A DNA stretch of 64,000 nucleotides from Gammaproteobacteria bacterium (lineage in GTDB: Bacteria > Pseudomonadota > Gammaproteobacteria > Ga0077536): contig JAURMM010000021.1 in the NCBI GenBank assembly GCA_030830685.1, positions 2,462-66,461 of the forward strand, given 5' to 3'. Shown piece after piece: positions 1-64,000 of the stretch (positions within the stretch are counted from its first letter, which is position 1; each line of letters opens with the position of its first letter). Position numbers and translations under genes: made by a program. The notes under the pieces were generated by a model. That model worked only from the letters and a program-made list of their open reading frames with translations. It was not told the origin of the DNA and ran no database searches.

Positions 1-15
1 CAGACAGACGGACGC

Positions 16-336
16 ATGGCGAAGAAAATTGAAACTGATCGTGAATCGGGACTGGCGGTTGAAGAAGCACCGCCGCAGACCAAGACACCTCCGCTCTACA
101 AGGTCATCATGCTCAACGACGATTACACGCCAATGGAATTCGTCGTCCATGTGCTGGAAAAGTTTTTCGCGCTCGACCGCACCGCTGCGACGCGAGTAAT
201 GCTCGAAGTGCACACGCGCGGCAAGGGCGTCTGCGGCACCTTCGTGCACGAGATTGCCGAGACCAAGGTGGCGCACGTAAACGCTTATTCGCGCGAGAAC
301 CAACACCCCTTACTCTGTACCCTGGAACAGGCCTAG
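16..336 (+). CDS. clpS: ATP-dependent Clp protease adaptor ClpS
   Basis: 106-aa ORF with the core [23 protein letters not shown] typical of ClpS. It lies directly upstream of clpA. Confidence 0.95.
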
Positions 337-375
337 AAACCCAGATACCGCGACACGCGGAGGCAGGATGGCACG

Positions 376-2646
376 GTGCTAAGCAAAGAACTGGAAGTAA
401 CGCTGAACCTGGCGTTCAAGGCTGCACGGGAGCAGCGGCATGAGTTCATGACGATCGAACACCTGCTGCTCGCACTCATCGACAATCCCACCGCCGCCAA
501 GGTGCTGAGGGCTTGCGGTGCTGATCTCAACCAGCTGCGGCGGCAGCTCGCGGATTTCATCCGCGAGAACTCCCCTGCCCTGCCGGAGGACGAGGAACGC
601 GACACGCAGCCGACACTGGGCTTTCAGCGCGTCCTGCAGAGAGCCGTATTCCATGTCCAGTCCTCAGGCAAGAAGGAAGTCACCGGCGCCAACGTGCTGG
701 TGGCTATCTTCGGTGAGCGCGAATCGCAGGCCGTGTATCTGCTCGGCCAGCAGAACATTGCCCGGCTCGACGTGGTCAACTGCATTTCCCACGGCATCTC
801 CAAGCTCGGAGAGGAAGAGAACACCGGCGAGAACACCGCCAACGCAGAAGAGGAAGGAGAAGCCGGCGAAGCCAGCAAGACCGCCCTCGATCAGTTCTGC
901 ACCAATCTCAACGAGCAGGCGCGGCGCGGCAAGATCGATCCCCTCATCGGGCGTCAGGATGAAATCGAGCGCACGGTCCAGATTCTCTGTCGCCGGCGCA
1001 AGAACAACCCTCTCTATGTGGGTGAGGCAGGGGTTGGCAAGACTGCCATCGCAGAGGGTCTGGCCAAGAAGATCATCGAGAAGGACGTTCCCGAGATTCT
1101 CCACAACGCGGTCATCTACTCGCTGGACCTCGGCGCGCTGCTTGCCGGTACCAAATACCGGGGGGATTTCGAGAAGCGGCTGAAGGCCGTGATCGCCCAA
1201 CTGAAGCGTGAGCCCGGCGCGGTGCTGTTCATCGACGAGATTCACACCATCATCGGAGCAGGCGCCGCCTCCGGAGGTGTCATGGATGCCTCAAACCTGA
1301 TCAAGCCGATGCTCGCGTCAGGTGAGATGAAGTGCATCGGGTCGACGACCTACCAGGAATATCGCGGCATCTTCGAAAAGGACCGGGCGCTGTCACGCCG
1401 CTTCCAGAAAATTGATGTCAACGAGCCCTCCGTAGAGGAAGCAGTCAAGATTCTCCAGGGGCTCAAGTCCCGTTTCGAAGAGCACCACGACGTCAAGTAC
1501 ACCAACCAGGCGCTCCGCTCGGCGGTGGAACTCACCAGCCGGTATATGAATGACAGGCATCTACCGGACAAGGCTATCGACATCATCGATGAGGCCGGCG
1601 CGCGCCAGCGCCTCGCACCGCCCTCCCGTCGCAAGAAGACCGTAGGCACTTTCGAGATCGAGGAGATCGTGGCCAAGGTTGCACGGATTCCGCCCAAGAC
1701 GGTGTCCACGTCCGACAAGGAAGTGCTGCAGAACCTGGAGCGGGATCTGAAGATGGTCGTATTTGGCCAGGACGAAGCCATCTCCACGTTGGCAACGGCC
1801 ATCAAGCTGTCCCGCTCAGGGCTCGGCAATCCCGAGAAGCCCATTGGTTCCTTCCTCTTTGCCGGGCCCACCGGCGTCGGCAAGACCGAAGTCACGCGAC
1901 AGCTCGCCCGCATCATGGGCATAGAGCTGATCCGATTCGATATGTCGGAATACATGGAACGGCATACCGTGTCGCGCCTCATCGGTGCTCCCCCGGGTTA
2001 TGTCGGGTTCGACAACGGCGGCCTGCTCACCGAGGCCGTGCACAAGCAGCCCCATGCCGTGCTGTTGCTGGATGAAATGGAAAAGGCCCACCCGGACGTC
2101 TTCAACGTCCTGCTTCAGGTGATGGACCACGGCACGCTGACGGATGCGAACGGACGCAAGACGGACTTCCGCAACGTGATCATCGTGATGACCACCAATG
2201 CAGGGGCTGAGCGGCTCAGCCGGGCTTCAATCGGCTTCACCTTGCAGGACCACGCAACCGATGCCGGCGAAGCGATCAAGCGCACGTTCAGCCCTGAGTT
2301 CCGCAACCGTCTGGATGCGGTGATCCAGTTCCGGGCGCTGGATCCGGCGACCATCGGTCATGTAGTCGACAAGTTCCTGGTGGAACTGGAGAGCCAGCTG
2401 GACAGCAAGAAAGTGACTCTGGAAGTGGATCAGGTTGCGCGGCAGTGGCTCGCCGAGCATGGCTACGATCCGCTGATGGGGGCACGCCCGATGAATCGCC
2501 TCATCCAGGAGAAGCTGAAGCGCGCACTGGCGGAGGAGCTGCTGTTCGGGCGTCTGGTGAATGGCGGCCATGTGCTGGTGACCGTGCGCGACGACGACAT
2601 CGCGGTCGAGATAGAAGTCGAAGAAAAAGTCACAGGAGAGGCCTGA
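376..2646 (+). CDS. clpA: ATP-dependent Clp protease ATP-binding subunit ClpA
   Basis: 756-aa ORF with a GTG start. The N-terminus [34 protein letters not shown] is close to E. coli ClpA. It has two Walker A motifs, GEAGVGKT and GPTGVGKT. Confidence 0.95.
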
Positions 2647-2656
2647 GCCCACTCAC

Positions 2657-3175
2657 ATGGTCAAGAACGCACTGGAAGTCGCGCCCCACACCTATCGCGA
2701 AACCTTCGGCCGCTACTACGAGGACTTCGAGGTGGGTGACACCTACCAGCATCGTCCGGGGCGCACGATCACGGAAACCGACAACACCTGGTTCACGCTA
2801 CTGACCATGAACACACACCCGCTGCACTTCGATCGCGAATACGCTGCGGGTTCGGAGTTTGGCCAACCCCTGGTGAACAGCGCCTTCACGGTCTCCCTGG
2901 TGGTGGGCATGAGCGTGAGCGATGTCAGCCAGAAGGCCATTGCCAATCTGGGCTGGAAGGAAATCAAACTGCCGAATCCGGTGTTCGTGGGCGATACGCT
3001 CTATGCGGAATCCGTGGTGCTCGAGAAGCGAGAATCAAAGTCGCGCCCCACTGCGGGCCTTGTGACCGTTCGGACACTGGGCAAGAAGCGCGATGGAACG
3101 GTGGTCTGCGAATTCGACAGGGTGATGCTCATTCCGCTGCGTGGCCATGCGGTGGAGGATCGCATCGACTACTGA
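2657..3175 (+). CDS. MaoC-like (hotdog-fold) dehydratase/enoyl-CoA hydratase
   Basis: 172-aa ORF. The pattern FEVGDTYQHRPGRTITETDNTWFTLLTMNTHPLHFD resembles MaoC dehydratase family proteins. Confidence 0.75.
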   Translation: MVKNALEVAPHTYRETFGRYYEDFEVGDTYQHRPGRTITETDNTWFTLLTMNTHPLHFDREYAAGSEFGQPLVNSAFTVSLVVGMSVSDVSQKAIANLGWKEIKLPNPVFVGDTLYAESVVLEKRESKSRPTAGLVTVRTLGKKRDGTVVCEFDRVMLIPLRGHAVEDRIDY

Positions 3176-3197
3176 CCGCCTTCGGCGGTGCGATGAT

Positions 3198-4514
3198 TCA
3201 GAGCAAGGACTTGAGCAGGACCTGGGAGTTGCGCTGAAAGTTGTACAGCGCGCGCCGTTCTCCGGGCAGTTCATCGAGCGTGTGCGGCAGGTAGCCGAGC
3301 TCCATGAACCAATGGTGAGCCTGGGTGGTCAGGACGAAAATCTTGCTGAGGCCTGCCGCCCGAGCCCGGGTCTCCAGCGCACCCATCAGCCACTTGCCGA
3401 AGCCGTGCCGGCGATAAGCCGGATCGACCGCAACGCCCGCGATTTCCGCCATACCGGACTCGACGTAGGGGTACAGTCCGGCGCAGGCGACTGTTGCACC
3501 GTCACGCACGACGACCATGAAGTGGTCGATTTCCGTTTCCAGCTTCTCGCGCGAACGCTTCACGAGCACACCGCTCGCCTCGAGCGGCTCGATCAAGTCC
3601 AGAATGCCGCCCACATCCTCGATGGTAGCCTGGCGTATCTGGTCGAAAGGCGTGTCGCTGACGAGTGTACCCACACCATCGCGGGAGAAGAGTTCCAGCA
3701 GGAGCGCTCCATCGGTGGCCTCGAGCAGGTGCACCCTGCCCACGCCGAACTGGCAGGCTCTGGCCGCGCTGGCCAGTCCCTGGTTGGGGTTGATCGACTC
3801 CCTCAAACGTTCCCTCGCCTCACGCAGCGTCAATTGGCGCAGGAGCGCACCATGCTCATCCAGCAAGGCGCCGCTCGGCGAGAGCAGGATGAGTTTTGCC
3901 GCTTTCAGTGCGATGGCAACCTCGGTCGCCAGATCCATCGCGTTGAGACTGAAAGTCTCACCCGTGGGCGAGTAACCGAGCGGCGAGATCAGCACCACAT
4001 CGACCACTTGCAACTGGGCCTGCAAGGCGGCCGTGTCCACCCGACGAATCTCTCCGGTGAACTGCAGATCCACACCATCGATGATGCCGGCCGGGCGCGC
4101 GGTGACATGATTACCGCTGACGATCCGCAAGGGGCTGGCTCCGAGAGGCCTGACGCGGGTGGCATGCGCGAACTGCGCCTCCATGCTGTAACGCACGGCG
4201 GCGGCGGCATCCTTGGCGTGCGCCAGCGTGGCGGCATCGGTCACGCGCAGATGGCCTTTGAGCACAGTCTCCAGACCGGCTTCGGCGAGTCGCTGCACAA
4301 GCTGTGAGCGCGTGCCATGCACGACCACCAGACGCACACCCACCCCTGCCAGCAGGGTCAAGTCCTGGATAAGCTGGGGGAATGCTCCCTCGGCGACCAG
4401 TTCACCGGCGACATAGACGACAAAGGTATGTCCGCGGTGCGCGCGCATGTAGGGCGAGGCCTCGCGCATGAAGCGCACGAACACTGCGGCATCCGGCTGA
4501 AGCTGATGGTCCAT
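3198..4514 (-). CDS. argA: Amino-acid N-acetyltransferase (N-acetylglutamate synthase)
   Basis: An amino-acid kinase-like N-terminal half ([27 protein letters not shown]) is joined to a C-terminal GNAT domain ([10 protein letters not shown]). The start is set to the internal ATG at 4514 (MDHQLQP); the ORF-track start at 4610 adds an implausible Arg/Cys-rich leader. Confidence 0.9.
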
Positions 4515-4624
4515 GCGTCGGCATTCTACACAGGGCTTGCCGCAAGCTCGACGGCGCGGCGACGGACGCTGGCTTTGCCGGTATGATCCCCGCCTCATCG
4601 TGCAGTGCATTCCCGGAGCCGGCC

Positions 4625-6304
4625 ATGACAGACAAACTGAACCGTTACAGCGCCCGCATCACCCAACCCCGTTCGCAGGGCGCCTCCCAGGCCATGCTCT
4701 ATGCGACGGGACTCAAGCGCGAAGATCTGGACAAGCCGCAGATCGGCATCGCGAGCATGTGGTTCGAGGGCAACCCCTGCAACATGCACCTGCTGGACCT
4801 CGGCGCCCAGGTCAAACAGGGCGTGGAAGCAGCCGGAATGGTCGGCATGCGCTTCAACACCATCGGTGTCAGTGATGGCATCTCGATGGGTACCGACGGC
4901 ATGAGCTACTCCCTGCAGTCCCGGGAGATCATTGCCGACTCGATCGAAACCACCATGGGCGGTCAATGGTATGACGCACTGGTGGCGATTCCGGGGTGCG
5001 ACAAGAACATGCCGGGATGCATCATCGCGATGGCCCGTCTCAATCGGCCGGCGGTCATGGTCTATGGCGGCACCATCAAGCCGGGGCATTCCCGCGGCGA
5101 GACCTTGGATATCGTGTCCGCCTTTCAGTGCTATGGCGCTTACATCGCCGGCACCATCGATGACACCCGCCGCGAGGAAATCGTGCGCAACGCCTGCCCG
5201 GGCGCGGGGGCCTGTGGTGGCATGTACACCGCAAACACCATGGCCTCGGCGATCGAAGCCATGGGCATGAGCCTTCCCTACAGTTCCTCCACACCTGCGG
5301 TCGACCCGCTGAAGCTGGAGGAGTGCCGGCGAGCCGGTGATGCCGTGCGGCATCTGCTGGAACGGGACATCAAGCCGCGCGACATCATGACCCGGGCCGC
5401 CTTCGAGAACGCAATGGTGGTGGTGTCGGCCTTGGGTGGATCCACCAACGCCGTGCTCCATCTGCTCGCCATGGCCCGTGCGGCCGGGGTGGAGCTGTCG
5501 CTCGATGATTTCCAGAAGGTCTCGAATCGCGTGCCGCTGCTGGCCGATCTCAAGCCGAGCGGCAAATACGTGATGGAGGATGTGCAACGCATCGGTGGCA
5601 TTCCTGCCGTCATGAAGTATCTGATGGAGCAGGGCCTCATCGATGGCAGCTGTCTCACTTGCACGGGTCGGACCCTCGCCGAGAATCTTGCCGACCTTCC
5701 CGGCCTCGCCGAAGGCCAGCAAGTGATCCGCCCGCTATCCAATCCCATCAAGGCGACAGGCCATATCCAGATTTTGCGTGGCAACCTCGCCCCCGGTGGC
5801 TCCGTCGCCAAAATCACCGGCAAGGAAGGCCTCACCTTCACCGGTCCGGCCAAGGTCTATGATTCGGAAGAGGACATGCTGAAGGCATTGGAGCAGAAGG
5901 AGATCGGCAAGGGCGACGTGGTGGTCATCCGCTATGAAGGACCGCAGGGCGGGCCAGGCATGCCGGAGATGCTCACGCCCACCTCGGCCCTGATGGGCGC
6001 GGGCTTGGGTGACTCCGTCGCGCTCATCACAGACGGACGCTTCTCGGGCGGCTCGCATGGCTTCATCGTGGGCCATGTGGTGCCCGAGGCGCAGCTGGGC
6101 GGGCCCATTGCGCTCATTCGTAGCGGTGATGTCGTCACCATCGATGCGGCGCAGGGGCGCCTCGATGTCGCAGTTCCCGAGGCTGAAATGGCTGCGCGCC
6201 ACGCAGCGTGGACCATGCCGCCCTACAAGGTCACCCGCGGCACCCTCTACAAGTTCATCAAGACGGTGAAGTCGGCGTCCGAGGGTTGCGTAACCGACGA
6301 GTAG
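4625..6304 (+). CDS. ilvD: Dihydroxy-acid dehydratase
   Basis: The sequence [29 protein letters not shown] ... PGCDKNMPG ... TDGRFSGG is a clear IlvD/Edd family signature. The start is set to the ATG at 4625. Confidence 0.95.
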
Positions 6305-6319
6305 GATCGAGCCTTGGTC

Positions 6320-6352
6320 GCGGCCCCGGCTCTCCAACCGCGCCGGGGTCGC
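6320..6352. terminator. GC-rich hairpin between convergent ilvD and the transglycosylase gene
   Basis: GCGGCCCCGG-N13-CCGGGGTCGC forms a 10-bp stem with one G-U pair. There is no U-run, so terminator function is only a candidate. Confidence 0.3.
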
Positions 6353-6359
6353 CTGACGC

Positions 6360-6992
6360 TCAGAGCGACATCTTCTTGTAGTCGTCGTAGAACTTCAGCA
6401 CGCGTTTGACGTAGGTCTGGGTCTCTTCGTAGGGCGGAATCCTGCGCCCGTGTTTCAGCACCGCACCCTCGCCCGCGTTGTAGGCCGCAATGGCCAGCAC
6501 AAGGTCGTTGTTGAACATGCCGAGCAAATCCTTGAGGTACTCAGTCCCCCCGGCAATGTTCGCAACCGGATCACGCCGGTTGTGCACGCCATAACGCTCG
6601 GCGGTCGCCGGCATCAGCTGCATCAGACCAACCGCGCCGGCAGTCGAGACGGCGTTCGGGTCATAGGCCGATTCGGCCGTGATCACCGCATGCACCAGCG
6701 CTGTCGGCAGGGCGCGCTCGAGCGCTGCCTCGGCAATGGTGCGGCTGAAGCGTTGGCGGTTGGCAGCGAGCAGCCGGTAATTCACGGACGCAGCGCCCCG
6801 TGATTGCGACCACCCTTTCCAGGTGCGCACCAGGCGCTTGTAGCCCGCGTGCTCCGGGCGGTCGGTGAGGTAGACCCGCCCGTACTTGTCGACGTACTTG
6901 TAGATGTCAGCCCGCGCGGACGGCAGCTCCCAGCACCACAGCGACGTGAGCAGGATGCAAGAGACGACAATCTGCTGCGGCTTGATGGTCAT
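6360..6992 (-). CDS. Lytic transglycosylase (SLT domain) with DUF4124-like N-terminus
   Basis: It carries the SLT catalytic region ITAESAYDPNAVSTAGAVGLMQLMPATAERYG ... AAYNAGEGAV. The N-terminus has a signal peptide and DIYKYVDKYGRVYLTD. Its start overlaps the pgpA stop (ATGA). Confidence 0.85.
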   Translation of the reverse strand: MTIKPQQIVVSCILLTSLWCWELPSARADIYKYVDKYGRVYLTDRPEHAGYKRLVRTWKGWSQSRGAASVNYRLLAANRQRFSRTIAEAALERALPTALVHAVITAESAYDPNAVSTAGAVGLMQLMPATAERYGVHNRRDPVANIAGGTEYLKDLLGMFNNDLVLAIAAYNAGEGAVLKHGRRIPPYEETQTYVKRVLKFYDDYKKMSL

Positions 6993-7528
6993 GGGCTGCC
7001 GAGAAATCTTCCTGGATTCAGCTGCATCAGCACCAACCCGGCCACCGCACCGGCAGCCAGATCATCGGCCATCACACCCCACCCTCCGCCGAGACGGCGT
7101 TCGAGCAGGCCTATGGGCCATGGCTTCGTGATGTCGAGGATACGGAACAGCACAAAAGCGGCCAACAGGGTTAGCGGCGTCACCCCGCCAGAACCTGACC
7201 CAGGGGGAAGTCCGATCCCGGCCGCCAGCCCGATCGCCACCATCACCCCTACGACTTCATCCCAGACGATGGCGCCGTGGTCCACCTGCCCAAGGATGAT
7301 CCCGGTGCGTCTGCAGAGTGGAACGCCCGTGGCACCCATGAGCATCAACAGCCCCCAGAACCACGCAGCCGGCAATCCCTGCAGGCACCAGGCCATCAAC
7401 ACACCCACCGCGCTGCCCCAGGTACCGGGGGCAAACGGCATGAGCCCCGCGCCCCCGCCGAGGCTCAGGAAATGCCCCGGGTCCCTGAGCAGTCTGGCAG
7501 AGGGCACGCGAGCCCGGTGCGTGCTCAC
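6989..7528 (-). CDS. pgpA: Phosphatidylglycerophosphatase A
   Basis: The motifs GTWGSAVGVL ... ILDITKPWPIG ... GWGVMADDLAAG are typical of PgpA. It shows a 4-nt overlap with both neighbouring genes. Confidence 0.85.
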   Translation of the reverse strand: MSTHRARVPSARLLRDPGHFLSLGGGAGLMPFAPGTWGSAVGVLMAWCLQGLPAAWFWGLLMLMGATGVPLCRRTGIILGQVDHGAIVWDEVVGVMVAIGLAAGIGLPPGSGSGGVTPLTLLAAFVLFRILDITKPWPIGLLERRLGGGWGVMADDLAAGAVAGLVLMQLNPGRFLGSP

Positions 7529-8400
7529 TCCCCTTCTGCCGCAGGCAGCACAAAGCCCGACAATGCGGCGAGCTGTTCAGGGGCCAAGGCACCCGGGCGC
7601 TTGTTGCCGCGGATGATCCAGGTCGGGTAGGTTCGGATTTCGGCCACCAGGCAGTCCGTACTCGGCGGGGTGCCGGGACCATGGGGTGAGCATTCGATGT
7701 AGGGCAGCGCCTCTGCGGCGCTCCCGAATACGGACTTCTGGCCCGCACAGGCGCCGCACCAGGAGGCGCCGTAGAAGCGCGCGCCAGATTCACGCAAGTG
7801 GTCCGCCAACTGCTGGAGAACCCGGGGCTCGAGGCCGGAGGTCGTGCGCACGCCTTCCCCTTGCGCCTGATACACCAGCGTGACGGCGCCAACCGCTGCC
7901 ACCAGAGTCAGACCGCCCAGCCAGCGTCGAAGCAGGGGCTCGCTGCGGAGCCAGCCTCGGACTGTGAGGGCTGTTATGAGGGCGAGCGAGGCAAGGCACC
8001 ACGGGCACCAGGCATTGAGCTCATGCCAGGTGATTGCGGTCAGATAAGCACTGATGGCCATGCCAGTCGTCGCTGCCACGGGGATTGCGGCAGCACTCGC
8101 GCGACGATCAGGCCAGGCGCTCAACACCGCGAGCAGGAGATAGGCTGCCGCCCCCCACGCCGCCACGGGCAGTCCCCAGAGCACGGACCACGGACTCTGC
8201 TGGACGCGATCACAACCACCACCTGCCGCGCAGCCGGGCAGGCCATCGCTCTGATGGTTGAGCCACAGGTAAAGCGAGAGCAGCACGCCCAACACGGCCA
8301 GGATCAAGGAGAGGCGGTCTGTACCTCGGCTGCCGGCTGGCGCGGTGGTGGCCGGAGCCTTGGGGGGCTTCGAAGCCGGACGTTTCTTTGCGTTTGACAC
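7525..8400 (-). CDS. Vitamin K epoxide reductase (VKOR) family protein fused to a thioredoxin-like domain
   Basis: The membrane domain has cysteines in VKOR spacing (PGCAAGGGCDRV ... CPWC). The C-terminal part has WCGACAGQ (a Trx-type CxxC). The start is set to GTG 8400, preceded by GGGGAGAG. The ORF-track N-terminal 129 aa overlaps the lpxD promoter region and looks non-coding. Confidence 0.75.
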   Translation of the reverse strand: MSNAKKRPASKPPKAPATTAPAGSRGTDRLSLILAVLGVLLSLYLWLNHQSDGLPGCAAGGGCDRVQQSPWSVLWGLPVAAWGAAAYLLLAVLSAWPDRRASAAAIPVAATTGMAISAYLTAITWHELNAWCPWCLASLALITALTVRGWLRSEPLLRRWLGGLTLVAAVGAVTLVYQAQGEGVRTTSGLEPRVLQQLADHLRESGARFYGASWCGACAGQKSVFGSAAEALPYIECSPHGPGTPPSTDCLVAEIRTYPTWIIRGNKRPGALAPEQLAALSGFVLPAAEGE

Positions 8401-8509
8401 TCTCTCTCCCCTTACTCGATAGTGCGGGCCGTTCGAACCGGCCCAGTGCCTGCTGAAGTGGGTGGCTGAGCCTATTCTTACCCATCGACAGCCAACAGGG
8501 GGAGAGCGC

Positions 8510-9514
8510 GTGCGACGACTCGGGGAATTGGCAGAGCGCATCGGCGCGCAGCTGGCGGGTGATCCCATGTTCGAGATCACGGGCCTGTGCGGCCTGAGTG
8601 ATGATCTACCCCTTGCCCTCTCCTTCCTCGGCAAGCCGAGCCAGCGGCGGGCGGCGCTCGCTTCCCGGATTCCCGCCTTCATCACCCGGCCCGAGCATGC
8701 GCTGGAGGGCAAGCACTGCCTGCTCCACCCGGATCCGGATCTGGCAATCGTGGAACTGGCGCGCCTTTTCGAACCCTCGCACCTCACCTACGCAGAGCCG
8801 CACATCATCCACCCCAGTGCGGTCGTCCATCCCACAGCCGTCATTGGCGAAGGCAGCTCTGTGGGTGCTCATGTCGTGGTCGGGGAGCAGGTGCGGGTAG
8901 GCGCGCGGTGCGTGATTCACCCGGGGGTGGTCATCATGAATCGGGTCGCGATAGGCGATGATTGCGTGATCCATCCCAATGCCGTCGTGCGCGAAGACAG
9001 CGTGCTTGGTCACCGCGTGGTGCTGCAACCTGGCGCGGTGGTGGGCGGTGACGGCTATGGCTTCCTCGAACGTGACGGGCGACACATCAAGATCCCGCAG
9101 CTCGGCCATGTAGTGCTGGAGGACGATGTCGAGATTGGCGCCAATACCACCATCGATCGCGGACGCTTCACCGCCACGCGAGTGGGGCGTGGGACCAAGG
9201 TGGACAATCTGGTCATGATTGCCCACAACGTGCAGGTGGGTGAGCAGTGCCTCATCGTGGCCCAGACCGGGATCTCCGGCAGCACCCACCTTGGCGACCG
9301 GGTCACGCTCGCGGGTCAGGTAGGGGTCACTGGGCACCTCGAGATCTGCAGCGATGTGACCGTGATGGGCAAATCGGTCGTCGCCAAACATGTTCTCCGC
9401 CCCGGCGTCTATGCCGGCATTCCCATCCGGCCCATTGCGCAATGGAAGAAGACGGTGGCAAAGCTCAATGCGCTGGCACGGGAGCCGGGCGACACTGAAT
9501 CCTCCCCCGACTGA
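8510..9514 (+). CDS. lpxD: UDP-3-O-acylglucosamine N-acyltransferase
   Basis: It has the LpxD N-terminal domain (LGELAERIGAQLAGD) followed by long hexapeptide (LbH) repeats and GANTTIDRG ... KVDNLVMIAHNVQVG. The GTG start at 8510 follows GGGGGAGAG. Confidence 0.85.
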   Translation: MRRLGELAERIGAQLAGDPMFEITGLCGLSDDLPLALSFLGKPSQRRAALASRIPAFITRPEHALEGKHCLLHPDPDLAIVELARLFEPSHLTYAEPHIIHPSAVVHPTAVIGEGSSVGAHVVVGEQVRVGARCVIHPGVVIMNRVAIGDDCVIHPNAVVREDSVLGHRVVLQPGAVVGGDGYGFLERDGRHIKIPQLGHVVLEDDVEIGANTTIDRGRFTATRVGRGTKVDNLVMIAHNVQVGEQCLIVAQTGISGSTHLGDRVTLAGQVGVTGHLEICSDVTVMGKSVVAKHVLRPGVYAGIPIRPIAQWKKTVAKLNALAREPGDTESSPD

Positions 9515-9550
9515 ACCCTCCGCCTACTGAACTGGCCGCTTTCCTCCCGC

Positions 9551-10495
9551 TCAGGCCGCGGGAGGAAAGCGGCTCGCGCGACTGAGTGCTGCCGGCAGCG
9601 CAGCACCGAGGGGTCCTTCCAACCAGTGTGTGGTGTCGATGATGCCATCCATCGACAGGCCGCTCGAATACCCCATGTTCTCGAAGAGATAGAGCAGATC
9701 CTCGGTGGCCACGTTACCCGTGGCGCCAGGCGCGAACGGACAGCCGCCCACGCCGCCACAGCTGGCGTCGAAAATGCGTACACCTGCCAGCAGCGCGGCA
9801 TAGACATTGGCCACCGCGGTGTTGCGCGTGTTGTGGAAGTGCAGGCGCAGCGGGACCCCGCCCCGGATGCGGTTGATTTCGCGCACCAGATGATCCACCT
9901 GCCCTGGCACCGCCACCCCAATCGTATCGGCCAGCCCGATCTCATCCACGCCGAGATCGAGCAGCCTGGCAGCAAGTTCCATCACCCGCGCAGGTGCCAC
10001 ACGGCCCTCGTAAGGACACCCGAAGGCGGCAGACAGCGTCACGCCGCAAGTGATGCCTGCACTGCGCGCCTCGCGCGCGATGACGGACACACTGTCCATG
10101 ATCGCGGCCACGGGCATGCCCTGGTTACGCTGGGAGAAGGTTTCGGTGGCTACCACCACCGTATTGATCTCACGCAGGCCGGATTCCACGGCGCGTTCAA
10201 AGCCACGCGTATTCAGGACCAGTCCGATGTAGCGCAGATCCGGCCGCTGCGGCAGCCCACGGATCACTTCGTCCGCGTCCGCCATCTGCGGGACCCGCTT
10301 GGGGTTCACGAAACTCACCACCTCCATGCGCCTCACCCCGGCGGCGATCAGGCGTTCGATGAAAGCAAGCTTGGTGGCGGTGTCGATCAGCGTGGGCTGG
10401 CTCTGCAGGCCGTCACGGGGACCGACCTCCACAATCTCGACGGGCGTTGGGGTGTCTGCATTCATGGGGCTCACCGGCGATGAAATCGGTGGCAT
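9551..10495 (-). CDS. Hydroxymethylglutaryl-CoA lyase
   Basis: The motifs VEIVEVGPRDGLQSQP ... HFHNTRNTAVANV ... GGCPFAPGATGNVATEDL form a DRE-TIM HMG-CoA lyase signature. The true start may be the internal MNADTP (10465). Confidence 0.9.
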   Translation of the reverse strand: MPPISSPVSPMNADTPTPVEIVEVGPRDGLQSQPTLIDTATKLAFIERLIAAGVRRMEVVSFVNPKRVPQMADADEVIRGLPQRPDLRYIGLVLNTRGFERAVESGLREINTVVVATETFSQRNQGMPVAAIMDSVSVIAREARSAGITCGVTLSAAFGCPYEGRVAPARVMELAARLLDLGVDEIGLADTIGVAVPGQVDHLVREINRIRGGVPLRLHFHNTRNTAVANVYAALLAGVRIFDASCGGVGGCPFAPGATGNVATEDLLYLFENMGYSSGLSMDGIIDTTHWLEGPLGAALPAALSRASRFPPAA

Positions 10496-10602
10496 CTTAA
10501 TCCAGGCGTTCCTGTCATGTGCATTCGATAAGACTTGTCATTGTGGCATCGGCACGAAATCATGCCGTCATATCTCCATGCAGCCACAACGGAACAGGAC
10601 CG

Positions 10603-11967
10603 ATGAGCACTCCCAAGACCTTTGATTTTGATTTTTTCGTGATCGGGGCAGGTTCTGGTGGCGTGCGTGCCGCGCGCATGGCCGCAGGTTTTGGCGCCAA
10701 GGTCGCCATTGCCGAGGAGCGCTACTTTGGCGGCACTTGCGTGAATGTAGGCTGCATCCCGAAAAAGCTCTTCGTGTATGGCTCACGCGTTCCGCATGAT
10801 CATCGCGTGGCCGAAGGCTACGGCTGGCAGGGCCCGACACCCAGCCTCGACTGGTCGACGCTCATCGCCAACAAGGACACTGAAATCACCCGGCTCAACG
10901 GCGTGTATCGCCGTCTGCTGGAGGGCGCCGGGTGCACGATTCTGGAAGATAGGGCCGTGCTGGTGGACGCGCACACCGTGGCCGTTGCGGGACGACACTA
11001 CACGGCCCGTCATCTGCTGGTCGCGACCGGCGGCTGGCCCTTCGTGCCTGATATCCCGGGCAAGGAACATGCGATAACGTCCAACGAGGCTTTTTTTCTG
11101 CCGACATTGCCCCGTCGCGCCGTGGTGGTGGGCGGCGGTTATATCGCCGTGGAGTTTGCGGGAATCCTGCAGGGACTCGGCGCACAGGTGAGCCAGATTT
11201 ACCGTGGGGAGCTGTTCCTGCGCGGCTTCGATCAGGAAACCCGGGAGTTCCTCGCCGGCCAGATGCGCCACAAGGGCGTGGATTTGCGCTTCGGCCAGGA
11301 CATTGTGCGGATCGACAAACGCGCCGAAGGCTTGTTGCTCACCCTGCAGGATGGCAGCACCCTGGAGTGTGATGTAGTGCTCTATGCCACCGGCAGACGT
11401 CCCAACACAACAGACCTCGGTCTGGAGCAGTGCGGGGTGAAATGCGATGCGGCAGGCGCCATTCTCGTCGACGACCACTACCGCACCAATATTCCTTCCA
11501 TCTACGCCGTGGGGGATGTCACGAACCGCGTCAATCTCACTCCCGTGGCTTTGGCTGAGGGCATGGCGCTGGCACGGCGGCTTTTCGGCCAACAGGATAC
11601 GCAGGTCGATTACGACTACATTCCAACCGCCATTTTCAGTCAGCCCCCCGTGGGAACGGTGGGCTACAGTGAGGAAGAAGCCCGCACGCGTTTTGGTGCG
11701 ATCAAGGTCTACACCTCCACGTTCACACCCTTGCGCTATACCGTGAGCGCGGAGAAAGAACGTTCCTTCATGAAGATGATCGTGTCTGCGGCCGACGACC
11801 GTGTGGTCGGCATGCACATGTGTGGCGAAGAGGCCGGAGAAATCATGCAGGGCTTTGCGGTCGCCATGCGGGCCGGTGCCACCAAGCGGCAATTCGATAC
11901 GACCATCGGCATCCATCCCTCGGCGGCCGAGGAGTTCGTGACCATGCGCGAGCCGACGCGCACCTGA
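10603..11967 (+). CDS. gor: Glutathione-disulfide reductase
   Basis: It has an FAD motif [17 protein letters not shown], a redox-active site [13 protein letters not shown], and a C-terminal [15 protein letters not shown]. The start is set to the ATG at 10603. Confidence 0.9.
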
Positions 11968-11975
11968 ATCATCAG

Positions 11976-13334
11976 TCAAGCAGGGCCGGCGATATGCCGG
12001 CCCACGATGTAGCGGAAGCGCAGACCGAGCACCACGGCGGCGGTGCATAGCGCGAGCGCCAGACCGATCCAGATCCCACGTCCGCCCCAGCCGAGCCCAA
12101 GTCCGAGCGCCCAGGCCGTCAGGAAGCCGACGCCCCAGTAGATCGCGCCATTGATCAGCATGGGAACCCGCGTGTCCTTGAGTCCCCGCAAGGCCCCTGC
12201 CGCTGCGCTCTGGGTCCCGTCGCCCAACTGCAGGAAAGCCGAAATTGCGAGCAGCGAAGTGGCCAGCGCCACCACTGCAGGGTCCCGGGTGTACAGACCT
12301 GCAATGCGGGGCGCCGAGGCAAAGGTGGCGATGGCGATCGTTCCGGCAATGGAGAAGCACAGACCGACGCCCACAAATCCGGTGCGCCGCGCCTCCCGCG
12401 GGGCACCGCGGCCGATGGCTTGCCCCACCAGCACCGCAGTGGCAAACGCGAGCCCCAACGGGACCATGAAGACCAGTCCCGCATAGTTGAGCGTGATCTG
12501 ATGTGCTGCGGCGTAATCTGCACCCAACCGCCCCATCAACAAGGCCAGTGTGGTGAACAATCCTGCCTGCAGCAGCAGGGAAAGGCCGATGGGCCAGCCA
12601 AGCGCCAGCAGATGGACGATGGCACGCCGATCGGGCCTCGCCATGCCTCGCCAGAGGTCGAATCGCTCATAGTAGGGATGTCGTCGGACGTGCAGCAGAA
12701 TCATCAGAAACATGCACCAGAAGCTGATCGCAGTTCCGAGCCCGCAGCCTTGAACACCAAGTGGCACCAGCCCCAGTTTTCCGAACACGAGCACGAAGCT
12801 GAGCCCGACATTGATGAGCAGAGTCAGTCCGGTGACCACCATGATGGGCACCGTGCGCCCCACGCCTTCATTCATCTGCCGGAGCGCGTGATAGAAATAC
12901 GCGCCCGGCACACCCCATGACAGCGCGTGCAGATAGTCGACCGCTAGTTCCCTGATCTCCGGTGCGATGCCGATCAGACTGAGCAGTGGCGAGACATTGC
13001 GCATCGACAGGATGGCCAGGACTGAAATCCCCGATGCCAGCCACAGCGCCTGGCGTGTGTCATGGCCGATTTCCATCATCCTCTGGGCCCCGTAGTGATG
13101 CGAGACGGTGGGCCCGAGCGCCATGAGAATCCCGAGCCCCCCGAGAAAGATGCCGATCCAGAGCCCGGATCCGACGGCGAGCGCCGCGAGTGGCGTGGCG
13201 CCGAGGCGACCAATCATGAGGGTGTCCGCCACATTGACACCCATGCTGAAAAGATTATTGAGAATGAGCGGCCAGCCCACCAAGAACAAGGCGCGCAAGT
13301 CACGGCGAAGCTCCGGAAACCGGGCAGACACCAT
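11976..13334 (-). CDS. MATE family efflux transporter
   Basis: A polytopic membrane protein with the MATE-like N-terminus LFLVGWPLILNNLFSMGVNVADTLMIGRLG. Its ATG at 13334 overlaps the stop of the upstream ABC ATPase (ATGA). Confidence 0.85.
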   Translation of the reverse strand: MVSARFPELRRDLRALFLVGWPLILNNLFSMGVNVADTLMIGRLGATPLAALAVGSGLWIGIFLGGLGILMALGPTVSHHYGAQRMMEIGHDTRQALWLASGISVLAILSMRNVSPLLSLIGIAPEIRELAVDYLHALSWGVPGAYFYHALRQMNEGVGRTVPIMVVTGLTLLINVGLSFVLVFGKLGLVPLGVQGCGLGTAISFWCMFLMILLHVRRHPYYERFDLWRGMARPDRRAIVHLLALGWPIGLSLLLQAGLFTTLALLMGRLGADYAAAHQITLNYAGLVFMVPLGLAFATAVLVGQAIGRGAPREARRTGFVGVGLCFSIAGTIAIATFASAPRIAGLYTRDPAVVALATSLLAISAFLQLGDGTQSAAAGALRGLKDTRVPMLINGAIYWGVGFLTAWALGLGLGWGGRGIWIGLALALCTAAVVLGLRFRYIVGRHIAGPA

Positions 13335-14956
13335 CAAGGCAGACTCGGGACAGCCGCAAGCAGCATGCGGGTGTAATCCTGCTGTGGGGCGAAAAGTACC
13401 TCCCTCGCAGCGCCTGATTCGACAATACGCCCTTGATGCATCACCAGTACACGATGCGCGAGTTGTGCCACCACGCCGAGATTGTGGGTGATGAAGAGGT
13501 AGGCAAGCCCCTGCTCTTGCTGCAGCGCTTTGAGCAACGTGAGGATTTGTGCCTGCACGGAGACATCGAGTGCACTCGTTGGTTCGTCGCACACAATCAA
13601 TCGCGGCGCGACTGCAAGAGCCCGGGCGATGCTGATCCTTTGCCGTTGCCCACCCGAAAATTCATGGGGGAAACGCGAACTCCAGGCTGGATCCAGCCCG
13701 ACCTTTTCGAGCAAATTCCCCACATGAGCCGCTCTTGCACCAGGCTCGCGCAGCAGGCCTTGTGCAACCAGGCCCTCTTCCACGATTTGCTGGACGGTCA
13801 TGCGCGGATTCATGGAGGCGAAGGGATCCTGGAAAACCACCTGCAGTTCCCGTCGCGCGCGCCGCAGCGATTCCGGGGGAAGGGCAAAGAGATCACGTCC
13901 CAGAAAAGCCACCCGGCCAGACTGCGCCGGTTGCAGTCGCAACAGCGTTCTGCCGAGCGTGGTCTTGCCCGACCCGGACTCGCCTACCACGGCAACAGTC
14001 TCTCCCGCATGAACTTCCAGATTGGCATCAGTCACTGCTGCAAAGCTCCGGGTGCGTGACCACCAGCGTGCTCCGCGCTGCGGGAAGTGCACATTCAGAT
14101 CACGCACGGCCAACAGCGGCTCTCCCGTGACCGGCGACGGCGTGAGCAGCGCCGAAGGCGTAAGCCGAGGCGACACTGCAAAAAGATGCCGTGTGTAGGC
14201 ATGCACCGGAGCCGAGAAAAGCGCGTCCCTGCTGCCATGCTCGACCACACTGCCCTCCTTCATCACCACGAGACTGTCGGCCATGCGATGGGCGACCGCG
14301 AGATCATGCGTGATGAACAACATGCCCATGCCTCGAGCCCGCTGGGTTGCCTGCAGCAGGTCGAGAATCTGGGCCTGGGTCGAGACATCCAGTGCAGTCG
14401 TTGGCTCGTCGGCGATCAGGAAGTCCGGTTCGGCTGCGAGCGCGATGGCGATCATCACGCGCTGTTTCATGCCACCGGAGAATTGATGGGGATAATCCTT
14501 GAACCGTCTTTGCGGCTCTGGGATACCCACCGCGGCCAGTAGCTCCAGAACCCGTTCACGCAGCAGCCTTCCACGCAAACCGCGATGCCGCGTCAAGGCT
14601 TCACCTATCTGGTGCCCGATACGCATCACCGGGTTCAAGGCGGCCTGCGGCTCCTGGAATACGAAACCGATGCGGGCACCACGTACCGAATTCATCTCCC
14701 GCTCTGAAAGATGCAGCAGATCCCGTCCCTCGAGCCTCACGGATCCCGTAGCAACCCGAATCGCCGGAGGCAGCAAGCGCACGACGGCAAGCGCGGTCAG
14801 CGACTTGCCGCTGCCCGACTCGCCCACGAGCACGGTGGTTTGGCCTCGCTTCAGCGACAGACTCAGGTCATCCACCACCCTGGTGCTGGCGCCTTGCGTC
14901 TGCGCGACCAAGACGAGATTGGAAATTTCAAGCACGACCCTGGACTCCCTTGGCAT
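13334..14956 (-). CDS. Fused double-ATPase ABC transporter subunit (YejF/DppDF-like)
   Basis: There are two complete nucleotide-binding domains: GESGSGKS/LSGGMKQR/ADEPTTALD and GESGSGKT/FSGGQRQR/CDEPTSALD. The start is uncertain (ATG 14956 or GTG 14935). Confidence 0.9.
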   Translation of the reverse strand: MPRESRVVLEISNLVLVAQTQGASTRVVDDLSLSLKRGQTTVLVGESGSGKSLTALAVVRLLPPAIRVATGSVRLEGRDLLHLSEREMNSVRGARIGFVFQEPQAALNPVMRIGHQIGEALTRHRGLRGRLLRERVLELLAAVGIPEPQRRFKDYPHQFSGGMKQRVMIAIALAAEPDFLIADEPTTALDVSTQAQILDLLQATQRARGMGMLFITHDLAVAHRMADSLVVMKEGSVVEHGSRDALFSAPVHAYTRHLFAVSPRLTPSALLTPSPVTGEPLLAVRDLNVHFPQRGARWWSRTRSFAAVTDANLEVHAGETVAVVGESGSGKTTLGRTLLRLQPAQSGRVAFLGRDLFALPPESLRRARRELQVVFQDPFASMNPRMTVQQIVEEGLVAQGLLREPGARAAHVGNLLEKVGLDPAWSSRFPHEFSGGQRQRISIARALAVAPRLIVCDEPTSALDVSVQAQILTLLKALQQEQGLAYLFITHNLGVVAQLAHRVLVMHQGRIVESGAAREVLFAPQQDYTRMLLAAVPSLP

Positions 14957-16295
14957 CCGGCCCCAAGCGAGGGTCGAAGGCATCGCGCACGGTATCAGCA
15001 AAAACATTGGCAGCAAGCACAAGACCAAACATGCCACCCAAGGCTGAGGCGAGGCTCCACCAGATCACAGGCTCCCGCGCAAGCTCGAGGCGCGCACCAT
15101 TGATGAGGTTGCCCCAGCTCTCGGTACTCGGGTCGACGCCGATGTCGATATAGGTGAGCACGGCCTCAGCCAGTACCAGGCTGCTGAAGTCGAGCACGGT
15201 GGTGATGATCACGAGCGGCATCAGGTTGGGAAGCAAGTGCCGCCGCAGCAGTGCCGCGGAGGGGCTGCCTAGCGCACGGGCGGATGCCACGAATTCGATC
15301 GTGCTGAGCTTCATGGTCTCGGCGCGCAAGAGACGACACAGGCTCGTCCAGCCGGTCAGGCCGAGCACCGCGCAAAGCGCGAGCAAGCGGAGATCGGCGC
15401 GCAGGGCGAGGCTGTGCAGGGCGCCAGCCTCCCGGCTGAGAAAGAGGTCCAGGGACAAGGCAGCGGCCGCGATCAGCAGCACACCGGGGATAGAGGACAA
15501 GGTCGTATACAGATACTGGATCACATCATCCACCCATCCTCCGCGATAGCCGGCGAGCACCCCAAGCACCAGTGCAATCGGCAGCGTGATCAGCGACGCG
15601 AGCACCGCGAGCACGAGCCCCGTGCGGACACTCTTCAGGCTGAGATACAACACATCCTGACCAACCTTGTCGGTGCCGAGCACATGCCAGCCATCCGCCA
15701 GGCAACCCACAATCGTGATGCCAAGACACAACACACCCAATGCTGACCAATGCCAGCGCCAGGCCGGCTCCCACCACTGCGTGATTGCGCCCCGCAGAGA
15801 TCTGCCCCTCAGCTGATTTATCACCAGCGTGAGCACTACGAATACACCAAACCCGAGGGCAGTACCGAGCGCGATGCGCCGGACAAGATCTCGAGCAGTT
15901 TCCTCCGGGAGGGCAAGATGCCTGCCTCCGAATTTCAATCGCGGATAATCCCGTACCCAGAGGCCCGGGGCGTGCTCCAGGTTTTCACGTGCATGCGCGT
16001 GGGTGGCGAAAGGTGCCGAGTAGGTCGTCTCCATACCAGTACGCAATGGCGTCAGCACCAGATCGAGCACCGTGAGCGGCGCCTGCTCCGCCCTCTCCAC
16101 GCGCACGCTGTCCAACACCGCCACGGCGAGATAGACGCTGAGTACCAGACAGGCGATGCCACCCCCGGGCGAGTGCAGCACGCGGCTCCAGCGCGCCCGG
16201 GCAAGGGGCTCCCGGGCTGCGCTGTGGCCGTATACCGCAGCCAGCGCCAGCGCGCCTAGAAATAGCAGGTCGGTGGGCAGGAGCTGCAAGCCCAT
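14928..16295 (-). CDS. ABC transporter permease (YejE-like, long N-terminal extension)
   Basis: The C-terminal half has the BPD-transporter permease fold and EAA-like region (ARALGSPSAALLRRHLLPN). The start is set to ATG 16295, just after the upstream permease stop. Confidence 0.85.
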   Translation of the reverse strand: MGLQLLPTDLLFLGALALAAVYGHSAAREPLARARWSRVLHSPGGGIACLVLSVYLAVAVLDSVRVERAEQAPLTVLDLVLTPLRTGMETTYSAPFATHAHARENLEHAPGLWVRDYPRLKFGGRHLALPEETARDLVRRIALGTALGFGVFVVLTLVINQLRGRSLRGAITQWWEPAWRWHWSALGVLCLGITIVGCLADGWHVLGTDKVGQDVLYLSLKSVRTGLVLAVLASLITLPIALVLGVLAGYRGGWVDDVIQYLYTTLSSIPGVLLIAAAALSLDLFLSREAGALHSLALRADLRLLALCAVLGLTGWTSLCRLLRAETMKLSTIEFVASARALGSPSAALLRRHLLPNLMPLVIITTVLDFSSLVLAEAVLTYIDIGVDPSTESWGNLINGARLELAREPVIWWSLASALGGMFGLVLAANVFADTVRDAFDPRLGPDAKGVQGRA

Positions 16296-16299
16296 GGGT

Positions 16300-17283
16300 T
16301 CAGTTGCCACCGAGGCGAATGCGGGGATCAGCCCAGGCATACGCCAGATCCGTGAGTAACAGGCCCAGGATGTAAAGGAGTGAGCCAAGGAACACCATGG
16401 TCCGGACGATGGCGAAATCCTGGTTCTGGATGGCGTCGATCGTGTAGCTGCCGAGTCCGGGGATTGCAAAAAATGATTCCGTGATGAGACTGCCGAGGAA
16501 GAGGCCCGGCAGAGTGACCACAATCGTGGTGATGAGCGGAAGCGCGGCATTGGGCAGCACGTGCCTGAACAGGACACGCGCCTCCGACAAACCTTTGGCG
16601 CGCGCCGTGCGCACGTACTCCCGGGAGGTTTCTTCGAGGAATACCGTTCGGTTCCAGCGCACCCTTGCGCCCAGCCCTGCCAAGACCTGGACGACAACCG
16701 GCAACAGCAGAAACCTGAGGGCATCCCATCCTTCGGCAAAGCCCGAAATGGGCATCAATCGGAGCATCCTCGCAAACAGGAACTGCCCCGCGATGATGAA
16801 GAACAGGCTGGAGATGGCCATGGCGGCCACGCACAGCAAGGTGAGTCCACGGTCGAAGGCGCTGCCCCTCAGGAGCGCGACGGCCAGCCCGAGGGGCACG
16901 GCGATGAGCAATTCCAGAATCAGGACCGGCAGGGCGATGGCGAGGCTTGGCCATATGCGCTGACGAATGTCCCAGCCGATGTGTCGGCCACCGTCGGAGC
17001 GTCCGAAGTTGAAGGAGAAAAGCCGCGAGGACCCTGCGAAGAACAGAGTGTCGGTCACCATCGCCAGTCCGTTTTGCGCGGGGTTGAGGAATGCAGGCCG
17101 GTCATAGCCATGTGCGCGTTTCCAGTCGCTGACGGCAGCCGGCGAGACGTGGCGCTCACCGAGATGCCGTCGAGCCATGTCATCGGGAGAATTCACCACG
17201 AAGAACAGTGCAAAGGTCAGCAGGTTCACGCCGAGGAGAATCGGCAGGAAATATCCAAGCCGACGCACGAACCAGGCCGTCAT
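16300..17283 (-). CDS. ABC transporter permease (YejB-like)
   Basis: The sequence MTAWFVRRLGYFLPILLGVNLLTFALFF ... YVRTARAKGLSEARVLFRHVLPNA is Dpp/Opp-type permease. Its ATG at 17283 overlaps the SBP stop (ATGA). Confidence 0.9.
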   Translation of the reverse strand: MTAWFVRRLGYFLPILLGVNLLTFALFFVVNSPDDMARRHLGERHVSPAAVSDWKRAHGYDRPAFLNPAQNGLAMVTDTLFFAGSSRLFSFNFGRSDGGRHIGWDIRQRIWPSLAIALPVLILELLIAVPLGLAVALLRGSAFDRGLTLLCVAAMAISSLFFIIAGQFLFARMLRLMPISGFAEGWDALRFLLLPVVVQVLAGLGARVRWNRTVFLEETSREYVRTARAKGLSEARVLFRHVLPNAALPLITTIVVTLPGLFLGSLITESFFAIPGLGSYTIDAIQNQDFAIVRTMVFLGSLLYILGLLLTDLAYAWADPRIRLGGN

Positions 17284-19442
17284 GGCGCCACCGCTCGCGC
17301 GCGTTGACGCACCCGCCAAACCACCACAGCCATCAGCACCAGCACACCGATTGCGACACCCCATACCACCGCGCGCACAGGCTCGTTCCAGCGTGCCTGC
17401 AGCTTCACCCGCAATGACGGATCGATCTGGCGATACTTCAGGGTATTGCGCGCCATGAGATTGGGCTCGGCGGCATCCATCCAGGCATGCTCAAGCGCAT
17501 AGGCCTGCGGATGAAATCCCCAGAGCCATGGACTGTCGAGCCGCACGAGGGACACCATCTCATCGATCACCTTTTGCCGCGCCGGACCATTGGGCAGCGT
17601 GCGCATGCGGTGGAACAGGGCATCAAATCCAGGATTGGCGTAGTTGGCAGCGTTCTCTCCCAGATGCCGGGTCTTGCCATGCGGGCCATACAACAGAAAC
17701 AGGAAGTTCTCGGGGTCTGGATAATCTGCGTTCCAACCCCAGGTAAAGATCTGCGCCTCACCCTGCTGCACCTTCTCCTGAAAGCGGTTGTAGTCCGTGC
17801 TGCGCACCACGAGATCGATGCCAAGCCGCGCAAACTGCTTGCGGTACCAGCCAAACAACGCCTTGGTATCGGGGCCAGACGAAGTTGCATCCAGGTGCAG
17901 GACCAGAGATTTCCCGGTGGCCGGATCGATGCCGTCGGGGTATCCGGCCTCCGCAAGCAGCATCTGCGCTTCCTCGAGGGGACGTCTCAGCGCTCTGCCG
18001 TCCTGCCATCGGTAAACAACGGGGTTGATACCGGATTCGCCAGTGCGGTGACCGAAAATCCCGGGTGGCAGCGGTCCTTGCGCGGGCACGCCTCGTCCAT
18101 TGCCGAAGATTGAGATCAGCTCCTCCGTATCCACTGCGATGGCGAGCGCCTGGCGCAGCAGGCGCGCTCGACGTCCGCGGCCACCCACCACCGGGTCCAG
18201 CATGTTGAAACCGACGTAGCTTATCGACATCCGGGTCGCGACGGAGAGTCTGATCCCCTTCGCGCGCATCTCGGGCGTGATCTCGGGCTTGCCTTGCGCA
18301 TCAAACCTGATCGCCTGCTCAAATCCATCGGGGGCAATGGGAGAAGTGTCGTAATAGCCTTGGAGAAATTTGTTCCACTCAGGGATCTCTTCCTTCTCCA
18401 GCATGAAATGGATTTCATCGATACGCGGCAACCTGGGTTCTGCCGAAGGCGGCGCGGGGCCCCGCTTTGTTGTCTGTGCTTCCAGGGAGGGATAGTTCTC
18501 ACCCCGGAATTCCGGATTGCGTACCAGCACCATCCGGCGATTGGGATTGTTCTCGGCCAGCATGTAGGGGCCGGTACCGAGGGGGTGCCAGTCCAGGTTG
18601 AGATTGCGGTCGGCCATGCCGGGTTGTCCGTAGAAGCTGTCTGCTTCCCAGGGGACCGGCGCGAAAAAAGGCATCGCCAGCCAGTAAAGGAACTGGGGGT
18701 ATCGTTCCTTCAGCACTATCTCGAAGGTGTATCTGTCGATCACCCTTGCTCCCACCAGCGGGAATGCACGCAGGTCCAGCGGATCCGTTGAATGCGAACG
18801 CTCTTCACGCAACGTACGTGCGAGCGCATCGAGGCCTTCGATGTAGCGTTCCATGAAACCGAGAATGGGAGAGTGGAGATCCGGGTGGGCCAGGCGCTTG
18901 ATCTGGTGCACATAGTCAGCAGCAACCAGCTCGCGCGTACCGGTTGCACTGAAACCAGCGAGCGTGTCGGCCTCGGCAATCTCATTCTTGGTCAGTGCAT
19001 GGTAGCGGTAACGCCCGGCCCTATCCCGGGCGAGCGCGGGATGCGGGGCATAACGGATCCCGGGACGCAATCGCAACCTGTAGATCACCGACGCCACGGC
19101 CTGCTCGGTGACGGGTTCCTCCAGCCGCCGGCCCGTGGCATCGCGATAATCCACCTCCGGCATTGCCTGCAGGGTGAGAGGCACCAGTGCATAGGGTCGC
19201 TTCAGGTAATGGTATTGCAGGGGTGGTTCGTAGATCTGGCCGGTGAAAATGGCCTCGTTCTCGCTGTAGGAAGACACAGGATCAAGATGCCGTGGTGAAG
19301 TCTGGAAGGTCGAGAACAGCACTGAGCGACCACGGTCCGAGAGCGGATAAGGCGCATTCCATGGCCCGCCGTTGGCACCAGACGAGCCGCAAAAGAGGGC
19401 CGACAGTAATACGCCGCACAGCGCCAGCACCCGTCGCAGCAT
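17280..19442 (-). CDS. ABC transporter substrate-binding protein, family 5 (YejA-like)
   Basis: A signal peptide MLRRVLALCGVLLSALFCGSSGA is followed by a large periplasmic peptide/nickel-type SBP fold. It is the first gene of a 4-gene importer operon. Confidence 0.85.
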   Translation of the reverse strand: MLRRVLALCGVLLSALFCGSSGANGGPWNAPYPLSDRGRSVLFSTFQTSPRHLDPVSSYSENEAIFTGQIYEPPLQYHYLKRPYALVPLTLQAMPEVDYRDATGRRLEEPVTEQAVASVIYRLRLRPGIRYAPHPALARDRAGRYRYHALTKNEIAEADTLAGFSATGTRELVAADYVHQIKRLAHPDLHSPILGFMERYIEGLDALARTLREERSHSTDPLDLRAFPLVGARVIDRYTFEIVLKERYPQFLYWLAMPFFAPVPWEADSFYGQPGMADRNLNLDWHPLGTGPYMLAENNPNRRMVLVRNPEFRGENYPSLEAQTTKRGPAPPSAEPRLPRIDEIHFMLEKEEIPEWNKFLQGYYDTSPIAPDGFEQAIRFDAQGKPEITPEMRAKGIRLSVATRMSISYVGFNMLDPVVGGRGRRARLLRQALAIAVDTEELISIFGNGRGVPAQGPLPPGIFGHRTGESGINPVVYRWQDGRALRRPLEEAQMLLAEAGYPDGIDPATGKSLVLHLDATSSGPDTKALFGWYRKQFARLGIDLVVRSTDYNRFQEKVQQGEAQIFTWGWNADYPDPENFLFLLYGPHGKTRHLGENAANYANPGFDALFHRMRTLPNGPARQKVIDEMVSLVRLDSPWLWGFHPQAYALEHAWMDAAEPNLMARNTLKYRQIDPSLRVKLQARWNEPVRAVVWGVAIGVLVLMAVVVWRVRQRARAVAP

Positions 19443-19631
19443 GAGGCGCGAGTCTTTCCTCAGGCAGACCCTATGGAGAGGGTCAAAGGCTCTGGTCGCA
19501 ACAAGGACATCCATTGCGGTCGGCTTACCTGAGGAGAGGGGACAGGGAATGGCGCCCCACTGTACACTTTGTCCGACTTCGCGCCTACGCGCGGCACCAT
19601 CGGTTCATGACAGGAACGGAGCACGGATTCC

Positions 19632-20417
19632 ATGGGCATCTTGGCGGGCAAAAAAGCACTGATCGTCGGCGTCGCAAGCAACAAATCTATCGCCTGGGGT
19701 ATCGCCCAGGCCATGCATCGTGAGGGGGCCGAGCTCGCTTTCACCTACCAGAACGAGAGACTGAAGTCCCGCGTGGAGGAGTTCGCCGCAGAATGCGGCT
19801 CATCGCTGGTACTGCCCTGCGAGGTTCAGAGCGATGAAGAAATTCAGGCGGTCTTCAAATTGCTCGGGCAGCACTGGCAGCATCTCGATATCCTTATTCA
19901 CTCCGTGGCCTTCGCGCCGCGTGAGGCCCTGCAGGGTGAATATCTTGCGTCACTCACCCGGGAAAGTTTCTCGGTGGCCCACGAGGTCAGCTCTTACAGC
20001 TTTGCGGCACTCGGCCAGGCCGCCCGCCCCATGATGCAGGGGCGCGAGGGCGCGATGCTCACCTTGAGCTATCTGGGCGCGGTGCGAACCATGCCGAGCT
20101 ACAACGTGATGGGTCTGGCCAAGGCCAGCCTTGAAGCCAATGTGCGCTATATGGCCGAAAGTCTGGGACCGGAAGCCGTACGTGTGAACGCCATCTCGGC
20201 GGGTCCAATCCGGACGCTGGCCGCCTCCGGCATCAAGGACATGCGAAAGTTCCTTGATCACGTTGAAAAGAATGCTCCGCTGCGTCGTAACGTGACCATC
20301 GAGGAGGTCGGGAATGTCGCCGCCTTCCTCTGCTCCGATCTCGCCTCCGCGGTGACAGGGGAAATCACTTATGTGGATTGCGGCTACAACATCATGGGCA
20401 TGACCGGTTCACTCTGA
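19632..20417 (+). CDS. fabI: Enoyl-[acyl-carrier-protein] reductase (NADH)
   Basis: The sequence [25 protein letters not shown] ... [13 protein letters not shown] ... [14 protein letters not shown] is the classical FabI signature. Confidence 0.95.
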
Positions 20418-20504
20418 CAGAGCCGGTTCCGACGAGACAAGGCTCGCGTCGGCGAGCCCGTAGGTTTGAGAGGATAGGCCCACTGCTGGCGGGCCGGGAG
20501 TGAT

Positions 20505-22412
20505 TCAGAGTCGCTCTGGATGCAGCTCTATGCGCGCATCTGCGCGCAGGCCCGTTACGAAATCACGCCAGGCAGTGATTGCGCGGGCTCTGGCAAGACT
20601 TTGACGTATGCGGCCAGTGGCCGCGGAGTCCGCTTCCTGCAGGGTTTTTGGCGTCTGTATGTTGGAGACTTCGACCACGGCATGGCTGCCGTCACCGAAC
20701 TCCACACCGAGATAGGTGCGGTCGTTGGGTTTGGTTAGCGAGGCCCTGAACGCGCCGCGTAGCACCGCACGATTGAGACGCGTGTCATCCCTTCTCGCGT
20801 TCTCCACAACTTCCCACTTCAGCTTTTCCGCTGCCATCAGCGTGGTGGGTGCCTCTCCAGCGCGGAGCTTGGCGAGCAGCGCTTCGCCGCGCTCCTTTAC
20901 TTGCTGATGGCTGCGTTCGGTCTGAATCCGGTTACGAGCTTCGTCCTTGACGGCAGCGAACTCCGGCAGGTGTGAGGGCTCATACTGTGCGACGCGCACC
21001 GCCACCATGCGATCGTCTCCCACTTCAACGGGCGCGCTCACGAGTCCCTGGGTCAGGACCTCCGGCTCCCACACCGTATCCGCTACTGCTGCGTTGAACT
21101 GCGCGACAATCTGCTCCCTGTCTTGCCTGCTGGTGCTTTGCACCTCGAGGCCCAACTCCTCGGCCGCTTCCGCAAGCGACTCTGGAAACTCGTAGACCGT
21201 TTCGCTGAAGCGCTCCGCTGCCTCGAAGTACATTTCTTCAGCTTTCTCGCGACGCAGTCGTTGCTCTATATCGCCTCGGACATCCGCATACGGCGTGACG
21301 GCTTCGGGCTGAACGCGCGTGAGTCGGATGATGTGATAGCCGAATTCCGTCCGGACCGGCTCGCTGATTTCACCAGGCTGCATGGTGAAGACGGCCTGCT
21401 CGAATTCCGGCGCCATGATGCCCTTTCCGAACAGCCCGGTAGCACCACCTTCAGCGCGGGAGCCGATATCATCGGAGAATTCCTTGGCAACAGCCGCGAA
21501 ATCCTTGCCGCCGGCGACCATCGCGCGCAGCTCTTCGGCACGAGTCTTGGCCTTGGCCGCTTCGTCAGGGCTCGTGTCGTTCTTCAGCTGCACCAGGATA
21601 TGGCTTGCTGCACGCTGCTCTTCCACTGTGAAATCGGCCTGATGCGAGTCGTAGTAAGCGACCATGTCCCCTTCCGCCAGCACGACTTCACTCATCAGAG
21701 TCTCGAGTCTCAGTTCTGTGTATTCGAGAGCGATCCGATCAGGGATGCGGAACTCTTCCGCGTGATCCTTGAAGTAAGCCTCCAGATCCGCGTCTGTAAC
21801 CTTCTGGGTATCGGGTGCGGCGGGCTGCAGTGTCACCAGCCCCACCGTGCGGGTTTGTGCCTGCAGGCGCGAAACCTCATCAAATTCGGTAGCCGTGATG
21901 AAAGCAGAGGCCACAACGCCGGTTCTCAGTTGCTCGAGCGCGAGGTCGCGCTGCGCCTGGGCCTCAAAAGCCTGTTCGGTGAAGCCCAGCATGCTGGTCA
22001 CCTGGGAGTAACGTTCCGTGGAAAATTTGCCATCGACCTGAAAATTGGGAGAGCTGCGCAAGAATTCCGCGACCTGCTCCACCCCAACGCGGATGCGTGA
22101 GTTATCGAGTGTCTGTCCGAGCACCTTGTCGTCCACTACGAAATCAAGCACGCGCTGCTTGGCCTCGGCTTCGCCCCACACGGCGGGATCGAAGGCATCA
22201 CCGAGTTCTGCCTGGGCGCGCTGTCTCAAACGCTGGAAGGTCTCCTGATACTCAGCCAGCTCGACTTCGTCGCCGTTCACTTCGGCCACAACGACCTTGC
22301 GTGCTTCGTTCAGGTAAGACTCTATGCCCCACACTGCGAAGGTCAGACAGAGAAAGGCAATGATCACCCCTGCAACGATGCCCTGTATTTTCTCGCGTAT
22401 GGTTTGAAGCAT
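20505..22412 (-). CDS. ppiD: Periplasmic chaperone / peptidyl-prolyl isomerase PpiD
   Basis: It has the N-terminal anchor MLQTIREKIQGIVAGVIIAFLCLTFAVWG and a parvulin-like region FGYHIIRL. It sits in the conserved position after hupB and the tRNAs. Confidence 0.85.
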   Translation of the reverse strand: MLQTIREKIQGIVAGVIIAFLCLTFAVWGIESYLNEARKVVVAEVNGDEVELAEYQETFQRLRQRAQAELGDAFDPAVWGEAEAKQRVLDFVVDDKVLGQTLDNSRIRVGVEQVAEFLRSSPNFQVDGKFSTERYSQVTSMLGFTEQAFEAQAQRDLALEQLRTGVVASAFITATEFDEVSRLQAQTRTVGLVTLQPAAPDTQKVTDADLEAYFKDHAEEFRIPDRIALEYTELRLETLMSEVVLAEGDMVAYYDSHQADFTVEEQRAASHILVQLKNDTSPDEAAKAKTRAEELRAMVAGGKDFAAVAKEFSDDIGSRAEGGATGLFGKGIMAPEFEQAVFTMQPGEISEPVRTEFGYHIIRLTRVQPEAVTPYADVRGDIEQRLRREKAEEMYFEAAERFSETVYEFPESLAEAAEELGLEVQSTSRQDREQIVAQFNAAVADTVWEPEVLTQGLVSAPVEVGDDRMVAVRVAQYEPSHLPEFAAVKDEARNRIQTERSHQQVKERGEALLAKLRAGEAPTTLMAAEKLKWEVVENARRDDTRLNRAVLRGAFRASLTKPNDRTYLGVEFGDGSHAVVEVSNIQTPKTLQEADSAATGRIRQSLARARAITAWRDFVTGLRADARIELHPERL

Positions 22413-22544
22413 GTTGGGCCCTCGAGGATCCGCCACGCACGGGCCGCTGTCCCGCGCACTTGGTCGGGGTCAGGTCATGAATGAGGATGAAGGTTGGGTG
22501 CCGGAATGGAGCCTAGCGCGGCTCCAGCCCGGTGTCCCTGATGG

Positions 22545-22621
22545 TGGCGGAGTGGACGGGGCTCGAACCCGCGACCCCCGGCGTGACAGGCCGGTATTCT
22601 AACCAACTGAACTACCACTCC
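22545..22621 (-). tRNA. tRNA-Asp (GUC)
   Basis: The reverse complement is GGAGTGGTAGTTCAGTTGGTTAGAATACCGGCCTGTCACGCCGGGGGTCGCGGGTTCGAGCCCCGTCCACTCCGCCA. It folds as a cloverleaf with anticodon GTC, and CCA is encoded. Confidence 0.95.
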
Positions 22622-22636
22622 AATGTTCTGCATAGG

Positions 22637-22712
22637 TGGTGGGTGCTGAGGGGATCGAACCCACGACCTTCGCCTTGTAAGGGCGACGCTCTCCCGGCTG
22701 AGCTAAGCACCC
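22637..22712 (-). tRNA. tRNA-Val (UAC)
   Basis: The reverse complement is GGGTGCTTAGCTCAGCCGGGAGAGCGTCGCCCTTACAAGGCGAAGGTCGTGGGTTCGATCCCCTCAGCACCCACCA, with anticodon TAC. Confidence 0.95.
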
Positions 22713-22721
22713 GAGAGCCAG

Positions 22722-22994
22722 TTAGCTTAAGGCATCCTTGAATGCTTTGCCAGCCTTGAATCCGACCGATCGCGAGGCCGCTATGTCAATCGTCTCACCG
22801 GTGCGCGGGTTGCGTCCCTGGCGGGCAGCGCGCTCCTTGACGGTGAACGTACCAAAGCCAGCCAGCGCGACATTGTCGCCCTTGGCAAGCGCGGCCAGGA
22901 TGGCATCGGTCACCGCGTCTACTGCGCGAGCCGCGGAGGCCTTCGACAAATCAGCCGCACCGGCGACAGCGTCAATCAATTCAGTCTTGTTCAT
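22722..22994 (-). CDS. hupB: DNA-binding protein HU
   Basis: The 90-aa sequence [32 protein letters not shown] ... [10 protein letters not shown] is an HU/IHF fold. It lies downstream of lon as in E. coli. Confidence 0.95.
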
Positions 22995-23047
22995 GCAATT
23001 CCCCGTGGTTTTTGTCTCATGGTGATGTCCCGCCAAGCGGGACACGG

Positions 23048-25453
23048 TCAGTGTCGGCGCACCCGCTCCTTGCCGGCAGCGCCCGCCCGTTCCTCGCTGG
23101 TCACGGCCTCTTCCGCGAAATCCGCCGGCAGGGGCTCAGGCATTCTCTGCAGTGCCACTTCAAGAACTTCCTCGATCCAGCGAACAGGTTTGATGGTTAG
23201 TCCCTGCAGGATGTTCGCAGGTATCTCTTTCAGTTCGCGCTGGTTCTCCTGCGGGATGAGGACCGTCCTTATACCCCCTCGCAGGGCAGCAAGCAGTTTC
23301 TCCTTCAAGCCCCCGATGGGCAGTACTTCACCCCGCAAGGTGATTTCGCCCGTCATGGCCACGTCTCCGCGGACAGGGATTCCCGTCAGGCCGGACACCA
23401 GCGCCGTGCACATGCCTACACCGGCACTGGGACCATCCTTGGGCGTCGCGCCCTCGGGCACGTGAAAGTGAACGTCGATGGCTTGATAGAAATCGGGCTT
23501 TATTCCAAGCGTGGCGGCACGACTGCGCACCACGGTCATGGCTGCCTTGATCGATTCCTGCATCACGTCGCCAAGGCGTCCTGTGTAGGTCTCCTTGCCC
23601 TTGCCGGGCACGATGGCAGCCTCGATCGTCAGCAGGTCACCGCCGACCTCGGTCCACGCCAGTCCTGTGACCTGACCGACTCTGTCCTCGCCCTCAGCCT
23701 GACCGAAGCGGAAACGCTTCACGCCGAGAAACTTCTCAAGGACCTTGGGGGTGATTGCTACGGTTTTGGTGGACGGTTTCTCCAACACCTGCTTCACCAC
23801 CTTGCGGCATAGGTTGGCGACTTCGCGCTCGAGGCTGCGCACGCCTGCCTCGCGGGTGTAGTAACGAACGATGTCGCGCAAAGCAGCCTCACTGATCTGC
23901 AGTTCCTTCTCCTTCAGGCCAGTTGCCTCTCTTTGCTTGGGAATGAGATAGCGCTGTGCGATGTGTACTTTCTCATCCTCCGTGTACCCGGCGAGGCGAA
24001 TGACTTCCATTCGATCGAGCAGGGGCGCGGGAATGTTCAAACTGTTGGCCGTGGTCACGAACATCACTTCGGAGAGGTCGTAATCCACCTCGAGGTAATG
24101 ATCATTGAAGGTGGAGTTCTGTTCCGGATCCAGCACCTCAAGCAGGGCCGAGGCCGGGTCACCCCTGAAATCCATGGCCATCTTGTCGACTTCATCGAGA
24201 AGGAAGAGCGGATTGCGCGTCGCAACCTTGGACATGTTCTGCAGGATCTTGCCGGGCATGGACCCCACGTAGGTCCGGCGGTGGCCACGGATTTCAGCCT
24301 CGTCGCGCACGCCGCCCAAGGACATACGGACGAATTTGCGATTGGTGGCGCGTGCTATCGAACGTCCAAGAGAGGTTTTTCCAACGCCCGGGGGTCCCAC
24401 CAGACAAAGAATCGGGCCTCGCATCTTCTTCACGCGCTGCTGGACCGCGAGATACTCAAGGATGCGCTCCTTGACCTTTTCAAGGCCGTAGTGGTCTTCA
24501 TCCAGGATCTTCTGGGCCCGCGCGAGGTCCACCCCCACCTTTGAACGGGCCTTCCACGGCACATTGAGAATCCAGTCGACGTAGTTGCGAACGACCGTTG
24601 CCTCAGCGGACATGGGCGACATCATGCGCAGCTTCTTCAATTCCCCCTCAGCCTTCTTGCGCGCTTCCTTGTGCATGCCGGACTTCTCGATCCGGGCTGC
24701 GATTTCGTCGAATTCGTTGGCCCCATCCTCTCCTTCACCGAGTTCGCTCTGGATGGCCTTCATCTGCTCGTTAAGGTAGTACTCGCGCTGACTCTTCTCC
24801 ATCTGCTTCTTGACGCGGCCACGCAGACGCTTCTCTACCTGAAGCAGATCTATCTCTGTCTCCATGACCGAGATGAGATGCTCGAGACGTTCCCGCAGGT
24901 CGAGGATTTCGAGAATCTTCTGCTTCTCCTGCAGCTTGATCGAAAGATGCGCAGCGATGGTATCCGCCAGGCGGGAAGGATCATCGATGCTGGTAAGCGA
25001 CGAGACGATCTCGGGCGGAACTTTCTTGTTCAGCTTCACGTATTGATCAAAATGTTCCATCAGCGATCGGATGAGAATCTCAGACTCCCGCTCGGAGATC
25101 GCCTGCTGCTCGAGCAACTCGACAGTTGCTGCCTGGAAGGTTTCTTCCTCGTGGAAAGCGTTCACTTTAGCCCGCTGCACGCCTTCAACCAGGACCTTGA
25201 TCGTGCCGTCTGGCAGCCGCAGCAACTGCAGGATGTTCGAAACCGTACCGACCGGGTGAATGTCGTTTGCTCCCGGGTTGTCTTCCCCGGCACTCACCTG
25301 GGCAACCAGCAGGATCTGCTTGGCGTCCTCCATTGCCTTTTCGAGTGCCTTGACTGACTTCTCCCGGCCGACGAATAGCGGAATCACCATGTGGGGATAA
25401 ACCACCACATCACGCAAGGGCAGGAGAGGAAGGAGATTGGTGCGTTCATTCAT
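23048..25453 (-). CDS. lon: ATP-dependent Lon protease
   Basis: The N-terminus reads [33 protein letters not shown]. It has the Walker [10 protein letters not shown] and a protease active-site region PKDGPSAG. Confidence 0.95.
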
Positions 25454-25590
25454 GTAAGGAACGGCCCCTGTCTGGGGGTGGTCGCGGTTGGCGGCCATCC
25501 CGGGAATGAAGGTTCAGCTACGCTGCCGACTCAGAGGCCGGCGGTTCCGGGTGAGAGACCCTACGAGCCGCAGGTCTCTCCATAAGGATT

Positions 25591-26877
25591 TCAATCCGAG
25601 GCGGCCTTGGGGATCTCTGCCGATTCGTAGATGATGAGTGGCTTGGATTCACCCGTGATGGTGGCCTCGTCCACAACCACCTTAGAGACGTTCTGCAGAG
25701 ACGGCAGGTCGTACATGGTATCGAGCAGGTTTTGCTCAATAATCGAGCGCAATCCACGCGCGCCGGTCTTGCGCTCGACGGCCTTGCGGGCCACTGCACG
25801 CAGGGCGTCCTCACGAAACTCGAGCGTGCAGCCTTCCATTTCGAACAGCTTACCGTACTGCTTGGTAAGGGCGTTACGCGGCTCGGTAAGAATCTGCACC
25901 AGCTGCTCCTCGTGCAGTTCATCAAGTACCGCCAGCACAGGCAGGCGCCCGACGAATTCCGGTATGAGGCCGTAGCGGATAAGGTCCTCGGGCTCTACCT
26001 GATGCAACATTTCACCGGCGGTCCGCCTGTCTTCCTTGCTCTTCACTTCGGCCGAAAAGCCGATGCCGCCCTTCTCAGAGCGGTCGCGGATGATCTTGTC
26101 CAATCCCGCGAATGCACCTCCGCAAATGAACAGGATGTTCGAAGTATCGACCTGCAGGAACTCCTGCTGGGGATGCTTGCGTCCACCTTGGGGAGGCACC
26201 GACGCAACTGTGCCTTCGATGAGCTTCAGAAGCGCCTGCTGCACACCCTCTCCGGACACGTCGCGCGTGATAGAGGGGTTGTCTGACTTGCGGGAAATCT
26301 TGTCGATTTCGTCGATGTAGACGATTCCGGTCTGTGCCTTCTCGACGTCGTAGTCACACTTCTGAAGCAACTTCTGGATGATGTTCTCGACATCCTCGCC
26401 CACATAGCCCGCCTCGGTGAGCGTAGTGGCATCGGCGATGGTGAACGGAACATTGAGCAGACGCGCCAAGGTCTCGGCCAGCAAGGTCTTACCGCTGCCC
26501 GTCGGGCCCACGAGCAGCACATTGCTTTTTGCGAGTTCCACTTCACCCTGCTTGACCCTGGACTCCAGCCGCTTGTAGTGGTTGTAGACGGCGACCGCAA
26601 GGATTTTCTTCGCGTGGCCTTGGCCGATTACATATTCGTCGAGAATATTGCGAATCTCATGCGGCACGGGCAACTTGCTGCCCCCGGCACTGCCGGCTTT
26701 CTCCTGAATCTCTTCCCGGATGATGTCGTTGCAGAGTTCCACGCATTCATCGCAGATGAAAACCGACGGGCCGGCAATCAGCTTGCGTACCTCGTGCTGG
26801 CTTTTCCCGCAAAACGAACAGTAGAGGAGTCTGTCGCCGTCGGAACCCTTGGAATTCTTGCTGTCGCTCATTCGCAC
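25591..26877 (-). CDS. clpX: ATP-dependent Clp protease ATP-binding subunit ClpX
   Basis: It has the zinc-finger region [30 protein letters not shown] and the Walker A GPTGSGKT. The start could be ATG 26877 or 26871. Confidence 0.95.
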
Positions 26878-26931
26878 ATCCTCACTGCTACGGACTCAAA
26901 CTGTCTCTGTTGCCGGCTGACGTGCCATCAC

Positions 26932-27585
26932 TCAACGCGCGACGTCTGCTGGGCTAGTAGGCCCGCGCTTCTCAAGCACGGCATCGATGATGCCATAGGT
27001 TCGCGCATCCTCCGCGCTCATGAAGTTGTCCCTGTCAGTGTCCGCCGCCACTCGCTCCACCGTCTGCCCGGTGTGCTTGGACAGGATTTCGTTCAGACGA
27101 TCTCTAGCCTTCAGGATCTCGCGTGCGTGAATGTCGATATCGGTGGCCTGCCCCTGGAAGCCTCCCAAAGGCTGGTGAATCATCACTCGTGAATGCGGCA
27201 GGCTGAAACGCTTGCCCGCTGCACCGGCGCCGAGCAGAAGGGCACCCATGCTGGCAGCCTGTCCGATGCACAAGGTGCTCACATCGGGCTTGATGAACTG
27301 CATGGTGTCGTAGATAGCCAACCCGGCAGTTACAACGCCCCCCGGAGAATTGATGTACAGATGGATGTCCTTGTCGGGGTTTTCGGATTCCAGGAACAGC
27401 AGCTGCGCCACGATGACGTTGGCTACGTTGTCATCCACCGGCCCAACCAGAAAAATGACGCGTTCCTTGAGCAAGCGGCTGTAGATGTCATAGGCGCGCT
27501 CCCCTCGGGCGGTTTGTTCAACCACCATCGGTACCAGATTGAGGGCCCGTGTCTCCTGCATGCCGCTATTGCCTTGAAATCTCAA
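26932..27585 (-). CDS. clpP: ATP-dependent Clp protease proteolytic subunit
   Basis: The sequence [29 protein letters not shown] ... [11 protein letters not shown] ... MIHQPLGG contains the Ser-His-Asp catalytic context. The start is possibly the internal ATG at 27561. Confidence 0.95.
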
Positions 27586-28932
27586 TTAAGCCTCTCCGTT
27601 CACGGGTTCTTTGGCAGTCTGCCTTGGATTCATAAGGTCGTCAAACGACAGGGAAACCGGTTTCACGCGGGCCTTCCCGACGATCCAGGCCACGGCTTCT
27701 TCTTCCATGCAGAGCCCTTCAATGTCGCTCAGTCTGCTCGGCTCTTCGTAGTACCACTTGATAAGAGCTTCCGGTTGTTCGTAGGAAGCCGCCAGTGCTT
27801 CCACACGTTCCCGCACCTTGGCTGGCTGGGGCTTGATGCCGGCCAGTTTGATTATCTCCGCCATGATGAGACCCAGTTTCACCCGGTTGGACGCAGGTGT
27901 TTCAAACGCACCCGAATCTTCACCGTCGCCGAACTGCGCGGGGTCGAGTCCACGCATGGTAAGCGTGCGGCGCATCTCCTGGAGCATGCGCGCGGCTTCG
28001 GCCCTGACGAGTGCCTTTGGAAGGTCAAGCGAATTTTGCTCGCGCAGACTCTCCAGAACCTGCTCGTTGAAGCGGCGGGCCAAGGCGCGGTCACGCTCGC
28101 GCTCCATGTTGGCCCTCACTTCGGCGTGGAACTTCTCGAGACCCCCTTCTTCCACCCCGAACCGCGCAAAGAATGCGTCGTCGAGCTCTGGGAGCACTGG
28201 CTCTTCCACCTTGTTCACCTTGACCTTGAAGGCAACGCCACGGCCGGCCAGGTCAGTGTTGTGGTAGTCGTCAGGAAACTTCAAATTGAGAGTGCGCTCC
28301 TCCCCTGCACTCCCGCCAGCGAGTCCTTCTTCAAAGCCCGGGATCATGCGCCCTTGGCCCAGGATCAGGTTGAAATCCTTGGCGCTGCCGTTTTCGAACG
28401 GAGCCGTTTCACCCTCGAGGGTCCCCTCGAAGTCCATCTGCACGCGATCGCCATCCGCAGCCGGTCGCGCTGCTTCCCTGAACTCCTTCGACTGCTCGCG
28501 CAGTACTTGAATCATCTTTTCGAGGTCCACATCGGTGACCTCGCATTCAGGTTTTTCAATGTCGAGCTCTTCAAAGGGCGCCAAGGTGACTTCCGGGAAG
28601 ACCTCAAAGGTGGCGGTGAAGGCAAGACCCTGTCCCTCATCAGCAATGAGAGGGTCAATGACCGGGTCAGCCACCGGACGAAGCTGATGGGATGTCACCG
28701 CCTCCACGAAGGCGGAACGCACCACTTCCGAGATGACTTCACCGCGAACCCGCGGCCCGAACTGTCGCTCGATGACGCGAGCCGGCGCCTTGCCAGGCCG
28801 GAAACCATCGATGCGTGCATTGCGGGCCACGCTTTGAAGACGACTCCGGACCTGATCGGCGATCTGCTGCTCAGGAACCTCGATTTTCAGACGGCGTTCC
28901 AGCCCACCGGGCTGCTCAAGCGATACCTGCAT
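27586..28932 (-). CDS. tig: Trigger factor
   Basis: The sequence MQVSLEQPGGLERRLKIEVPEQQI ... RIDGFRPGKAP is the trigger factor N-terminus. It sits in the tig-clpP-clpX-lon order. Confidence 0.95.
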   Translation of the reverse strand: MQVSLEQPGGLERRLKIEVPEQQIADQVRSRLQSVARNARIDGFRPGKAPARVIERQFGPRVRGEVISEVVRSAFVEAVTSHQLRPVADPVIDPLIADEGQGLAFTATFEVFPEVTLAPFEELDIEKPECEVTDVDLEKMIQVLREQSKEFREAARPAADGDRVQMDFEGTLEGETAPFENGSAKDFNLILGQGRMIPGFEEGLAGGSAGEERTLNLKFPDDYHNTDLAGRGVAFKVKVNKVEEPVLPELDDAFFARFGVEEGGLEKFHAEVRANMERERDRALARRFNEQVLESLREQNSLDLPKALVRAEAARMLQEMRRTLTMRGLDPAQFGDGEDSGAFETPASNRVKLGLIMAEIIKLAGIKPQPAKVRERVEALAASYEQPEALIKWYYEEPSRLSDIEGLCMEEEAVAWIVGKARVKPVSLSFDDLMNPRQTAKEPVNGEA

Positions 28933-29011
28933 AATTCCTCGGTACTGTAAGTGCGTGGTGCATTTGCGTGATGTTGAAGCACGGCGACGACTTTGTCTGA
29001 ACCGTGCAGGA

Positions 29012-29096
<85 letters not shown>

Positions 29097-29369
29097 ACAG
29101 GTGCGGTTGCGTGGGTTGCCGTGCGGGCCCGGTCGGAGTCTCATCCCGATGCCGGCATGATTCCCTCTCATTCGGGGCGCAGCTGCCGTCGGGACGGAAA
29201 ACGTGCCAGAGGGGTCACAACCAAACGCGCTCCATTATAAAGGCAGCGGTGTGCCTTGGACACCCCGGCCCCTGCCTCCACGCGGCTCATGGCGATGGTC
29301 CGGCAGTCAAGCGAGATACGCCCGATGCTATACTTTCGAGCCATGAATGCATGCAAGAAACGCGGGTCA

Positions 29370-29885
29370 ATGGAAATCCTGACGATGCTCGGGTGCACGC
29401 CTCCCCGTCTCTGCCGGCTCTTTTGGCGGGGTTCGCTGATCTGCGCCCTGAGCACGTCAATCCCTGGCGCGGTAGCGGTCACGATCATGGAGTGCCGGGA
29501 TGCGGACGGGACATTCTCCTACCGCGATGCCTGCCCACCCGACTCCAAGCGCATCGGATCCATGCACCTGGGAAGCGCGACGGCCCGGCGGCCCAGCAAG
29601 GAGGAAGTCGCCAAAGCTCACCCGGTGACCCTCTTCGTGGTTCCGGAGTGCGATACCTGCGATCTGGTGCGTCTGCTGCTGCAGAAGCGCGGAATTCCGT
29701 TCGCTGAACGGGACGTCGAGCGGGATCCGTCACTGCAGCGCGAATTGCGTGAATTGTCCGGCGCAACCAAGGTGCCGACGGTATTGATCGGGCGGGAGGC
29801 CATGCCGGGCTTTGACCGTGGGCTCCTGCAGCAACGCCTCACTGAGGTCGGGTACCCTCTGGAGACTGTCCCTGCCGACCGCTGA
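29370..29885 (+). CDS. Glutaredoxin-like protein with DUF4124-like N-terminal region
   Basis: The motifs ECRDADGTFSYRDACPP (DUF4124-like) and VTLFVVPECDTCDLVRLLLQKRGIPFAERDV ... VPTVLIG indicate a glutaredoxin fold with a CxxC. The start is uncertain (29370 or 29385). Confidence 0.65.
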   Translation: MEILTMLGCTPPRLCRLFWRGSLICALSTSIPGAVAVTIMECRDADGTFSYRDACPPDSKRIGSMHLGSATARRPSKEEVAKAHPVTLFVVPECDTCDLVRLLLQKRGIPFAERDVERDPSLQRELRELSGATKVPTVLIGREAMPGFDRGLLQQRLTEVGYPLETVPADR

Positions 29886-29928
29886 GGTCGTGCGGGGAGT
29901 CCTTCCCCAGAGCAGCCGGGAATAGCAA

Positions 29929-30366
29929 ATGGCCACTCGACTCATGGACTCACCGGGCATGGCTGAAGAAGCGTTCTACCAAGCCTTCGAACGTGGTGAC
30001 GTGGATGCCATGATGACCGTCTGGGCAACGAGTCCGGATATCTCCTGTGTGCACCCCATGGGCCCGTTGCTGAGGGGCCCGGACGCGATCCGCGCAAGCT
30101 GGAGAGAGATCTTTCGTGGGCAGCTGCCTAGAAGGTTCGAGATCGAATGCCTCAGCCGCTTCGAGCAAGGCGAACTCGCCATTCATGTGCTGCCTGAGAC
30201 GATTCTGTTGCCGCTGCAACGACAGCGGCTACCTGCGCTCATCACCACCAATGTCTATCGTCGAGAGGCAGGCGTGTGGCGCATGGTCATGCACCACGCC
30301 AGCGTCACGAGGCGCGGACCTCAAGAAGCCTCCCCGTCAGACGTCCCGGCGGCAACACGCCACTAG
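29929..30366 (+). CDS. SnoaL-like / NTF2-fold family protein
   Basis: 145-aa ORF. The pattern EEAFYQAFERGDVDAMMTVWATSPDISCVHPMGPLLRGPDAIRASWREIF is typical of NTF2-like (DUF4440/SnoaL) proteins. Confidence 0.6.
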   Translation: MATRLMDSPGMAEEAFYQAFERGDVDAMMTVWATSPDISCVHPMGPLLRGPDAIRASWREIFRGQLPRRFEIECLSRFEQGELAIHVLPETILLPLQRQRLPALITTNVYRREAGVWRMVMHHASVTRRGPQEASPSDVPAATRH

Positions 30367-31418
30367 GCCGCCCACGGCCGCGCTGGCGGCGGCTCTCCTG
30401 CCTGAGAATAAAACTGCGATGCACGCTCTGAATGCGTGGGGGCCGCACGAACGTTCAACCCCCCGTATGCTGATTCCAACCGGGTGACCAGACCTCCGGT
30501 AACCACAATCTCCATGGGCTTGGCCCCTGCGCAAAGTGTGGCTGCCATTGCCAGGATTTCATCAGACGCGGTTGGGGACAACAGCCCCTCGCACAGGCCG
30601 GCGCGCAGTTGCAGGTCACCGTGACCAGCTGTGCCCTCCCCCTCTGCTAACTGCGCGCACAATTCCTGCACGCACGCCACCGCTTGCCCAAGGCGCTCCG
30701 ATGCCTCGAAGACTGCCCTGAGGCCATCAGCTTCGAGGCGTGCGACATAGCCCCCATGGCGGTAGACGCATTCCACCTGCATTCCAAGATAGCGGGCAAC
30801 CGTGCGCAATGCTGCCTCGGCCGAGGCTCTGGGGAGCGTGAGACGGACCGCGAGCACGCATGCTTCGCGGGCTTCAACAGCCATTTCGGGTCCCCCCGCG
30901 GTCACGTCATGCACGTCACGGACTCGTGGCACAAGGTAGCTCGCCAGTCCGGGATTCGGATCGTGCAAGACAGGCGTGGCCTGCGCACGCTGGAGCCTTC
31001 CGGCGAGCCTCGTTCTAAGGTGCTGGCCATTCACGGGTCGAGTGAGGAAGTCGTCTGCGCCGGCCGCAAATGCGTCGCTCACGGCCTTCTCATCAAAAGG
31101 CATGAGGATGCTCAGGATCGGCACGTGCCGGTAACGAGCCATCGCCCTGATCCGGCTGCAAAAATCAGCCGCGGCCAGCCCGGCGGGGTGCTGCGCAAGC
31201 AAAAAGGCGTCGATAGACTTCTCCAGGGCCAGGAACAGGGCCTTGTCCGCGCGTTCCGCCTCGAGAATCCGGTAACCCTCCTGCCGCAAGAGATTGACTA
31301 TGACAGCCCGCGCGGTGCGGTCCGGGTCAACCACGAGCACGGTTCGACCTTGGCCACTGCCCAAGGTGGTGTCCGCCGCAAAGACCCTGTCCAGACGCAC
31401 GGTCATCAAACCCCTCAT
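30363..31418 (-). CDS. Receiver-like domain fused to a cyclase-homology-like domain (both apparently degenerate)
   Basis: The N-terminal CheY-like fold reads VLVVDPD ... IDAFLLAQHPAG ... PILSILMP ... GADDFLTRP. The C-terminal half resembles a class III nucleotidyl cyclase domain (ACVLAVRLTL ... GGYVARLEADGLRAVF ... LQLRAGLCEGLL). The start could be 31418 or 31405. Confidence 0.55.
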   Translation of the reverse strand: MRGLMTVRLDRVFAADTTLGSGQGRTVLVVDPDRTARAVIVNLLRQEGYRILEAERADKALFLALEKSIDAFLLAQHPAGLAAADFCSRIRAMARYRHVPILSILMPFDEKAVSDAFAAGADDFLTRPVNGQHLRTRLAGRLQRAQATPVLHDPNPGLASYLVPRVRDVHDVTAGGPEMAVEAREACVLAVRLTLPRASAEAALRTVARYLGMQVECVYRHGGYVARLEADGLRAVFEASERLGQAVACVQELCAQLAEGEGTAGHGDLQLRAGLCEGLLSPTASDEILAMAATLCAGAKPMEIVVTGGLVTRLESAYGGLNVRAAPTHSERASQFYSQAGEPPPARPWAA

Positions 31419-31651
31419 TTCACATTCCCGCAGAACCCCTCTGCGGGCGATCAGGTTAAGTAATATATGACATTAATAAATCATCCTAACTATCTGTTCA
31501 AGTTTATTTTTGTCTCATTTCTCAGAAATCATCTCAGATCCGTCTACTGGGCGATGCCGGGTAGACCACTCCGATGGCCCACAGTGGGTGATCAGCGTAT
31601 GGTCTTGGTTCCGCGCAGTGCCCGCCGGCGCGAAGACTGGCAGAATGTCCA

Positions 31652-32365
31652 TTGGGCGATAGGCCGTTGGAGGGATGTGTGGACGAGCGGACTTTTGAGA
31701 ACCGACGTGCCGCAGGACGAGCCTTGGCTGAAGTGATGAGGCGTTGGGCGAGCGCGCCGGACACCCTCATGCTTGCCCTACCCAGAGGCGGGGTTCCGGT
31801 TGCACACGAATTGGGGCTGGCCCTCGGACTGCCCCTAGACGTCTTCATCGTGCGCAAACTGGGGGTCCCCGGACAGCCAGAGGTTGCCATGGGTGCGGTC
31901 GCGAGCGGCGGCGCCTGTCTGCTCAATCGCTCAATGATCAACTGGCTGGATATCAGCCCCGAGGCACTGGCGGAGGAAACCGCCACAGAACAGCGGGAGC
32001 TCGCGCGAAGGGAGCGTGTCTACCGAGGCCAGCGCCCCCCTGCCGACTACAAGGGCAAGACAGTCATTCTGGTTGACGATGGCGTGGCTACAGGCGCCAG
32101 CATGCGGGTGGCCGTTTCAGCCTTGCGCAGGGCTGGCGCAGCCAGGATCGTAGTGGCCATACCGGTCGCCCCACGCGACGCACTTGCTCAACTCGAGGAA
32201 GAAGCGGATGAGATCGTGTGCCTCGTAATCCCGCGTATCTTCGCGGCGGTCGGTCAGTTCTACGAAGATTTCACCCAGATTTCCGACGAGCAGGTCATTG
32301 CTGACCTTGCCGCGCATGATGCAACGCTGACGAGTGCCAATTTGCGTGCCGGGGATCCAGGCTGA
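31652..32365 (+). CDS. Phosphoribosyltransferase family protein
   Basis: The sequence FENRRAAGRALAEVM ... LALPRGGVPVAHELG ... GKTVILVDDGVATGASMR contains a PRPP-binding motif. The likely true start is GTG 31679, 4 nt after GGAGGG. Confidence 0.8.
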   Translation: MGDRPLEGCVDERTFENRRAAGRALAEVMRRWASAPDTLMLALPRGGVPVAHELGLALGLPLDVFIVRKLGVPGQPEVAMGAVASGGACLLNRSMINWLDISPEALAEETATEQRELARRERVYRGQRPPADYKGKTVILVDDGVATGASMRVAVSALRRAGAARIVVAIPVAPRDALAQLEEEADEIVCLVIPRIFAAVGQFYEDFTQISDEQVIADLAAHDATLTSANLRAGDPG

Positions 32366-32412
32366 TGCAGTTGATCCTGCTTGCGCTCCCGGGCTAGGAG
32401 GTCGCAGGTGCG

Positions 32413-32909
32413 TCAATCGGGAGGCTTCTCGGAGTGACCCCGGGCCGGCTCGAGGAGCGGTTGTTCGAAGATGGCGAACAAAAAACCCGTCCGCTGGATA
32501 GTGTGCGAGGGGCGGACGCCTGTCTGGTGTAGTCTCTGCATCGCGACCCTCAGCGCAGGCGGGACGAAAAGCTCGTCAGCTTGCTGATGCTGCTGGGCGC
32601 GGTGCCATAGAACCACGCCATAGGACGGCCGATGGCATCAAGCATCGGCTCAGGCACTGCCCCGCGATAAACCCAGGGTGCCAGGCGCTGATTGAGACTG
32701 ATCTCTGACTCGCAGTGGATTTTCCGGGTGGCCAATGAGCCGAAATAGACAGACGGACGGAGCACAGGCTTCTTCAGCTTGTAGACAGCTTCCCCAGCCA
32801 TGAACACCCAGGACAGATGGGTCTCTATGACCTCGACCTCGGTTACTAGAGGACGGTAAGTCGAGGCCCTTGCAAGAAACGCGAGCTTGTCTTCGAGACA
32901 TAAGACCAC
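32413..32909 (-). pseudogene. Truncated and frameshifted fragment of a phosphotransferase/AAA-kinase-family gene
   Basis: ORF 32550..32909 carries VEVIETHLSWVFMAGEAVYKLKKPV ... LNQRLAPWVY, the N-terminus of the bifunctional aminoglycoside-phosphotransferase-like/ATP-binding family. The sequence continues in another frame (32413..32616, ALRVAMQRLHQ) and then stops. About 170 aa remain of a family I recall as several hundred aa long. Confidence 0.55.
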
Positions 32910-33065
32910 CGTGAGGAATCCCCTCTCGCACTGTACGCACAGTGGCTGTCATCCTGCCGCAGGCAGTCCGTCGAGCGGAATGAAATTTCACCCCGCACGG
33001 AATGCGAGCGGGGTGAGGCGCGGTAATCCTGTCTGGAGGGTCCGCCAGGAAGGTGTTCGTTGTGA

Positions 33066-35216
33066 CTAGAAGGCAAACTCCACACCGCCCTGCACCAACA
33101 ACGGCATGCCCACGCGAATGCCTCGCGTGCGATCGACGACGTAGTCACGGTCAGCCAGGTTCTTGGCGGTGAGGAAAAGCGACGCTCCCCAGCGCTGCAA
33201 GGGGTAAGTCGCCGCGGCGTTGAAAATGAGGTTGGACTTGATGAGCCCGACCTGACCGTTGCCGTCGAAACTGGCGGCTTCCGTGTTGGCGAAGTCCGCG
33301 TATTGCGAGCCGACGTAAACGGCTTCCAGGCGGAGATCGAGGCCATTCTCGAGGGTGATGCCGAGCGTGGTCGTGGACAGGTTTTCAGGTGCGTAGGGGA
33401 GTCTCAGCCCCGGACGCGAGTTCTGCACGACGGTGCCCGAGGCGACCTCAGTCACTGCGGTCGTCTGCTCGGCCGTTGGCAGCCAAGTATAAGCTGCCTG
33501 AAGGTAGACGTTATGACGAGTGCTCATGAGCGCGTGGCTGTCCAAGCGCAAAAACAGTTCCAATCCTTCGTAGAGCGTCTCACCCTGTGCCAAGGGGGTA
33601 CTGCCACCCGCAATCGAGCCGACCATGATCTGGTTGTCAAAATCGTTGCGGAACAAGGTGCTCTCCACGCGAGCACCGGGCAAGGGCTCCGCCCTGAAAC
33701 CGAGTTCCGCATTGAGACTTTCTTCCGCGTCCACATCAGTGAAGGTTGCGCTGAGTCCAGAGGTTCCGATGAGGTCCTCAGTCCTCGGCGGCGCAAATCC
33801 TTTGTGCACACCGCCGAACAGGGTCAGTGTTTCCAACGGATTGAAAGTCATCCCCACACCCGGGATCACTTCCGCGAGATCATCGTCACCCTCAGTGCCA
33901 TTGATTCCATTCGCCCGGATGTTTTCAACGTATTCGACGCGGAATCCCGGCGTGAGCGTGAACTGACCAAGAAAGAACCTGTTCTGGGCGAACAGTGAAT
34001 AGGCATCAACATCCCGTTCGTTGTCTTCGGCCAGCGTCTGCCCCCCGCGCACGGTTGGCTGCGTACCGTTGAGCTGTACCCTGTCCTGCATTTCGAAATG
34101 GGCACGCACACCTGTCTGAAACTCGTTGCGGATACCAAACATCGTGTAGTCGGCCAACAAGCGCGGCTCAACGCCGTAGGTGTAGTAGCTGCGCAAGCGT
34201 CCCTGCGTGGAATTGCAGGTATCCGGATCAACGCGTTCACCCGCAAGGCGCGCATTGATGAAGCCTACGCCACACTGCGAGTCCGTCGTCGTACTCGACT
34301 GGCGCCACCATTCGCGATTGAAGTGGGTGAAGTAGAAGTTGGTAGTCAGGACCACCGCATCATTGAAGGCGATCTCATGACTGGCCGATGCACCCCAGCG
34401 GTCGGTGGTGAATTGGTTATTCTTGAACGGATTGTAGCGATAGCCAAAGTTACGAAGTTCCGCATCCGTCAGTCCCGTATAGGACACCTGCGAGTCTTCA
34501 CCGAAATAGCTCGCCTTGAGGGTGACCGCCTGGTTGGCAGTGAGGTTGAAAACACCCTTCAGGGCAACGTCATTCATCTCGGAGTTTTCATTGTCACGCG
34601 ATCCATCAGACTGCTTGTGTGCGAAATTGAGGAGCATGCCTTTGCCACCAAGCGAGAGACCGCCATTGAAGTAGTTGCGGTTACCTCCGGAGAGGTTTAC
34701 CCGCCCGCCGAATTCCTGCGGCGGCGTGGGCGTGATGTAGTTCAGCACGCCGCCTATCGTCTGCGGCCCGAACAGTATCTGCTCCGAGCCTTTCAGAATC
34801 TCGATGCTTTCGAAGCGTTCGATCGGTGGATGGTAGTAGCTCGAATTGTCCCCGTAGGGCGCATAGGCGAGAGGCAAGCCGTCTTCGAGCAGGAGCACCT
34901 TGGTAGAGCGGGTGGGGTTCAGTCCGCGCAGACCGATGTTCGGACGCAGGCCAATGCCCTCCTCTTCGCGCACATTGATCCCGGGCATCTTGCGCAGCGC
35001 CTCATTGACCGTGAAAGCGTGACTCTGCGTGATTTCCTTGTTGTCGATGATGGATGCCGAGCCTGCGATGTCGGGCAAACGATTGGAGCTGCCAACAACC
35101 TCCACAGTAGGCAGGCGACCCGTGACGGTGGCACCGTCTGCAGTGGCGGGTAGTGCGTGCGCCACGCAGGTCAACACGACAAGGGCGGGAAGGTGTTCAG
35201 AGAGCTGCGGCTTCAT
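33066..35216 (-). CDS. TonB-dependent outer-membrane receptor
   Basis: It has a signal peptide, a TonB-box-like LPTVEVVG, a plug domain (NVREEEGIGLRPNIGLRGLNP), a beta-barrel, and a C-terminal aromatic residue (VEFAF). Confidence 0.9.
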   Translation of the reverse strand: MKPQLSEHLPALVVLTCVAHALPATADGATVTGRLPTVEVVGSSNRLPDIAGSASIIDNKEITQSHAFTVNEALRKMPGINVREEEGIGLRPNIGLRGLNPTRSTKVLLLEDGLPLAYAPYGDNSSYYHPPIERFESIEILKGSEQILFGPQTIGGVLNYITPTPPQEFGGRVNLSGGNRNYFNGGLSLGGKGMLLNFAHKQSDGSRDNENSEMNDVALKGVFNLTANQAVTLKASYFGEDSQVSYTGLTDAELRNFGYRYNPFKNNQFTTDRWGASASHEIAFNDAVVLTTNFYFTHFNREWWRQSSTTTDSQCGVGFINARLAGERVDPDTCNSTQGRLRSYYTYGVEPRLLADYTMFGIRNEFQTGVRAHFEMQDRVQLNGTQPTVRGGQTLAEDNERDVDAYSLFAQNRFFLGQFTLTPGFRVEYVENIRANGINGTEGDDDLAEVIPGVGMTFNPLETLTLFGGVHKGFAPPRTEDLIGTSGLSATFTDVDAEESLNAELGFRAEPLPGARVESTLFRNDFDNQIMVGSIAGGSTPLAQGETLYEGLELFLRLDSHALMSTRHNVYLQAAYTWLPTAEQTTAVTEVASGTVVQNSRPGLRLPYAPENLSTTTLGITLENGLDLRLEAVYVGSQYADFANTEAASFDGNGQVGLIKSNLIFNAAATYPLQRWGASLFLTAKNLADRDYVVDRTRGIRVGMPLLVQGGVEFAF

Positions 35217-35252
35217 CGGGTAACGGTCCTGCGGAGTAGAGAGTAATCTTAG

Positions 35253-35267
35253 TGAGAAACATTCTCA
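35253..35267. promoter_or_regulatory. Fur-box-like palindrome upstream of the TonB-dependent receptor gene
   Basis: TGAGAA-ACA-TTCTCA is a perfect 6-3-6 inverted repeat lying 37-51 nt upstream of the receptor ATG. It resembles the TGATAAT-N-ATTATCA Fur core. Confidence 0.45.
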
Positions 35268-35418
35268 TTTCATAAACTCCACGTGTCAACGGGTTTTTTT
35301 GCTTCACTTGCGGGAAACACAGGCGTACGCTGGATTTCCGCGTTCCGCCCCGCGGGAGGGCGTTCGCCATGCCCCGTCAACAGGTCTCCCGCCCCTATTC
35401 AAAGACTGGAGGAACGCC

Positions 35419-36138
35419 ATGAGAGAACCCATCGTCCGCTTGTTCATCAGCGCAAGTCAGGCGCAGAATGCGGCAGCGGCCCTGCTTGCCGCGCAATTTG
35501 CGCCTGGTCGCGTGCACCTCGTGAGCGCGCCTAGTCCCTCCGATCACGCATCCCTGGATGAAATCACAGCCTCGGTGATGGCGGGCTACGTGCTGCGCTC
35601 GCGCGCCAGGGTCCTTGCCGAGAGAATTCTGGGTGGCTGCTCTCTTGTGGTCGTCCACCCGCCGTTCGGAAGCGCAGGTCTCGCTATCCGGACCTTGGAG
35701 TCGTTTGGTGCTACGGAGAGTGGACTGGCCAGCGCCGTTGAGCCAAGTCGAGCCTGGGATGAGGCAGCCCCTCTGTCCTCAGCCTTGGCGCTGCCGGTCC
35801 GTTGGAACCAGCCTACGCCGCTGTCGAACATGCTCTGCCTCCCTGCCTTGAAGAAATCCCGCCCAGGCTTCCTGGGAGACCTGTACCCCCACACGCTCAG
35901 CATGTCCGACGTCATCGGAATGCCAGTGCTGTGCTCCGTCGGGGCTCCCCTGTCCCGGCTGCTGGGTCTCAAGCTGCTGAAGCAAGGCGCAGCCCCGCTT
36001 TCATCGACGCTCGGCCTGAAGCTCCTGCGACAGGGTGCAGCCCCGCTTTCCAAGGCTCTCGGCCTCAAGCTCCTTAGCCGCAACCCTGCGCCCCTTTCCT
36101 CTCTCTTTGGGCTTCCCGCCCTCTGCCGCGCCGGCTGA
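35419..36138 (+). CDS. Hypothetical protein with C-terminal 16-aa tandem repeats (APLSxxLGLKLLxxG)
   Basis: ATG 35419 is preceded by GGAGGAA. The N-terminal domain is about 110 aa. It is followed by about 6 copies of a [AT]PLS-x2-L-x-L-[KP]-x-L motif. I recognise no family for it. Confidence 0.6.
   Translation: MREPIVRLFISASQAQNAAAALLAAQFAPGRVHLVSAPSPSDHASLDEITASVMAGYVLRSRARVLAERILGGCSLVVVHPPFGSAGLAIRTLESFGATESGLASAVEPSRAWDEAAPLSSALALPVRWNQPTPLSNMLCLPALKKSRPGFLGDLYPHTLSMSDVIGMPVLCSVGAPLSRLLGLKLLKQGAAPLSSTLGLKLLRQGAAPLSKALGLKLLSRNPAPLSSLFGLPALCRAG
35941..36135 (+). repeat. 48-nt in-frame tandem repeat (3 full copies plus 1 degenerate copy)
   Basis: The units are 35941-35988 (GAPLSRLLGLKLLKQG), 35989-36036 (AAPLSSTLGLKLLRQG), 36037-36084 (AAPLSKALGLKLLSRN), then PAPLSSLFGLPALCRAG. 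More degenerate copies lie upstream (APLSSALALPV, TPLSNMLCLPAL). Confidence 0.85.
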
Positions 36139-36148
36139 GACTGCCTCG

Positions 36149-36169
36149 AAGGGGCGCTGCGCGCCCCTT
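36149..36169 (+). terminator. Putative intrinsic terminator hairpin after the repeat-protein gene
   Basis: AAGGGGCGC-TGC-GCGCCCCTT forms a 9-bp GC-rich stem 11 nt after the stop codon. It is followed by TCCTCC, a pyrimidine tail that is not a clean U-run. Confidence 0.45.
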
Positions 36170-36247
36170 TCCTCCTGCCTGCTCCAAACTGCCCCCCGTG
36201 CGGGTGAGGTGTACGCGCGCCTGAATCGTTTGTTGCTTGCCTCGATT

Positions 36248-36301
36248 TGTCAGTTTTTGTTTACAGTTTTGTTTGACATTCAAAATTGACACTTCTAGAG
36301 T
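36248..36301 (+). promoter_or_regulatory. puc promoter region with two PpsR/CrtJ-type palindromes
   Basis: Site 1 is TGT-cagtttttgttt-ACA (36248-36265, a perfect TGT-N12-ACA). Site 2 is TGA-cattcaaaattg-ACA (36274-36291, one mismatch). They are 8 bp apart. One candidate sigma70 promoter is TTGACA (36273-78), 17 bp, TAGAGT (36296-301). An alternative is TTTACA (36260-65), 15 bp, CAAAAT (36281-86). Confidence 0.55.
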
Positions 36302-36399
36302 GACCCTGCCCGGAATGGGGGTTTCTTGATGCCCTTACCAGGCACCGCGCGTTGCTCCCGCGACGGGCGGAAAACAAATGCTTATCTGAGGAGGATGGC

Positions 36400-36570
36400 A
36401 TGGCTATGGCTAATGACCTTGACGATCCGAACAGGGTTTGGCCCACCGGCTTGACAATTGGCGAGTCGGAGGAGCTGCACAAGCACGTCATTGATGGAGC
36501 GCGCGTGTTTTTTGCGATCTCCGTGGTGGCGCATATCCTGGCGTACGTCTACACCCCGTGGTTTGGTTAG
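36400..36570 (+). CDS. pucB: Light-harvesting complex 2 (peripheral antenna) beta polypeptide
   Basis: [35 protein letters not shown] aligns with LH2 beta chains (for example Rps. acidophila [35 protein letters not shown]), including both His residues and the Arg after DG. ATG 36400 lies 5 nt after GAGGAGGA; a second in-frame ATG is at 36406. Confidence 0.9.
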
Positions 36571-36582
36571 GAGGGCACACAG

Positions 36583-36729
36583 ATGAACCAAGGAAGAATC
36601 TGGTGCGTGGTGAAACCGACAGTCGGTCTGCCGCTTTTTCTGGGCACCGTGCTGGTGATTTCGCTGCTTGTGCACCTTGCAGTGCTGACCAATACCACCT
36701 GGTTCTCGGCCTTCCTTCAGGGGGGTTGA
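36583..36729 (+). CDS. pucA: Light-harvesting complex 2 (peripheral antenna) alpha polypeptide
   Basis: This gene is absent from the ORF track because it has only 49 codons. ATG 36583 lies 7 nt after GGAGGG. The translation [48 protein letters not shown] aligns without gaps to Rps. acidophila LH2 alpha ([48 protein letters not shown]...). The BChl-ligand His31 is conserved. Confidence 0.9.
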
Positions 36730-36763
36730 GTGCCGGACCCGTTGGCGCAAGCTGGCGGTTCCC

Positions 36764-36808
36764 GGACAGTACCGGCCCTGAGGAATCAGGTGCCGGTGCC
36801 GTCTGTCC
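36764..36808 (+). promoter_or_regulatory. Intercistronic pucA-pucC stem-loop
   Basis: GGACAG-T-ACCGGC-CCTGA-GGAA-TCAGG-T-GCCGGT-GCCGT-CTGTCC forms 17 bp in three stacked helices capped by a GGAA tetraloop. No U-run follows. Confidence 0.55.
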
Positions 36809-36826
36809 ATCAAAAGTCTTTCTGAC

Positions 36827-38257
36827 ATGAGCAAGACTGACGCCAGCCGATTCCGGCTGTGGCTCGCGAACAGTCCCCGCTTTCTTCCCTTTGCCGATGT
36901 CGCAACACCGGACCTTCCGCTGCCGCGCCTGCTCCGGCTGTCGCTCTTCCAGATTTCGGTCGGCATGTCGCTGGTGCTGCTCGTCGGCACCTTGAATCGC
37001 GTGATGATCGTTGAACTGGGAGTGCCGGCGAGCCTGGTCGGTCTGATGATCTCGATGCCCGTCCTGTTCGCGCCGCTGCGAGCTTTGATCGGTTTTCGAT
37101 CTGACCACCACCGATGTGCGCTCGGCTGGCGCCGGGTGCCCTATCTTTGGCAGGGCAGCCTGCTGCAATTCGGGGGATTCGCAATCATGCCTTTTGCCCT
37201 GCTCGTGCTGGGCGGGGCGGGCCATGCCGCTGAGGCGCCGGTCTGGATTGGTCGATTGTCTGCCGCTCTTGCTTTCATGCTGGTTGGGGCGGGCATCCAT
37301 GTGGTGCAAACCGTCGGCCTGGCACTCGCGACAGACCTCACGGTGCACGAATCCCATCCGCGAGTTGTCGGTTTGATGTATGTGATGTTGCTGCTGGGAA
37401 TGCTCGGCAGTGCGCTCTTGTTCGGACATGCTCTGGAGGATTTCTCACCGGGCCGGCTGGTGCAGGTGATTCAAACAGCCGCAGTGACCGGGCTCGCGCT
37501 CAATGCCATTGCGTTGTGGAAGCAGGAGCCTCGCCAATCGCGGCGACCGACCTCATCACCAGCCCCTGCCCCGTCGTTCAGGAGCACGTGGCTGCAGTTG
37601 CTTGAAACGGGTAACACGTTCAGGGCTTTGTTCATCGTGGGCGTTGGCACGCTCGCCTTCAGCATGGCGGACATTCTTCTGGAACCTTTCGGCGGGCAGA
37701 TTCTGGGGATGGCAGTCTCTGCGACCACGCGCCTGACCGCACTGCTGGCAGGTGGCGGCCTGGTCGGTTTTGCTTTTGCTTCACATGTGCTGAGCAAGGG
37801 TGGTTCACCCCTCAAAATGGCACTGGCAGGCGCCCTGTTGGGCATCCCGGCCTTCATGGCGGTGATTGTCGCGGCGAGTCTCCAGTCCCCGATGATCTTC
37901 CTGCTCGGCAATCTGTTCATAGGCTTCAGCGGCGCGCTATTCGGCCACGGCACGCTGACGGCGACCATGCAGAGTGCGCCTGAGGAACATAACGGGCTCG
38001 CGCTCGGGGCCTGGGGCGCCGTACAGGCCACGGCCGCCGGCGTAGGCGTTGCCAGCAGCGGCATCCTGCGGGACATGGTCAACCTCGTGGCACCAGAGGT
38101 GCAGCTTGTGCCAACCTCGGGTGCCAACGGATATCTTGCCGTATACCTCATCGAGGCTTCGCTGCTGGTCTTGACGGTGGCGGTGTTGCTCCCGCTCGTT
38201 TACCGAAGCAACGAATTGCACACTGGCCGCCGTGCTCACCTGCACCATTCGCCATGA
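36827..38257 (+). CDS. pucC: PucC / BCD-family MFS protein (LH2 assembly factor)
   Basis: The sequence FLPFADVATPDLPLPRLLRLSLFQISVGMSLVLLVGTLNRVMIVELGVPASLVGLMISMPVLFAPLRALIGFRSDHH is the hallmark N-terminal region of PucC/LhaA. It is a 476-aa polytopic membrane protein. Confidence 0.9.
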   Translation: MSKTDASRFRLWLANSPRFLPFADVATPDLPLPRLLRLSLFQISVGMSLVLLVGTLNRVMIVELGVPASLVGLMISMPVLFAPLRALIGFRSDHHRCALGWRRVPYLWQGSLLQFGGFAIMPFALLVLGGAGHAAEAPVWIGRLSAALAFMLVGAGIHVVQTVGLALATDLTVHESHPRVVGLMYVMLLLGMLGSALLFGHALEDFSPGRLVQVIQTAAVTGLALNAIALWKQEPRQSRRPTSSPAPAPSFRSTWLQLLETGNTFRALFIVGVGTLAFSMADILLEPFGGQILGMAVSATTRLTALLAGGGLVGFAFASHVLSKGGSPLKMALAGALLGIPAFMAVIVAASLQSPMIFLLGNLFIGFSGALFGHGTLTATMQSAPEEHNGLALGAWGAVQATAAGVGVASSGILRDMVNLVAPEVQLVPTSGANGYLAVYLIEASLLVLTVAVLLPLVYRSNELHTGRRAHLHHSP

Positions 38258-38766
38258 GTCGCCTCGCGATTCTTGAATACCCGGATATCCGCCTGCGCGA
38301 CCAGGCCGTTCCTGTCACCGATTTCGGGGGCGCGCTGCACGAGCTGGTGGACGATATGTTCGAGACCCTGCGCGCGAGCCGCGCCATCGGGCTGGCCGCC
38401 CCGCAAGTAGGCTACAACCAACGCATCGTGGTGGTGGATGCGTCAGGAACCGGGAACGCTCCCACGCTGTTCATCAACCCCCGCATCACGGCGCGGCATT
38501 TATGGGCCGTGATCGAAGAGAGCTGCCTCTCTGTACCGGGGCTTGAGGGACGCGTCAAACGATGCCTGCGTGTGACGGTCGAGGCACAGGACAGACACGG
38601 CAGGCCTTTCACGCGTCATCTCGAAGACATGGAGGCTGTGGTCGTCCAGCACGAGCTGGATCATCTGGAAGGCGTGTTGTTTGTCGACCGGTTACCGCTG
38701 TTGCGACAGCTTGTCTGGCGCTGGAAAAACCGGCACGTGGCGGAGCCAGGACGCGTCAGCGCCTGA
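38254..38766 (+). CDS. def: Peptide deformylase
   Basis: All three motifs are present: GLAAPQVG, EESCLSVPG (an EGCLS variant), and QHELDHLEG. The ATG overlaps the pucC stop (ATGA at 38254-38257). No fmt gene is adjacent. Confidence 0.9.
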   Translation: MSRLAILEYPDIRLRDQAVPVTDFGGALHELVDDMFETLRASRAIGLAAPQVGYNQRIVVVDASGTGNAPTLFINPRITARHLWAVIEESCLSVPGLEGRVKRCLRVTVEAQDRHGRPFTRHLEDMEAVVVQHELDHLEGVLFVDRLPLLRQLVWRWKNRHVAEPGRVSA

Positions 38767-39005
38767 CCCCGCAACAACTCTCTCAAACCACTTCGTCCAA
38801 AGGTCCCGGCTCAGCGAAGCGTCGCAGCACGTTCGCGAGGTTTCCCTGCTCGTTCTATACCCCATGCAGCGTCATCCGGAATGCGGTTGAGAGGATCGCA
38901 TCGATGATCCGCAATCAGCATGCCGTGCGCCTCCACCGGCGAATCAGAGGCTCAAGTCCAGCCGATGCAGTGGTGGGCCATTTCTAGAGAATTCGCTCCA
39001 ATGCC

Positions 39006-39782
39006 TCAACGTGTCGGCAAGGTACGCCGCTGATGATGGGCACGCACCGCGTCCCCAAACGCAGTGAATAACCTGACCGAATCTGGATTCGCGTGCGCCT
39101 TGTACTCCGGATGCCATTGGGTCCCGAGCGTGAAATGGCACGCACCGCGCACGCTCACGGCCTCGATGACTCCATCAGGTGCCAAAGCTTCAACCTGCAG
39201 CGAATCGGCGAGCCTCGCGATGCCTTGTCTGTGCAGGGAATTGACGATGATCTCCTCCCTTTGCAGGACCCCTGCAAGAAAACCTCCAGCCAACATACGT
39301 ACCGGATGAACCGGCCGAAAGCGTTCATCCATGCTGCCGTGGTCAGGCTCCCGATGATCCAGACGACCCTCTCTGCGTTGCAGTTCGGTCTCCAGCGTGC
39401 CGCCCAGTGCCACATTCAGTTCCTGAAAGCCCCGGCAGATGCAGAACATCGGCATTTTGCGGGCCAGACAGCGGCGAATGAGCTCAAGACTCAGGTTGTC
39501 CCGCAGCGGATCGTAGGGTTCGTGATCGACACTTGGGGCTTCCCCGTAGTGCGGTGGATGTACGTTGGACACGGCCCCCGTCATCAGCACACCATCCAGG
39601 TGTTCGAGCACGCTGTCGATATCAAAGGCATCGGCCATGGCGGGGATCATGACCGGAATGCAGCGCGACACCTCCGCCACGGCACGCATGTATTTGTCAC
39701 CAATCGAGTGGTAGAGGTAACCCTCCTCGTCCCATGTGTCCGCAGGAAGGCCCACCAGAGGCTTATTTGGAATGTGTTGCAT
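39006..39782 (-). CDS. Gamma-glutamyl-GABA hydrolase-like class I glutamine amidotransferase (peptidase C26)
   Basis: The motif MPMFCICRGFQELNVALGGTL contains the nucleophile Cys, and GTQWHPEY contains the His. The family is PuuD-like. Confidence 0.8.
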   Translation of the reverse strand: MQHIPNKPLVGLPADTWDEEGYLYHSIGDKYMRAVAEVSRCIPVMIPAMADAFDIDSVLEHLDGVLMTGAVSNVHPPHYGEAPSVDHEPYDPLRDNLSLELIRRCLARKMPMFCICRGFQELNVALGGTLETELQRREGRLDHREPDHGSMDERFRPVHPVRMLAGGFLAGVLQREEIIVNSLHRQGIARLADSLQVEALAPDGVIEAVSVRGACHFTLGTQWHPEYKAHANPDSVRLFTAFGDAVRAHHQRRTLPTR

Positions 39783-39796
39783 GACTGTCGAGCGGT

Positions 39797-40006
39797 TCAG
39801 TTGAATCTTTCTTTGTTGATGACAGAGGCAATGTATATTCCCAGCGGCCGGGCGACCTCACGTTTGGTGCTGGGACACGCAACCGTCTCTGCGATAAGAG
39901 CGCGCTCGAAGCGCTGCACCCGCGCGCGCAGCGCTACGTTGAGGTTCGGGCGAGGGCGGTAGCGTCTAATTTTAAATCTGCCACAGCCACGGATCTCACC
40001 AGCCAT
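39797..40006 (-). pseudogene. Possible remnant of a Fis-type HTH regulator C-terminus
   Basis: The 69-aa ORF ends with FERALIAETVACPSTKREVARPLGIYIASVINK. This loosely resembles the C-terminal Fis-type HTH of NtrC-family activators. No upstream domains are present, and it sits at the edge of the lower-GC islet. Confidence 0.3.
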
Positions 40007-40060
40007 CCCACTGGGTTACTGGGACCGGTCAGCCGGATAGCCACCACGCTACCGAGTGGT

Positions 40061-40459
40061 GTGTGGCAGTGTCAGTTAGCCGGCAGTCTGGGCTATGGCG
40101 GCTGTGACTTGCTGGATTATGTAGGCAATGCACGCTTGGTCCTTGATGGAACTAAGGACCAATATAGCTTTGGTCATCTTGTCCACAAAAGTAGTGTCTA
40201 TTACACGCTCAGAGTGCAAGGATCGTCTTCCTCTTGTCAGGCAATCATTGATCCGACGGGGAGCAAGTACACCATGAACAGGTCCCAACGGGGTATGTTG
40301 CGGTTAACTTATACGTGCGGCACTGAACCGGCATATTCCGTGCAATGGAGCTTTCTGCTTGATAACGCGAGCAACAGCGCCTACCTCACAGTGGACGGCA
40401 CGACCCAGAACGGCGGACGGCCTGGGCACCTTGGTGAGGGGCAATGTCGCCGACTCTGA
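40061..40459 (+). CDS. Hypothetical protein (lower-GC, Cys-containing, no recognised family)
   Basis: 132-aa ORF in a stretch that is visibly AT-richer than the rest of the window. I recognise no motif, and its coding status is uncertain. Confidence 0.3.
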   Translation: MWQCQLAGSLGYGGCDLLDYVGNARLVLDGTKDQYSFGHLVHKSSVYYTLRVQGSSSSCQAIIDPTGSKYTMNRSQRGMLRLTYTCGTEPAYSVQWSFLLDNASNSAYLTVDGTTQNGGRPGHLGEGQCRRL

Positions 40460-40666
40460 GTTGGCAGAAGATCAGCATCCAGTCTGTATAACGTGGTAAC
40501 TGGCTCATTGCGCTCGCGAAGGCTGAGCCGCGTTAACTGCTGCAAGTATTTCCCAGCCTTGCGTTCCAAAGAGCTCGGCTGGACGGCCTTTGGTGTGTCT
40601 TGATGCCAAGCCAGCAACAGATCAATCGACTGCTCGCCAACCGCCACAAACACCCCATGGCCGATA

Positions 40667-40688
40667 CTCCCCGGAAAAGCCCGGGGAG
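40667..40688 (-). terminator. Hairpin downstream of the PAS gene
   Basis: On the minus strand, CTCCCCGG-GCTTTT-CCGGGGAG forms a perfect 8-bp stem about 58 nt after the PAS gene stop. There is no clear U-run. Confidence 0.35.
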
Positions 40689-40745
40689 GCGCGCCGATGA
40701 GGTGAATGTTGTGGTGGGAGAACTAGGCCGCAGGAGTGTCGGGAT

Positions 40746-41144
40746 TCAGAGGCCGGACACCTCTCGCTGGATAGCAATCCACCCACTGATCTTCGAGCCG
40801 TTTTTCACCGGCAGCACGCGCCAGTGCATGATGAAGGGTGTCTTGTCCTTCTTGTAGTTGATGGCGCGGCCTTCGAAAGTCTTGCCCGTTTCCAGAGCCT
40901 GCCTCAGCCGGTTGATCACGCTCTGGTCCGTCGCTGGTCCCTGCAGGATACGGGGCGTTTTTCCGATGGCCTCTTCCTTCGTGTATCCCGTCAGCTTCTT
41001 GAACGCATTGTTGGCGTACATGATCTTGCCAGCAGGCGTGGCATCGGTAATCAGGATGGAGTCGAAGCTGTTGTCGGCCAGCACTTTCAGCAGCGTCAGC
41101 GTGGCCTTGCCATCAGACAGCACCTTGTCGATTGATATGCCCAT
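40746..41144 (-). CDS. Stand-alone LOV-like PAS domain protein lacking the adduct-forming cysteine
   Basis: The 132-aa sequence ILITDATPAGKIMYANNAFKKLTGYTKEEAIGKTPRILQGPATDQSVINRLRQALETGKTFEGRAINYKKDKTPFIMHWRVLPVKNGSKISGWIAIQREVS aligns along its whole length with LOV domains (YtvA GKNCRFLQGKHTD ... NYKKDGTMFW ... GIQNDIT; phototropin GRNCRFLQGPETD). GAGGAA lies 3 nt before the ATG. Confidence 0.75.
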   Translation of the reverse strand: MGISIDKVLSDGKATLTLLKVLADNSFDSILITDATPAGKIMYANNAFKKLTGYTKEEAIGKTPRILQGPATDQSVINRLRQALETGKTFEGRAINYKKDKTPFIMHWRVLPVKNGSKISGWIAIQREVSGL

Positions 41145-41260
41145 GAGACTTTCCTCGGTTATGAATTTGAATACCGAGCCACAGCGTAGTGGTTTGAGGA
41201 CGGAATCACCATTCTGGCGTCCGGGAGGAGTGCTGGGGAAGCACGCAGAGACGATGGAGC

Positions 41261-41336
<76 letters not shown>

Positions 41337-41363
41337 TGAATCCAGGGAATCATCGAAGATGAA

Positions 41364-41440
41364 TGGGGCGAGCGATGGGGATCGAACCCACGACACCAGG
41401 TACCACAAACCTGTGCTCTACCAACTGAGCTACGCCCGCC
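41364..41440 (-). tRNA. tRNA-His (GUG)
   Basis: The reverse complement is GGCGGGCGTAGCTCAGTTGGTAGAGCACAGGTTTGTGGTACCTGGTGTCGTGGGTTCGATCCCCATCGCTCGCCCCA, with anticodon GTG. The extra 5' G(-1) opposite C73 is typical of tRNA-His. Confidence 0.9.
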
Positions 41441-41528
41441 ATTGAATCTTCATTCAGTCTGCGGAAATGTCCGGGCCGGGATTCAAAGCCCGCCCGACTC
41501 CGGGGCCTTGGCCCTCCAGGCGAAGCGG

Positions 41529-41605
41529 TGGCGCGCCTGGCAGGATTCGAACCTGCTACCCTCGGCTTAGAAGGCCGATGCTCTATCCGAATGAGCTACA
41601 GGCGC
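41529..41605 (-). tRNA. tRNA-Arg (UCU)
   Basis: The reverse complement is GCGCCTGTAGCTCATTCGGATAGAGCATCGGCCTTCTAAGCCGAGGGTAGCAGGTTCGAATCCTGCCAGGCGCGCCA, with anticodon TCT. Confidence 0.9.
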
Positions 41606-41660
41606 ATTTCAAACCCGGGCCAACCCTTGGTCAACCAATCGTCGTTGCGGTGGGAAATTT

Positions 41661-41737
<77 letters not shown>

Positions 41738-41910
41738 TGCCGACCTTTCAGGGCACCTGCCCGACGAAAGGACGGGCATAATACGCAGCGGGTGTCACAG
41801 GGTCAATTGCACCAGCGCCTCCAGAGGCTTCGCCGCCGCGCTCCTCAGCTTGCACGTTCACACGCCATCCCTCACGATCAACGGCCATCCCAGTCACGAG
41901 CATCCTGCCC

Positions 41911-42414
41911 ATGTCCTCACCCCAAGTCCGCATCACCACCAACAAGGGCGACATCACCTTGGAACTCGACCCCAAGGCCGCCCCGGATACCGTCGCCAAC
42001 TTCCTGCAGTACGTGGCTGACGATTTCTACAGCGGCACCATTTTCCATCGGGTGATCAATGGCTTCATGATTCAAGGTGGTGGTCTGACGGAGAACATGG
42101 ATCAGAAACAGACGGGCGCGCCGGTTAAGAACGAGGCCGACAACGGGCTCTCCAATACGGTCGGAACCGTCGCCATGGCGCGTACCAATGACCCGCACTC
42201 CGCCACGGCCCAGTTCTTCATCAATGTCTCCGACAATCTCTTTCTCGACCATCGCGCCAAGACTGCTGATGGCTGGGGTTATTGCGTATTCGGCCGGGTC
42301 GTGGCCGGCATGGAGGTCGTCAACGCAATCAAGGGTGTGAGCACCACCCGCAGCGGCTACATGCAGGATGTGCCGGCCGAGGCCATCATCATGACGAGCG
42401 TAACCCTGGTCTGA
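41911..42414 (+). CDS. ppiB: Peptidyl-prolyl cis-trans isomerase (cyclophilin type)
   Basis: The motifs [14 protein letters not shown] ... [21 protein letters not shown] form the cyclophilin signature. Confidence 0.95.
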
Positions 42415-42421
42415 TCCGGGC

Positions 42422-43165
42422 ATGTCCCGCGCGCTCTTTGCTTCCGACCTGCATCTGTGCGCAACACGTCCGGGCCGGGCGGAACAATTCTTCGCCCTGC
42501 TGGCCAGGGCCCCCGGCAACGTTGATGCGCTCTACCTGCTGGGGGATCTGGTCGAGTTCTGGCCGGGGGATGATGATGACGATCCTCTGCACCGGCGGCT
42601 GATTCAGGCCCTTCGAACTCTGACCGGGCGTGGCGTCCACCTCGGCGTGATGACCGGCAATCGCGACTTCCTCATGCAGTCGCGGTTCGCTGCGGAAACC
42701 GGGGCGGAGCTGCTGCCGGATTACCATCGCATCGTGCTGGCCGGAGTGCCGACCCTGCTCACGCACGGGGATCTGCTCTGCACGCGGGATCTCCAGTACC
42801 TGCAGTTCAGGCAGACGGTACGGGCGCCTGCACGCCAGGCCCAGTTTCTGAACCTGCCATTGGCCGAGCGTCGTCGTATCGCGACCGAAACCCGTGCCGG
42901 CACCCAGCAGTCCATGAGCGCCAAGGATGACTACATCATGGATGCCGAGGAACTCGAGGTCGTCAGAGTAATGCGCCTGCAGGATGTACCGCGCTTGATC
43001 CATGGGCACACCCACCGACCAGCCATTCACTCATTTGAGCTTGAGGGCAGGTGTTACGAACGGGTTGTGCTCGGCGACTGGTACGAAGGTGATCTGGTCT
43101 ACATGAGCCAGCCGACCGGCAATCAGCTCGTCTCCGCGCACACCTTGCTGACTTCCTGGGCCTGA
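42422..43165 (+). CDS. lpxH: UDP-2,3-diacylglucosamine diphosphatase
   Basis: The sequence LFASDLHLC ... LYLLGDLVEFW ... GNRDFL ... THGDLLCTRD contains calcineurin-like metallophosphoesterase motifs in LpxH order. The ppiB-lpxH adjacency matches E. coli. Confidence 0.9.
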   Translation: MSRALFASDLHLCATRPGRAEQFFALLARAPGNVDALYLLGDLVEFWPGDDDDDPLHRRLIQALRTLTGRGVHLGVMTGNRDFLMQSRFAAETGAELLPDYHRIVLAGVPTLLTHGDLLCTRDLQYLQFRQTVRAPARQAQFLNLPLAERRRIATETRAGTQQSMSAKDDYIMDAEELEVVRVMRLQDVPRLIHGHTHRPAIHSFELEGRCYERVVLGDWYEGDLVYMSQPTGNQLVSAHTLLTSWA

Positions 43166-43171
43166 GCGGCT

Positions 43172-43765
43172 TCAAGGCCGCGGTGCGCGGGACAGCTGTT
43201 GCGTAAGGATTGCCGCGCGCAGCCTGATCCAGTCGAAACACGGACCTGGATCCGTCTTGCGACCCGGCGCGATATCGGAATGACCGACGATGCGCGCAGG
43301 CGTGATGCGCGGGTATACCTGCATCAGTGCGGCGCACAGCGCGCGCAGCGCTGCATACTGGGCATCCGTGAACGGCGTCTCATCCGTTCCCTCCAACTCG
43401 ATACCGATCGACCGGTGGTTACACCCTTCCTGCCCACCGAAAGACGAAACGCCCGCATGCCAGGCACGGGCCTGAAGCGGCACGTATTGCGTCAGTGCGC
43501 CACCGCGGTCAATCAGGAAATGGGCCGAGACCCGCAGCATCCCAAGCCCTGCCAGCCTGGGATCCTCGGCCGTATCGAGCGCATTGGTGAACAAGGCGTC
43601 GATGCAACTACCTCCGAACTGCCCGGGCGGCAAGCTGATGGCGTGCACCACGATCATGTCCACCTCGGCAGTTCCCACACGCTCATCCTGATTGGGCGAA
43701 GGAATCCTGCGTGCAGTGCTGTGCCATCCGTTGCTGAAGAGCAGCGGGGTCAATCCCTCATTCAT
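43172..43765 (-). CDS. ampD: 1,6-anhydro-N-acetylmuramyl-L-alanine amidase
   Basis: The amidase_2 fold reads SPNQDERV ... IVVHAISLPPGQFGG ... VSAHFLIDRGG ... RAWHAGVS ... VGHSDIAPGRKTDPG. Confidence 0.9.
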   Translation of the reverse strand: MNEGLTPLLFSNGWHSTARRIPSPNQDERVGTAEVDMIVVHAISLPPGQFGGSCIDALFTNALDTAEDPRLAGLGMLRVSAHFLIDRGGALTQYVPLQARAWHAGVSSFGGQEGCNHRSIGIELEGTDETPFTDAQYAALRALCAALMQVYPRITPARIVGHSDIAPGRKTDPGPCFDWIRLRAAILTQQLSRAPRP

Positions 43766-43863
43766 GGGCTCATGCGTCCTGGGCTATAGTGCGCCTCGTT
43801 CGATTATCGGGCGCTGCCGCACGCAGCGCCATCAGCCAAGGCCAGACCGCACAGGATTCTAGC

Positions 43864-44736
43864 ATGTCATCTTCCCTCTTCGATCGCGCCGCCACCCGGA
43901 TGGACTATTTCGCGGATCTCGGGGAGAGCGTCAGGCTGGCCATGACAGAAGATCTCGGCAGTGGCGATCTCACGGCCACCCTGATTCAGCCAGACCGCCA
44001 GGCACACGCGTCCGTCATCATCCGCGAGGAAGCAATCCTGTGCGGCACCCGCTGGTTCGATGCAGTTTACGAAGCGGTAGATCCTACGGTGCGGATACAG
44101 TGGCATGCCCGAGACGGTGACCGGGTCCTGGCCGGTGCACTCTTGTGCGAACTCTCCGGCAGCGCACGCACACTGGTCAGCGGTGAGCGCGCGGCCCTCA
44201 ACTTCCTGCAGAGTCTGTCCGGGACCGCCACCGTCACGGCGCGCTATGTGGCACAGCTGGCCGGCAGCTCAACGCGGCTGCTGGATACTCGAAAAACCAT
44301 CCCTGGCCTGCGCCGCGCCCAGAAATACGCAGTGAAATGCGGTGGAGGATTCAATCATCGGGCGGGACTGCACGACGGGATTCTCATCAAGGAAAACCAC
44401 ATCAGCGCTGCCGGTGGCGTCCGGGCCGCCATTTATGCGCTGCGCGCGACCGGCACGCAGGTGCCGATTGAAGTGGAGGTGGAGACACTCGTGCAGATCG
44501 AAGAGGCCATCGCAGCGGGCGCGGACATGCTCTTGCTGGACAACTTCTCGCTTGCAGAGATGCGCCAGGCGGTGACACTGGCCGCGGGTCGCGTGCCGCT
44601 GGAGGCTTCTGGCGGTTTCGACTTTGACGATCTGCCGGCGGTTGCGGCGACCGGCGTCGATTATGTGTCGGTCGGCGCGCTGACCAAGCATCTGCGCGCG
44701 GTCGATCTCTCCATGCGGATCAGTGGATTCGCCTGA
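43864..44736 (+). CDS. nadC: Nicotinate-nucleotide diphosphorylase (carboxylating)
   Basis: The sequence EDLGSGDLTATLI ... LLDTRKTIPGLR ... KYAVKCGGGFNHR ... MLLLDNF is the QPRTase signature. The start is set to ATG 43864. Confidence 0.9.
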   Translation: MSSSLFDRAATRMDYFADLGESVRLAMTEDLGSGDLTATLIQPDRQAHASVIIREEAILCGTRWFDAVYEAVDPTVRIQWHARDGDRVLAGALLCELSGSARTLVSGERAALNFLQSLSGTATVTARYVAQLAGSSTRLLDTRKTIPGLRRAQKYAVKCGGGFNHRAGLHDGILIKENHISAAGGVRAAIYALRATGTQVPIEVEVETLVQIEEAIAAGADMLLLDNFSLAEMRQAVTLAAGRVPLEASGGFDFDDLPAVAATGVDYVSVGALTKHLRAVDLSMRISGFA

Positions 44737-44812
44737 CCCTCGTTCACACTACAGCGTGACGGCGGGGGACTGAAGGCTGCCCTCGCCCCGCGCGCACCCC
44801 ACCAAAGACTGC

Positions 44813-47182
44813 TCAGGCCGTGCGATTGGCCAAATCGATCCAGGTCTCCACCACCGTGTCCGGGTTGAGCGAGATGCTCTCGATCCCCTGCTCCAGCAAC
44901 CAGGCCGCGAGATCCTCGTGGTCCGAGGGGCCCTGGCCACAGATGCCGATGTACTTGCCTGCCTTGCGGCAGGCGGCGATGGCACGTGACATCAGGAATT
45001 TCACCGCCTCGTTACGTTCGTCGAAGAGGTGCGCTACCAGGCCAGAATCGCGATCCAGTCCCAGGGTCAGCTGGGTGAGGTCATTGGAACCGATGGAGAA
45101 CCCGTCAAAATGCTGCAGGAATGACTCCGCAAGGAGCGCATTCGAGGGCAGTTCACACATCATGATGACTTTCAGGCCGTTCTCCCCCCGCTTCAGGCCA
45201 TGCTTCTCCAGCAGGGCAACAACCTCGGCGGCTTCATCCGGTGTGCGGACGAAGGGCACCATCACCTCGACGTTGGTCAGACCCATCTGATCGCGAACGC
45301 GCTTGAGCGCCTCGCATTCCATCGCGAAGCAGGCGCGGAAGGAATCAGCCACGTATCGTGAGGCACCGCGGAAGCCGAGCATCGGATTTTCTTCGTGAGG
45401 CTCGTACACCTGGCCGCCGATGAGGTTCGCGTACTCGTTGGACTTGAAGTCAGACATGCGCACGATCACCGGATGCGGTGCGAATGCAGCGGCGATGGTC
45501 GCGATGCCTTCTGTCAGGCGGGTCACGAAAAACTCCCGCGGTGACGGATAGGCCTGCACATGCGGGGCGATGGTCGCCTTGAGCTCCGCCGCCAGGGAGT
45601 CGTATTCGAGCAAGGCGCGCGGATGGATGCCGATCATGCGGTTGATGATGAACTCCAGCCGGGCCAGCCCTACCCCCTTGTTCGGCAGATTCGCAAACGC
45701 GAATGCTCGGTCAGGATTGCCGACATTCATCATGATCTTCACCGGGATTTCCGGCATGGCGTTGAGTTCAATCTGGCGCTGTGCGAAGGGCAGATTGCCC
45801 GCATATACAAAGCCCGTATCGCCCTCGGCGCAGGAGACAGTAACTTCTTCGCCATCCGTGAGCCGGGAGGTGGCATCACCGCAGCCGACTACCGCAGGTA
45901 CCCCGAGTTCTCGCGCAATGATGGCGGCATGGCAAGTGCGTCCACCACGGTTGGTGACGATTGCGGCCGCCCGCTTCATCACAGGCTCCCAGTCCGGATC
46001 CGTCATGTCCGTCACCAACACATCGCCATCACGGAGATCGGCCATCGTAGACAAATCCGTGATCACGCGGGCCACACCGGCGCCGATTCTCTGCCCGATA
46101 CTGCGTCCTTCCACCAACACCTTGCCCCGCTGCTGCAAGTCGAATCGCTCGATGATCTGGCTGTTGCGGCTCTGTACGGTTTCCGGCCGCGCCTGCACCA
46201 CATAGAGCTTTCCATCCAGCCCATCGCGCGCCCACTCTATATCCATGGGACGCCCGTAATGATCCTCGATGAGCATGGCGAGCTTCGCAAGCTCCTCGGC
46301 TTCCTCATCGGTGATGGAGAAGCGCTGGCGATCTGATTCAGGTACCTCATTGGTGACCACGGAATGCCCATCGGCGCGGCCACTCGAGTAGCCCATCCGC
46401 ATGTGTTTGCTGCCAAGGTTGCGCCGGAGAACGGCGGGCCGACCTGCGCGGAGGCTGGTTTTGTAGACGTAGAACTCATCGGGGTTGACGGCACCCTGCA
46501 CCACCAGCTCACCGAGGCCGTAGCTTGCGGTGATGAAGACCACATCGCGGAATCCGGACTCCGTATCCAGAGTGAACATCACCCCACTGGCACCGATATC
46601 ACTGCGCACCATGCGCTGGATTCCGGCAGAAAGGGCAACCTTGTGGTGATCGAACCCGTGATGCACGCGATAGGAGATGGCGCGGTCGTTGAAGAGAGAA
46701 GCGAAGACATCCTTGATGCGGCGCTTGACCTCGTCGATCCCGGTGATATTGAGATAGGTTTCCTGCTGGCCTGCGAAGGAGGCTGTGGGCAGATCTTCCG
46801 CCGTGGCTGAGGAGCGCACCGCAACGGAAAAGCCATCACCTGACCCTGCGCTCATGGTGGCGTAGGCATCATCGATGGCCCTCTCGAGCGCCGGCTGCAG
46901 CGGCGTCTCGACAACCCACTGGCGGATCTCGCGACCAGCCGCCGCAAGCGCTATCACATCATTGGTATCGAGCGTCTCGAGGCGGCGCTTGATGCGCTCT
47001 GCGAGACCGCCCTGATCGAGAAAATCCTGGAATGCGACGGAGGTCGTGGCAAAGCCACCGGGAACACGCACACCCGCCTGGCTCAGGTGCCGGATCATCT
47101 CGCCGAGCGAGGCATTCTTGCCCCCCACCCGATCGATCTGGTCCATACCGGTCTGGTCGAGGCTGACGATATAATCGCTCAT
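44813..47182 (-). CDS. ppsA: Phosphoenolpyruvate synthase
   Basis: 789 aa. It has [29 protein letters not shown], the phospho-His region [17 protein letters not shown], and a C-terminal PEP-utilising TIM barrel. Confidence 0.95.
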
Positions 47183-47272
47183 GCGGATTCCTGCTGCTTT
47201 TCGCTGGGGTCGGAAGAAGCGTGGATTCTACCCGACTCACCGCCTTCCGCTAAATCAGAGGCTCACCCATTC

Positions 47273-48079
47273 ATGAAACGCCGTGTCTTTTTCGTCTCGG
47301 ATCGCACCGGGATCACGGTCCAGGCCCTTGGCCAGAGCCTCCTGACCCAGTTTCCGGACACCCAGTTCAGCATGCGCACCCTGCCCTTCGTGAAGAACCA
47401 GGTGGCTGCGCAGAATGCTGCAGACATCATCCGGGCCGCGCGGGAGGAAGATGGCGTGGCACCTCTGGTCTTCAGCACGCTGACCGACCCGGCCACCCAG
47501 TACGTCATCGCCAACAGCAATGAGCATGTGTTCGATTTGTTCGGCACCTTCATCGAACCGCTGGAGGACGCGCTGGGCCAGGAATCCTCGCACACGGCGG
47601 GCCGCATGCATGGCATGGCCGATGTCTCAGCCTACGAACGCCGGCTTACCGCGCTTAATTTCACGCTGAGCCATGATGACGGCCTGAGCCTGCGGGACCT
47701 GAGCGAGTCCGATGTGGTTCTCGTCGGGGTTTCCCGCTGCGGCAAGACCCCGACCTGTCTCTACCTCGCCATGCAGTACTCGCTGAAAGCCAGCAATTAC
47801 CCGCTCACAGAGGATGATTTTGAACGCAGCCGCCTGCCGCCGGCGCTGGAGACCTGCAGGGAACGTATCTACGGACTAACGATTCAGCCCGACCAGCTCA
47901 GCCGGATTCGGCATGAGCGCCGGCCGCACGGTGCCTACTCCACACTCGCCCAGTGTCGTCGCGAAGTGTCGCTGGCAGAGGCCATGTTCCGGAACGAGAA
48001 GATCCCCTTCCTGGACACGACTACGGTATCCATCGAGGAGATCGCAGCAACAGTGGTGAGGGATCGCGGTCTGCGCTGA
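47273..48079 (+). CDS. PEP synthase regulatory protein (bifunctional kinase/pyrophosphorylase, DUF299)
   Basis: The sequence MKRRVFFVSDRTGITVQALGQSLLTQF ... VVLVGVSRCGKTPTCLYLA is encoded divergently from ppsA. This gene is called ppsR or ydiA in E. coli and is unrelated to the photosynthesis repressor PpsR. Confidence 0.9.
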   Translation: MKRRVFFVSDRTGITVQALGQSLLTQFPDTQFSMRTLPFVKNQVAAQNAADIIRAAREEDGVAPLVFSTLTDPATQYVIANSNEHVFDLFGTFIEPLEDALGQESSHTAGRMHGMADVSAYERRLTALNFTLSHDDGLSLRDLSESDVVLVGVSRCGKTPTCLYLAMQYSLKASNYPLTEDDFERSRLPPALETCRERIYGLTIQPDQLSRIRHERRPHGAYSTLAQCRREVSLAEAMFRNEKIPFLDTTTVSIEEIAATVVRDRGLR

Positions 48080-48094
48080 GCGCCGGGGTGGCCC

Positions 48095-48976
48095 TCAGGG
48101 CCTGATGCGGAATTCGAGCGTGCCGTGGTCCCAGAAGTGGGCACTGTACTCACCGGGCGTCGCAGGCACCGGGTCACTGAGCCCACCGGTCACCAACAAA
48201 GCTCCCGCCGGCAGTTCCCAGCCGTGGGCCAGCAGGCGGTTGATGAGCCACATCAAGGCCTGACGCTGTCCCCCCATCACGTTGACGCCACGCCCACGGT
48301 CGACCACGACGCCCTCGCGCGAAAGCTCGACCAGCAGCCCGTCCAGGGTCGCGGGGCGCGAATCAGCGAAGGGTTTGCCGACCAGCAGGCGCGCAGTGGC
48401 GGTATTGCCGGCCACAAGGTCGGTGCCGGTCACCACCCGCGGCTGTTCGAAATCGAAATTGGAAAAATCGATTACGGGCAGGACCGCGGCGATGAGCGCG
48501 GCCGTCTGGGCGGGATCGGTCAAGGGTGCAGATACTTTGGCTCGGAGCACAAAACCGAGGCCAGGTGCGATTGTCAGCTGCTTGAACTCACGGCGCAGCA
48601 ATACCGGGGAACCGCGCAGGATGTTTTCGCGGAACACCACCCCGGTCACAGGCTCCTGGACCTTGAACTGGACCTGTCCCTTGGGGCGGGTCAGTCCCGC
48701 CTTGTAACCCGCCACCTTGGCCCGCAGCGCGAGTCCCTGCACCACCAACTTCTGCACCGCATAGGCGTCGGTCATGTCCAGGCCCACCCCGTAAGCCGAG
48801 AGCACAGGCAGCGGTTGGCGGTCCTTGATCTGGGTGGCCACCACGGTCGCCCAGTCATGCAGCGTGGACCATGCCCAAACCGGGCAAGCGGCTCCGCCGA
48901 GAAGGAGAGCCGTCACCACGTTCAAAAGCGAGCGCCGAGCGCCGCGGGAACCATGGGACGAGATGGGTGGAAGCAT
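48095..48976 (-). CDS. 2-keto-4-pentenoate hydratase-like (FAH-fold) protein with signal peptide
   Basis: It has an N-terminal signal-like sequence (LLNVVTALLLGGAACPVWAW). The body resembles the MhpD / 4-oxalocrotonate decarboxylase family (AGYKAGLT ... LLVTGGLS). The start is set to ATG 48976. Confidence 0.5.
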   Translation of the reverse strand: MLPPISSHGSRGARRSLLNVVTALLLGGAACPVWAWSTLHDWATVVATQIKDRQPLPVLSAYGVGLDMTDAYAVQKLVVQGLALRAKVAGYKAGLTRPKGQVQFKVQEPVTGVVFRENILRGSPVLLRREFKQLTIAPGLGFVLRAKVSAPLTDPAQTAALIAAVLPVIDFSNFDFEQPRVVTGTDLVAGNTATARLLVGKPFADSRPATLDGLLVELSREGVVVDRGRGVNVMGGQRQALMWLINRLLAHGWELPAGALLVTGGLSDPVPATPGEYSAHFWDHGTLEFRIRP

Positions 48977-49113
48977 GGCGGGGCGGATGACGCTTGAGAT
49001 TGGCAGAGGGTAGAGTTGGCTGCTTGACGGTTTCTGGCGGCATCCGTGTAATGGGGCGGAGCGCGCGGATTCTAACCGACCTCGCACCGCGTGCCGCAAG
49101 TCAATCGCCCAAG

Positions 49114-49836
49114 ATGTCAAAATCCACACCTCTCTCTGCTGCCCCCTCGCTTCGGCTCGTGCCCTGGATGTTCGCGCTGTGCTTGCTGCTGGCTGGCAAA
49201 GCCACCGCGGCACCCGAGCTGCCGAGCGAGGAATACGCGGTCTTCAGGGCCCTGCTCGATCATGGTCTGGGACCCGAGGCTCAGCAGGTCATCGTGGCGG
49301 AAACGACGACGGGCGATCCCGCGGGCATTCTTCCTGCTGTTAAGGCTGACGAAGTCCGTGCCAAGGAACTTGGCACTTCGCTCGAACTCTTGCGTGACTG
49401 GTCGCTGATGAACGAGCGGCAATTTTCGCTGGGGCAGGGATTTACCACCCGGGTGCCCCATGTGCTGCTGTCAGATTCGGCACGCGAAACGCTCTTCCGG
49501 GGTGACGAGCCGCAACAGGGCTGGAAACTTTTCTTCAGGAAATATCCGCTGGCCGCGGGCTTGGTGCGTCTGTCCCGTGCAGGCTTCAATGCCGCGCGCA
49601 GCGAGGCGCTGGTGTATCTCGAATTCCAGTGTGGAGCGGAGTGCGGTTCGGGCCGTCTGGTTAACCTCGCCCGGACACCTGGCGGCATCTGGCAGATCAA
49701 CAATGGCGAGCTGTTGTGGATAGCGGCGCCCGAGGAGGAGCAAGGTCCTCCGGTACCAATTGCACCCGCCCCCAAGGCCAGGCCTCAGTCCAAGCCTATC
49801 GCGAGGCCCCCGGTGGCACCGGGCTCAGGGCCATGA
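49114..49836 (+). CDS. Hypothetical exported protein
   Basis: It has a signal peptide MSKSTPLSAAPSLRLVPWMFALCLLLAGKATAAP and a Pro-rich C-terminus. I recognise no family. Its stop overlaps the next gene's start (ATGA). Confidence 0.5.
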   Translation: MSKSTPLSAAPSLRLVPWMFALCLLLAGKATAAPELPSEEYAVFRALLDHGLGPEAQQVIVAETTTGDPAGILPAVKADEVRAKELGTSLELLRDWSLMNERQFSLGQGFTTRVPHVLLSDSARETLFRGDEPQQGWKLFFRKYPLAAGLVRLSRAGFNAARSEALVYLEFQCGAECGSGRLVNLARTPGGIWQINNGELLWIAAPEEEQGPPVPIAPAPKARPQSKPIARPPVAPGSGP

Positions 49837-50375
49837 AACGCCTCTGCGTGTTCTGCGGTGCCCGGACAGGCGGGCGCACCGAGTATGCCGAAGCCGCTGC
49901 GGCCGTGGGTCAGGGCCTCGCCCGCGCAGGCTGGGGGCTGGTGTACGGCGGCGGACAGGTTGGCTTGATGGGCCTCGTGGCAGATGCGGCCCTCGCTGCC
50001 GGCGCAGAGGTCACCGGAATATTGCCCACCTTTCTTGATCGTAGGGAAATCGCGCATCCCGGACTGCACCGGATGGAGCATGTTGGGAGCCTGTTCGAGC
50101 GAAAGTCATCGATGATGCAACTCGCGGATGCCTTCCTCGCACTGCCTGGGGGAATAGGCACGCTCGACGAATTGCTTGAAGTGGTGGCGTGGCGACAACT
50201 GGGCCAGTGCGAGAAGCCCGTCATGCTGCTCAATACCGCCCGTTATTTTGATCCGTGGCTGGAGGCTATGAATCAAGCCGTGCGTGAGGGCTTTCTGGAC
50301 CAGCAGGAACTCGAGCGACTGATCATTGCCGCCACGCCGAGCGAGCTCTTCGCACGCCCGGAGTTCAGCGCGTGA
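49833..50375 (+). CDS. LOG family protein (TIGR00730-type nucleotide 5'-monophosphate nucleosidase)
   Basis: The sequence MKRLCVFCGARTG ... GLVYGGGQVGLMG ... PGGIGTLDEL contains the LOG family motifs. Confidence 0.85.
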   Translation: MKRLCVFCGARTGGRTEYAEAAAAVGQGLARAGWGLVYGGGQVGLMGLVADAALAAGAEVTGILPTFLDRREIAHPGLHRMEHVGSLFERKSSMMQLADAFLALPGGIGTLDELLEVVAWRQLGQCEKPVMLLNTARYFDPWLEAMNQAVREGFLDQQELERLIIAATPSELFARPEFSA

Positions 50376-51052
50376 GCCGGCCCAGGCTCGCCGGCGTGGT
50401 CTTCGACATGGATGGCGTCCTGATCGACTCCGAACGCATCATTCGCGCTGCGGCCCAGGCCGCCGCACTTGAGATCGACCGCCAACTGACCGACGATTTC
50501 TATGCCAGTGTGCTCGGCTTGCCCGGCGCACGCGTCGAAGCCGCCTTCATGGCTGAGTTCGGGCCCGACTTTCCACTGCCGGACTACCGCAAGCGCTTCG
50601 AACGTTGCTACCGACTGGAAGTCGATGAACGGGGCATCCAGCCCAAACCCGGCGTGCCCGAATTGCTGCAGCTCCTGCGCGCGCGCGGTGTGCCCGTGGC
50701 GGTCGCCACGGCCACCCGCTCCGGCAACGCTGAGCGCGCCCTGGAGGCGGCCGGACTGCTGGACCATCTGCCGGTTTGTGTGACCGGCGATCAGGTTGCG
50801 CAGAGCAAGCCCGCACCCGATGTCTTCCTGGCCGCCGCCGCACGGCTCGGTCTTGCCCCTGAGCTCTGCATCGCAGTGGAGGATTCGGAAGTCGGCGCCC
50901 GCGCGGCGGTCGCGGCCGGCATGTGGACCCTCATGGTGCCGGACTTTCGCGCACCCAGTGCAGAGCTGGCGGCGATGGTGCATGAGATCCTTGATTCGAT
51001 GCCCTCGGCTGCGCAACGCATAAAGCGCCTGCTGGACCTCGATCGCACATGA
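50372..51052 (+). CDS. HAD-superfamily hydrolase (beta-phosphoglucomutase-like, subfamily IA)
   Basis: It has motif I VVFDMDGVLIDSE, a motif III/IV context VEDSEVGARAA, and a GTGA overlap with the LOG gene. Confidence 0.8.
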   Translation: MSRPRLAGVVFDMDGVLIDSERIIRAAAQAAALEIDRQLTDDFYASVLGLPGARVEAAFMAEFGPDFPLPDYRKRFERCYRLEVDERGIQPKPGVPELLQLLRARGVPVAVATATRSGNAERALEAAGLLDHLPVCVTGDQVAQSKPAPDVFLAAAARLGLAPELCIAVEDSEVGARAAVAAGMWTLMVPDFRAPSAELAAMVHEILDSMPSAAQRIKRLLDLDRT

Positions 51053-51954
51053 GGCGCATGCCCGTGATCAAGCAGGGGAAAACCCGGGTTCGGGCGCGTT
51101 TTTCACGCAATGTACTCGCCATGATCTATGACTTCGACGGCACGCTCACGCCCCTGCCGATGCAGGAGTACACCGTGCTACCGCAGCTCGGCCTGTCTGC
51201 CCCTGCCTTCTGGGAGGAAGTGAATGCCGAGGTACGGGCGACCGGCGGGGATCCCATCCTTACCTACATGCGACTGCTCGTGGAGAAAATCGAGGCCAAC
51301 AAGGCGCATCTAAGCCGCGAAGCCCTGCGCAGACTGGCGCGCGACATCCGCTACTACCCAGGCGTCCCGGGGTGGTTCGAGCGGATCAACCGCTATGTTG
51401 CCGAACGCTCGGGTGGCGCGGTCGAGGTCCGGCACTACATCATCTCCGCCGGCCTGAAGGAAATTCTCGAAGGGATCTCGATCAAGCACCACTTCGAGCG
51501 GATCTATGCTTCTCAATATCATTTCAATCACCATGAGGTCGCTTGCTTCCCGACCATCGTGATCAATGACACCAGCAAGACCCAGTACCTGTTCCGGATC
51601 AACAAAGGTCGCGAGGACGCCCATCAGTCGATCAATGAATACATGCCGGAAGAGGCGCGCCCCATTCCTTTTTCCCACATGCTGTACATTGGTGATGGCC
51701 TGACCGATGTGCCGTGCATGACGGTTGCCAAGAAGTACGGTGGATTCGCCGTTGCCGTGCACAATCCCACCCACGAGGCTTCGCTTGAAACCTGTCGCGA
51801 ACTGGTCAGGGCCGAGCGCATCGACTATTTTGCAGCCGCCGACTATCGCCCCGGCCGGGAGCTCGAGAAACGAGTGCGCACCCTGCTGGACCTCATCACT
51901 GCCCGCATTCTTTTCGCCCGGGAACGCCATGCTTTTCTTCAATCGCTCGCCTGA
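51049..51954 (+). CDS. HAD-like hydrolase family protein
   Basis: It carries MIYDFDGTLTP (DxDxT) and YIGDGLTDVPCM (motif IV). The ATGA overlap with the upstream HAD gene supports the 51049 start; the alternative start is 51121. Confidence 0.65.
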   Translation: MRRMPVIKQGKTRVRARFSRNVLAMIYDFDGTLTPLPMQEYTVLPQLGLSAPAFWEEVNAEVRATGGDPILTYMRLLVEKIEANKAHLSREALRRLARDIRYYPGVPGWFERINRYVAERSGGAVEVRHYIISAGLKEILEGISIKHHFERIYASQYHFNHHEVACFPTIVINDTSKTQYLFRINKGREDAHQSINEYMPEEARPIPFSHMLYIGDGLTDVPCMTVAKKYGGFAVAVHNPTHEASLETCRELVRAERIDYFAAADYRPGRELEKRVRTLLDLITARILFARERHAFLQSLA

Positions 51955-51964
51955 AAGCGCCCGC

Positions 51965-52504
51965 ATGTTCAAGCGCTGGAGCTGGCTGCTGTGCCTGTTG
52001 CTGCTCACCGCCTGCAAGGCACCAGACCTCAAACCAGGCTTCATGAAGAAAGAACCACCTCCGCGAGCGGCAGCGCCGCTGCCCGAACCCGTCGTTGACC
52101 CGTCACTCACTCCACGGGAATTGCTGACTGCGCGTCTCATCAATTCACGCAAGGCAGACTCGGCAACCCCGGGCTTGACCGTTGGCAAGCTCATCGAGTT
52201 TGCCGACCGCTACCTTGCCTGCGATTGTGCCAACACGCGTTTCGCCAAGGCGTGGCGCCGTATCGATGGCGGCTATGAGTTGTCCACCAATGCCGGGCAG
52301 GTCCGCCCGCTGCGCTTCATGTGCACTGGCAGTGCAGAGGCGTTCCAGTGCTATCTGACGGAGATTGACCGGGGCCCGCATCTGCAGGCGCTGACTGAGC
52401 GCTTCATGCCCGGTGGGGATTTCATCACTTTCATTTACGAAAACGGCCTGAGTTGCCCCCGCGTGGAGCCTTGCCCTACCCCGGTGCCGGGTGTCGCGCA
52501 ATGA
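51965..52504 (+). CDS. Hypothetical lipoprotein
   Basis: MFKRWSWLLCLLLLTAC has a lipobox (LLTAC). I recognise no family. Confidence 0.5.
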   Translation: MFKRWSWLLCLLLLTACKAPDLKPGFMKKEPPPRAAAPLPEPVVDPSLTPRELLTARLINSRKADSATPGLTVGKLIEFADRYLACDCANTRFAKAWRRIDGGYELSTNAGQVRPLRFMCTGSAEAFQCYLTEIDRGPHLQALTERFMPGGDFITFIYENGLSCPRVEPCPTPVPGVAQ

Positions 52505-52600
52505 TCGGCCGAGAATAACCGGCGCGCGCCACGCGGCGCCGGAAACTTGCGCTACACTGGCCCTGCGCGATCGTGCGCTTTCCTGAGCCAGTTGACTACC

Positions 52601-55258
52601 ATGCCTCCTTCAGTGACCGACGATCTCGACCCCCTTGAAACCAGTGAATGGCTGGAAGCATTGGCCGCCGTGGCCGAGGCCGAAGGCATTGAGCGCGCGC
52701 ACTACTTGCTGGAGCGCATGATCGATTCAGCACGCCGCTCCGGTGTAGATCTGCCCTACTCCGCCAACACTGCCTACATCAACACCATCCCGCCGCACCT
52801 TGAGCAGTACACTCCTGGCGACCCGGCACTTGAATGGCGCATCCGCTCCATCAACCGCTGGAATGCCATGGCCATGGTCGTCAGGGCCAATCGCAAGAAC
52901 AGCGAACTCGGCGGACACATCGCAAGCTACGCCTCGGCCGCTACGCTGTATGAGGTCGGATACAGCCATTTCTGGCGTGGCCCCAGCGAAACCCACGGTG
53001 GAGATCTGATCTTCATGCAGGGACACTCCGCGCCCGGCATCTATGCGCGGGCCTACCTGCTCGGCCTGATCAGCGAAGACCAGCTCGACAATTTCCGGCA
53101 GGAGGTCGGCGGCAAAGGCCTGAGTTCCTATCCGCATCCGTGGCTGATGCCGGACTTCTGGCAGTTCCCGACCGTGTCCATGGGGCTCGGCCCCATCATG
53201 GCCATCTATCAGGCGCGCTTCATGCGCTACCTCGAACACCGCGGACTGGCCCGCACGGAAGGGCGCAAGGTCTGGGCCTTCATGGGTGATGGCGAGATGG
53301 ACGAGCCGGAGTCCTTTGGCGCGGCAGCCCTCGCCTCCCGCGAGAAGCTCGACAATCTCGTCTTCGTGATCAACTGCAACCTGCAACGCCTCGACGGGCC
53401 GGTCCGTGGCAACGGCAAGATCATCCAGGAGCTGGAATCCGATTTCCGGGGCGCAGGCTGGAATGTCATCAAGGTTATCTGGGGTGCGGCCTGGGATTCG
53501 CTGCTCGCGAAAGACACCAAGGGCTTGCTGCTGCGGCGGATGGAGGAAGTGGTTGATGGTGAGTACCAGGCCATGAAAGCAGTCAACGGCGCGTATGTCC
53601 GGGAGCACTTCTTCGGCAAATACCCGGAGCTCAAGCAGCTCGTGGCCAGCATGAGCGATGACGACATCTGGCGCCTCAACCGCGGTGGGCACGATCCGCA
53701 CAAGGTCTACGCAGCCTATGCACGTGCCATGGCCCACACCGGCCAACCCACCGTCATCCTGTGCAAGACCGTCAAAGGCTACGGCATGGGTGAGGCAGGC
53801 GAAGGCAAGATGATCACACACCAGCAGAAGAAGCTGGGGGAGGATGCGCTACGCCACTTCCGCGATCGTTTCAATCTGCCCATTCCCGATGCAGATCTTC
53901 CTTCGGCCCCTTACTACCGACCACCGGAGGACAGCCCGGAGATGAAATATCTCCGCGAGCGCACAGCCGCAATGGGTGGTTTCCTCCCGCGCCGACGGCC
54001 GAAAGCCAGTGCCCCACTCAAGGTGCCTGGAATCGAGATGTTCGAGGCCATGCTCAAGGGCACCGAAGATCGCGAAATCTCGACCACCATGGCCTTCGTA
54101 CGCCTGCTCGCAGTGCTCACGCGCGAGAAGACCTTGTCTTCACGTGTAGTGCCAATCGTGCCAGATGAGGCGCGAACCTTCGGCATGGAGGGCATGTTCC
54201 GCCAGCTTGGCATCTATTCCTCAGTGGGCCAGCTCTATGAGCCCGTGGACCACGAGGAACTCATGTATTACCGCGAAGACATCAAGGGCCAGATCCTCGA
54301 GGAGGGTATCAACGAAGCGGGCGGCATGTGCTCGTGGATTGCGGCGGCTACCGCCTACTCCAGTCACGACCTGCAGATGATCCCTTTCTTCATCTTCTAC
54401 TCCATGTTCGGCTTTCAGCGGGTCGGAGATCTCGCGTGGGCCGCGGGCGATATGCAGGCGCGGGGCTTCCTGCTGGGCGGCACGGCGGGGCGAACGACGC
54501 TCGGCGGCGAGGGCCTGCAGCACCAGGACGGACACAGTCACCTCCTTGCGGCCACCATTCCCAACTGCCGCAGCTACGACCCGACCTTCGCCTACGAACT
54601 GGCGGTCATCATTCACCATGGTATGAAGCAGATGCTCGAAGCGCAGGAGAACTGCTTCTACTACATCACAGTGATGAACGAGAACTATGCGCACCCGGCG
54701 CTGCCGCAGGGGGCTGAGGAAGGCATCATCAAAGGGCTTTACTGCCTCGAGCGGCAGACCGACGCACAGGTCAACCTGATGGGCTCGGGCACCATCCTGC
54801 GCGAGGTGCAGGCCGCAGCAGCCCTGCTCGAGTCCGATTTTGGCATCAAGGCCAACCTGTGGAGTGCAACCAGCTTCAACGAACTGCGCCGCGACGGCCT
54901 TGACTGCGAGCGGTGGAATCTCCTGCATCCGGACAAGAAGCCGCGCGTTCCCTGGGTGACACAGCAATTGGCGAGCGCAACACTACCGGTAGTCGCCGCC
55001 ACCGATTACATAAAAGCATTTGCCGATCAGATCCGCGAGTTCATCCCTGGCCGCTACAGGGTGCTGGGGACCGATGGATTTGGTCGCTCGGATGCGCGGG
55101 CACAGCTTCGGGAGTTCTTTGAGGTCAACCGGCACTACATCGTGGTCGCCGCCCTCAAGGCCCTCGCGGATGACGGCAAGCTGCCGCAGAAGAAGGTCGC
55201 CGAGGCAATCCGCAAGTACGGGATAAATCCCGAAAAACCCAATCCGGCGAGCGTCTGA
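52601..55258 (+). CDS. aceE: Pyruvate dehydrogenase E1 component (homodimeric type)
   Basis: About 885 aa. The sequence DLDPLETSEWLEAL ... GGHIASYASAATLYEVGYSHFWRG ... FMGDGEMDEPES is typical of AceE. Confidence 0.95.
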   Translation: MPPSVTDDLDPLETSEWLEALAAVAEAEGIERAHYLLERMIDSARRSGVDLPYSANTAYINTIPPHLEQYTPGDPALEWRIRSINRWNAMAMVVRANRKNSELGGHIASYASAATLYEVGYSHFWRGPSETHGGDLIFMQGHSAPGIYARAYLLGLISEDQLDNFRQEVGGKGLSSYPHPWLMPDFWQFPTVSMGLGPIMAIYQARFMRYLEHRGLARTEGRKVWAFMGDGEMDEPESFGAAALASREKLDNLVFVINCNLQRLDGPVRGNGKIIQELESDFRGAGWNVIKVIWGAAWDSLLAKDTKGLLLRRMEEVVDGEYQAMKAVNGAYVREHFFGKYPELKQLVASMSDDDIWRLNRGGHDPHKVYAAYARAMAHTGQPTVILCKTVKGYGMGEAGEGKMITHQQKKLGEDALRHFRDRFNLPIPDADLPSAPYYRPPEDSPEMKYLRERTAAMGGFLPRRRPKASAPLKVPGIEMFEAMLKGTEDREISTTMAFVRLLAVLTREKTLSSRVVPIVPDEARTFGMEGMFRQLGIYSSVGQLYEPVDHEELMYYREDIKGQILEEGINEAGGMCSWIAAATAYSSHDLQMIPFFIFYSMFGFQRVGDLAWAAGDMQARGFLLGGTAGRTTLGGEGLQHQDGHSHLLAATIPNCRSYDPTFAYELAVIIHHGMKQMLEAQENCFYYITVMNENYAHPALPQGAEEGIIKGLYCLERQTDAQVNLMGSGTILREVQAAAALLESDFGIKANLWSATSFNELRRDGLDCERWNLLHPDKKPRVPWVTQQLASATLPVVAATDYIKAFADQIREFIPGRYRVLGTDGFGRSDARAQLREFFEVNRHYIVVAALKALADDGKLPQKKVAEAIRKYGINPEKPNPASV

Positions 55259-55260
55259 TC

Positions 55261-56652
55261 ATGGCTAACGACATTCAGGTGGCAGTGCCGGATATCGGCG
55301 ACTTCGAGGCTGTGGACGTCATCGAGGTGTTGGTCAAACCAGGCGATATCATCAGCGCTGAAGATCCGCTCATCACGCTGGAGAGCGATAAGGCAACGAT
55401 GGACATCCCGGCACCACTTGCCGGCAAGGTTCTGGCCATCAGCGTGAAAGTGGGCGACAAGGTCTCCGAGGGCAATCTGCTGCTGACGGTGGAGCCGCTG
55501 GAAGCGGGAGCATCGCCAGCCGCGACACCCGTTGCAGAGGCCTCAAGTGAGACCAAGCCAGCAGAGCCGCCAGCGACTCCGGCAGCCTCGACGACTCACC
55601 CTGCGGAAACACCCGTACCTCAGGCCGTGGTGGAAATCGCTCCCGCCACGCCTGCGTCGAACTCACTGCAGACCTACGGTTTTGCGTCCCCCGATCCGGG
55701 TCCGCGCACTCTCACGCCGCCCGGCGCCAGTCAATCCATGATGCAAAGTGAAGGACGGGTTCACGCGAGTCCCGCCATTCGCAAGTTCGCACGTGAACTC
55801 GGAGTGACGCTGAACGAGGTCAAGGGCAGCGGGCCCAAGGGACGCGTCCTTAAGGAGGACGTCACGGCGCACGTGAAGCGCGCGCTGAAGGCGCCCCCGA
55901 CGACGACCGGCCTGTCACTCCCCGTGCAACAGCCGGAAATCGATTTCAGCCGCTTCGGGGCGATCAGCACGACCCCGCTCACCAAGATTCGGCGCCTCAC
56001 GGGGCAGAATCTGCACCGGGCCTGGGTCAGCATCCCGCATGTCACCCAGTTCGATGAGGCCGACATCACGGAACTGGAGGCCTTTCGCAAGGCCAAGGGG
56101 CCAGAGGCCGAGAAGACGGGTGCGCGGTTGACGCTGGTCGCTTTCATGCTGAAAGCGCTCGTCGTCGCCCTGCGCCGCTATCCGGATTTCAACAGCTCAC
56201 TCAGTGGTGACGGTAGCGCGCTCATCCACAAGCAGTACTTTCATCTGGGTGTGGCAGTGAACACTGAACGTGGCCTGCTGGTGCCCGTCATTCGCGACGT
56301 CGACCAGAAAGGGATCCTCGTACTGGCCCGGGAACTCCGCGAAATCAGCGGCAAGGCGCGGGATGGCAAGCTCACACCTGCAGAGATGCAGGGAGCGTGC
56401 ATGACCGTGACCAGTCTGGGCGGCGTGGGCGGCACCGCCTTCACCCCGATCATCAACCCGCCCGAGGTGGCCATTCTTGGGGTTTCACCCGCCAGCCTGA
56501 AGCCGGTCTGGCGTGAGACGGCTTTCGTGCCCAGACTCATGCTGCCGCTTTCCTTGTCCTACGATCACCGCGTGATCGACGGAGTGGCAGCGGCGGAGTT
56601 TGCACGGTATCTGTGCCGCCTGCTCGGAGATATCCGCGAACTCATGCTCTGA
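55261..56652 (+). CDS. aceF: Dihydrolipoyllysine-residue acetyltransferase (PDH E2)
   Basis: It has a single lipoyl domain (ITLESDKATMDIPAP), an Ala/Pro linker, a subunit-binding domain (ASPAIRKFARELGV), and the catalytic DHRVIDG. Confidence 0.95.
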   Translation: MANDIQVAVPDIGDFEAVDVIEVLVKPGDIISAEDPLITLESDKATMDIPAPLAGKVLAISVKVGDKVSEGNLLLTVEPLEAGASPAATPVAEASSETKPAEPPATPAASTTHPAETPVPQAVVEIAPATPASNSLQTYGFASPDPGPRTLTPPGASQSMMQSEGRVHASPAIRKFARELGVTLNEVKGSGPKGRVLKEDVTAHVKRALKAPPTTTGLSLPVQQPEIDFSRFGAISTTPLTKIRRLTGQNLHRAWVSIPHVTQFDEADITELEAFRKAKGPEAEKTGARLTLVAFMLKALVVALRRYPDFNSSLSGDGSALIHKQYFHLGVAVNTERGLLVPVIRDVDQKGILVLARELREISGKARDGKLTPAEMQGACMTVTSLGGVGGTAFTPIINPPEVAILGVSPASLKPVWRETAFVPRLMLPLSLSYDHRVIDGVAAAEFARYLCRLLGDIRELML

Positions 56653-56661
56653 GGCGTCGCC

Positions 56662-57138
56662 ATGACACAGGAGCCGCACGTCACGGCACCCAAGGCGCGC
56701 TTCTCGATTTGCGTGATCGAGGATGCAGCAAACCGTCTGCTGCTGCTCCGGCGAGCGCCTGATCGCCCTCTCGGCCCGAACACTTGGGGCTTTCCGGCGG
56801 GGCATATCGAGGCAAACGAGACACCACGCGAATGCGCTTTCCGCGAACTCAGGGAGGAAGCCGGATCAGCGGTGCTGGTGGAAGAGCTGCGCGCGCTCGG
56901 CCCACTGCGGGATTCGCTTTATGGTGGAGTCTATGAGATTCATCTTTTTCATCTGCGCTGGCTGGGTGGATCGATCACGCTCAATGCTGAGCACACGGAT
57001 TTTGTATGGGCCGATGCCGCCTGCTGCCGCACACTGGACACCATGCCGGGCATAGAAGAAGACATCGCGCTTCTGGACATCTGGCCGCGCTCGAGTCTGG
57101 AGCAGTCCCGCCTGCCGCCCCACCTGCGCGTGCCATGA
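56662..57138 (+). CDS. NUDIX hydrolase
   Basis: It carries the Nudix box GFPAGHIEANETPRECAFRELREEAG. Confidence 0.85.
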   Translation: MTQEPHVTAPKARFSICVIEDAANRLLLLRRAPDRPLGPNTWGFPAGHIEANETPRECAFRELREEAGSAVLVEELRALGPLRDSLYGGVYEIHLFHLRWLGGSITLNAEHTDFVWADAACCRTLDTMPGIEEDIALLDIWPRSSLEQSRLPPHLRVP

Positions 57139-57911
57139 ACAGCGTTGCGCTCGCCTTTGATGAACAGGGTTCAGGTCCGCCACTGATCATCCTGCACGGG
57201 CTTTTCGGAAGCGCGCGCAACTGGCAGAGCCATGCACGCGCATTGGCGGACAGTTATCGTGTCATCAGTGTGGACCAGCGTAATCATGGCAGGTCACCGC
57301 ACACCGGAATGCATGGTTATACTGAGATGGCCGAGGATCTGGCGCGTCTCATCGGGCAACTTGGCCTGCGTGAGGTGACACTGCTGGGACACAGCATGGG
57401 CGGGAAAACAGCCATGACCCTGGCTTTGCAAGGCACCGTGGACATCGCACAGCTGGTGCTGGTGGATATCGGCCCCACGGCCTATACCGATCAGCACACG
57501 CCGATCATAGAGGCCATGCTTGCAATGCCCTTGGCAGACATTTCACGGCGCCAGCAGGCGGATGAATGCCTCGCCCACACGGTCAATGACGATACACTGC
57601 GGCAGTTTCTCTTGCAGAATCTTCAGGTGGGCACCGACGGTTCTGCATGGCGGATCAACCTTCCCGGTCTGCTGGCTTCGATGCCCGCGCTGACGGGCAC
57701 ACTACCCGTGCCCAGGGAAGCACTGTTCAACGGCCCGACTCACGTGATCCGTGGCAGCCTGTCCGATCGCGTGACCGAGGCCTGTCTGCCGACGTTCAGG
57801 GCCCTTTTTCCACGGCTCGAAGTCCATACCGTCGAGGGTGCTGGTCACTGGCCTCATGCCGAAGCACCCGGTGCGTTCAGGAGCTGCCTGGAGCGCGTAT
57901 TGTTGGCATGA
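57135..57911 (+). CDS. Alpha/beta-fold hydrolase (YbfF-like esterase)
   Basis: The sequence PPLIILHGLFGSARNW ... LLGHSMGG contains the nucleophile elbow, followed by GAGHWPHAE. It has an ATGA overlap with the NUDIX gene. Confidence 0.8.
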   Translation: MNSVALAFDEQGSGPPLIILHGLFGSARNWQSHARALADSYRVISVDQRNHGRSPHTGMHGYTEMAEDLARLIGQLGLREVTLLGHSMGGKTAMTLALQGTVDIAQLVLVDIGPTAYTDQHTPIIEAMLAMPLADISRRQQADECLAHTVNDDTLRQFLLQNLQVGTDGSAWRINLPGLLASMPALTGTLPVPREALFNGPTHVIRGSLSDRVTEACLPTFRALFPRLEVHTVEGAGHWPHAEAPGAFRSCLERVLLA

Positions 57912-59177
57912 AACGCACGCGGCCAGGCAAAGGCCCTGGTCAGTTCGCGTGGTTCTGCTTGATTGGAGCGCTCTGCAGCGGGTGTGGACAAGCGCCATCG
58001 GTCATCGAGTCTCCCACTTCTGGTGGTGTTCAAGGCGAAGTCATCCAGGTCAGACATCTCGGCAATTCAGGGCCGGGCACGCTGCGGGCTGCGCTCGCGG
58101 CGCCCTCACCCAGACTCATGATCTTTGAGGTTGGCGGTGTGATCGATCTGAGGGACGAGGATCTCGAGATCAAGACCCCACATCTCACAGTGGCCGGTGA
58201 GACCGCCCCTGAACCCGGCATCACACTTATCCGGGGCGGCATTCGGGTACGCAGTCATGAAGTCGAAATCACTCACCTCAGGATTCGCCCCGGCGATGTG
58301 GGTCCTGGTGGCAATGGTATCTGGATGCCGGATGGAATCTCCGTGGAAGGTCCCGCGGGTCACCATGTGCGGGTAGGTCATTGCTCACTGACCTGGGCCG
58401 TGGACGAAAACCGCAGCGCCACCGGTCCGGAAACCGGACCAACGGCGCATGATGTCCTGTTCCATGACAACCTCATCGCAGAGGGGCTGAGGGCCTCCAC
58501 GCACCCCAAAGGCCAGCAATCGATGGGCAGCCTCATTCATGATCACGTGGCAAAGGTGGTGCTGGCACGCAATCTTTTCGCGCACAACAGTGGGTGCAAT
58601 CCTCGCTTCAAGCAGGATGTAACTGGTCTGGCCCTCAACAACGTCGTTCACAATCCGGGAGCAGAGGCGATCTCAGTCGGTTCGCCACAGGCAACGGGGG
58701 ATGCCGACACTGTGGCAGAGCCTGCCAGCGTCGCCGTCATCGGCAATGTTCTCACTCCCGGTCCGGATTCTCCGCCAAAGCTTGTGCTGGTTAAAGGCTC
58801 GGGGCATCTCCATCTCGACGGCAATCTCCACCAGCGAGGGGATGGTACTCGCGGACGTATCCGGGAGGGCAGCTTCAAGCGTGCGGGCGACGCGGACATT
58901 TCGACACCTGTTTTTTTTGCGCCTCAGCGCTGAGGCGGCGCACGAGTACGTATTGCGCGAGGCGGACGCGCGACCGTGGCGGCGGGATTCAATCGATCAA
59001 CGGATCGTTGATTCGGTGGCAACACGTGCGGGGCTCATCATCGACAGCCAAGATGAAGTCGGGGGCTATACACTCATCGCGTCCACCCGGAGGTCGCTTG
59101 AAGTGCCCCCTGGTGGACGACGCGAGTGGCTTGCCGCGCTGGTGCCGGAAAAATACCGGCAGACCGTGCAGCCATGA
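57908..59177 (+). pseudogene. Pectate-lyase-like right-handed beta-helix lipoprotein, interrupted by a frameshift at a T8 run
   Basis: It has a lipobox (LIGALCSGC) followed by VRHLGNSGPGTLRAALAAPSPRLMIFEVGGVIDL. The reading frame ends at 58933, just after TTTTTTTT (58911-58918). The homologous C-terminus (AHEYVLREADARPWRRDSIDQRIVDSVATRAGLIIDSQDEVGGY) continues in the +1 frame to 59177. Removing one T joins the two parts. Confidence 0.65.
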
Positions 59178-59827
59178 ATGCCCCCTCAGGTAGTGCAGGC
59201 TTGCAAGCGCTGGTCCCATGGATCGTCATCGTAGCCTTCCTGTTTTCCATGGTCTGGCTACAGATTCGACCGGATCCGTTCAGCTTTGGAACTGATGAGG
59301 GCTTCAACCTGATGAAGACCTTCCTGATGGCACGGGCGAGCGGCTGTTCGTTGATATCTGGAGCGACCAGTCCCCGTTTTTGCCTGGCTGCTGCGCGGGA
59401 CATTTGCCATCCTGGGCGCCTCGGTAACCATCGTTCGCCTCACAACTTTGCTGTGCGCCGGACTGCTGCTGCTCGCGGCGCGCGATCGTTCACCGGCCAG
59501 CACTGGAAATGGGAGATGCTGGCGGTGCTTCACGCGCGGACCACTCAGAGCACAACGATGATCACCGATGATCCGCTCATCGCATTCCGGGCCGGCATTC
59601 CCGTGGACCCGCACCTCGCCGTGTTCGCCACCAAGCGCCGGCTGAGCGGGTTGTTGAGTGAATCCACAGTGGAAGAACGCCTGCGCGCCACCCGGGCAGA
59701 CTTCGTCCTCTTTAGCGGTCAAACCTTGCAAGGCCTGCCCGGTCTTACGGAGGTCCTTGCCCAGCACTACCTTCCTCTGCGCCAGGCAGGCAGACTGCAG
59801 CTCCATGAACGGATCCCCATTCCCTGA
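59174..59827 (+). pseudogene. Remnant of an ArnT/PMT-like (GT-C fold) glycosyltransferase
   Basis: The N-terminal TM segment plus TDEGFNLMKTFLMAR is in frame. The expected continuation GERLFVDIWSDQSPFL / PWLLRGTFAILGASVTIVRLTTLLCAGLLLL appears only in the other two frames. The C-terminal ITDDPLIAFRAGIPV is back in frame. Most of the roughly 500-aa membrane core I would expect is absent. Confidence 0.45.
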
Positions 59828-59854
59828 GTCCGGCAGAGCCGGCCATTCCGCCTC

Positions 59855-60241
59855 ATGCCTGTTTTTGTAGTCAGGCTGGGTAGCCCGCGCCTGCCCGGTG
59901 AAGGCTTGCGGATCGGCACCGTCCGCTTCCCCCCACGCGGGGTGGCCAAGGAGGCGCGTGCGAGCGGCGACTGGTTTGATGTGTGGTACCCCAATCTCGC
60001 GCCCTCGGCGACCACCCTGCGCGAGTTCCGGCAAGCCACAGAGCACACCGCCTGGCCCCGATTCGCGCGGCGTTATCGCCGCGAGATGCAGACCCCCGAA
60101 AACCGTCGGACCTTGGCGCTGCTGGCGGCGCTGTCCCAGCACTCGACCTTTTCGGTAGGGTGCTACTGCGCAGATGAGGCGCATTGCCACCGAACGCTCC
60201 TTCGAGAGTTGTTGCAGGAGGCCGGAGCAGCACTGGGCTGA
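59855..60241 (+). CDS. DUF488 family protein
   Basis: 128 aa. It carries WYPNLAPS ... FRRRYRREM ... VGCYCADEAHCHRTLLRELL, which includes the DUF488 C-terminal CxC..CHR motif. Confidence 0.75.
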   Translation: MPVFVVRLGSPRLPGEGLRIGTVRFPPRGVAKEARASGDWFDVWYPNLAPSATTLREFRQATEHTAWPRFARRYRREMQTPENRRTLALLAALSQHSTFSVGCYCADEAHCHRTLLRELLQEAGAALG

Positions 60242-60333
60242 GCGACCCGGCGCAGGGACGGCGGCTGGACGGTTGAGGGGACCCGCGGGCACAATGCGCG
60301 CTCTCCGCAATTCCCCTTGAAAGCGCGACTCCC

Positions 60334-61548
60334 ATGTCCAAGAACTCCGTCAAGAAAGTCGTCCTCGCCTATTCCGGCGGCCTCGATACCTCTGTCATCC
60401 TTAAATGGCTGGAGGAAAGCTACGGCTGCGAAATCGTGACCTTCACGGCCGACGTGGGTCAGGGTGAAGAACTGGAACCCGCGCGCCGCAAGGCAGAATT
60501 GATGGGAGTGAAGGAAATCTTCATCGATGATCTGCGCGAAGAGTTCGTGCGGGACTTCGTGTTTCCCATGTTCCGCGCCAACACGATCTATGAAGGTGAG
60601 TACCTGCTGGGCACTTCTATTGCCCGACCCCTGATCGCCAAACGCCTGGTTGAAATTGCCCGAATGACGGGCGCAGACGCCATCTCCCATGGCGCAACCG
60701 GCAAAGGGAATGATCAGGTCCGGTTCGAGCTCGGTGCGTATGCCTTGCAGCCAGACATCCGGGTCATCGCCCCATGGCGTGAATGGAATCTGACTTCGCG
60801 TGAGACGCTGCTCGCCTACGCCAGGCAGCACGATATTCCGATTGAGTACCAGTCCGGCACCAAGTCGCCCTACTCCATGGACGCCAATCTGCTGCACATC
60901 TCCTATGAGGGCGGTGTGCTCGAAGACCCGTGGACCCCGGCCGAAGAAAACATGTGGCGCTGGTCAGTCTCACCCGAGGTTGCGCCGGATCAGGCGACCC
61001 AGCTGGATCTGCAATTCGAGCAGGGAGATCTCGTGGCCATCGATGGCAAGCGCATGTCACCTGCGGCACTGCTCACCGAGCTGAACCGCATCGGGGGTGC
61101 CAACGGTATTGGCCGGCTGGATCTGGTGGAAAACCGCTATGTGGGCATGAAGTCACGTGGCTGCTACGAAACCCCGGGCGGCACCATCCTGCTGCGCGCG
61201 CATCGCGCCATCGAGTCCATCACCCTCGATCGCGAGGTCGCGCACCTCAAGGATGAGCTGATGCCCCGTTACGCCTCGCTGATCTACAACGGATACTGGT
61301 GGAGCCCCGAGCGCCTGATGCTACAAGAGATGATTGATGCCTCCCAGAAGCGGGTGAATGGCATGGTGCGGGTGAAACTCTACAAGGGTAACGTGATCGT
61401 GGTCGGGCGCCAGTCCGACACGGACAGCCTCTTCAGCACCCGTCTCGCCACGTTTGAGGATGATGCGGGGAGTTACGATCAGGCAGATGCCGCAGGTTTC
61501 ATTCGCCTCAATGCCCTGCGCATGCGGGTAGCGGCGCGCCGCAGCTAG
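60334..61548 (+). CDS. argG: Argininosuccinate synthase
   Basis: The sequence [15 protein letters not shown] ... [16 protein letters not shown] ... is the type I ArgG signature. Confidence 0.95.
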
Positions 61549-61554
61549 CGTGGC

Positions 61555-61586
61555 GGGTGGGCATGGCGGACCACGCCATCCCGCCC
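61555..61586. terminator. GC-rich hairpin between convergent argG and lysS
   Basis: GGGTGGG(c)ATGGCG-gacca-CGCCAT-CCCGCCC forms a 13-bp stem with one bulge and one G-U pair. There is no U-run on either strand. Confidence 0.35.
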
Positions 61587-61597
61587 TGATCCTGCTG

Positions 61598-63097
61598 TCA
61601 GGCTCTCGGCCTCAGGTGGGGAAACAGCAGAACGTCGCGAATGGTCGGGCTGTCCGTCAGCAACATGACGAGACGATCGATCCCGATTCCCTCGCCCGCC
61701 GTCGGCGGCAGTCCGTATTCCAAAGCGGTGATGTAGTCTGCGTCGTAGTGCATGGCTTCCTGATCTCCGCCCGCCTTGGCCGCAGCCTGAGCGTGAAAGC
61801 GCTCGGCCTGGTCTTCGGGGTCATTCAGCTCGGAGAAGCCATTGGCAATCTCGCGCCCGGCAACGATCAGTTCGAAGCGATCCGTGACTTCCGGATCATG
61901 GTCACTGCGCCGCGCGAGCGGTGAGACTTCCGCCGGATATTCCATGATGAAAGTCGGCGCGATCAGGCGTGATTCCACGGTCTTTTCGAAAATCTCGGTC
62001 TGGATGCGCCCGAGACCCATGCCCGGGTCGAGTGCAATTTCCAGTCGGGTAGCAATTTCCCGCACCGTCTCCAGATTCTCCAGCTCGTGCCGGGCAATAC
62101 CCGGATTGAGCGCCAGGATGGATTCCTTCATCGTCATGCGCGCAAAGGGTGCGCCAAAGTCCAGACGATGGCCCTGGTACTCGACTTCGGTACGGCCCAG
62201 CACCCGCTCGCACAATTCGCGCAGCATCTGCTCGGTCAGGCTGATGAGGTCGCGATAATCCGCGTAAGCCGCATAGAACTCCAGCATCGTGAATTCAGGA
62301 TTGTGACGCGGCGACAGACCCTCGTTGCGGAAGTTGCGATTGATCTCGAAGACACGTTCCATCCCCCCCACCACCAGGCGCTTTAGATAGAGCTCAGGCG
62401 CAATGCGCAGGTAGAGATCGATGCCGAGTGCATTGTGGTGCGTGATGAAAGGTCTCGCCGTGGCGCCCCCGGGGATCTGCTGCATCATCGGGGTTTCCAC
62501 CTCTAGATAGCCCCGATCACCAAGGAAGCGCCGGATAAAATCGATGGTCTGCGACCGCACCCGAAACACCTTTCGCGTCTCATCATTGGTCATGAGATCG
62601 AGGTAACGCTGGCGGTAACGGACCTCCTGGTCGGTGAGCCCATGGAACTTCTCAGGCATCGGACGCAATGATTTGGTGAGCAAGCGGATGCTCTCCACCT
62701 GGATCGAGAGTTCGCCCGCGTTGGTGCGGAAAACCACGCCCTCGGCGCCAATGATGTCGCCGAGGTCCCAATGCTTGAACGCCGCGTAAGCCTCTTCGCC
62801 GATGACATCCCGCTTGACGTAAAGCTGCAGGGTGCCGGACATGTCCTTCAGGTTGGCAAAAGCAGCCTTGCCCATGACCCGGCGGGTCATCATGCGGCCG
62901 GCCAGCACCACGCGACGACTGGCTGTGACCAAGGCCTCCGCGTCGGTATGCGCATAGGCCTGGTGCAGGTCCCGGGTCAGCGTGTCGCGCCGGAAGTCGT
63001 TTGGATAGGCGTTCCCGGCGGCTCTCAAAGCAGCCAGTTTGCTGCGCCGTTGTTCCAGAATCTGGGCTTCGGTGCTGGAGTCTGACGCATCACTCAT
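61598..63097 (-). CDS. lysS: Lysine--tRNA ligase (class II)
   Basis: 499 aa. It has an OB-fold N-terminal domain and class II motifs (FRNEG ... ; [24 protein letters not shown]). Confidence 0.95.
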
Positions 63098-63134
63098 GGT
63101 TGGCCTTCATGTTTTCTCGCGCGAGGGGAACGGA

Positions 63135-64000
63135 CTACAGGCCCTGTTTGAGGCTGGCTTCCAGGAACGCATCGAGGCCACCGTCCAGCACTGCCTGTGT
63201 GTTTCCTGTTTCGAGGTTGGTGCGCAAATCCTTGATGCGCGACTGATCGAGCACGTAGGACCGGATCTGGTGTCCCCAGCCGATATCCGACTTGGCGTCC
63301 TCCAGTGCCTGCTTCTCTGCCGTACGCTTCAGCATTTCCTGTTCATACAGTTTTGCGCGCAGCATCTTGAACGCGCGATCGCGATTCTTGTGCTGGGAAC
63401 GTTCGTTCTGACAGGACACCACCACTCCGGTCGGGATGTGTGTGATGCGGATCGCGGAGTCGGTCTTGTTGACGTGCTGGCCACCGGCGCCACTTGCGCG
63501 ATAGGTATCGATGCGCAGATCGGCCGGATTGATGTCTATCTCGATGTCATCGTCGATTTCCGGCGACACGAACACTGCGGCGAATGAGGTATGCCGGCGG
63601 TTTCCGGAATCGAAGGGTGACTTGCGTACCAGACGGTGCACACCGGTCTCAGTACGTAGCCAGCCGAAGGCATAATCGCCGACGACATGCACCGTGGCGC
63701 TCTTGATGCCGGCGACTTCACCGGCGGAGCATTCAATCAGCTCGCACGTGAAACCGCGCGCCTCACCCCAGCGCAGGTACATCCGGAGCAGCATCTCCGC
63801 CCAGTCCTGAGCCTCGGTGCCACCTGAGCCTGCCTGGATATCGAGGAAGGCATTGTTCGGGTCCATCTCCCCACTGAACATGCGCTGGAATTCAAGGGCG
63901 CCCAAGGCACGGTCGGCATCGTCGAGATCTTTCAGGACCGACTGTTCGGCATCCTCGTCGTTTTCCTCTGCCGCCAACTCCAACAGCTCACGCGCATCGG
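63135..64000 (-). CDS. prfB: Peptide chain release factor 2 (5' end outside the window)
   Basis: It carries the SPF tripeptide (KSPFDSG) and the GGQ motif ([11 protein letters not shown]). The reading frame stays open to the window edge. The order prfB-lysS matches E. coli. Confidence 0.9.

Follow-up and report, generated by a model that had tools for sequence, protein, structure and literature searches.

A puc operon embedded in a widespread five-gene cassette with a repeat protein and a peptide deformylase in a phototrophic gammaproteobacterial draft genome

Here, we explored the puc locus of a gammaproteobacterial draft genome (3.09 Mb, 91% complete) within a window of 64,000 nucleotides, by which we mean the whole stretch of DNA analysed. 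Our analysis revealed a representative of a widespread five-gene cassette, in which the antenna genes pucB and pucA and the assembly factor gene pucC are bracketed by an unnamed gene upstream, here called gene X, and a translationally coupled peptide deformylase gene, def, downstream. The locus very probably is a functional operon for the peripheral LH2-type antenna of a phototroph. A preliminary description of this DNA had placed pucB, pucA and pucC correctly, all three open reading frames being present at the coordinates and on the strand given, but had limited the unit to these three genes, where we find five. Its end point, 38766, is likewise correct, as the stop of def, a gene that it left unnamed. 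The features of the locus are as follows.

35419-36138, plus strand: gene X, unnamed puc-associated repeat protein, 239 aa, upstream of pucB
36248-36265: perfect PpsR/CrtJ-type palindrome, TGT-N12-ACA (TGTCAGTTTTTGTTTACA)
36273-36301, plus strand: sigma-70-like promoter (TTGACA, 17 nt, TAGAGT), overlapping the second palindrome
36274-36291: second palindrome, TGA-N12-ACA, with one mismatch, 8 bp past the first
36400-36570, plus strand: pucB, predicted LH2 beta polypeptide, 56 aa; AGGAGG 8 nt upstream
36583-36729, plus strand: pucA, predicted LH2 alpha polypeptide, 48 aa plus stop (49 codons); GGAGG upstream
36735-36805, plus strand: two stacked hairpins in the pucA-pucC spacer, with no U-tract
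36827-38257, plus strand: pucC, predicted MFS-type LH2 assembly factor, 476 aa, starting 97 nt past pucA
38254-38766, plus strand: def, predicted puc-linked peptide deformylase paralogue, 170 aa, its ATG overlapping the pucC TGA (ATGA)

Of 80 related loci, about 50 have X and def alongside pucBAC; the puc loci that bear them carry the labels Alpha- and Gammaproteobacteria, Gemmatimonadota and Myxococcota, with an Algihabitans albus strain and a Salinarimonas strain among the named matches. X homologues stand beside pucBA on the same strand in 46 of the 80, either before pucB or between pucA and pucC; the order found here, X-first (X, promoter, pucB, pucA, hairpins, pucC, def), is seen in loci labelled Gammaproteobacteria. 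Neither def nor X was detected at 28 of 82 puc loci, X having been sought there by single-sequence search. In the literature searched, we found no published description of the linkage of X and def to puc, nor any paper joining pucBAC with a deformylase; the listed papers that mention both peptide deformylase and pucC were all unrelated. In two sister species, the cassette occupies the same chromosomal site, with identities of 100% for PucB and PucA, 81% for PucC, 72% for Def and 76-88% for X, a pattern that speaks for selection. In more distant members of the genus, the whole 29-41 kb segment is missing upstream of the tRNA cluster and ppiB. Nothing suggests recent horizontal transfer of the cassette: because its GC content and GC3 equal those of the genome, there is no sign of a recent arrival.

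Judged by their sequences, PucB is the beta and PucA the alpha apoprotein of an LH2-type antenna. The preliminary description had proposed a check of the small proteins and PucC against Pfam profiles, and all three score above the cut-offs, PucB and PucA reaching 40.5 and 52.3 bits, respectively, with the LHC family (PF00556, cut-off 23). It had also stated that both small proteins keep the bacteriochlorophyll-ligand histidines, and this is borne out by comparison with solved LH2 chains, in which His31 of PucA (within LLVHLAV), the ligand histidine of PucB (within VVAHILA) and the beta arginine near B800 (within DGARVF) line up in gap-free alignments. The top solved relatives of both proteins are all LH2 or LH3 chains. 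PucA aligns without gaps with 7ze8_A, 8z81_a, 9dwz_A (B800-820) and 1ijd_A (LH3) at E values of 1e-19 to 2e-18, and the solved chains closest to PucB are LH2 beta polypeptides of Rhodopseudomonas palustris (7ze3_B, E 2e-25). Compared with the LH2 and LH3 complexes of Rps. palustris and Rhodoblastus acidophilus (PDB 7ze8, 7ze3, 7zdi, 1kzu, 1ijd and 9dwz; gap-free, E 1e-19 for alpha and 2e-25 for beta), the pair shares the alpha N-terminus Met1-Asn-Gln-Gly-[KR]-Ile-Trp (with Arg in PucA), His31, the beta histidine and the beta arginine. By contrast, PucA has Cys8 where the solved LH2 and LH3 chains have Thr or Leu, it ends in GG, stopping at Gly48 without a C-terminal tail, and the gene context differs by the presence of X and def.

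The donors of B800-850-type complexes, Tyr44 and Trp/Tyr45, are absent from PucA, which has Phe44-Leu45 instead. This pair we take to be the signature of the LH3 (B800-820) alpha chain, so that a blue-shifted band of the 820-nm type (B800-820) is predicted. The substitution would take away both hydrogen-bond donors to the acetyl groups of B850, and the long-wavelength band would lie near 820 nm, as in LH3.

From its sequence, PucC is assigned as an MFS-type assembly factor: it matches Pfam PUCC (PF03209, the BCD family of MFS) at 475.9 bits (cut-off 21) over profile positions 1-399 of 401, and MFS_1 at 53.3 bits. The genome has three PucC-family genes, of which this is one, and its product is 59-67% identical to the PucC encoded 3' of pucBA in 80 other genomes. 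The RNA of the two hairpins that separate it from pucA folds at -50.4 kcal/mol (z = -4.4), and none of 200 shuffled sequences is as stable. By analogy with puf and puc operons, these hairpins would act as a decay barrier or a partial terminator, which might hold the pucBA message above the pucC-def message.

Upstream of pucB, both palindromes and the promoter fall within a stretch of 62 bp conserved at 100% identity among three species. The promoter is a consensus match only, found in a consensus scan with 10 of 12 matches. The TGT-N12-ACA pattern on its own is not above chance within the window (8 matches against 8.7 expected); among 78 pucB genes, 65 are preceded by it at a distance of no more than 260 bp (background, 0.065 per 260 bp), and palindromes paired 8 bp apart precede pucB in 25 related loci. 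The same genome encodes PpsR (467 bits, cut-off 275). Thus, the locus has what is expected of a PpsR/CrtJ-type promoter, namely, two palindromes, one of them lying on the promoter and one having a mismatch, and a ppsR gene, and binding is predicted. Transcription would start from the sigma-70-like promoter, and PpsR would repress the operon when oxygen or light levels are high, the mode of control seen in other purple bacteria. Given its own upstream position and the 262-nt gap that separates it from pucB, X may lie outside the pucB transcript. The pucB-pucA-pucC order is that of the classical pucBAC operons of Rhodobacter sphaeroides and Rubrivivax and of pucBACDE of Rhodobacter capsulatus, and, like these, the operon lies outside the photosynthesis gene cluster, has PpsR palindromes in its promoter and a hairpin after pucA. 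Unlike them, it has X upstream of pucB with an intergenic region of its own, and def overlapping the end of pucC.

Def is, as far as sequence can tell, a member of the peptide deformylase family with its catalytic residues kept (Pep_deformylase, PF01327, 157.7 bits; TIGR00079, 145 bits, cut-off 103.95), and the genome encodes two more def copies, three in all. A tree assigns the puc-linked copies from 50 genomes to one side of a single branch (SH-aLRT 85; one label change; 0 of 500 shuffles), separate from the housekeeping defs that these genomes also encode. Gln51, Cys91, His133, Glu134 and His137, the catalytic residues, are invariant across the 50 puc-linked copies, and Def carries the motifs GxGxAAxQ, E[GS]CLS and HExDH. 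Compared with type 1 peptide deformylases (PF01327/TIGR00079), the three motifs and the metal ligands are all retained, whereas the puc-linked proteins constitute a separate lineage adjoining pucC, in which ESCLS replaces EGCLS in 82% of the members and which is further characterized by Phe24, Leu35 and Leu39. The ATGA overlap implies that def is translationally coupled to pucC.

The product of gene X begins with an alpha/beta domain of about 100 aa, which is followed by approximately seven 16-residue repeats, six of which are clear, of the type xxAPLSSxLGLKLLxx, and one degenerate. AlphaFold2 models residues 1-100 with pLDDT of 95-98 and the repeats as extended, with pLDDT of about 50. The family numbers 540 or more cluster representatives at E<=1e-30, the named ones all being annotated as hypothetical proteins; the number of repeats varies from about 1 to 7, and the only invariant residue is Ser136, in a PLS repeat, with the matching Ser227 present in at least 90% of the sequences. 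X has no match in Pfam, and a fold search of the PDB with the model gave none at E<=0.001, just generic small alpha/beta folds. In 12 Rhodobacteraceae-type loci, an open reading frame directly 3' of pucC, where pucD/E would lie, is matched by the X profile (E 1e-23 to 7e-6). A Gemmobacter draft genome is among these 12; with its open reading frame as the query for named PucD/E, only hypothetical proteins were matched.

The gamma polypeptide of Rps. palustris LH2 (RPA1495, chain S of 7zcu; PMC9618040) resembles X in its 16-residue period, its G-x-P-L-[IL] core, its extended conformation and its tie to LH2. It differs from X in being 97 aa long without an N-domain, and in having its bacteriochlorophyll-ligating Ser directly before Gly. 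The cited study reports gamma from Rhodopseudomonas alone. We do not classify X as a homologue of gamma here because the similarity is not significant in either the PDB searches, where sequence and profile methods yielded nothing significant and gamma appeared at a HMMER E value of 0.55, or the hhalign comparison with the gamma repeat region (probability 6.6%).

The simplest alternative to the cassette is that the operon consists of pucBAC only, with X and def as functionally unrelated neighbours. The gap and promoter that part X from pucB agree with this, as do the 28 puc loci that have neither gene by the single-sequence search, and in species lacking both, the housekeeping deformylase is enough for LH2. 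Nevertheless, we regard this alternative as improbable, given that the linkage recurs in about 50 loci under four phylum or class labels and persists through rearrangement, that the puc-linked defs form a group of their own, that def is coupled to pucC, and that the X profile finds an X-like frame directly 3' of pucC even in seemingly plain Rhodobacteraceae loci. Far less credible still is the notion that the two small proteins belong not to a peripheral LH2 but to an additional core-type ring resembling LH1. Its starting point is the sole NCBIfam match of PucB, to the LH1 beta model (64.1 bits, cut-off 61), in a collection that has only LH1 models; PucA scores 24.5 bits with the LH1 alpha model, under the cut-off of 35. 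Against the LH2 and LH3 chains at the top of the ranking, LH1 chains score far lower (best LH1 beta chain versus PucB, E 7e-8), the MNQGRIW alpha N-terminus is that of the B800-binding nonameric LH2 type, pucC follows pucBA directly, and a separate pufBA adjoins pufLM.

For X within the five-gene cassette, two readings were weighed. It could be a stoichiometric LH2 belt subunit like Rps. palustris gamma, each repeat binding one alpha/beta unit and possibly an extra bacteriochlorophyll at the cytoplasmic face. Gamma is the third-best match of the X profile among 177,635 PDB sequences, the repeat matrix locates the gamma repeats in register, the common core extends to G-x-P-L-[IL]-x-K, the X repeats have a predicted extended conformation without fixed structure, as does unbound gamma (PMC9618040), and Ser136 and Ser227 of the repeats are conserved. 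These likenesses are offset by the lack of significance noted above, by negative repeat-matrix scores, by a Ser-to-Gly spacing unlike that of gamma, by the folded 100-aa N-domain and by the variable repeat number, so that a belt role appears somewhat unlikely. Alternatively, X might be a non-stoichiometric assembly or stabilizing factor of the PucD/PucE kind, working with PucC without binding pigment, a reading that we entertain tentatively as a real possibility. The X-like frames at the pucD/E position speak for it, the usual Rhodobacter cluster being pucBACDE (PMC9231093). So does the predicted architecture of X, with a folded cytoplasmic domain and without transmembrane helices; the Gemmobacter search, which returned only a hypothetical protein annotation, counts against it. 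In the older literature, PucE is a subunit (gamma chain) of the complex, and for this reason the assembly-factor reading overlaps with the belt idea.

By itself, pucBAC would be one more LH2-bearing phototroph, a routine finding. The extended cassette is of more consequence, since it suggests that LH2 biogenesis involves two unstudied components kept across several phyla. The X family may represent the general type to which the accessory gamma or PucD/E proteins, known from just two genera, belong, and a specialized deformylase would offer a direct handle on the path from the alpha N-terminal Met to the carboxylated B800 ligand. To our knowledge, no enzyme has been assigned to the step that makes the carboxylated alpha Met1. 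We infer the roles of X and def solely from linkage. The ring would be nonameric, with a modified alpha Met1 holding B800, by comparison with nonameric LH2, in which alpha-Cxm1 ligates B800 (PMC12817894, PMC9618040). More speculatively, the dedicated deformylase could free the amine of alpha Met1 for carboxylation and subsequent ligation of B800, and X could be either an accessory subunit resembling PucD/E or gamma or a helper in assembly, its repeats docking onto one alpha/beta unit after another on the cytoplasmic side. LH2 with carboxylated Met1 also forms in species without a puc-linked def, an observation that runs counter to the suggested role of this gene. In its most complete form, the proposal is that the five genes make up a self-contained LH2 module whose two extra products would both act at the cytoplasmic side of the ring, in which Def would deformylate alpha Met1 for B800 and X would be a widespread ancestral gamma/PucD/E subunit contributing one repeat per alpha/beta unit and perhaps extra pigments; taken as a whole, this is rather doubtful.

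Elsewhere in the genome, contig C263 carries pufL (369 bits) and pufM (328 bits), with pufBA adjoining, together with bchY (713 bits, cut-off 425) and ppsR. The organism is therefore an anoxygenic phototroph, as the preliminary description had claimed while naming a genome devoid of reaction-centre and bacteriochlorophyll genes as grounds for rejection; pufLM and bchY are present. Its statement that bch, crt and puf genes are absent from the 64 kb is also borne out, both in Pfam scans of 40 of the larger open reading frames of the window, which gave only housekeeping or unassigned matches, and in a whole-genome LHC scan, which found this puc pair alone on the contig of the window. As it had further concluded, the puc operon is physically apart from the photosynthesis gene cluster, the window lying on contig C97. 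Such separation is unsurprising because pucBA is normally located outside that cluster (PMC11659472). This is the only puc locus detected in the 91%-complete draft. Lon is at most 72% identical to its counterpart in any of 27 named genomes. The genes at 27193-28950 are on the minus strand.

What had been taken for a stand-alone three-gene LH2 operon, pucB-pucA-pucC, is part of a larger unit. The three genes lie exactly where they had been placed, but the unit also takes in an uncharacterised ORF upstream (X) and a peptide deformylase gene (def) downstream:

35419-36138, plus strand: X, a 239-aa ORF upstream of pucB, without Pfam match
36400-36570, plus strand: pucB, 56 aa, AGGAGG upstream; Pfam LHC, 40.5 bits
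36583-36729, plus strand: pucA, 48 aa plus stop, GGAGG upstream; Pfam LHC, 52.3 bits
36827-38257, plus strand: pucC, 476 aa; Pfam PUCC, 475.9 bits
38254-38766, plus strand: def; Pfam, 157.7 bits; TIGR00079, 145 bits (cut-off 104); start overlaps the pucC stop (ATGA)

The LHC and PUCC matches all exceed the Pfam cut-offs (23 and 21 bits, respectively). Among chains of solved structure, alpha chains of LH2/LH3 align gap-free with PucA (7ze8_A, 8z81_a, 9dwz_A and 1ijd_A; E 1e-19 to 2e-18) and the LH2 beta chains of Rps. palustris match PucB (E 2e-25), LH1 chains being much weaker matches of both. In these alignments, the bacteriochlorophyll-ligand histidines are retained as previously proposed (alpha His31 and the beta His), as is the beta Arg. 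PucB barely passes the NCBIfam LH1 beta model (64.1 versus 61); NCBIfam offers LH1 models only, and we treat this match as family-level cross-recognition.

The preliminary description further held that the organism is an anoxygenic phototroph whose antenna operon is separate from its photosynthesis genes. Both readings hold, given that in the assembly (3.09 Mb, 264 contigs, 91% complete) another contig, C263, carries pufM and pufL (369 and 328 bits), pufBA, bchY (713 bits, cut-off 425) and ppsR (467 bits, cut-off 275), that the LHC scan yielded no second puc pair, and that Pfam scans of 40 of the larger ORFs in the window (C97:2462-66461) detected no bch, crt or puf, the products being ClpA, IlvD, FabI, PpiD, Lon, ClpX, PpiB, LpxH, NadC, PpsA, AceEF, ArgG, LysS, PrfB and similar. 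Two further genes lie upstream of clpX and lon:

26932-27585, minus strand: clpP
27586-28932, minus strand: tig

A long plus-strand ORF at 27193-28950, without Pfam match, was rejected as a shadow of tig. The separation of the puc operon is nothing unusual: pucBA normally sits outside the photosynthesis gene cluster (PMC11659472). In some related genomes, the cassette adjoins homologues of genes from the puf/bch contigs of the source genome; most have no such homologue within 4 kb. The pucBAC finding is thus correct and ordinary, and the real interest lies in the conserved five-gene LH2 cassette, of which we found no description in the literature searched.

Among 80 loci encoding PucC relatives (59-67% identity to the PucC studied here), pucBA is 5′ of pucC in nearly all, def follows pucC in about 50, and a same-strand X homologue is present in 46. 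The order pucB-pucA-X-pucC-def occurs in 33 loci and X-pucB-pucA-pucC-def, as in the window, in 9 (labelled Gammaproteobacteria-type or unresolved Pseudomonadota); a few are duplicated-pucBA variants, and 28 consist of pucBAC alone, X being judged here by single-sequence search. By record label, the loci come from Alpha- and Gammaproteobacteria, Gemmatimonadota and Myxococcota; labels taken from binned metagenome assemblies, as some are, may be wrong. Cassette-type PucA chains have 47-50 aa, in most cases with a GG terminus, and those of pucBAC-alone loci have long C-terminal tails. Position 8, Thr or Leu in solved LH2 alpha chains, is by contrast a conserved Cys in most cassette-type chains, which read IWCVV (Cys8, window 36604-36606). 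In four Chromatiaceae-labelled and other gammaproteobacterial loci (L022, L025, L035 and L055), X lies between two pucBA pairs whose alpha chains differ at positions 44-45 (e.g., YW versus FF), which suggests spectral variants within one cassette. A locus from a 5.7-Mb single-contig genome of the same family (L099; G056:C1:2353000-2372999, about 7395-10214) lacks def, and its pucC lies on the strand opposite X-pucB-pucA and convergent with them, so the cassette can be rearranged and lose def.

The deformylases point to a distinct lineage travelling with the antenna genes. In a tree of 74 sequences, comprising 50 puc-linked deformylases and other copies from the source genome and 15 other genomes, one branch (SH-aLRT 85) sets all puc-linked members apart from the housekeeping clade (96) and a third clade (one label change, with 0 of 500 shuffles as low), although this is a quick tree with moderate branch support. 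The puc-linked def is the third copy in its genome; the three (on C52, C132 and C97) belong to three separate tree groups, and the scan of a sister genome, G031, gave two. Gln51, Cys91, His133, Glu134 and His137 are invariant in puc-linked deformylases, which look like active enzymes, and EGCLS is changed to ESCLS in 82%. The amine of methionine must be free to be carboxylated, and a co-expressed deformylase could plausibly supply it in that form; carboxylated-Met LH2 is also made by species without a puc-linked def. In nonameric LH2, the carboxylated N-terminal Met of alpha ligates B800 (PMC12817894, PMC9618040), and the puc-linked deformylase may free the alpha amine for the carboxylation that yields this ligand.

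X belongs to a large, wholly unannotated family: out of 1.84 billion searched, 1035 representatives match at E<=1e-10, 540 of them at E<=1e-30. AlphaFold2, with a 48-sequence alignment, predicts a confident alpha/beta domain over residues 1-100 (pLDDT 95-98) and an extended, low-confidence remainder; a fold search with X gave no significant match. This remainder is made up of 16-residue repeats (xxAPLSSxLGLKLLxx), six of them clear and one degenerate; Ser136, in a PLS repeat, is the sole invariant residue of the family alignment, and 90% or more of the sequences retain its counterpart, Ser227. The X profile has as its third-best PDB match, at E 0.55, the LH2 gamma polypeptide of Rps. palustris, a 16-residue-repeat ribbon around six alpha/beta units in which six extra bacteriochlorophylls are bound via Ser (PMC9618040). 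Given this E-value, an hhalign probability of 6.6% and negative scores for the gamma repeats, found in register by the X repeat matrix, we claim no homology and regard the link as an analogy worth testing. Searching with the X profile also picks up, in 12 loci of Rhodobacteraceae type, the ORF directly 3′ of pucC (E 1e-23 to 7e-6), a likeness by position to pucD/E, which come after pucC in the pucBACDE cluster (PMC9231093). A Myxococcales-labelled locus, L020, has X between pucA and pucC and, directly after def, another ORF (5908-6381) that matches the N-domain of X (E 2e-15).

Within the family, pufLM is present in 11 of 81 genomes, including 4 of the 13 of the genus, and X in only 3 of these 13, which are closely related (PpiB 93-95% identical, versus 65-74% in the other genus members). 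The cassette segment is flanked on one side by tRNA-Leu (29012-29096) and on the other by a Lys-His-Arg-Pro tRNA cluster (41261-41737); in G031, the cassette occupies the same site, flanked by genes for a TonB-dependent receptor and a C26 peptidase, and in the other sister the contig stops after pucA, with the same receptor gene upstream. The 12-kb segment (29097-41260), about 4 kb of which differs in G031, also encodes glutaredoxin-like and SnoaL-like proteins, a response regulator, a phosphoribosyltransferase and the receptor and peptidase; in the three more distant genus members examined, the region preceding the tRNA cluster and ppiB showed no part of it. Cassette GC (62%) and GC3 (0.67-0.74) equal those of the genome, so that, judging by composition, acquisition was not recent. 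Across the three species, PucB and PucA are 100% identical (to both sisters) and X 76-88%, with PucC at 81% and def at 72% relative to G031, indicative of very strong selection on the antenna apoproteins.

A 62-bp block (36245-36306) is likewise identical in the three sister species, the sequence upstream having diverged. It contains:

36248-36265: perfect TGT-N12-ACA palindrome
36274-36291: second TGT-N12-ACA copy, one mismatch, 8 bp after the first
overlapping the second palindrome: predicted promoter, TTGACA-17-TAGAGT

TGT-N12-ACA alone is not enriched within the window; in related loci, 65 of 78 pucB genes have it in the 260 bp upstream, versus 0.065 expected per 260 bp. The 97-nt pucA-pucC spacer is predicted to form two hairpins (-50.4 kcal/mol, z = -4.4).

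Follow-up and report, generated by a model that had tools for sequence, protein, structure and literature searches.

The window, the whole 64-kb stretch of DNA analyzed here, contains an intact pucB-pucA-hairpins-pucC-def operon, and its pucA gene encodes a genuine LH2 antenna alpha chain (Table 1). In our reading, PucA is the alpha apoprotein of an LH2 that is functional, probably nonameric, and of the Rbl. acidophilus/Rps. palustris type. LH2 complexes are rings of 8 or 9 alpha-beta pairs, each pair binding 3 BChl and 1 carotenoid. The host would be an uncultured freshwater gammaproteobacterium and is presumed to be an aerobic anoxygenic phototroph. The residues at the tuning positions predict a blue-shifted complex. 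Most likely the organism relies on it as a fixed peripheral antenna and does not keep it as an alternative for low light. We give this reading a probability of about 0.78.

The puc operon and its products

Table 1. Features of the puc region, with positions numbered from the first nucleotide of the window.
Feature	Position	Strand	Evidence or detail
Uncharacterized puc-associated protein, 239 aa	35419..36138	+	No Pfam/NCBIfam family
Conserved promoter/operator block	36246..36330	+	Invariance in four lineages, promoter scan
TGT-N12-ACA palindrome	36248-36265		PpsR/CrtJ-type consensus
-35 element	36273-36278		TTGACA; 17-nt spacer to -10
Second TTGACA	36287		
-10 element	36296-36301		TAGAGT
pucB (LH2 beta apoprotein, 56 aa)	36400..36570	+	Pfam LHC 3.3e-10; alternative start at 36406
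pucA (LH2 alpha apoprotein, 48 aa)	36583..36729	+	ORF (ATG at 36583, stop at 36727-36729 in the ORF list), Pfam LHC 6.5e-14, ungapped 1-48 PDB alignments; key residues Met1, Ser27, His31, Phe41, Phe44, Leu45
Pair of neighboring strong RNA hairpins in the pucA-pucC intergenic region	36735..36805	+	Folding vs shuffles
pucC (MFS-type LH2 assembly factor, 476 aa)	36827..38257	+	Pfam PUCC PF03209, 1.4e-142
def (peptide deformylase, 170 aa)	38254..38766	+	PF01327 2.3e-46; TIGR00079 1.4e-42

A GGAGG ribosome-binding site lies 8 nt 5' of the pucA start codon. PucA scores 52.3 bits against PF00556 (LHC) in the Pfam search, where the cut-off is 23. The PDB search matched it to 11 LH2 alpha chains at E < 1e-9. 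Its residues 1 to 48 align by HMMER with residues 1 to 48 of 1IJD_A, 9DWZ_A, and 1KZU_A (E = 1e-17 to 1e-19), and the alignments to 8Z81, 7ZE3, and 7PBW are gap-free as well. 1KZU_A is a B800-850 alpha chain. 1IJD_A and 9DWZ_A are B800-820 chains, and they end in TTWYAAFLQGG and TTWFPAFQQGG, respectively. The alpha chain of Rbl. acidophilus 10050 shares 62.5% identity with PucA over 48 ungapped residues (tblastn). LH2 residue numbering therefore applies directly to PucA. The chain has His31, Trp40, Phe41, Ser42, Ala43, Phe44, and Leu45, and its last residue is Gly48. His31 aligns with His31 of 1IJD, 9DWZ, 7ZE8, and 8Z81.

pucB ends 12 nt before pucA. The PDB chains matching PucB best were 7ZE3_B (2e-25) and 7ZDI_B, both LH2 beta chains of Rps. 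palustris. His27, Arg35, His45, and Trp54 of PucB align with His12, Arg20, His30, and Trp39 of the Rbl. acidophilus beta chain, where Arg20 makes the B800 acetyl hydrogen bond and His30 is a BChl ligand. Trp54 is at His+9, and the chain also contains Tyr49 and Tyr51. On the alpha side, Met1 would ligate B800 after N-carboxylation. The sequence requirements of the B800 site are in place, with Met1 in an MNQGRIW N terminus and correctly spaced His and Arg in the beta chain. The ligands of the coupled BChl pair, alpha-His31 and beta-His45, are intact. The predicted ligands of the B800 and B850-type pigments are all conserved.

The promoter block is essentially invariant in four lineages, and the sequence 5' of it cannot be aligned. 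The promoter scan found one site against 0.1 expected. The TGT-N12-ACA palindrome is not enriched in the window as a whole (8 observed versus 8.7 expected). By its position and conservation, the single palindrome upstream of pucB suggests binding of a PpsR-type regulator. The operon would be transcribed from this conserved sigma-70-type promoter, with the palindrome just 5' of it. A LOV-like PAS gene was considered as a puc regulator and rejected as a conserved partner, being present only in the window's own lineage.

The hairpin pair has a minimum free energy of -50.4 kcal/mol (z = -4.4), and none of 200 shuffles folded equally well. The sister lineages L001 and L002 have nearly the same hairpin sequence. 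The hairpins probably act, by analogy with other puc operons, as an mRNA stabilizer or as an attenuator that sets the pucBA:pucC ratio.

pucC begins 97 nt 3' of pucA and follows pucBA in essentially all related loci. The def start overlaps the pucC stop (ATGA), and Def contains all of the catalytic motifs GLAAPQ, ESCLS, and HELDH. def lies directly 3' of pucC in 54 of 57 short-alpha loci versus none of 11 long-alpha loci. The top-ranked literature matches contained nothing relevant to a puc-linked deformylase.

The gene for the uncharacterized protein adjoins pucBA in 66 of 75 loci. In the alignment, the protein has an N-terminal alpha/beta domain of ~100 aa followed by six 'AAPLSxxLGLxxL' repeats. 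Residues 1 to 100 have pLDDT > 90. All 95 homologues are annotated as 'hypothetical', and 10 of 30 family members have a weak match to YflT (PF11181). The fold gave no significant PDB match, the best (E = 0.43) being to generic ferredoxin-like folds. Together with def, this gene is a candidate for an LH2 maturation or assembly factor. Cultured carriers of both genes beside pucBAC include Salinarimonas rosea and Algihabitans albus.

The Pfam survey found no reaction-centre, puf, or bch genes in the 64-kb window. It recovered clpA, ilvD, a VKOR-domain protein, MatE, oligopeptide ABC transport, ppiD, lon, PDH E1, PEP synthase, and others, and clpX/clpP/tig were assigned by synteny with contig L010. 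A photosynthesis gene cluster in the window was rejected, the survey having returned only housekeeping genes besides the puc locus. We infer that the host is phototrophic. A horizontal-transfer island was also rejected, since the GC content of the puc region is 60.7% versus about 61% overall.

Conservation, copy number, and environmental relatives

The contigs encoding PucA came from lake and river metagenomes and MAGs. At least 31 contigs, drawn from many samples, encode the identical protein, and all pucB and pucA coding differences between lineages are synonymous; together these rule out an assembly error in PucA. PucA and PucB are 100% identical between lineages in which PucC is 81% and Def 72 to 77% identical. 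Silent-site divergence of the promoter-pucBA-hairpin cassette is 5 to 10 times below that of the flanking pucC and def.

When alpha and beta chains of LH1 and LH2 were used as tblastn queries, no antenna genes were detected in the window beyond the one pucBA. The best 80 of 215 genome-scan matches gave one pucBA locus per genome, including the 100%-identical MAG contig L011, and no second copy, the MAGs being incomplete. Two candidates for a second copy were rejected. The nearest chain, P0002, has F-L and is 92% identical, and synteny shows it to be an orthologue. P0004 has F-W and comes from a different organism, in which the module adjoins pufBALMC. Several lineages are fixed for the F-L allele.

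The first-pass annotation had proposed a low-light or spectrally tuned variant and suggested looking for further pucBA copies with YW or YY. None was seen within the scope given above, and the low-light role gained no support from a single visible pucBA or from a protein that is identical across lineages with 81%-identical PucC. The probability of a sole constitutive antenna, of the kind present in Roseobacter or Pseudohaliea rubra, is no lower than that of a low-light alternative. The short C terminus had been singled out as well. It is not a special feature, as the chains are no longer than 51 aa in 88 of the 120 nearest protein clusters.

F44-L45 occurs in 20 of these 120 clusters, and Phe44 with a nondonor at position 45 in 69. 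F44-L45 variants are already known and common in environmental bacteria. Phe44 is the majority residue among the nearest environmental relatives and is nearly always accompanied by Ser27. The 191 unique related alpha chains include 130 with Ser27 and Phe44, 45 with Ala27 and Tyr44, and 15 mixed chains. This covariation has a Fisher p of 3e-29, not corrected for phylogeny.

Tuning residues and the predicted band

Alpha positions 41, 44, and 45, which hydrogen bond the acetyl groups in solved complexes, are Phe, Phe, and Leu in PucA. All three are nondonors. The first-pass annotation had aligned the chain without gaps to Rps. acidophila LH2 alpha and placed F44-L45 at both acetyl-H-bonding positions. 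The alignment holds, also against curated LH2/LH3 PDB chains, and the placement is borne out by the 1IJD, 9DWZ, and 1KZU alignments. Both of its precedents are sound: natural LH3 carries F44-L45 (1IJD_A), and the FL mutant of Rba. sphaeroides LH2 is shifted to 826 nm (PMC9618040). Its call of an LH3-like, 820-nm antenna is supported in the direction of the shift. The value is not fixed by F44-L45, given Phe41 for Tyr41 and a range of 800 to 826 nm.

Table 2. Calibration series with alpha residues given as 27/41/44/45. Sequences were verified in the PDB, and wavelengths are from PMC9618040 and PMC11802735.
Residues	Band
A/F/Y/W	856-858 nm
S/L/Y/Y	850 nm
S/L/F/Y	839 nm
S/Y/F/F	835 nm
S/L/F/L	826 nm
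A/Y/F/L	820-824 nm
V/V/F/M	803 nm
S/F/F/L (PucA of the window)	Extrapolated from this series

The prediction that the PucA complex is blue-shifted from 850 nm is well founded. Its band should lie at about 800 to 826 nm, or at about 803 to 826 nm on the calibration series, a range rather than a single value. "F44-L45 = B800-820" is unsafe as a rule. The pair is seen with bands at 803 to 806, 820 to 824, and 826 nm, which vary with residues 41 and 27.

The C3-acetyl groups of the BChls, left without donors, would be neither held in plane nor polarized. The BChl site energies would rise, and the "B850" band would become bluer. Because PucA retains Ser27, the experimental complex nearest to it is the Y44F/Y45L mutant of Rba. 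sphaeroides, at 826 nm. This serine may still hydrogen bond the C13(1) keto group of the beta-BChl. The spectrum would be either a resolved B800-820 doublet or a merged, enhanced band at ~805 nm. The abstract of Duquesne et al. 2011 reportedly traces the High-800 spectrum of Roseobacter to a serine in the alpha chain and to the surroundings of the C13(1) carbonyl.

A B800-only complex of the LH4 or High-800 kind is a serious contender, somewhat short of even odds. The coupled-pair band would fall to ~800 to 810 nm for want of acetyl hydrogen bonds and would merge with B800. The published rule is that zero C3-acetyl hydrogen bonds give a band at about 800 nm, as in PucD-LH2 (V41/F44/M45) at 803 nm (PMC9618040). 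PucA has the LH4 pattern of nondonors at 41, 44, and 45, and the PucD-LH2 beta chain leads the PDB matches to PucB by a marginal amount. A 2025 review reports the F44L45 motif in the single-band LH4 antennae (804 to 806 nm) of Roseobacter-group aerobic phototrophs (PMC12654162). PucD-LH2 makes no hydrogen bond at all to the coupled BChls, but PucA has Ser27 where PucD has Val27. In Rba. sphaeroides, Ser27 hydrogen bonds the C13(1) keto group of the beta-BChl and is kept in the Y44F/Y45L mutant (PMC9618040). That mutant, the sole engineered F44-L45 complex that keeps Ser27, stayed at 826 nm as a B800-826 complex.

A true equivalent of LH3, as typified by Rbl. acidophilus 7050/7750, is possible but doubtful. 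It would be a resolved B800-820 complex and a low-light or low-temperature alternative to a standard B800-850 complex encoded elsewhere in the genome. The C-terminal AFLQGG is the same as in 1IJD_A. The 820- to 824-nm band of LH3 needs the remaining C3-acetyl hydrogen bond from alpha-Tyr41 (PMC9618040, Table 1), and this only acetyl donor is Phe in PucA. However, 9DWZ_A, deposited as B800-820, carries Phe41, so Tyr41 is perhaps not universal in B800-820 complexes and may be dispensable for ~820 nm. The Ser27-containing FL mutant at 826 nm and the 804/821-nm antenna of Pseudohaliea rubra also favor this explanation. Against it, the P. rubra LH3-type complex is constitutive and not light-regulated (PMC3679898), several lineages are fixed for F-L, and the scans of the window and of the best 80 genome matches gave no second pucBA.

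The survey also permits a broader joint reading, which we offer tentatively and consider rather unlikely. PucA would belong to a large, coherent, uncharacterized LH2 class (Ser27 plus Phe44 in a short alpha of ~48 aa) that spans Alpha- and Gammaproteobacteria and Myxococcota and Gemmatimonadota MAGs. The band of this class would be set by the Ser27-C13(1) keto hydrogen bond and not by acetyl hydrogen bonds. In this class nature would already have carried out the "triple mutant" experiment called for by Qian et al. 2022. Its assembly would use two dedicated, previously unnoticed operon partners. One, the puc-linked deformylase, would release the amine of alpha-Met1 so that it can be carboxylated and ligate B800. 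The other would be the YflT-like 'APLS-repeat' protein. The promoter-pucBA-hairpin cassette, so little diverged at silent sites, may then move between lineages by recombination.

An ordinary B800-850 complex, in which other residues make up for the lost Tyr44 and Trp45 and the change is spectrally silent, is improbable. In Phs. molischianum and Mch. purpuratum the donor is a beta-Trp and not alpha-44 (PMC9618040), and PucB has the Trp and Tyr residues described above. But the same beta-Trp(+9) and beta-Tyr occur in LH3 and PucD-LH2, both of which are blue-shifted. The solved or engineered acidophilus-, palustris-, and sphaeroides-type complexes without donors at both 44 and 45 all absorb at 835 nm or below. 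A silent or decaying operon is very improbable: Congregibacter litoralis has pucBA with no detectable LH2 under laboratory conditions (PMC2654016) and the window is without reaction-centre genes, but PucA and PucB have no amino acid changes versus 19 to 27% in the adjacent PucC and Def, the promoter block and hairpins are conserved, and the ribosome-binding site, pucC, and def are intact.

Our preferred reading of PucA as part of a functional, blue-shifted LH2 would add an uncultured freshwater gammaproteobacterial lineage to the bacteria with a predicted peripheral antenna at ~800 to 826 nm. The blue-shifted band would coincide with the minimum near-infrared absorption by water. Such a variant agrees with the view that phototrophs of the plankton adjust their antennae to the near-infrared window of water. 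The natural series F-L, F-F, F-I, F-M, and F-W on a near-constant backbone may also gauge the share of the C13(1) keto hydrogen bond in tuning.

Comparison with known antennae

Rbl. acidophilus 7050 LH3 (1IJD). PucA and this chain align over 48 ungapped residues (E = 2e-18) and share A43-F44-L45-Q46-G47-G48, including the Phe-Leu pair of LH3. They also share the His31 ligand, the MNQG N terminus for B800, and the beta ligand pattern. LH3 has Tyr41, its sole acetyl hydrogen bond donor, and Ala27, whereas PucA has Phe41 and Ser27. LH3 is encoded within a multigene family and is induced by low light or low temperature. PucA was seen in one copy and is fixed across lineages.

Rba. sphaeroides Y44F/Y45L (B800-826; 7PBW background). 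No other experimental complex combines F-L with Ser27. It shares with PucA Ser27, a nondonor at 41, Phe44, and Leu45, and it differs in having Leu41 rather than Phe41. It is engineered on a different backbone, and its 826 nm was measured at 77 K. The match of PucA to 7PBW_AA scores about 59 bits, and that to 7ZE8_A, the PucE chain of Rps. palustris, reaches about 72 bits.

Rps. palustris PucD-LH2 (7ZE3, 803 nm). The backbone is similar (alpha, 65.7 bits), there is no donor at 41, 44, or 45, and its beta chain is the one closest to PucB. PucD has Val27, Val41, Met45, and a C-terminal extension, whereas PucA has Ser27, Phe41, and Leu45. PucD-LH2 contains a gamma subunit that binds additional BChl, and the complex forms only in low light.

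Halorhodospira halophila LH2 (8Z81, 835 nm). It gave the second-best alpha match (71.9 bits) and the third-best beta match. Ser27 and Phe44 are the same as in PucA, and so is ISLLVH, a motif of the environmental S27/F44 class. It differs in Tyr41, which gives one acetyl hydrogen bond, and in Phe45, a 71-aa alpha chain, and a double-ring LH1 co-complex.

LH3 and LH4 antennae of aerobic phototrophs. The LH4 group is likened to PucA through its reported F44L45 motif; the PucA lineage is known from sequence alone. The antennae of Roseobacter denitrificans, Dinoroseobacter shibae, and Roseicyclus mahoneyensis absorb at 804 to 806 nm and are constitutive sole peripheral antennae (PMC12654162). The antenna of Limnohabitans planktonicus absorbs at 799/813 nm. 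Pseudohaliea rubra, with its LH3-type complex, is a gammaproteobacterial member of this group. These antennae resemble the predicted PucA complex in being blue-shifted and serving as the one constitutive peripheral complex, in their oxic water column setting, and in having puc outside the photosynthesis gene cluster.

Alpha chain and predicted absorption

The pucA gene is preceded by GGAGG 8 nt 5' of its ATG. Its product aligned without gaps, residues 1 to 48 onto 1 to 48, with 1IJD_A (the Rbl. acidophilus 7050 B800-820 alpha chain, ending in TTWYAAFLQGG), 9DWZ_A (a second B800-820 alpha chain, ending in TTWFPAFQQGG), and 1KZU_A (a B800-850 alpha chain). The tblastn match to the strain 10050 alpha chain was also ungapped over 48 residues, with 62.5% identity. 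The residue numbering of the first-pass annotation is therefore valid, and its gapless placement of Phe44 and Leu45 was confirmed. The bacteriochlorophyll (BChl) ligand is His31. The gene has all the features of an LH2 alpha gene that can be tested from sequence.

Since 1992-2001, LH2 lacking the alpha 44/45 donors has been known to be blue shifted. From a comparison of nine LH2 structures, Qian et al. (2022) obtained a C3-acetyl hydrogen-bond rule (PMC9618040). The band lies at about 850 nm with two bonds, about 825 nm with one, and about 800 nm with none. LH3 (820-824 nm) falls in the one-bond class, with alpha-Tyr41 bonding the alpha-BChl acetyl group (PMC9618040). PucD-LH2 has no acetyl bonds and absorbs at 803 nm (PMC9618040); its checked sequence has V27/V41/F44/M45. 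Hlr. halophila LH2, with S27/Y41/F44/F45, absorbs at 835 nm (PMC11802735). The window chain has S27/F41/F44/L45; it retains Ser27, and none of its residues at 41, 44, and 45 is an acetyl donor. On this pattern, the antenna is predicted to be blue shifted, with a band below 835 nm (probability about 0.8 to 0.9).

The position of the band may be 820 nm, as in LH3, or about 805 nm, as in LH4, and we consider the two roughly equally likely. Like LH3, the chain has F44-L45; it lacks the Tyr41 of LH3. It shares the absence of acetyl donors with LH4, but Ser27 may give it another hydrogen bond. By the acetyl-bond count alone it resembles PucD (803 nm). The closest analogue studied experimentally is the Y44F/Y45L mutant of Rba. 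sphaeroides (S27/L41/F44/L45 on the checked backbone), which absorbs at 826 nm and keeps the bond from Ser27 to the C13(1) keto group (PMC9618040). In Rba. sphaeroides LH2 that group belongs to the beta-BChl, and according to the authors a triple mutant would be needed to establish the contribution of the bond (PMC9618040). According to a 2025 review, the antennae of Roseobacter, Dinoroseobacter, and Roseicyclus, which have a single band at 804-806 nm, carry the F44L45 motif in common and serve constitutively as the only peripheral antenna (PMC12654162). F44-L45 is thus on record with about 805 nm (these antennae), about 822 nm (LH3), and 826 nm (the mutant). The first-pass annotation had predicted an LH3-like B800-820 complex; the blue shift stands, and the 820-nm value is not fixed by the motif. 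Compensation for the lost alpha donors by a beta-chain Trp or Tyr is unlikely, since LH3 and PucD-LH2 have identical beta residues and are blue shifted regardless.

The puc operon and linked genes

PucB retains the equivalents of Rbl. acidophilus beta-His12 and beta-Arg20 (B800 partners), beta-His30 (ligand), and beta-Trp39. The 97-nt spacer between pucA and pucC is predicted to form a pair of strong hairpins (-50.4 kcal/mol, z = -4.4), which are kept in sister lineages. A block of ~85 nt, located ~100-150 nt 5' of pucB, is invariant across four lineages, and the DNA further 5' cannot be aligned. Within it, a single TGT-N12-ACA palindrome precedes TTGACA-17-TAGAGT. The window as a whole shows no enrichment of the palindrome motif, with 8 copies against 8.7 expected, and the PpsR/CrtJ role of the site is therefore putative and inferred from position only.

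Features of the puc region and nearby genes
Feature	Coordinates	Strand	Remarks
ORF, 239 aa	35419..36138	+	5' of promoter block; no known family
pucB, LH2 beta	36400..36570	+	12 nt 5' of pucA; best match Rps. palustris LH2 beta 7ZE3_B, 2e-25
pucA, LH2 alpha	36583..36729	+	48 codons, ATG start; ORF; Pfam LHC PF00556, 6.5e-14
pucC		+	3' of hairpins; PF03209, 1e-142
def, peptide deformylase	38254..38766	+	ATG overlaps pucC stop
LOV-like PAS protein	40746..41144	-	stand-alone, 132 aa
tRNA Lys-His-Arg-Pro	41261..41737	-	~2.5 kb 3' of puc operon; looks ordinary
tRNA Asp-Val	22545..22712	-	adjoins ppiD/lon; looks ordinary

The def gene lies directly 3' of pucC in 54/57 related loci with short alpha chains versus 0/11 with long-tailed ones (among loci L013-L086). 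The window def product has every catalytic motif, and no fmt gene adjoins it. Because LH2 keeps alpha-Met1 and its B800 ligand is the carboxylated N terminus, a dedicated deformylase is a plausible candidate maturation factor: it would free alpha-Met1, whose N-carboxylation provides the B800 ligand. None of the ten top-ranked of 34 literature matches was relevant to a puc-linked deformylase.

The homologues of the 239-aa ORF are annotated as "hypothetical proteins", and the ORF was assigned to no Pfam or NCBIfam family. Its N-domain (~100 aa, alpha/beta) was confidently predicted (pLDDT > 90), with no significant PDB fold match. A weak YflT-like match was found in 10/30 family members. After the N-domain, AAPLSxxLGLxxLS repeats number from 4 to 12 or more (family alignment A2). 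The gene adjoins pucBA in 66/75 loci and occupies one of three positions: 5' of pucB, in the pucA-pucC gap, or 3' of pucC.

The LOV-like protein resembles a short LOV domain with the adduct-forming Cys replaced by Pro (TPRILQG versus NCRFLQG). In the PDB it matched the FAD-binding PAS domain of MmoS best (1e-22) and phototropin LOV domains next best (3e-19). It is confined to the window's own lineage and is absent from sister lineages.

The remaining genes are housekeeping genes: clpA, ilvD, oligopeptide ABC transport, ppiD, lon, clpX/clpP/tig, tRNAs, PEP synthase, and PDH E1. The gene order tig-clpP-clpX-lon-ppiD fits Gammaproteobacteria, and GC content is even at ~61%. The 64-kb window contains no puf or bch genes. 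This is usual, as puc operons are generally found apart from the photosynthesis gene cluster (PMC12654162). In a locus from another organism (GCA_025491035.1, JAOQID010008371.1, 3141..10569), the repeat protein, pucB, pucA (F44-W45), pucC, and def lie directly beside pufBALMC, which shows that the puc module can form part of that cluster.

Conservation and distribution

An identical PucA is already public on at least 31 contigs, the longest of 70 kb, from lake and river metagenomes. A river surface-water MAG has it on a 4.5-kb contig. The contigs represent at least four lineages, whose identity to the window is 86-92% for the TonB receptor, 81% for PucC, 72-77% for Def, and 100% for PucB and PucA. 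The 9-13 nt coding differences in pucB/pucA between lineages are all synonymous. A more distant syntenic lineage (protein cluster P0002; PucC 67% identical) likewise has F44-L45. For these reasons F-L is a fixed, selected state across the whole clade. The lineage-wide identity and synonymous-only changes rule out an assembly error or a decaying gene.

The cassette (36246..36805) was compared with three related loci (L001, L002, and L092). At four-fold-degenerate sites, pucB/pucA differ by 4-13% between lineages versus 51-62% for adjacent pucC/def. The promoter block and hairpins are likewise near-identical. One possible explanation is that silent sites in a very abundant mRNA are under unusually strong selection; another is recent recombinational exchange of the ~0.6-kb cassette (promoter-pucBA-hairpins).

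F44-L45 is not unusual. The pairs at 44/45 in the 120 nearest 90%-identity clusters were YW (27), FF (25), FL (20), FW (19), FI (16), and FM (8). Alpha chains were 51 aa or shorter in 88/120 clusters, and QGG or GG is the usual ending. MAGs of the genome collection in which F-L recurs are labeled Rhodovibrionaceae, Alphaproteobacteria, Rariloculaceae, Rhizobiales, and Steroidobacteraceae. Among 191 unique relatives (P0001-P0120 plus loci L011-L090), 130 have Ser27 with Phe44, 45 have Ala27 with Tyr44, and 15 are mixed (Fisher p = 3e-29, without correction for phylogeny). By its residues, the window chain is a typical member of the S27/F44 class.

A probable sole antenna and its known counterparts

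The window has one pucBA copy. No genome occurred twice among the best 80 of 215 genome matches, and tandem copies were rare among them; MAGs, however, are incomplete. The two closest variant alpha chains are orthologues from other organisms. Known blue-shifted antennae of aerobic phototrophs are constitutive: the 804/821 nm antenna of Pseudohaliea rubra is independent of light and oxygen (PMC3679898), and Roseobacter-group LH4 behaves similarly (PMC12654162). A fixed, sole peripheral antenna thus seems likelier than an LH3-style alternative, and the suggestion of a low-light variant found no support in these copy counts and constitutive precedents. As a caveat, Congregibacter litoralis has pucBA, yet its LH2 is undetectable in culture (PMC2654016).

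The window chain is predicted to work like the blue-shifted LH2 variants, and its sequence alone does not settle a named spectral type. Blue-shifted LH2 is already known in aerobic gammaproteobacterial phototrophs, and the window chain adds another example.

Follow-up and report, generated by a model that had tools for sequence, protein, structure and literature searches.

The window, i.e., the whole stretch of DNA analysed here, is 64,000 nt of contig JAURMM010000021.1 from a gammaproteobacterium. On its minus strand is a gene for a small stand-alone protein with a PAS domain that resembles the LOV domains of flavin photoreceptors. The gene, its flanking elements and the codons discussed below, numbered by the residues that they encode, are as follows:

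41261..41737, minus strand: tRNA-Pro/Arg/His/Lys cluster, 116 nt upstream of the PAS gene, a mere neighbour
41183..41208, minus strand: candidate ECF (sigmaE/ChrR-type) promoter, TGATTC (41208..41203)-N16-CGCT (41186..41183), 64 nt before the ATG
41149..41156, minus strand: ribosome-binding site GAGGAAAG, kept in the related loci L004 and L005
40746..41144, minus strand: stand-alone PAS protein gene, an ORF of 132 aa with an ATG start, LOV-like, xPRxLQG subfamily (see below)
40950..40955, minus strand: Pro64-Arg65 codons, Pro at the LOV adduct-Cys site, Arg the equivalent of the first flavin-phosphate Arg
40941..40943, minus strand: Gln68 codon, the Q of NCRFLQ by LOV alignment
40902..40904, minus strand: Arg81 codon, by alignment the equivalent of the second LOV phosphate Arg (YtvA R79 / AsLOV2 R467)
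40857..40859, minus strand: Asn96 codon, the Asn of NYKKD by LOV alignment
40821..40829, minus strand: Met106-His107-Trp108 codons, strand H-beta by LOV alignment
40767..40769, minus strand: Gln126 codon, I-beta by LOV alignment
40630..40745, minus strand: structured 3′ region, MFE -56 kcal/mol, z = -4.28

The initial annotation had described the protein as a single PAS core with a short N-cap and with neither an effector domain nor a C-terminal helix, and the ORF, Pfam and an AF2 model agree on this. Pfam finds PAS models only (PAS_9, 4.6e-16, residues 29-130) and no second domain. The AF2 model (pLDDT 87.7) has an N-cap helix at residues 12-24 before A-beta and a five-strand PAS core; the chain stops 3 residues past I-beta, with no J-alpha helix and no effector. 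By Pfam and AF2 the protein has the features of the short, effector-less, N-cap-only class of DsLOV and VVD.

In a phmmer search of the PDB, residues 28-130 align with Arabidopsis phot2 LOV1 (2z6d, 3.3e-19) and with other LOV domains, which bears out the end-to-end LOV alignment proposed earlier. The best single-domain PDB sequence matches are all LOV. MmoS (3ewk) is the top match by summed score, a score made up of two weaker domain matches, the better one to PAS-B (GQSPSILDSP). A comparison of the predicted structure with LOV structures, which had been suggested as a check, gives the same picture: the top 50 PDB matches found by Foldseek with the AF2 model are all LOV domains, with an rmsd of ~1 Å over 104-116 columns and a target-normalised TM of up to 0.95. 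Thus the predicted PAS alpha/beta fold of the 132-aa protein is superposable on LOV structures. Identity to canonical LOV domains (phototropin LOV1/2, YtvA, CagFbFP, MrLOV) is 30-40%, and the segments in common are RxLQGP, NY(K/R)KDG and the I-beta Gln.

The alignment with 2z6d also places the residues of the flavin site. GRNCRFLQGP lies opposite GKTPRILQGP, so that the photoactive Cys corresponds to Pro64, whose codon (40953-40955) is ggg on the plus strand and CCC on the minus strand. FWNLL lies opposite FIMHW, so that the second flavin-binding Asn (H-beta; YtvA N104) corresponds to Met106 (codon 40827-40829). Both substitutions had been read correctly in the initial annotation, as had the retention of the Arg and Gln of NCRFLQ, the NYKKD Asn and the I-beta Gln. 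The LOV residues kept are R65, Q68, R81, N96 and Q126, and the protein has equivalents of five of the six YtvA polar flavin contacts (R63, Q66, R79, N94, N104, Q123), N104 being the one that is replaced. The GxNCRFLQ motif with its adduct Cys is absent and reads GKTPRILQ, with Asn to Thr63 and Phe to Ile66 on either side of the Cys to Pro64 change. Unlike in canonical LOV domains, Trp108 stands in place of a pocket Phe or Leu, and the I-beta Gly is Ala. No cysteinyl adduct is possible, because the adduct Cys is missing.

Cys-less LOV domains are known, and a formal definition exists. In the LOV* class of Yee et al., the Cys is replaced by Ala, His or Pro, and at least nine of ten other conserved LOV residues are present; those listed are, in YtvA numbering, G59, N61, R63, F64, L65, Q66, N94, N104 and Q123 (PMC4682037). 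The window protein fails this filter, with six of the nine listed residues kept (G61, R65, L67, Q68, N96, Q126) and three altered (N to T63, F to I66, N to M106). The protein was instead assigned to an operational group defined in this analysis, the xPRxLQG PAS subfamily, with the criteria (T/S/N)-P-(R/K)-x-L-Q-G together with N96, a hydrophobic side chain in place of the H-beta Asn and Ala/Ser in place of the I-beta Gly. The window protein has TPRILQG, N96, M106, A124 and Q126.

Profile scores agree with this assignment. The window protein scores 133 bits with the xPRxLQG profile, a score to be read in the light of training domains drawn from matches to the stand-alone family's own profile; it scores 124 bits with the unclassified remainder, 94 with NCR LOV, i.e., 39 bits below the subfamily, and 84 with generic Trp-type (Trp81) kinase PAS domains. 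The domain is thus not of the RILQSG type, which had been named as the non-LOV outcome to look for, but it does belong to a non-canonical subfamily rather than to LOV proper (133 vs 94 bits). As judged from these comparisons, the window protein belongs to a very large subfamily that is conserved in its own right, and is not an aberrant LOV domain.

The xPRxLQG module is frequent in multi-PAS kinases, at times beside a true LOV domain. Outside the stand-alone family, the protein is closest to PAS modules found in multi-PAS histidine kinases and in one GGDEF protein. These modules share with the family P64, R/K65, Q68, G69 and N96, have a hydrophobic residue at 106 and Ala/Ser at 124, and mostly have Gln126. 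They are the best by profile score and reach 53% identity, but differ in being embedded in large sensors and in mostly keeping R81. A true canonical LOV domain is also present in 12 of 85 xPRxLQG-containing proteins, and this coexistence in one protein suggests that the two domain types may sense different things. A PDB search returned no solved structure for an xPRxLQG member, the nearest solved structures all being LOV domains. Literature searches gave no documented cofactor for a member and no match to the string “PRILQG”, and a LOV-diversity preprint is silent on Cys-less and proline variants.

Relatives of ~132 aa form at least 1,960 protein clusters, at 63-100% identity, and occur in up to 397 species genomes, with a steady ORF length of 130-133 aa. 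Within this stand-alone family, representatives of 50% clusters are 55-68% identical to one another, and the tight clade that they form has an NSFDS N-cap motif, M106 and W108 as its own invariant hallmarks. P64, R65, Q68, N96, M106, W108, W122, A124 and Q126 are invariant in all 114 family members compared. Of the 19 positions homologous to the LOV pocket, 13 are invariant in the same 114, and the mean entropy is 0.22 over the pocket-homologous positions and 0.76 over the remaining core (p = 2e-4). In sequence terms, then, conservation within the protein is highest at the positions that match the LOV flavin pocket. This is a real gene, subject to strong purifying selection. A decayed LOV gene, i.e., a one-off Cys to Pro mutant or a pseudogene, would account for the substitution itself and nothing more. 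The invariance of Pro64 and the other changes across hundreds of species, together with the constant length, refutes this explanation, to which we give practically no weight.

At position 81, the equivalent of the second phosphate Arg (YtvA R79 / AsLOV2 R467), most family members have Ser or Ala, and the Arg is shifted to 79. Between them, positions 79 and 81 supply an Arg in 110 of 114 sequences (Fisher p = 1e-8, with phylogeny ignored). This complementary pattern is consistent with a phosphate clamp that is needed. Tandem-fused versions of the domain are also present (P0143, 256 aa, and P0003), a hint that the protein may act as a dimer.

Two readings of this pocket have to be weighed. In one, it holds a flavin. 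In the other, the protein would be a PAS adaptor with no cofactor or with a non-flavin ligand, and its LOV-like residues would be an inherited scaffold; the pocket would be self-filled by Trp, Trp and Met, or would take another small molecule (lumazine, pterin, fatty acid), and the protein would serve as a stress-induced protein-protein module, for example in a heterodimer with the xPRxLQG PAS of a multi-PAS kinase. The pocket has indeed been rebuilt with bulkier residues (W108, W122, A124 for Gly, and M106) that could fill the cavity and that count against a flavin; no member has kept the H-beta Asn or the adduct Cys, and the R467 equivalent is not fixed. The failed LOV* filter, the kinase and GGDEF modules as nearest outside relatives, and the lack of a solved structure or documented cofactor in the searches above fit the adaptor as well. 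However, the four buried polar ring and phosphate contacts of LOV (R65, Q68, N96, Q126) are the same in all 114 members, and the Arg79/81 swap retains a second Arg, which would be hard to explain without a flavin-type polar ligand. In another protein, BAT-LOV*, a Pro in place of the Cys does not prevent flavin binding. The adaptor explanation is considered rather unlikely.

BAT-LOV*, from the halobacterial bacterio-opsin activator, is the closest precedent. With Pro in place of the Cys, it binds FAD, FMN or riboflavin; its photoreduction is quenched, and made inefficient, by a nearby Trp, and chemical reduction alters its conformation (Yee 2015, PMC4682037). Like the window protein, it is a LOV-type PAS domain with aromatics near the flavin site, and it was proposed to be a sensor of flavin reduction rather than of adduct formation, as is proposed here. 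It differs in keeping at least nine of ten other conserved LOV residues, as against six of the nine listed, and in being one domain of a large archaeal REC-GAF-HTH regulator, whereas the window protein is bacterial, has 132 aa and stands alone. Flavin binding, demonstrated for BAT-LOV*, is a prediction for the window protein. LOV-like flavin binding with Pro for Cys is therefore already known, and the headline feature is not new. The statement in the initial annotation that Cys-less LOV domains are able to signal has a direct precedent in the same work, in which signalling can proceed through the neutral semiquinone (PMC4682037).

Other systems resemble parts of the picture. Short N-cap-only LOV proteins such as DsLOV and VVD dimerise through the N-cap and signal to partners (PMC4335406). 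DsLOV (Dinoroseobacter shibae) and fungal VVD share with the window protein an N-cap and a LOV-type core with no J-alpha and no effector; they have the adduct Cys, the full NCRFLQ and a normal photocycle, where the window protein has TPRILQ. RsLOV, from the purple phototroph Rhodobacter sphaeroides, is likewise small, effector-less and LOV-type, but has the Cys and C-terminal helices. As summarised in PMC4335406, RsLOV affects photo-oxidative stress genes; it thus influences the stress response, whereas the stand-alone PAS family appears to be a target of a sigmaE/ChrR promoter. Another likeness to the proposed role is seen in MmoS PAS-A and NifL PAS1, which are Cys-independent, FAD redox-sensing PAS domains. 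Their flavin contacts differ from the LOV-type R/Q/N/Q set that the window protein retains. MmoS PAS-B is not known to carry FAD.

The surroundings of the gene were examined next to those of related loci. In the window, the gene is surrounded by tRNAs, a PPIase, an LpxH-like gene, a peptidase C26 and a secreted-protein ORF. As reported in the initial annotation, a tRNA cluster lies next to the gene on the same strand, and the antenna operon (LHC alpha/beta, PucC, def; ~36400-38766) is 2.0-2.5 kb away, close to the ~2.5 kb given there. These positions are correct, but they are not family features. Adjacency to tRNAs is shared only by L004, which is nearly identical; in L005 the tRNA is a different one and lies 745 nt off, and the other loci have none adjacent, so tRNA adjacency was rejected as a functional clue. 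PucC is absent within 6 kb at all 80 related loci. The nearness of the tRNAs and of the antenna operon is a local accident without a functional message. All-against-all clustering of 859 neighbour ORFs gave no conserved operon partner, no family being found at more than 10 of 83 loci. The 95%-identical copy in L005 lies in a different context, and only the promoter, the gene and ~110 nt are common to it and the window.

A light-dependent role for the gene had been suggested by this setting, i.e., a blue-light photoreceptor that acts through flavin photoreduction and regulates the nearby antenna (puc) operon. Besides the short distance to LHC-PucC and the semiquinone signalling of Cys-less LOV domains, it is in line with the control of pigment synthesis by short LOV proteins in D. 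shibae and R. sphaeroides (PMC4335406). Against it are the empty PucC count at related loci, the altered context of the L005 copy, and the peptidase C26 and convergent secreted-protein ORF, on other strands, that intervene between the gene and the operon. The family also occurs in many lineages not known as phototrophs, and the flavin-adjacent Trp made BAT-LOV* photoreduction inefficient. The puc role has no support, because the tRNA and antenna proximity are not family features, and we regard this reading as quite improbable.

The gene had also been placed in a lower-GC islet. Its GC is in fact lower (0.569) than the window mean (0.615), but the islet was overstated: the GC3 of 0.79 is the same as that of the neighbours, and the GC minimum (0.51-0.54) is in the adjacent convergent ORF, not in the PAS gene. 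A foreign-DNA islet was rejected, since the GC3 values are equal. The seemingly empty 39783-40745 was considered as a site for an ncRNA; it has no Rfam match and is mostly the convergent ORF, which is homologous to two secreted proteins of L004, and this candidate was rejected as well. The secreted-protein ORFs have no Pfam family. In the structured 3′ region, a core hairpin CUCCCCGG-GCUUUU-CCGGGGAG is found at ~40667-40690; it has no U-tract and was not called in the terminator scan. The structured region is kept in L005 as far as 40636. On the 5′ side, tRNA-Pro is preceded by a sigma70-like promoter, and the terminator scan gave no call between the tRNAs and the PAS gene. Read-through from the tRNA operon into the PAS gene is possible but not needed, as the latter is preceded by a promoter-like, footprinted element of its own.

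TGATCC-N16-CGTA is the published sigmaE/ChrR consensus (PMC5507510, PMC4336711). Exactly or with one mismatch, it is found in 34 of 79 distinct upstream regions of related loci, vs 41 of 3,000 (1.4%) background windows, with a distance to the ATG of 56-72 nt in 25 of the 34. No recognisable sigmaE motif is present at about 40% of related loci. Some relatives (L087-L090) are linked to regulon genes. The order at L087 is SOUL, a 107-aa gene, PAS, amine oxidase, DUF1365 and CMAS, and 10.4 kb there contain 5 strict motifs vs 0.1 expected. A photolyase or cryptochrome gene is present within 5 kb at ~10 of 83 loci, and an Fpg/Nei-photolyase operon has the TGATCC-N16-CGTA motif too. The small co-operonic membrane protein (95-107 aa) has no Pfam family. 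Judged from the sigmaE/ChrR (RpoE_Rsp-type ECF) promoter, present in roughly half of the related species, and the siting among core regulon genes in some relatives, photo-oxidative stress (singlet oxygen or blue light) is the most likely inducer of the family. A literature search found no paper that ties a PAS protein to the ChrR regulon, and a sigmaE/ChrR-type promoter on this gene family is what appears to be new.

For the window copy, the putative stress induction rests on a degenerate promoter at a conserved position. TGATTC-N16-CGCT has three mismatches to the consensus and is not significant alone. Its distance to the ATG is the modal distance in relatives, and in a comparison of the window with L004 and L005 the -35 and -10 boxes are conserved blocks in an otherwise diverged spacer. 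The strict motif has no match within the window, and the relaxed motif is not enriched there (4 found vs 4.85 expected). None of the core regulon genes phr, cfa, amine oxidase, DUF1365 or SDR is near the window gene.

Taken as a whole, the protein may be a stand-alone sensor of the xPRxLQG type, a sister of LOV, that holds a flavin non-covalently, reports redox state or light and is stress-induced; this is a tentative view, held with slightly less than even confidence. The flavin (FMN, FAD or riboflavin) would form no adduct, and its reduction and N5 protonation, by light or by the cellular redox or oxidative state, would be reported instead. In LOV domains the I-beta Gln relays flavin N5 protonation. 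Here the invariant Gln126 would pass the signal to the N-cap and the beta-sheet surface, and the protein, probably in dimeric form, would act by binding a partner. Met106, Trp108 and Trp122, which are invariant and would line the pocket, may be internal electron donors or quenchers. Such a lining would favour a redox-type or weakly photoreducible sensor and would limit the singlet-oxygen output of the bound flavin.

The window itself is more ordinary than the family, as it holds a typical member in surroundings without a functional message. For LOV photobiology, it points to a very large and tightly conserved sister group of LOV in which most flavin contacts are kept and the Cys is always absent, and the minimal 132-aa form would be easy to express. 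For the field of photo-oxidative stress, it offers a candidate sensor-type protein for the sigmaE/ChrR regulon, with a defined promoter motif and cultured carriers such as Halioglobus sp. Uisw_031 (L022), Zhongshania and Haliea. More speculatively, and with low confidence, the family could represent widespread, unrecognised Trp-lined, Cys-less LOV-type flavoproteins that give light or redox input or feedback in the sigmaE/ChrR singlet-oxygen response of aquatic bacteria, with xPRxLQG as an extant redox-flavoprotein sister or ancestor of LOV. A redox-flavoprotein ancestry of LOV photoreceptors was postulated by Yee et al. (PMC4682037). If a flavin is bound, the family would offer a new scaffold that already contains Trp and Met electron donors, and a natural test of whether LOV photoreceptors arose from redox-sensing flavoproteins.

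The gene of the short PAS protein was found where the initial annotation had placed it:

40746..41144, minus strand: PAS-protein gene, ORF with ATG start, 132 residues
five bases upstream of the ATG, minus strand: ribosome-binding site GAGGAAAG, read from the sequence

A Pfam scan of the protein returned PAS models only (PAS_9, 4.6e-16, residues 29-130) and no second domain, in keeping with the single effector-free PAS core proposed for it. A phmmer search of PDB sequences aligned residues 28-130 with Arabidopsis phototropin-2 LOV1 (2z6d, 3.3e-19) and with dozens of further LOV domains, miniSOG among them, which bears out the claimed end-to-end likeness to LOV. The LOV and window sequences pair as GRNCRFLQGPDTD/GKTPRILQGPATD, LNYKKDGTPFWNLL/INYKKDKTPFIMHW and GMQVE/AIQRE, and because of these pairings the LOV adduct cysteine corresponds to Pro64, as had been read by eye; its codon at 40953-40955 is CCC on the strand of the gene (plus strand: ggg). 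The H-beta Asn of LOV, equivalent to YtvA N104, is Met106, again as expected, and R65, Q68, R81, N96 and Q126 are retained, four of which (all but R81) had been listed as kept. The best NCBIfam matches are YtvA-family and LOV-histidine-kinase models; these are partial, domain-level matches far below the full-length cut-offs. The observation was thus confirmed and its interpretation partly supported. The only sequence statement found to be wrong is the assignment of the gene to a lower-GC islet: its GC content, 0.569, is below the window mean (0.615), but at third codon positions its GC (0.79) is like that of its neighbours, and the local GC minimum lies in an adjacent ORF.

The AlphaFold2 model of the protein (pLDDT 87.7) comprises, in order, an N-cap helix (12-24), A-beta, B-beta, C-alpha, D-alpha, E-alpha, F-alpha, G-beta, H-beta and I-beta. 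E-alpha begins at Pro64, and the chain ends three residues past I-beta, consistent with the short N-cap and missing C-terminal helix described previously. Superposition of the model on LOV structures gives an rmsd of about 1 A, and Foldseek lists nothing but LOV domains among its first 50 matches. The predicted structure shows a conserved stand-alone LOV-type PAS fold with an N-cap and no effector.

An exhaustive search of 1.84 billion representatives (E <= 1e-3) with the family profile matched 97,626 proteins, the best 150 being mostly multi-PAS sensors. The 481 PAS domains of these 150 proteins, re-aligned to the family profile, fall into three recurring types:

Canonical LOV type: N-C-R...Q, N96, N106, G124
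xPRxLQG type (an operational name): (T/S/N)-P-(R/K)-x-L-Q-G, N96, hydrophobic at 106, Ala/Ser at 124, Gln (80%) at 126, mostly Arg at 81
Generic kinase type: ...R-I-L-x-S-G, Trp at position 81

The window protein scores 133 bits with the xPRxLQG profile, 94 bits with the NCR LOV profile and 84 bits with the Trp-type profile, all trained on domains that had been retrieved with the window family's own profile. Its identity to multi-domain xPRxLQG modules has a median of 42.5% (maximum 53%), and to canonical LOV domains a median of 33.7%. Membership in the generic RILxSG kinase type, which the initial annotation had weighed against LOV, is therefore not what the profiles indicate, but neither is a place in canonical LOV. 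The xPRxLQG modules are hosted by multi-PAS histidine kinases, hybrid kinases and one GGDEF protein. A canonical NCRFLQ LOV is present in the same polypeptide in 12 of the 85 xPRxLQG-containing proteins (P0190, P0203, P0209, P0215, P0226, P0232, P0235, P0239, P0246, P0251, P0262 and P0287), which argues that the two domain types are not redundant and have distinct inputs. No solved structure of any xPRxLQG domain was found with the family profile in the PDB; the best single-domain matches are again all LOV, and the top summed match is MmoS (3ewk), from two weaker matches of which PAS-B is the better. MmoS PAS-B is not known to carry FAD. Judged by these comparisons, the window protein belongs to an uncharacterised LOV-sister subfamily as its minimal stand-alone form, and lies outside the definitions both of LOV and of LOV*, the natural Cys-less LOV of Yee et al.

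At least 1,960 protein clusters are related to the window protein (word-indexed search, E <= 1e-5), and the best 120 of these are nearly all 130-133 aa long, with 63-100% identity. In a scan of one genome per species a relative is encoded in up to 397 genomes; the copies in the best 80 are all stand-alone (62-98% identity). The sources of these 80 are labelled as MAGs of Halieaceae, Zhongshania, Steroidobacteraceae, various Alphaproteobacteria, Acidobacteria and Myxococcales, with one complete Halioglobus chromosome. MAG labels are unreliable, two family sources being named Klebsiella, and several lake metagenome bins (L009, L010 and others) carry implausible names such as 'Klebsiella pneumoniae', 'Devosia equisanguinis' and 'Bauldia litoralis', so the taxonomic spread that record titles suggest calls for caution. 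Among 114 aligned members, P64, R65, L67, Q68, N96, M106, W108, V110, A124 and Q126 show no variation, W122 differs in just one, and the N-cap motif N25-S-F-D-S29 is essentially invariant. The invariance of P64 and M106 means that Cys to Pro and Asn to Met are fixed family characters. By this alignment the window protein is a member of a large family and not a mutated LOV. In two relatives, P0143 (256 aa) and P0003 (205 aa), a pair of short-protein copies is naturally fused in tandem, and one copy in P0003 has GKTAKFLQG, with Ala-Lys instead of Pro-Arg. These fusions hint that a dimer may be the functional unit.

The invariant pocket excludes adduct chemistry. Flavin binding as such we consider slightly favoured. 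The 19 family positions homologous to the FMN-contact residues of AsLOV2 have a mean entropy of 0.22 versus 0.76 in the rest of the core (Mann-Whitney p = 2e-4), and 13 of them are invariant; this higher pocket conservation would argue for flavin binding, as do the four invariant buried polar contacts R65, Q68, N96 and Q126. Position 81 is Ser in 43 members, Ala in 42 and Arg in 19, but 110 of the 114 sequences have an Arg at either 79 or 81, the two positions complementing each other (Fisher p = 1e-8; since the Arg81 sequences make up the window protein's own clade, shared ancestry inflates this figure). Loss of the second phosphate Arg thus seems only apparent, a further argument for flavin. 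Yee et al. (PMC4682037) described about 70 LOV-like proteins that naturally lack the Cys and have Ala, His or Pro in its place. A published precedent for Pro at this site is BAT-LOV*, shown to bind FAD, FMN or riboflavin; quenching of the excited state by a Trp close by makes its photoreduction poor, and chemical reduction shifts its conformation (PMC4682037). The Pro is common to both proteins, whereas the flavin is shown in BAT-LOV* and putative in the window protein; a flavin and a Pro at the Cys site are compatible. Against flavin, the family fails the LOV* filter of Yee et al. (6 of 9 listed residues kept), Met replaces the Asn that forms the hydrogen bond to the flavin O4/N3 edge, and the bulkier pocket residues W108, W122 and A124 might fill the cavity, offset just partly by Ala94 for Leu. 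The leading alternative is that the protein is a PAS adaptor, induced by stress, with no cofactor or with another ligand.

If flavin is bound, it would be held non-covalently, and its reduction and N5 protonation would be sensed via Gln126, as in Cys-less LOV variants (PMC4682037). Met106, Trp108 and Trp122 could act as internal donors or quenchers, biasing the protein to redox sensing and suppressing sensitiser activity. Cys-less LOV domains such as miniSOG generate singlet oxygen. The output would be dimerisation and partner binding by the N-cap or beta-sheet, as in DsLOV and VVD (PMC4335406).

The features surrounding the gene are as follows (antenna annotation from L001):

116 nt upstream of the PAS gene, minus strand: four tRNA genes (Pro-Arg-His-Lys operon)
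41778-41806, minus strand: sigma70-like promoter TTGACC, 17 nt, TATTAT (10/12 matches), just upstream of tRNA-Pro
40630-40745, minus strand: unusually stable 3′ stem-loop beyond the PAS stop codon, core CUCCCCGG/CCGGGGAG, no U-tract, MFE -56 kcal/mol, z = -4.3
40061-40459, possibly upstream to about 39960, plus strand: convergent ORF, filling the apparent gap downstream of the PAS gene
within 36400-38766: two LHC (alpha/beta) genes of the antenna region
36827-38257, plus strand: PucC
38254-38766, plus strand: peptide deformylase (def), overlapping the PucC stop codon

The same-strand tRNA cluster and the antenna operon (LHC alpha/beta, PucC and def, 2.0-2.5 kb away) had both been correctly noted. 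A 239-aa ORF without family and a TonB-dependent receptor (L001 annotation) follow beyond the antenna region. Only the window and the near-identical locus L004 have tRNAs next to the PAS gene, and PucC was not found nearby at any related locus; both contexts are incidental. The sigma70-like promoter probably serves the tRNA operon, and with no terminator called from tRNA-Lys to the PAS gene, read-through is possible. Locus L005, with a 95%-identical copy, matches the window only over 41213-40636, from just upstream of a promoter-like element to about 110 nt past the PAS stop, and has different surroundings. Thus the PAS unit behaves as a self-contained cassette. The 3′ stem-loop is kept in L005 up to the end of similarity and may be a terminator or stabiliser of the cassette. 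The convergent ORF, which is the local GC minimum (0.54), has no Pfam family; at ~50% identity it resembles a tandem pair of signal-peptide proteins in L004 (184/186 aa; 5888-6442 and 6519-7079, minus strand) that end in ...GHLGEGQCRRL. It lacks an in-frame Met and a hydrophobic signal-peptide core, and may therefore be a truncated or decaying copy.

When the 859 ORFs neighbouring the PAS gene at 83 loci were clustered all against all, no conserved partner gene emerged, but the commonest neighbours are telling. Of the 83 loci, about 10 have a photolyase or cryptochrome gene, in some cases (L034, L049, L069) right next to the PAS gene and on its strand; Fpg/Nei glycosylases are found at 7, and short-chain dehydrogenases and an NAD(P)H-binding protein recur.

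In the upstream regions inspected, a recurrent element, TGATC(C/T)-N16-CGTA(T/A), precedes the PAS genes. It is exact in 17 of 79 distinct regions and one mismatch off in 17 more, a level reached by 41 of 3,000 random 150-nt windows from the same loci. Most elements (25/34) begin 56-72 nt before the ATG, and at further loci the element stands before a small gene upstream of, and in an operon with, the PAS gene. By its sequence the element is the published RpoE_Rsp/ChrR-type ECF promoter consensus, given as TGATCCnnnnnnnnnnnnnnnnCGTA in P. syringae (PMC5507510) and as TGATCC/CGTA(A/T)T in Shewanella, where the starts have been mapped (PMC4336711).

At some loci the gene just before the PAS gene, on its strand, codes for a predicted membrane protein of 95-107 aa (MFYSIRRLVVYCWDFVFNHEVSPLRHIPD...); the neighbour survey counted it at 6 loci, and those listed with it are L029, L058, L060, L062, L066, L079 and L087-L090. 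In the Haliea loci L019 and L021 its place is taken by a gene for a secreted protein of 102 aa. The membrane protein has no significant Pfam family, with one sub-threshold match (DUF6232, E 0.025) for the L087 copy only. A sigmaE-type promoter precedes the pair in the scanned upstream regions of L058, L066, L079 and L087, and the membrane protein is a candidate partner of the PAS protein in those lineages.

In one lineage, L087-L090, the genes run SOUL, 107-aa membrane protein, PAS, FAD amine oxidase, DUF1365, cyclopropane-fatty-acid synthase, MFS; upstream of these come an SDR, a glyoxalase-like gene and GTP cyclohydrolase I. Strict motifs (TGATCY-N15-18-CGTA) are dense here, with five in 10.4 kb of L087 (1-10399) versus 0.1 expected; behind them lie GTP cyclohydrolase I, a DCC1-like thiol-disulfide oxidoreductase, the 107-aa and PAS pair, and the amine oxidase-DUF1365-CMAS-MFS operon. 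The SOUL haem-binding protein gene lies alongside this promoter island, which is also in L088-L090. Amine oxidase, DUF1365 (RSP_1090-like), cfa, SDR and photolyase form the core sigmaE/ChrR regulon (PMC5507510). In the literature covered, a PAS protein was not found among the members of this regulon. Locus L048 suggests that its genome has a DNA-repair branch of the regulon: about 1.4 kb past the PAS gene, a sigmaE-type motif (1999-2024, plus strand) stands 10 nt before a gene pair for an Fpg/Nei glycosylase and a photolyase.

The window copy has TGATTC-N16-CGCT at the modal distance of 64 nt, with three mismatches and not significant alone, and neither strict nor relaxed motifs are enriched within the window. 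The two boxes stand out as conserved in comparison with L004 and L005, from which the rest of the spacer has diverged, and L005 has TGATCC-N16-CGCT. Regulon membership is thus only plausible for the window copy; for the family it is well supported. Promoters and neighbours in relatives link the PAS genes to the photo-oxidative stress regulon. This association with sigmaE/ChrR across relatives is new in this analysis and is its most useful lead.
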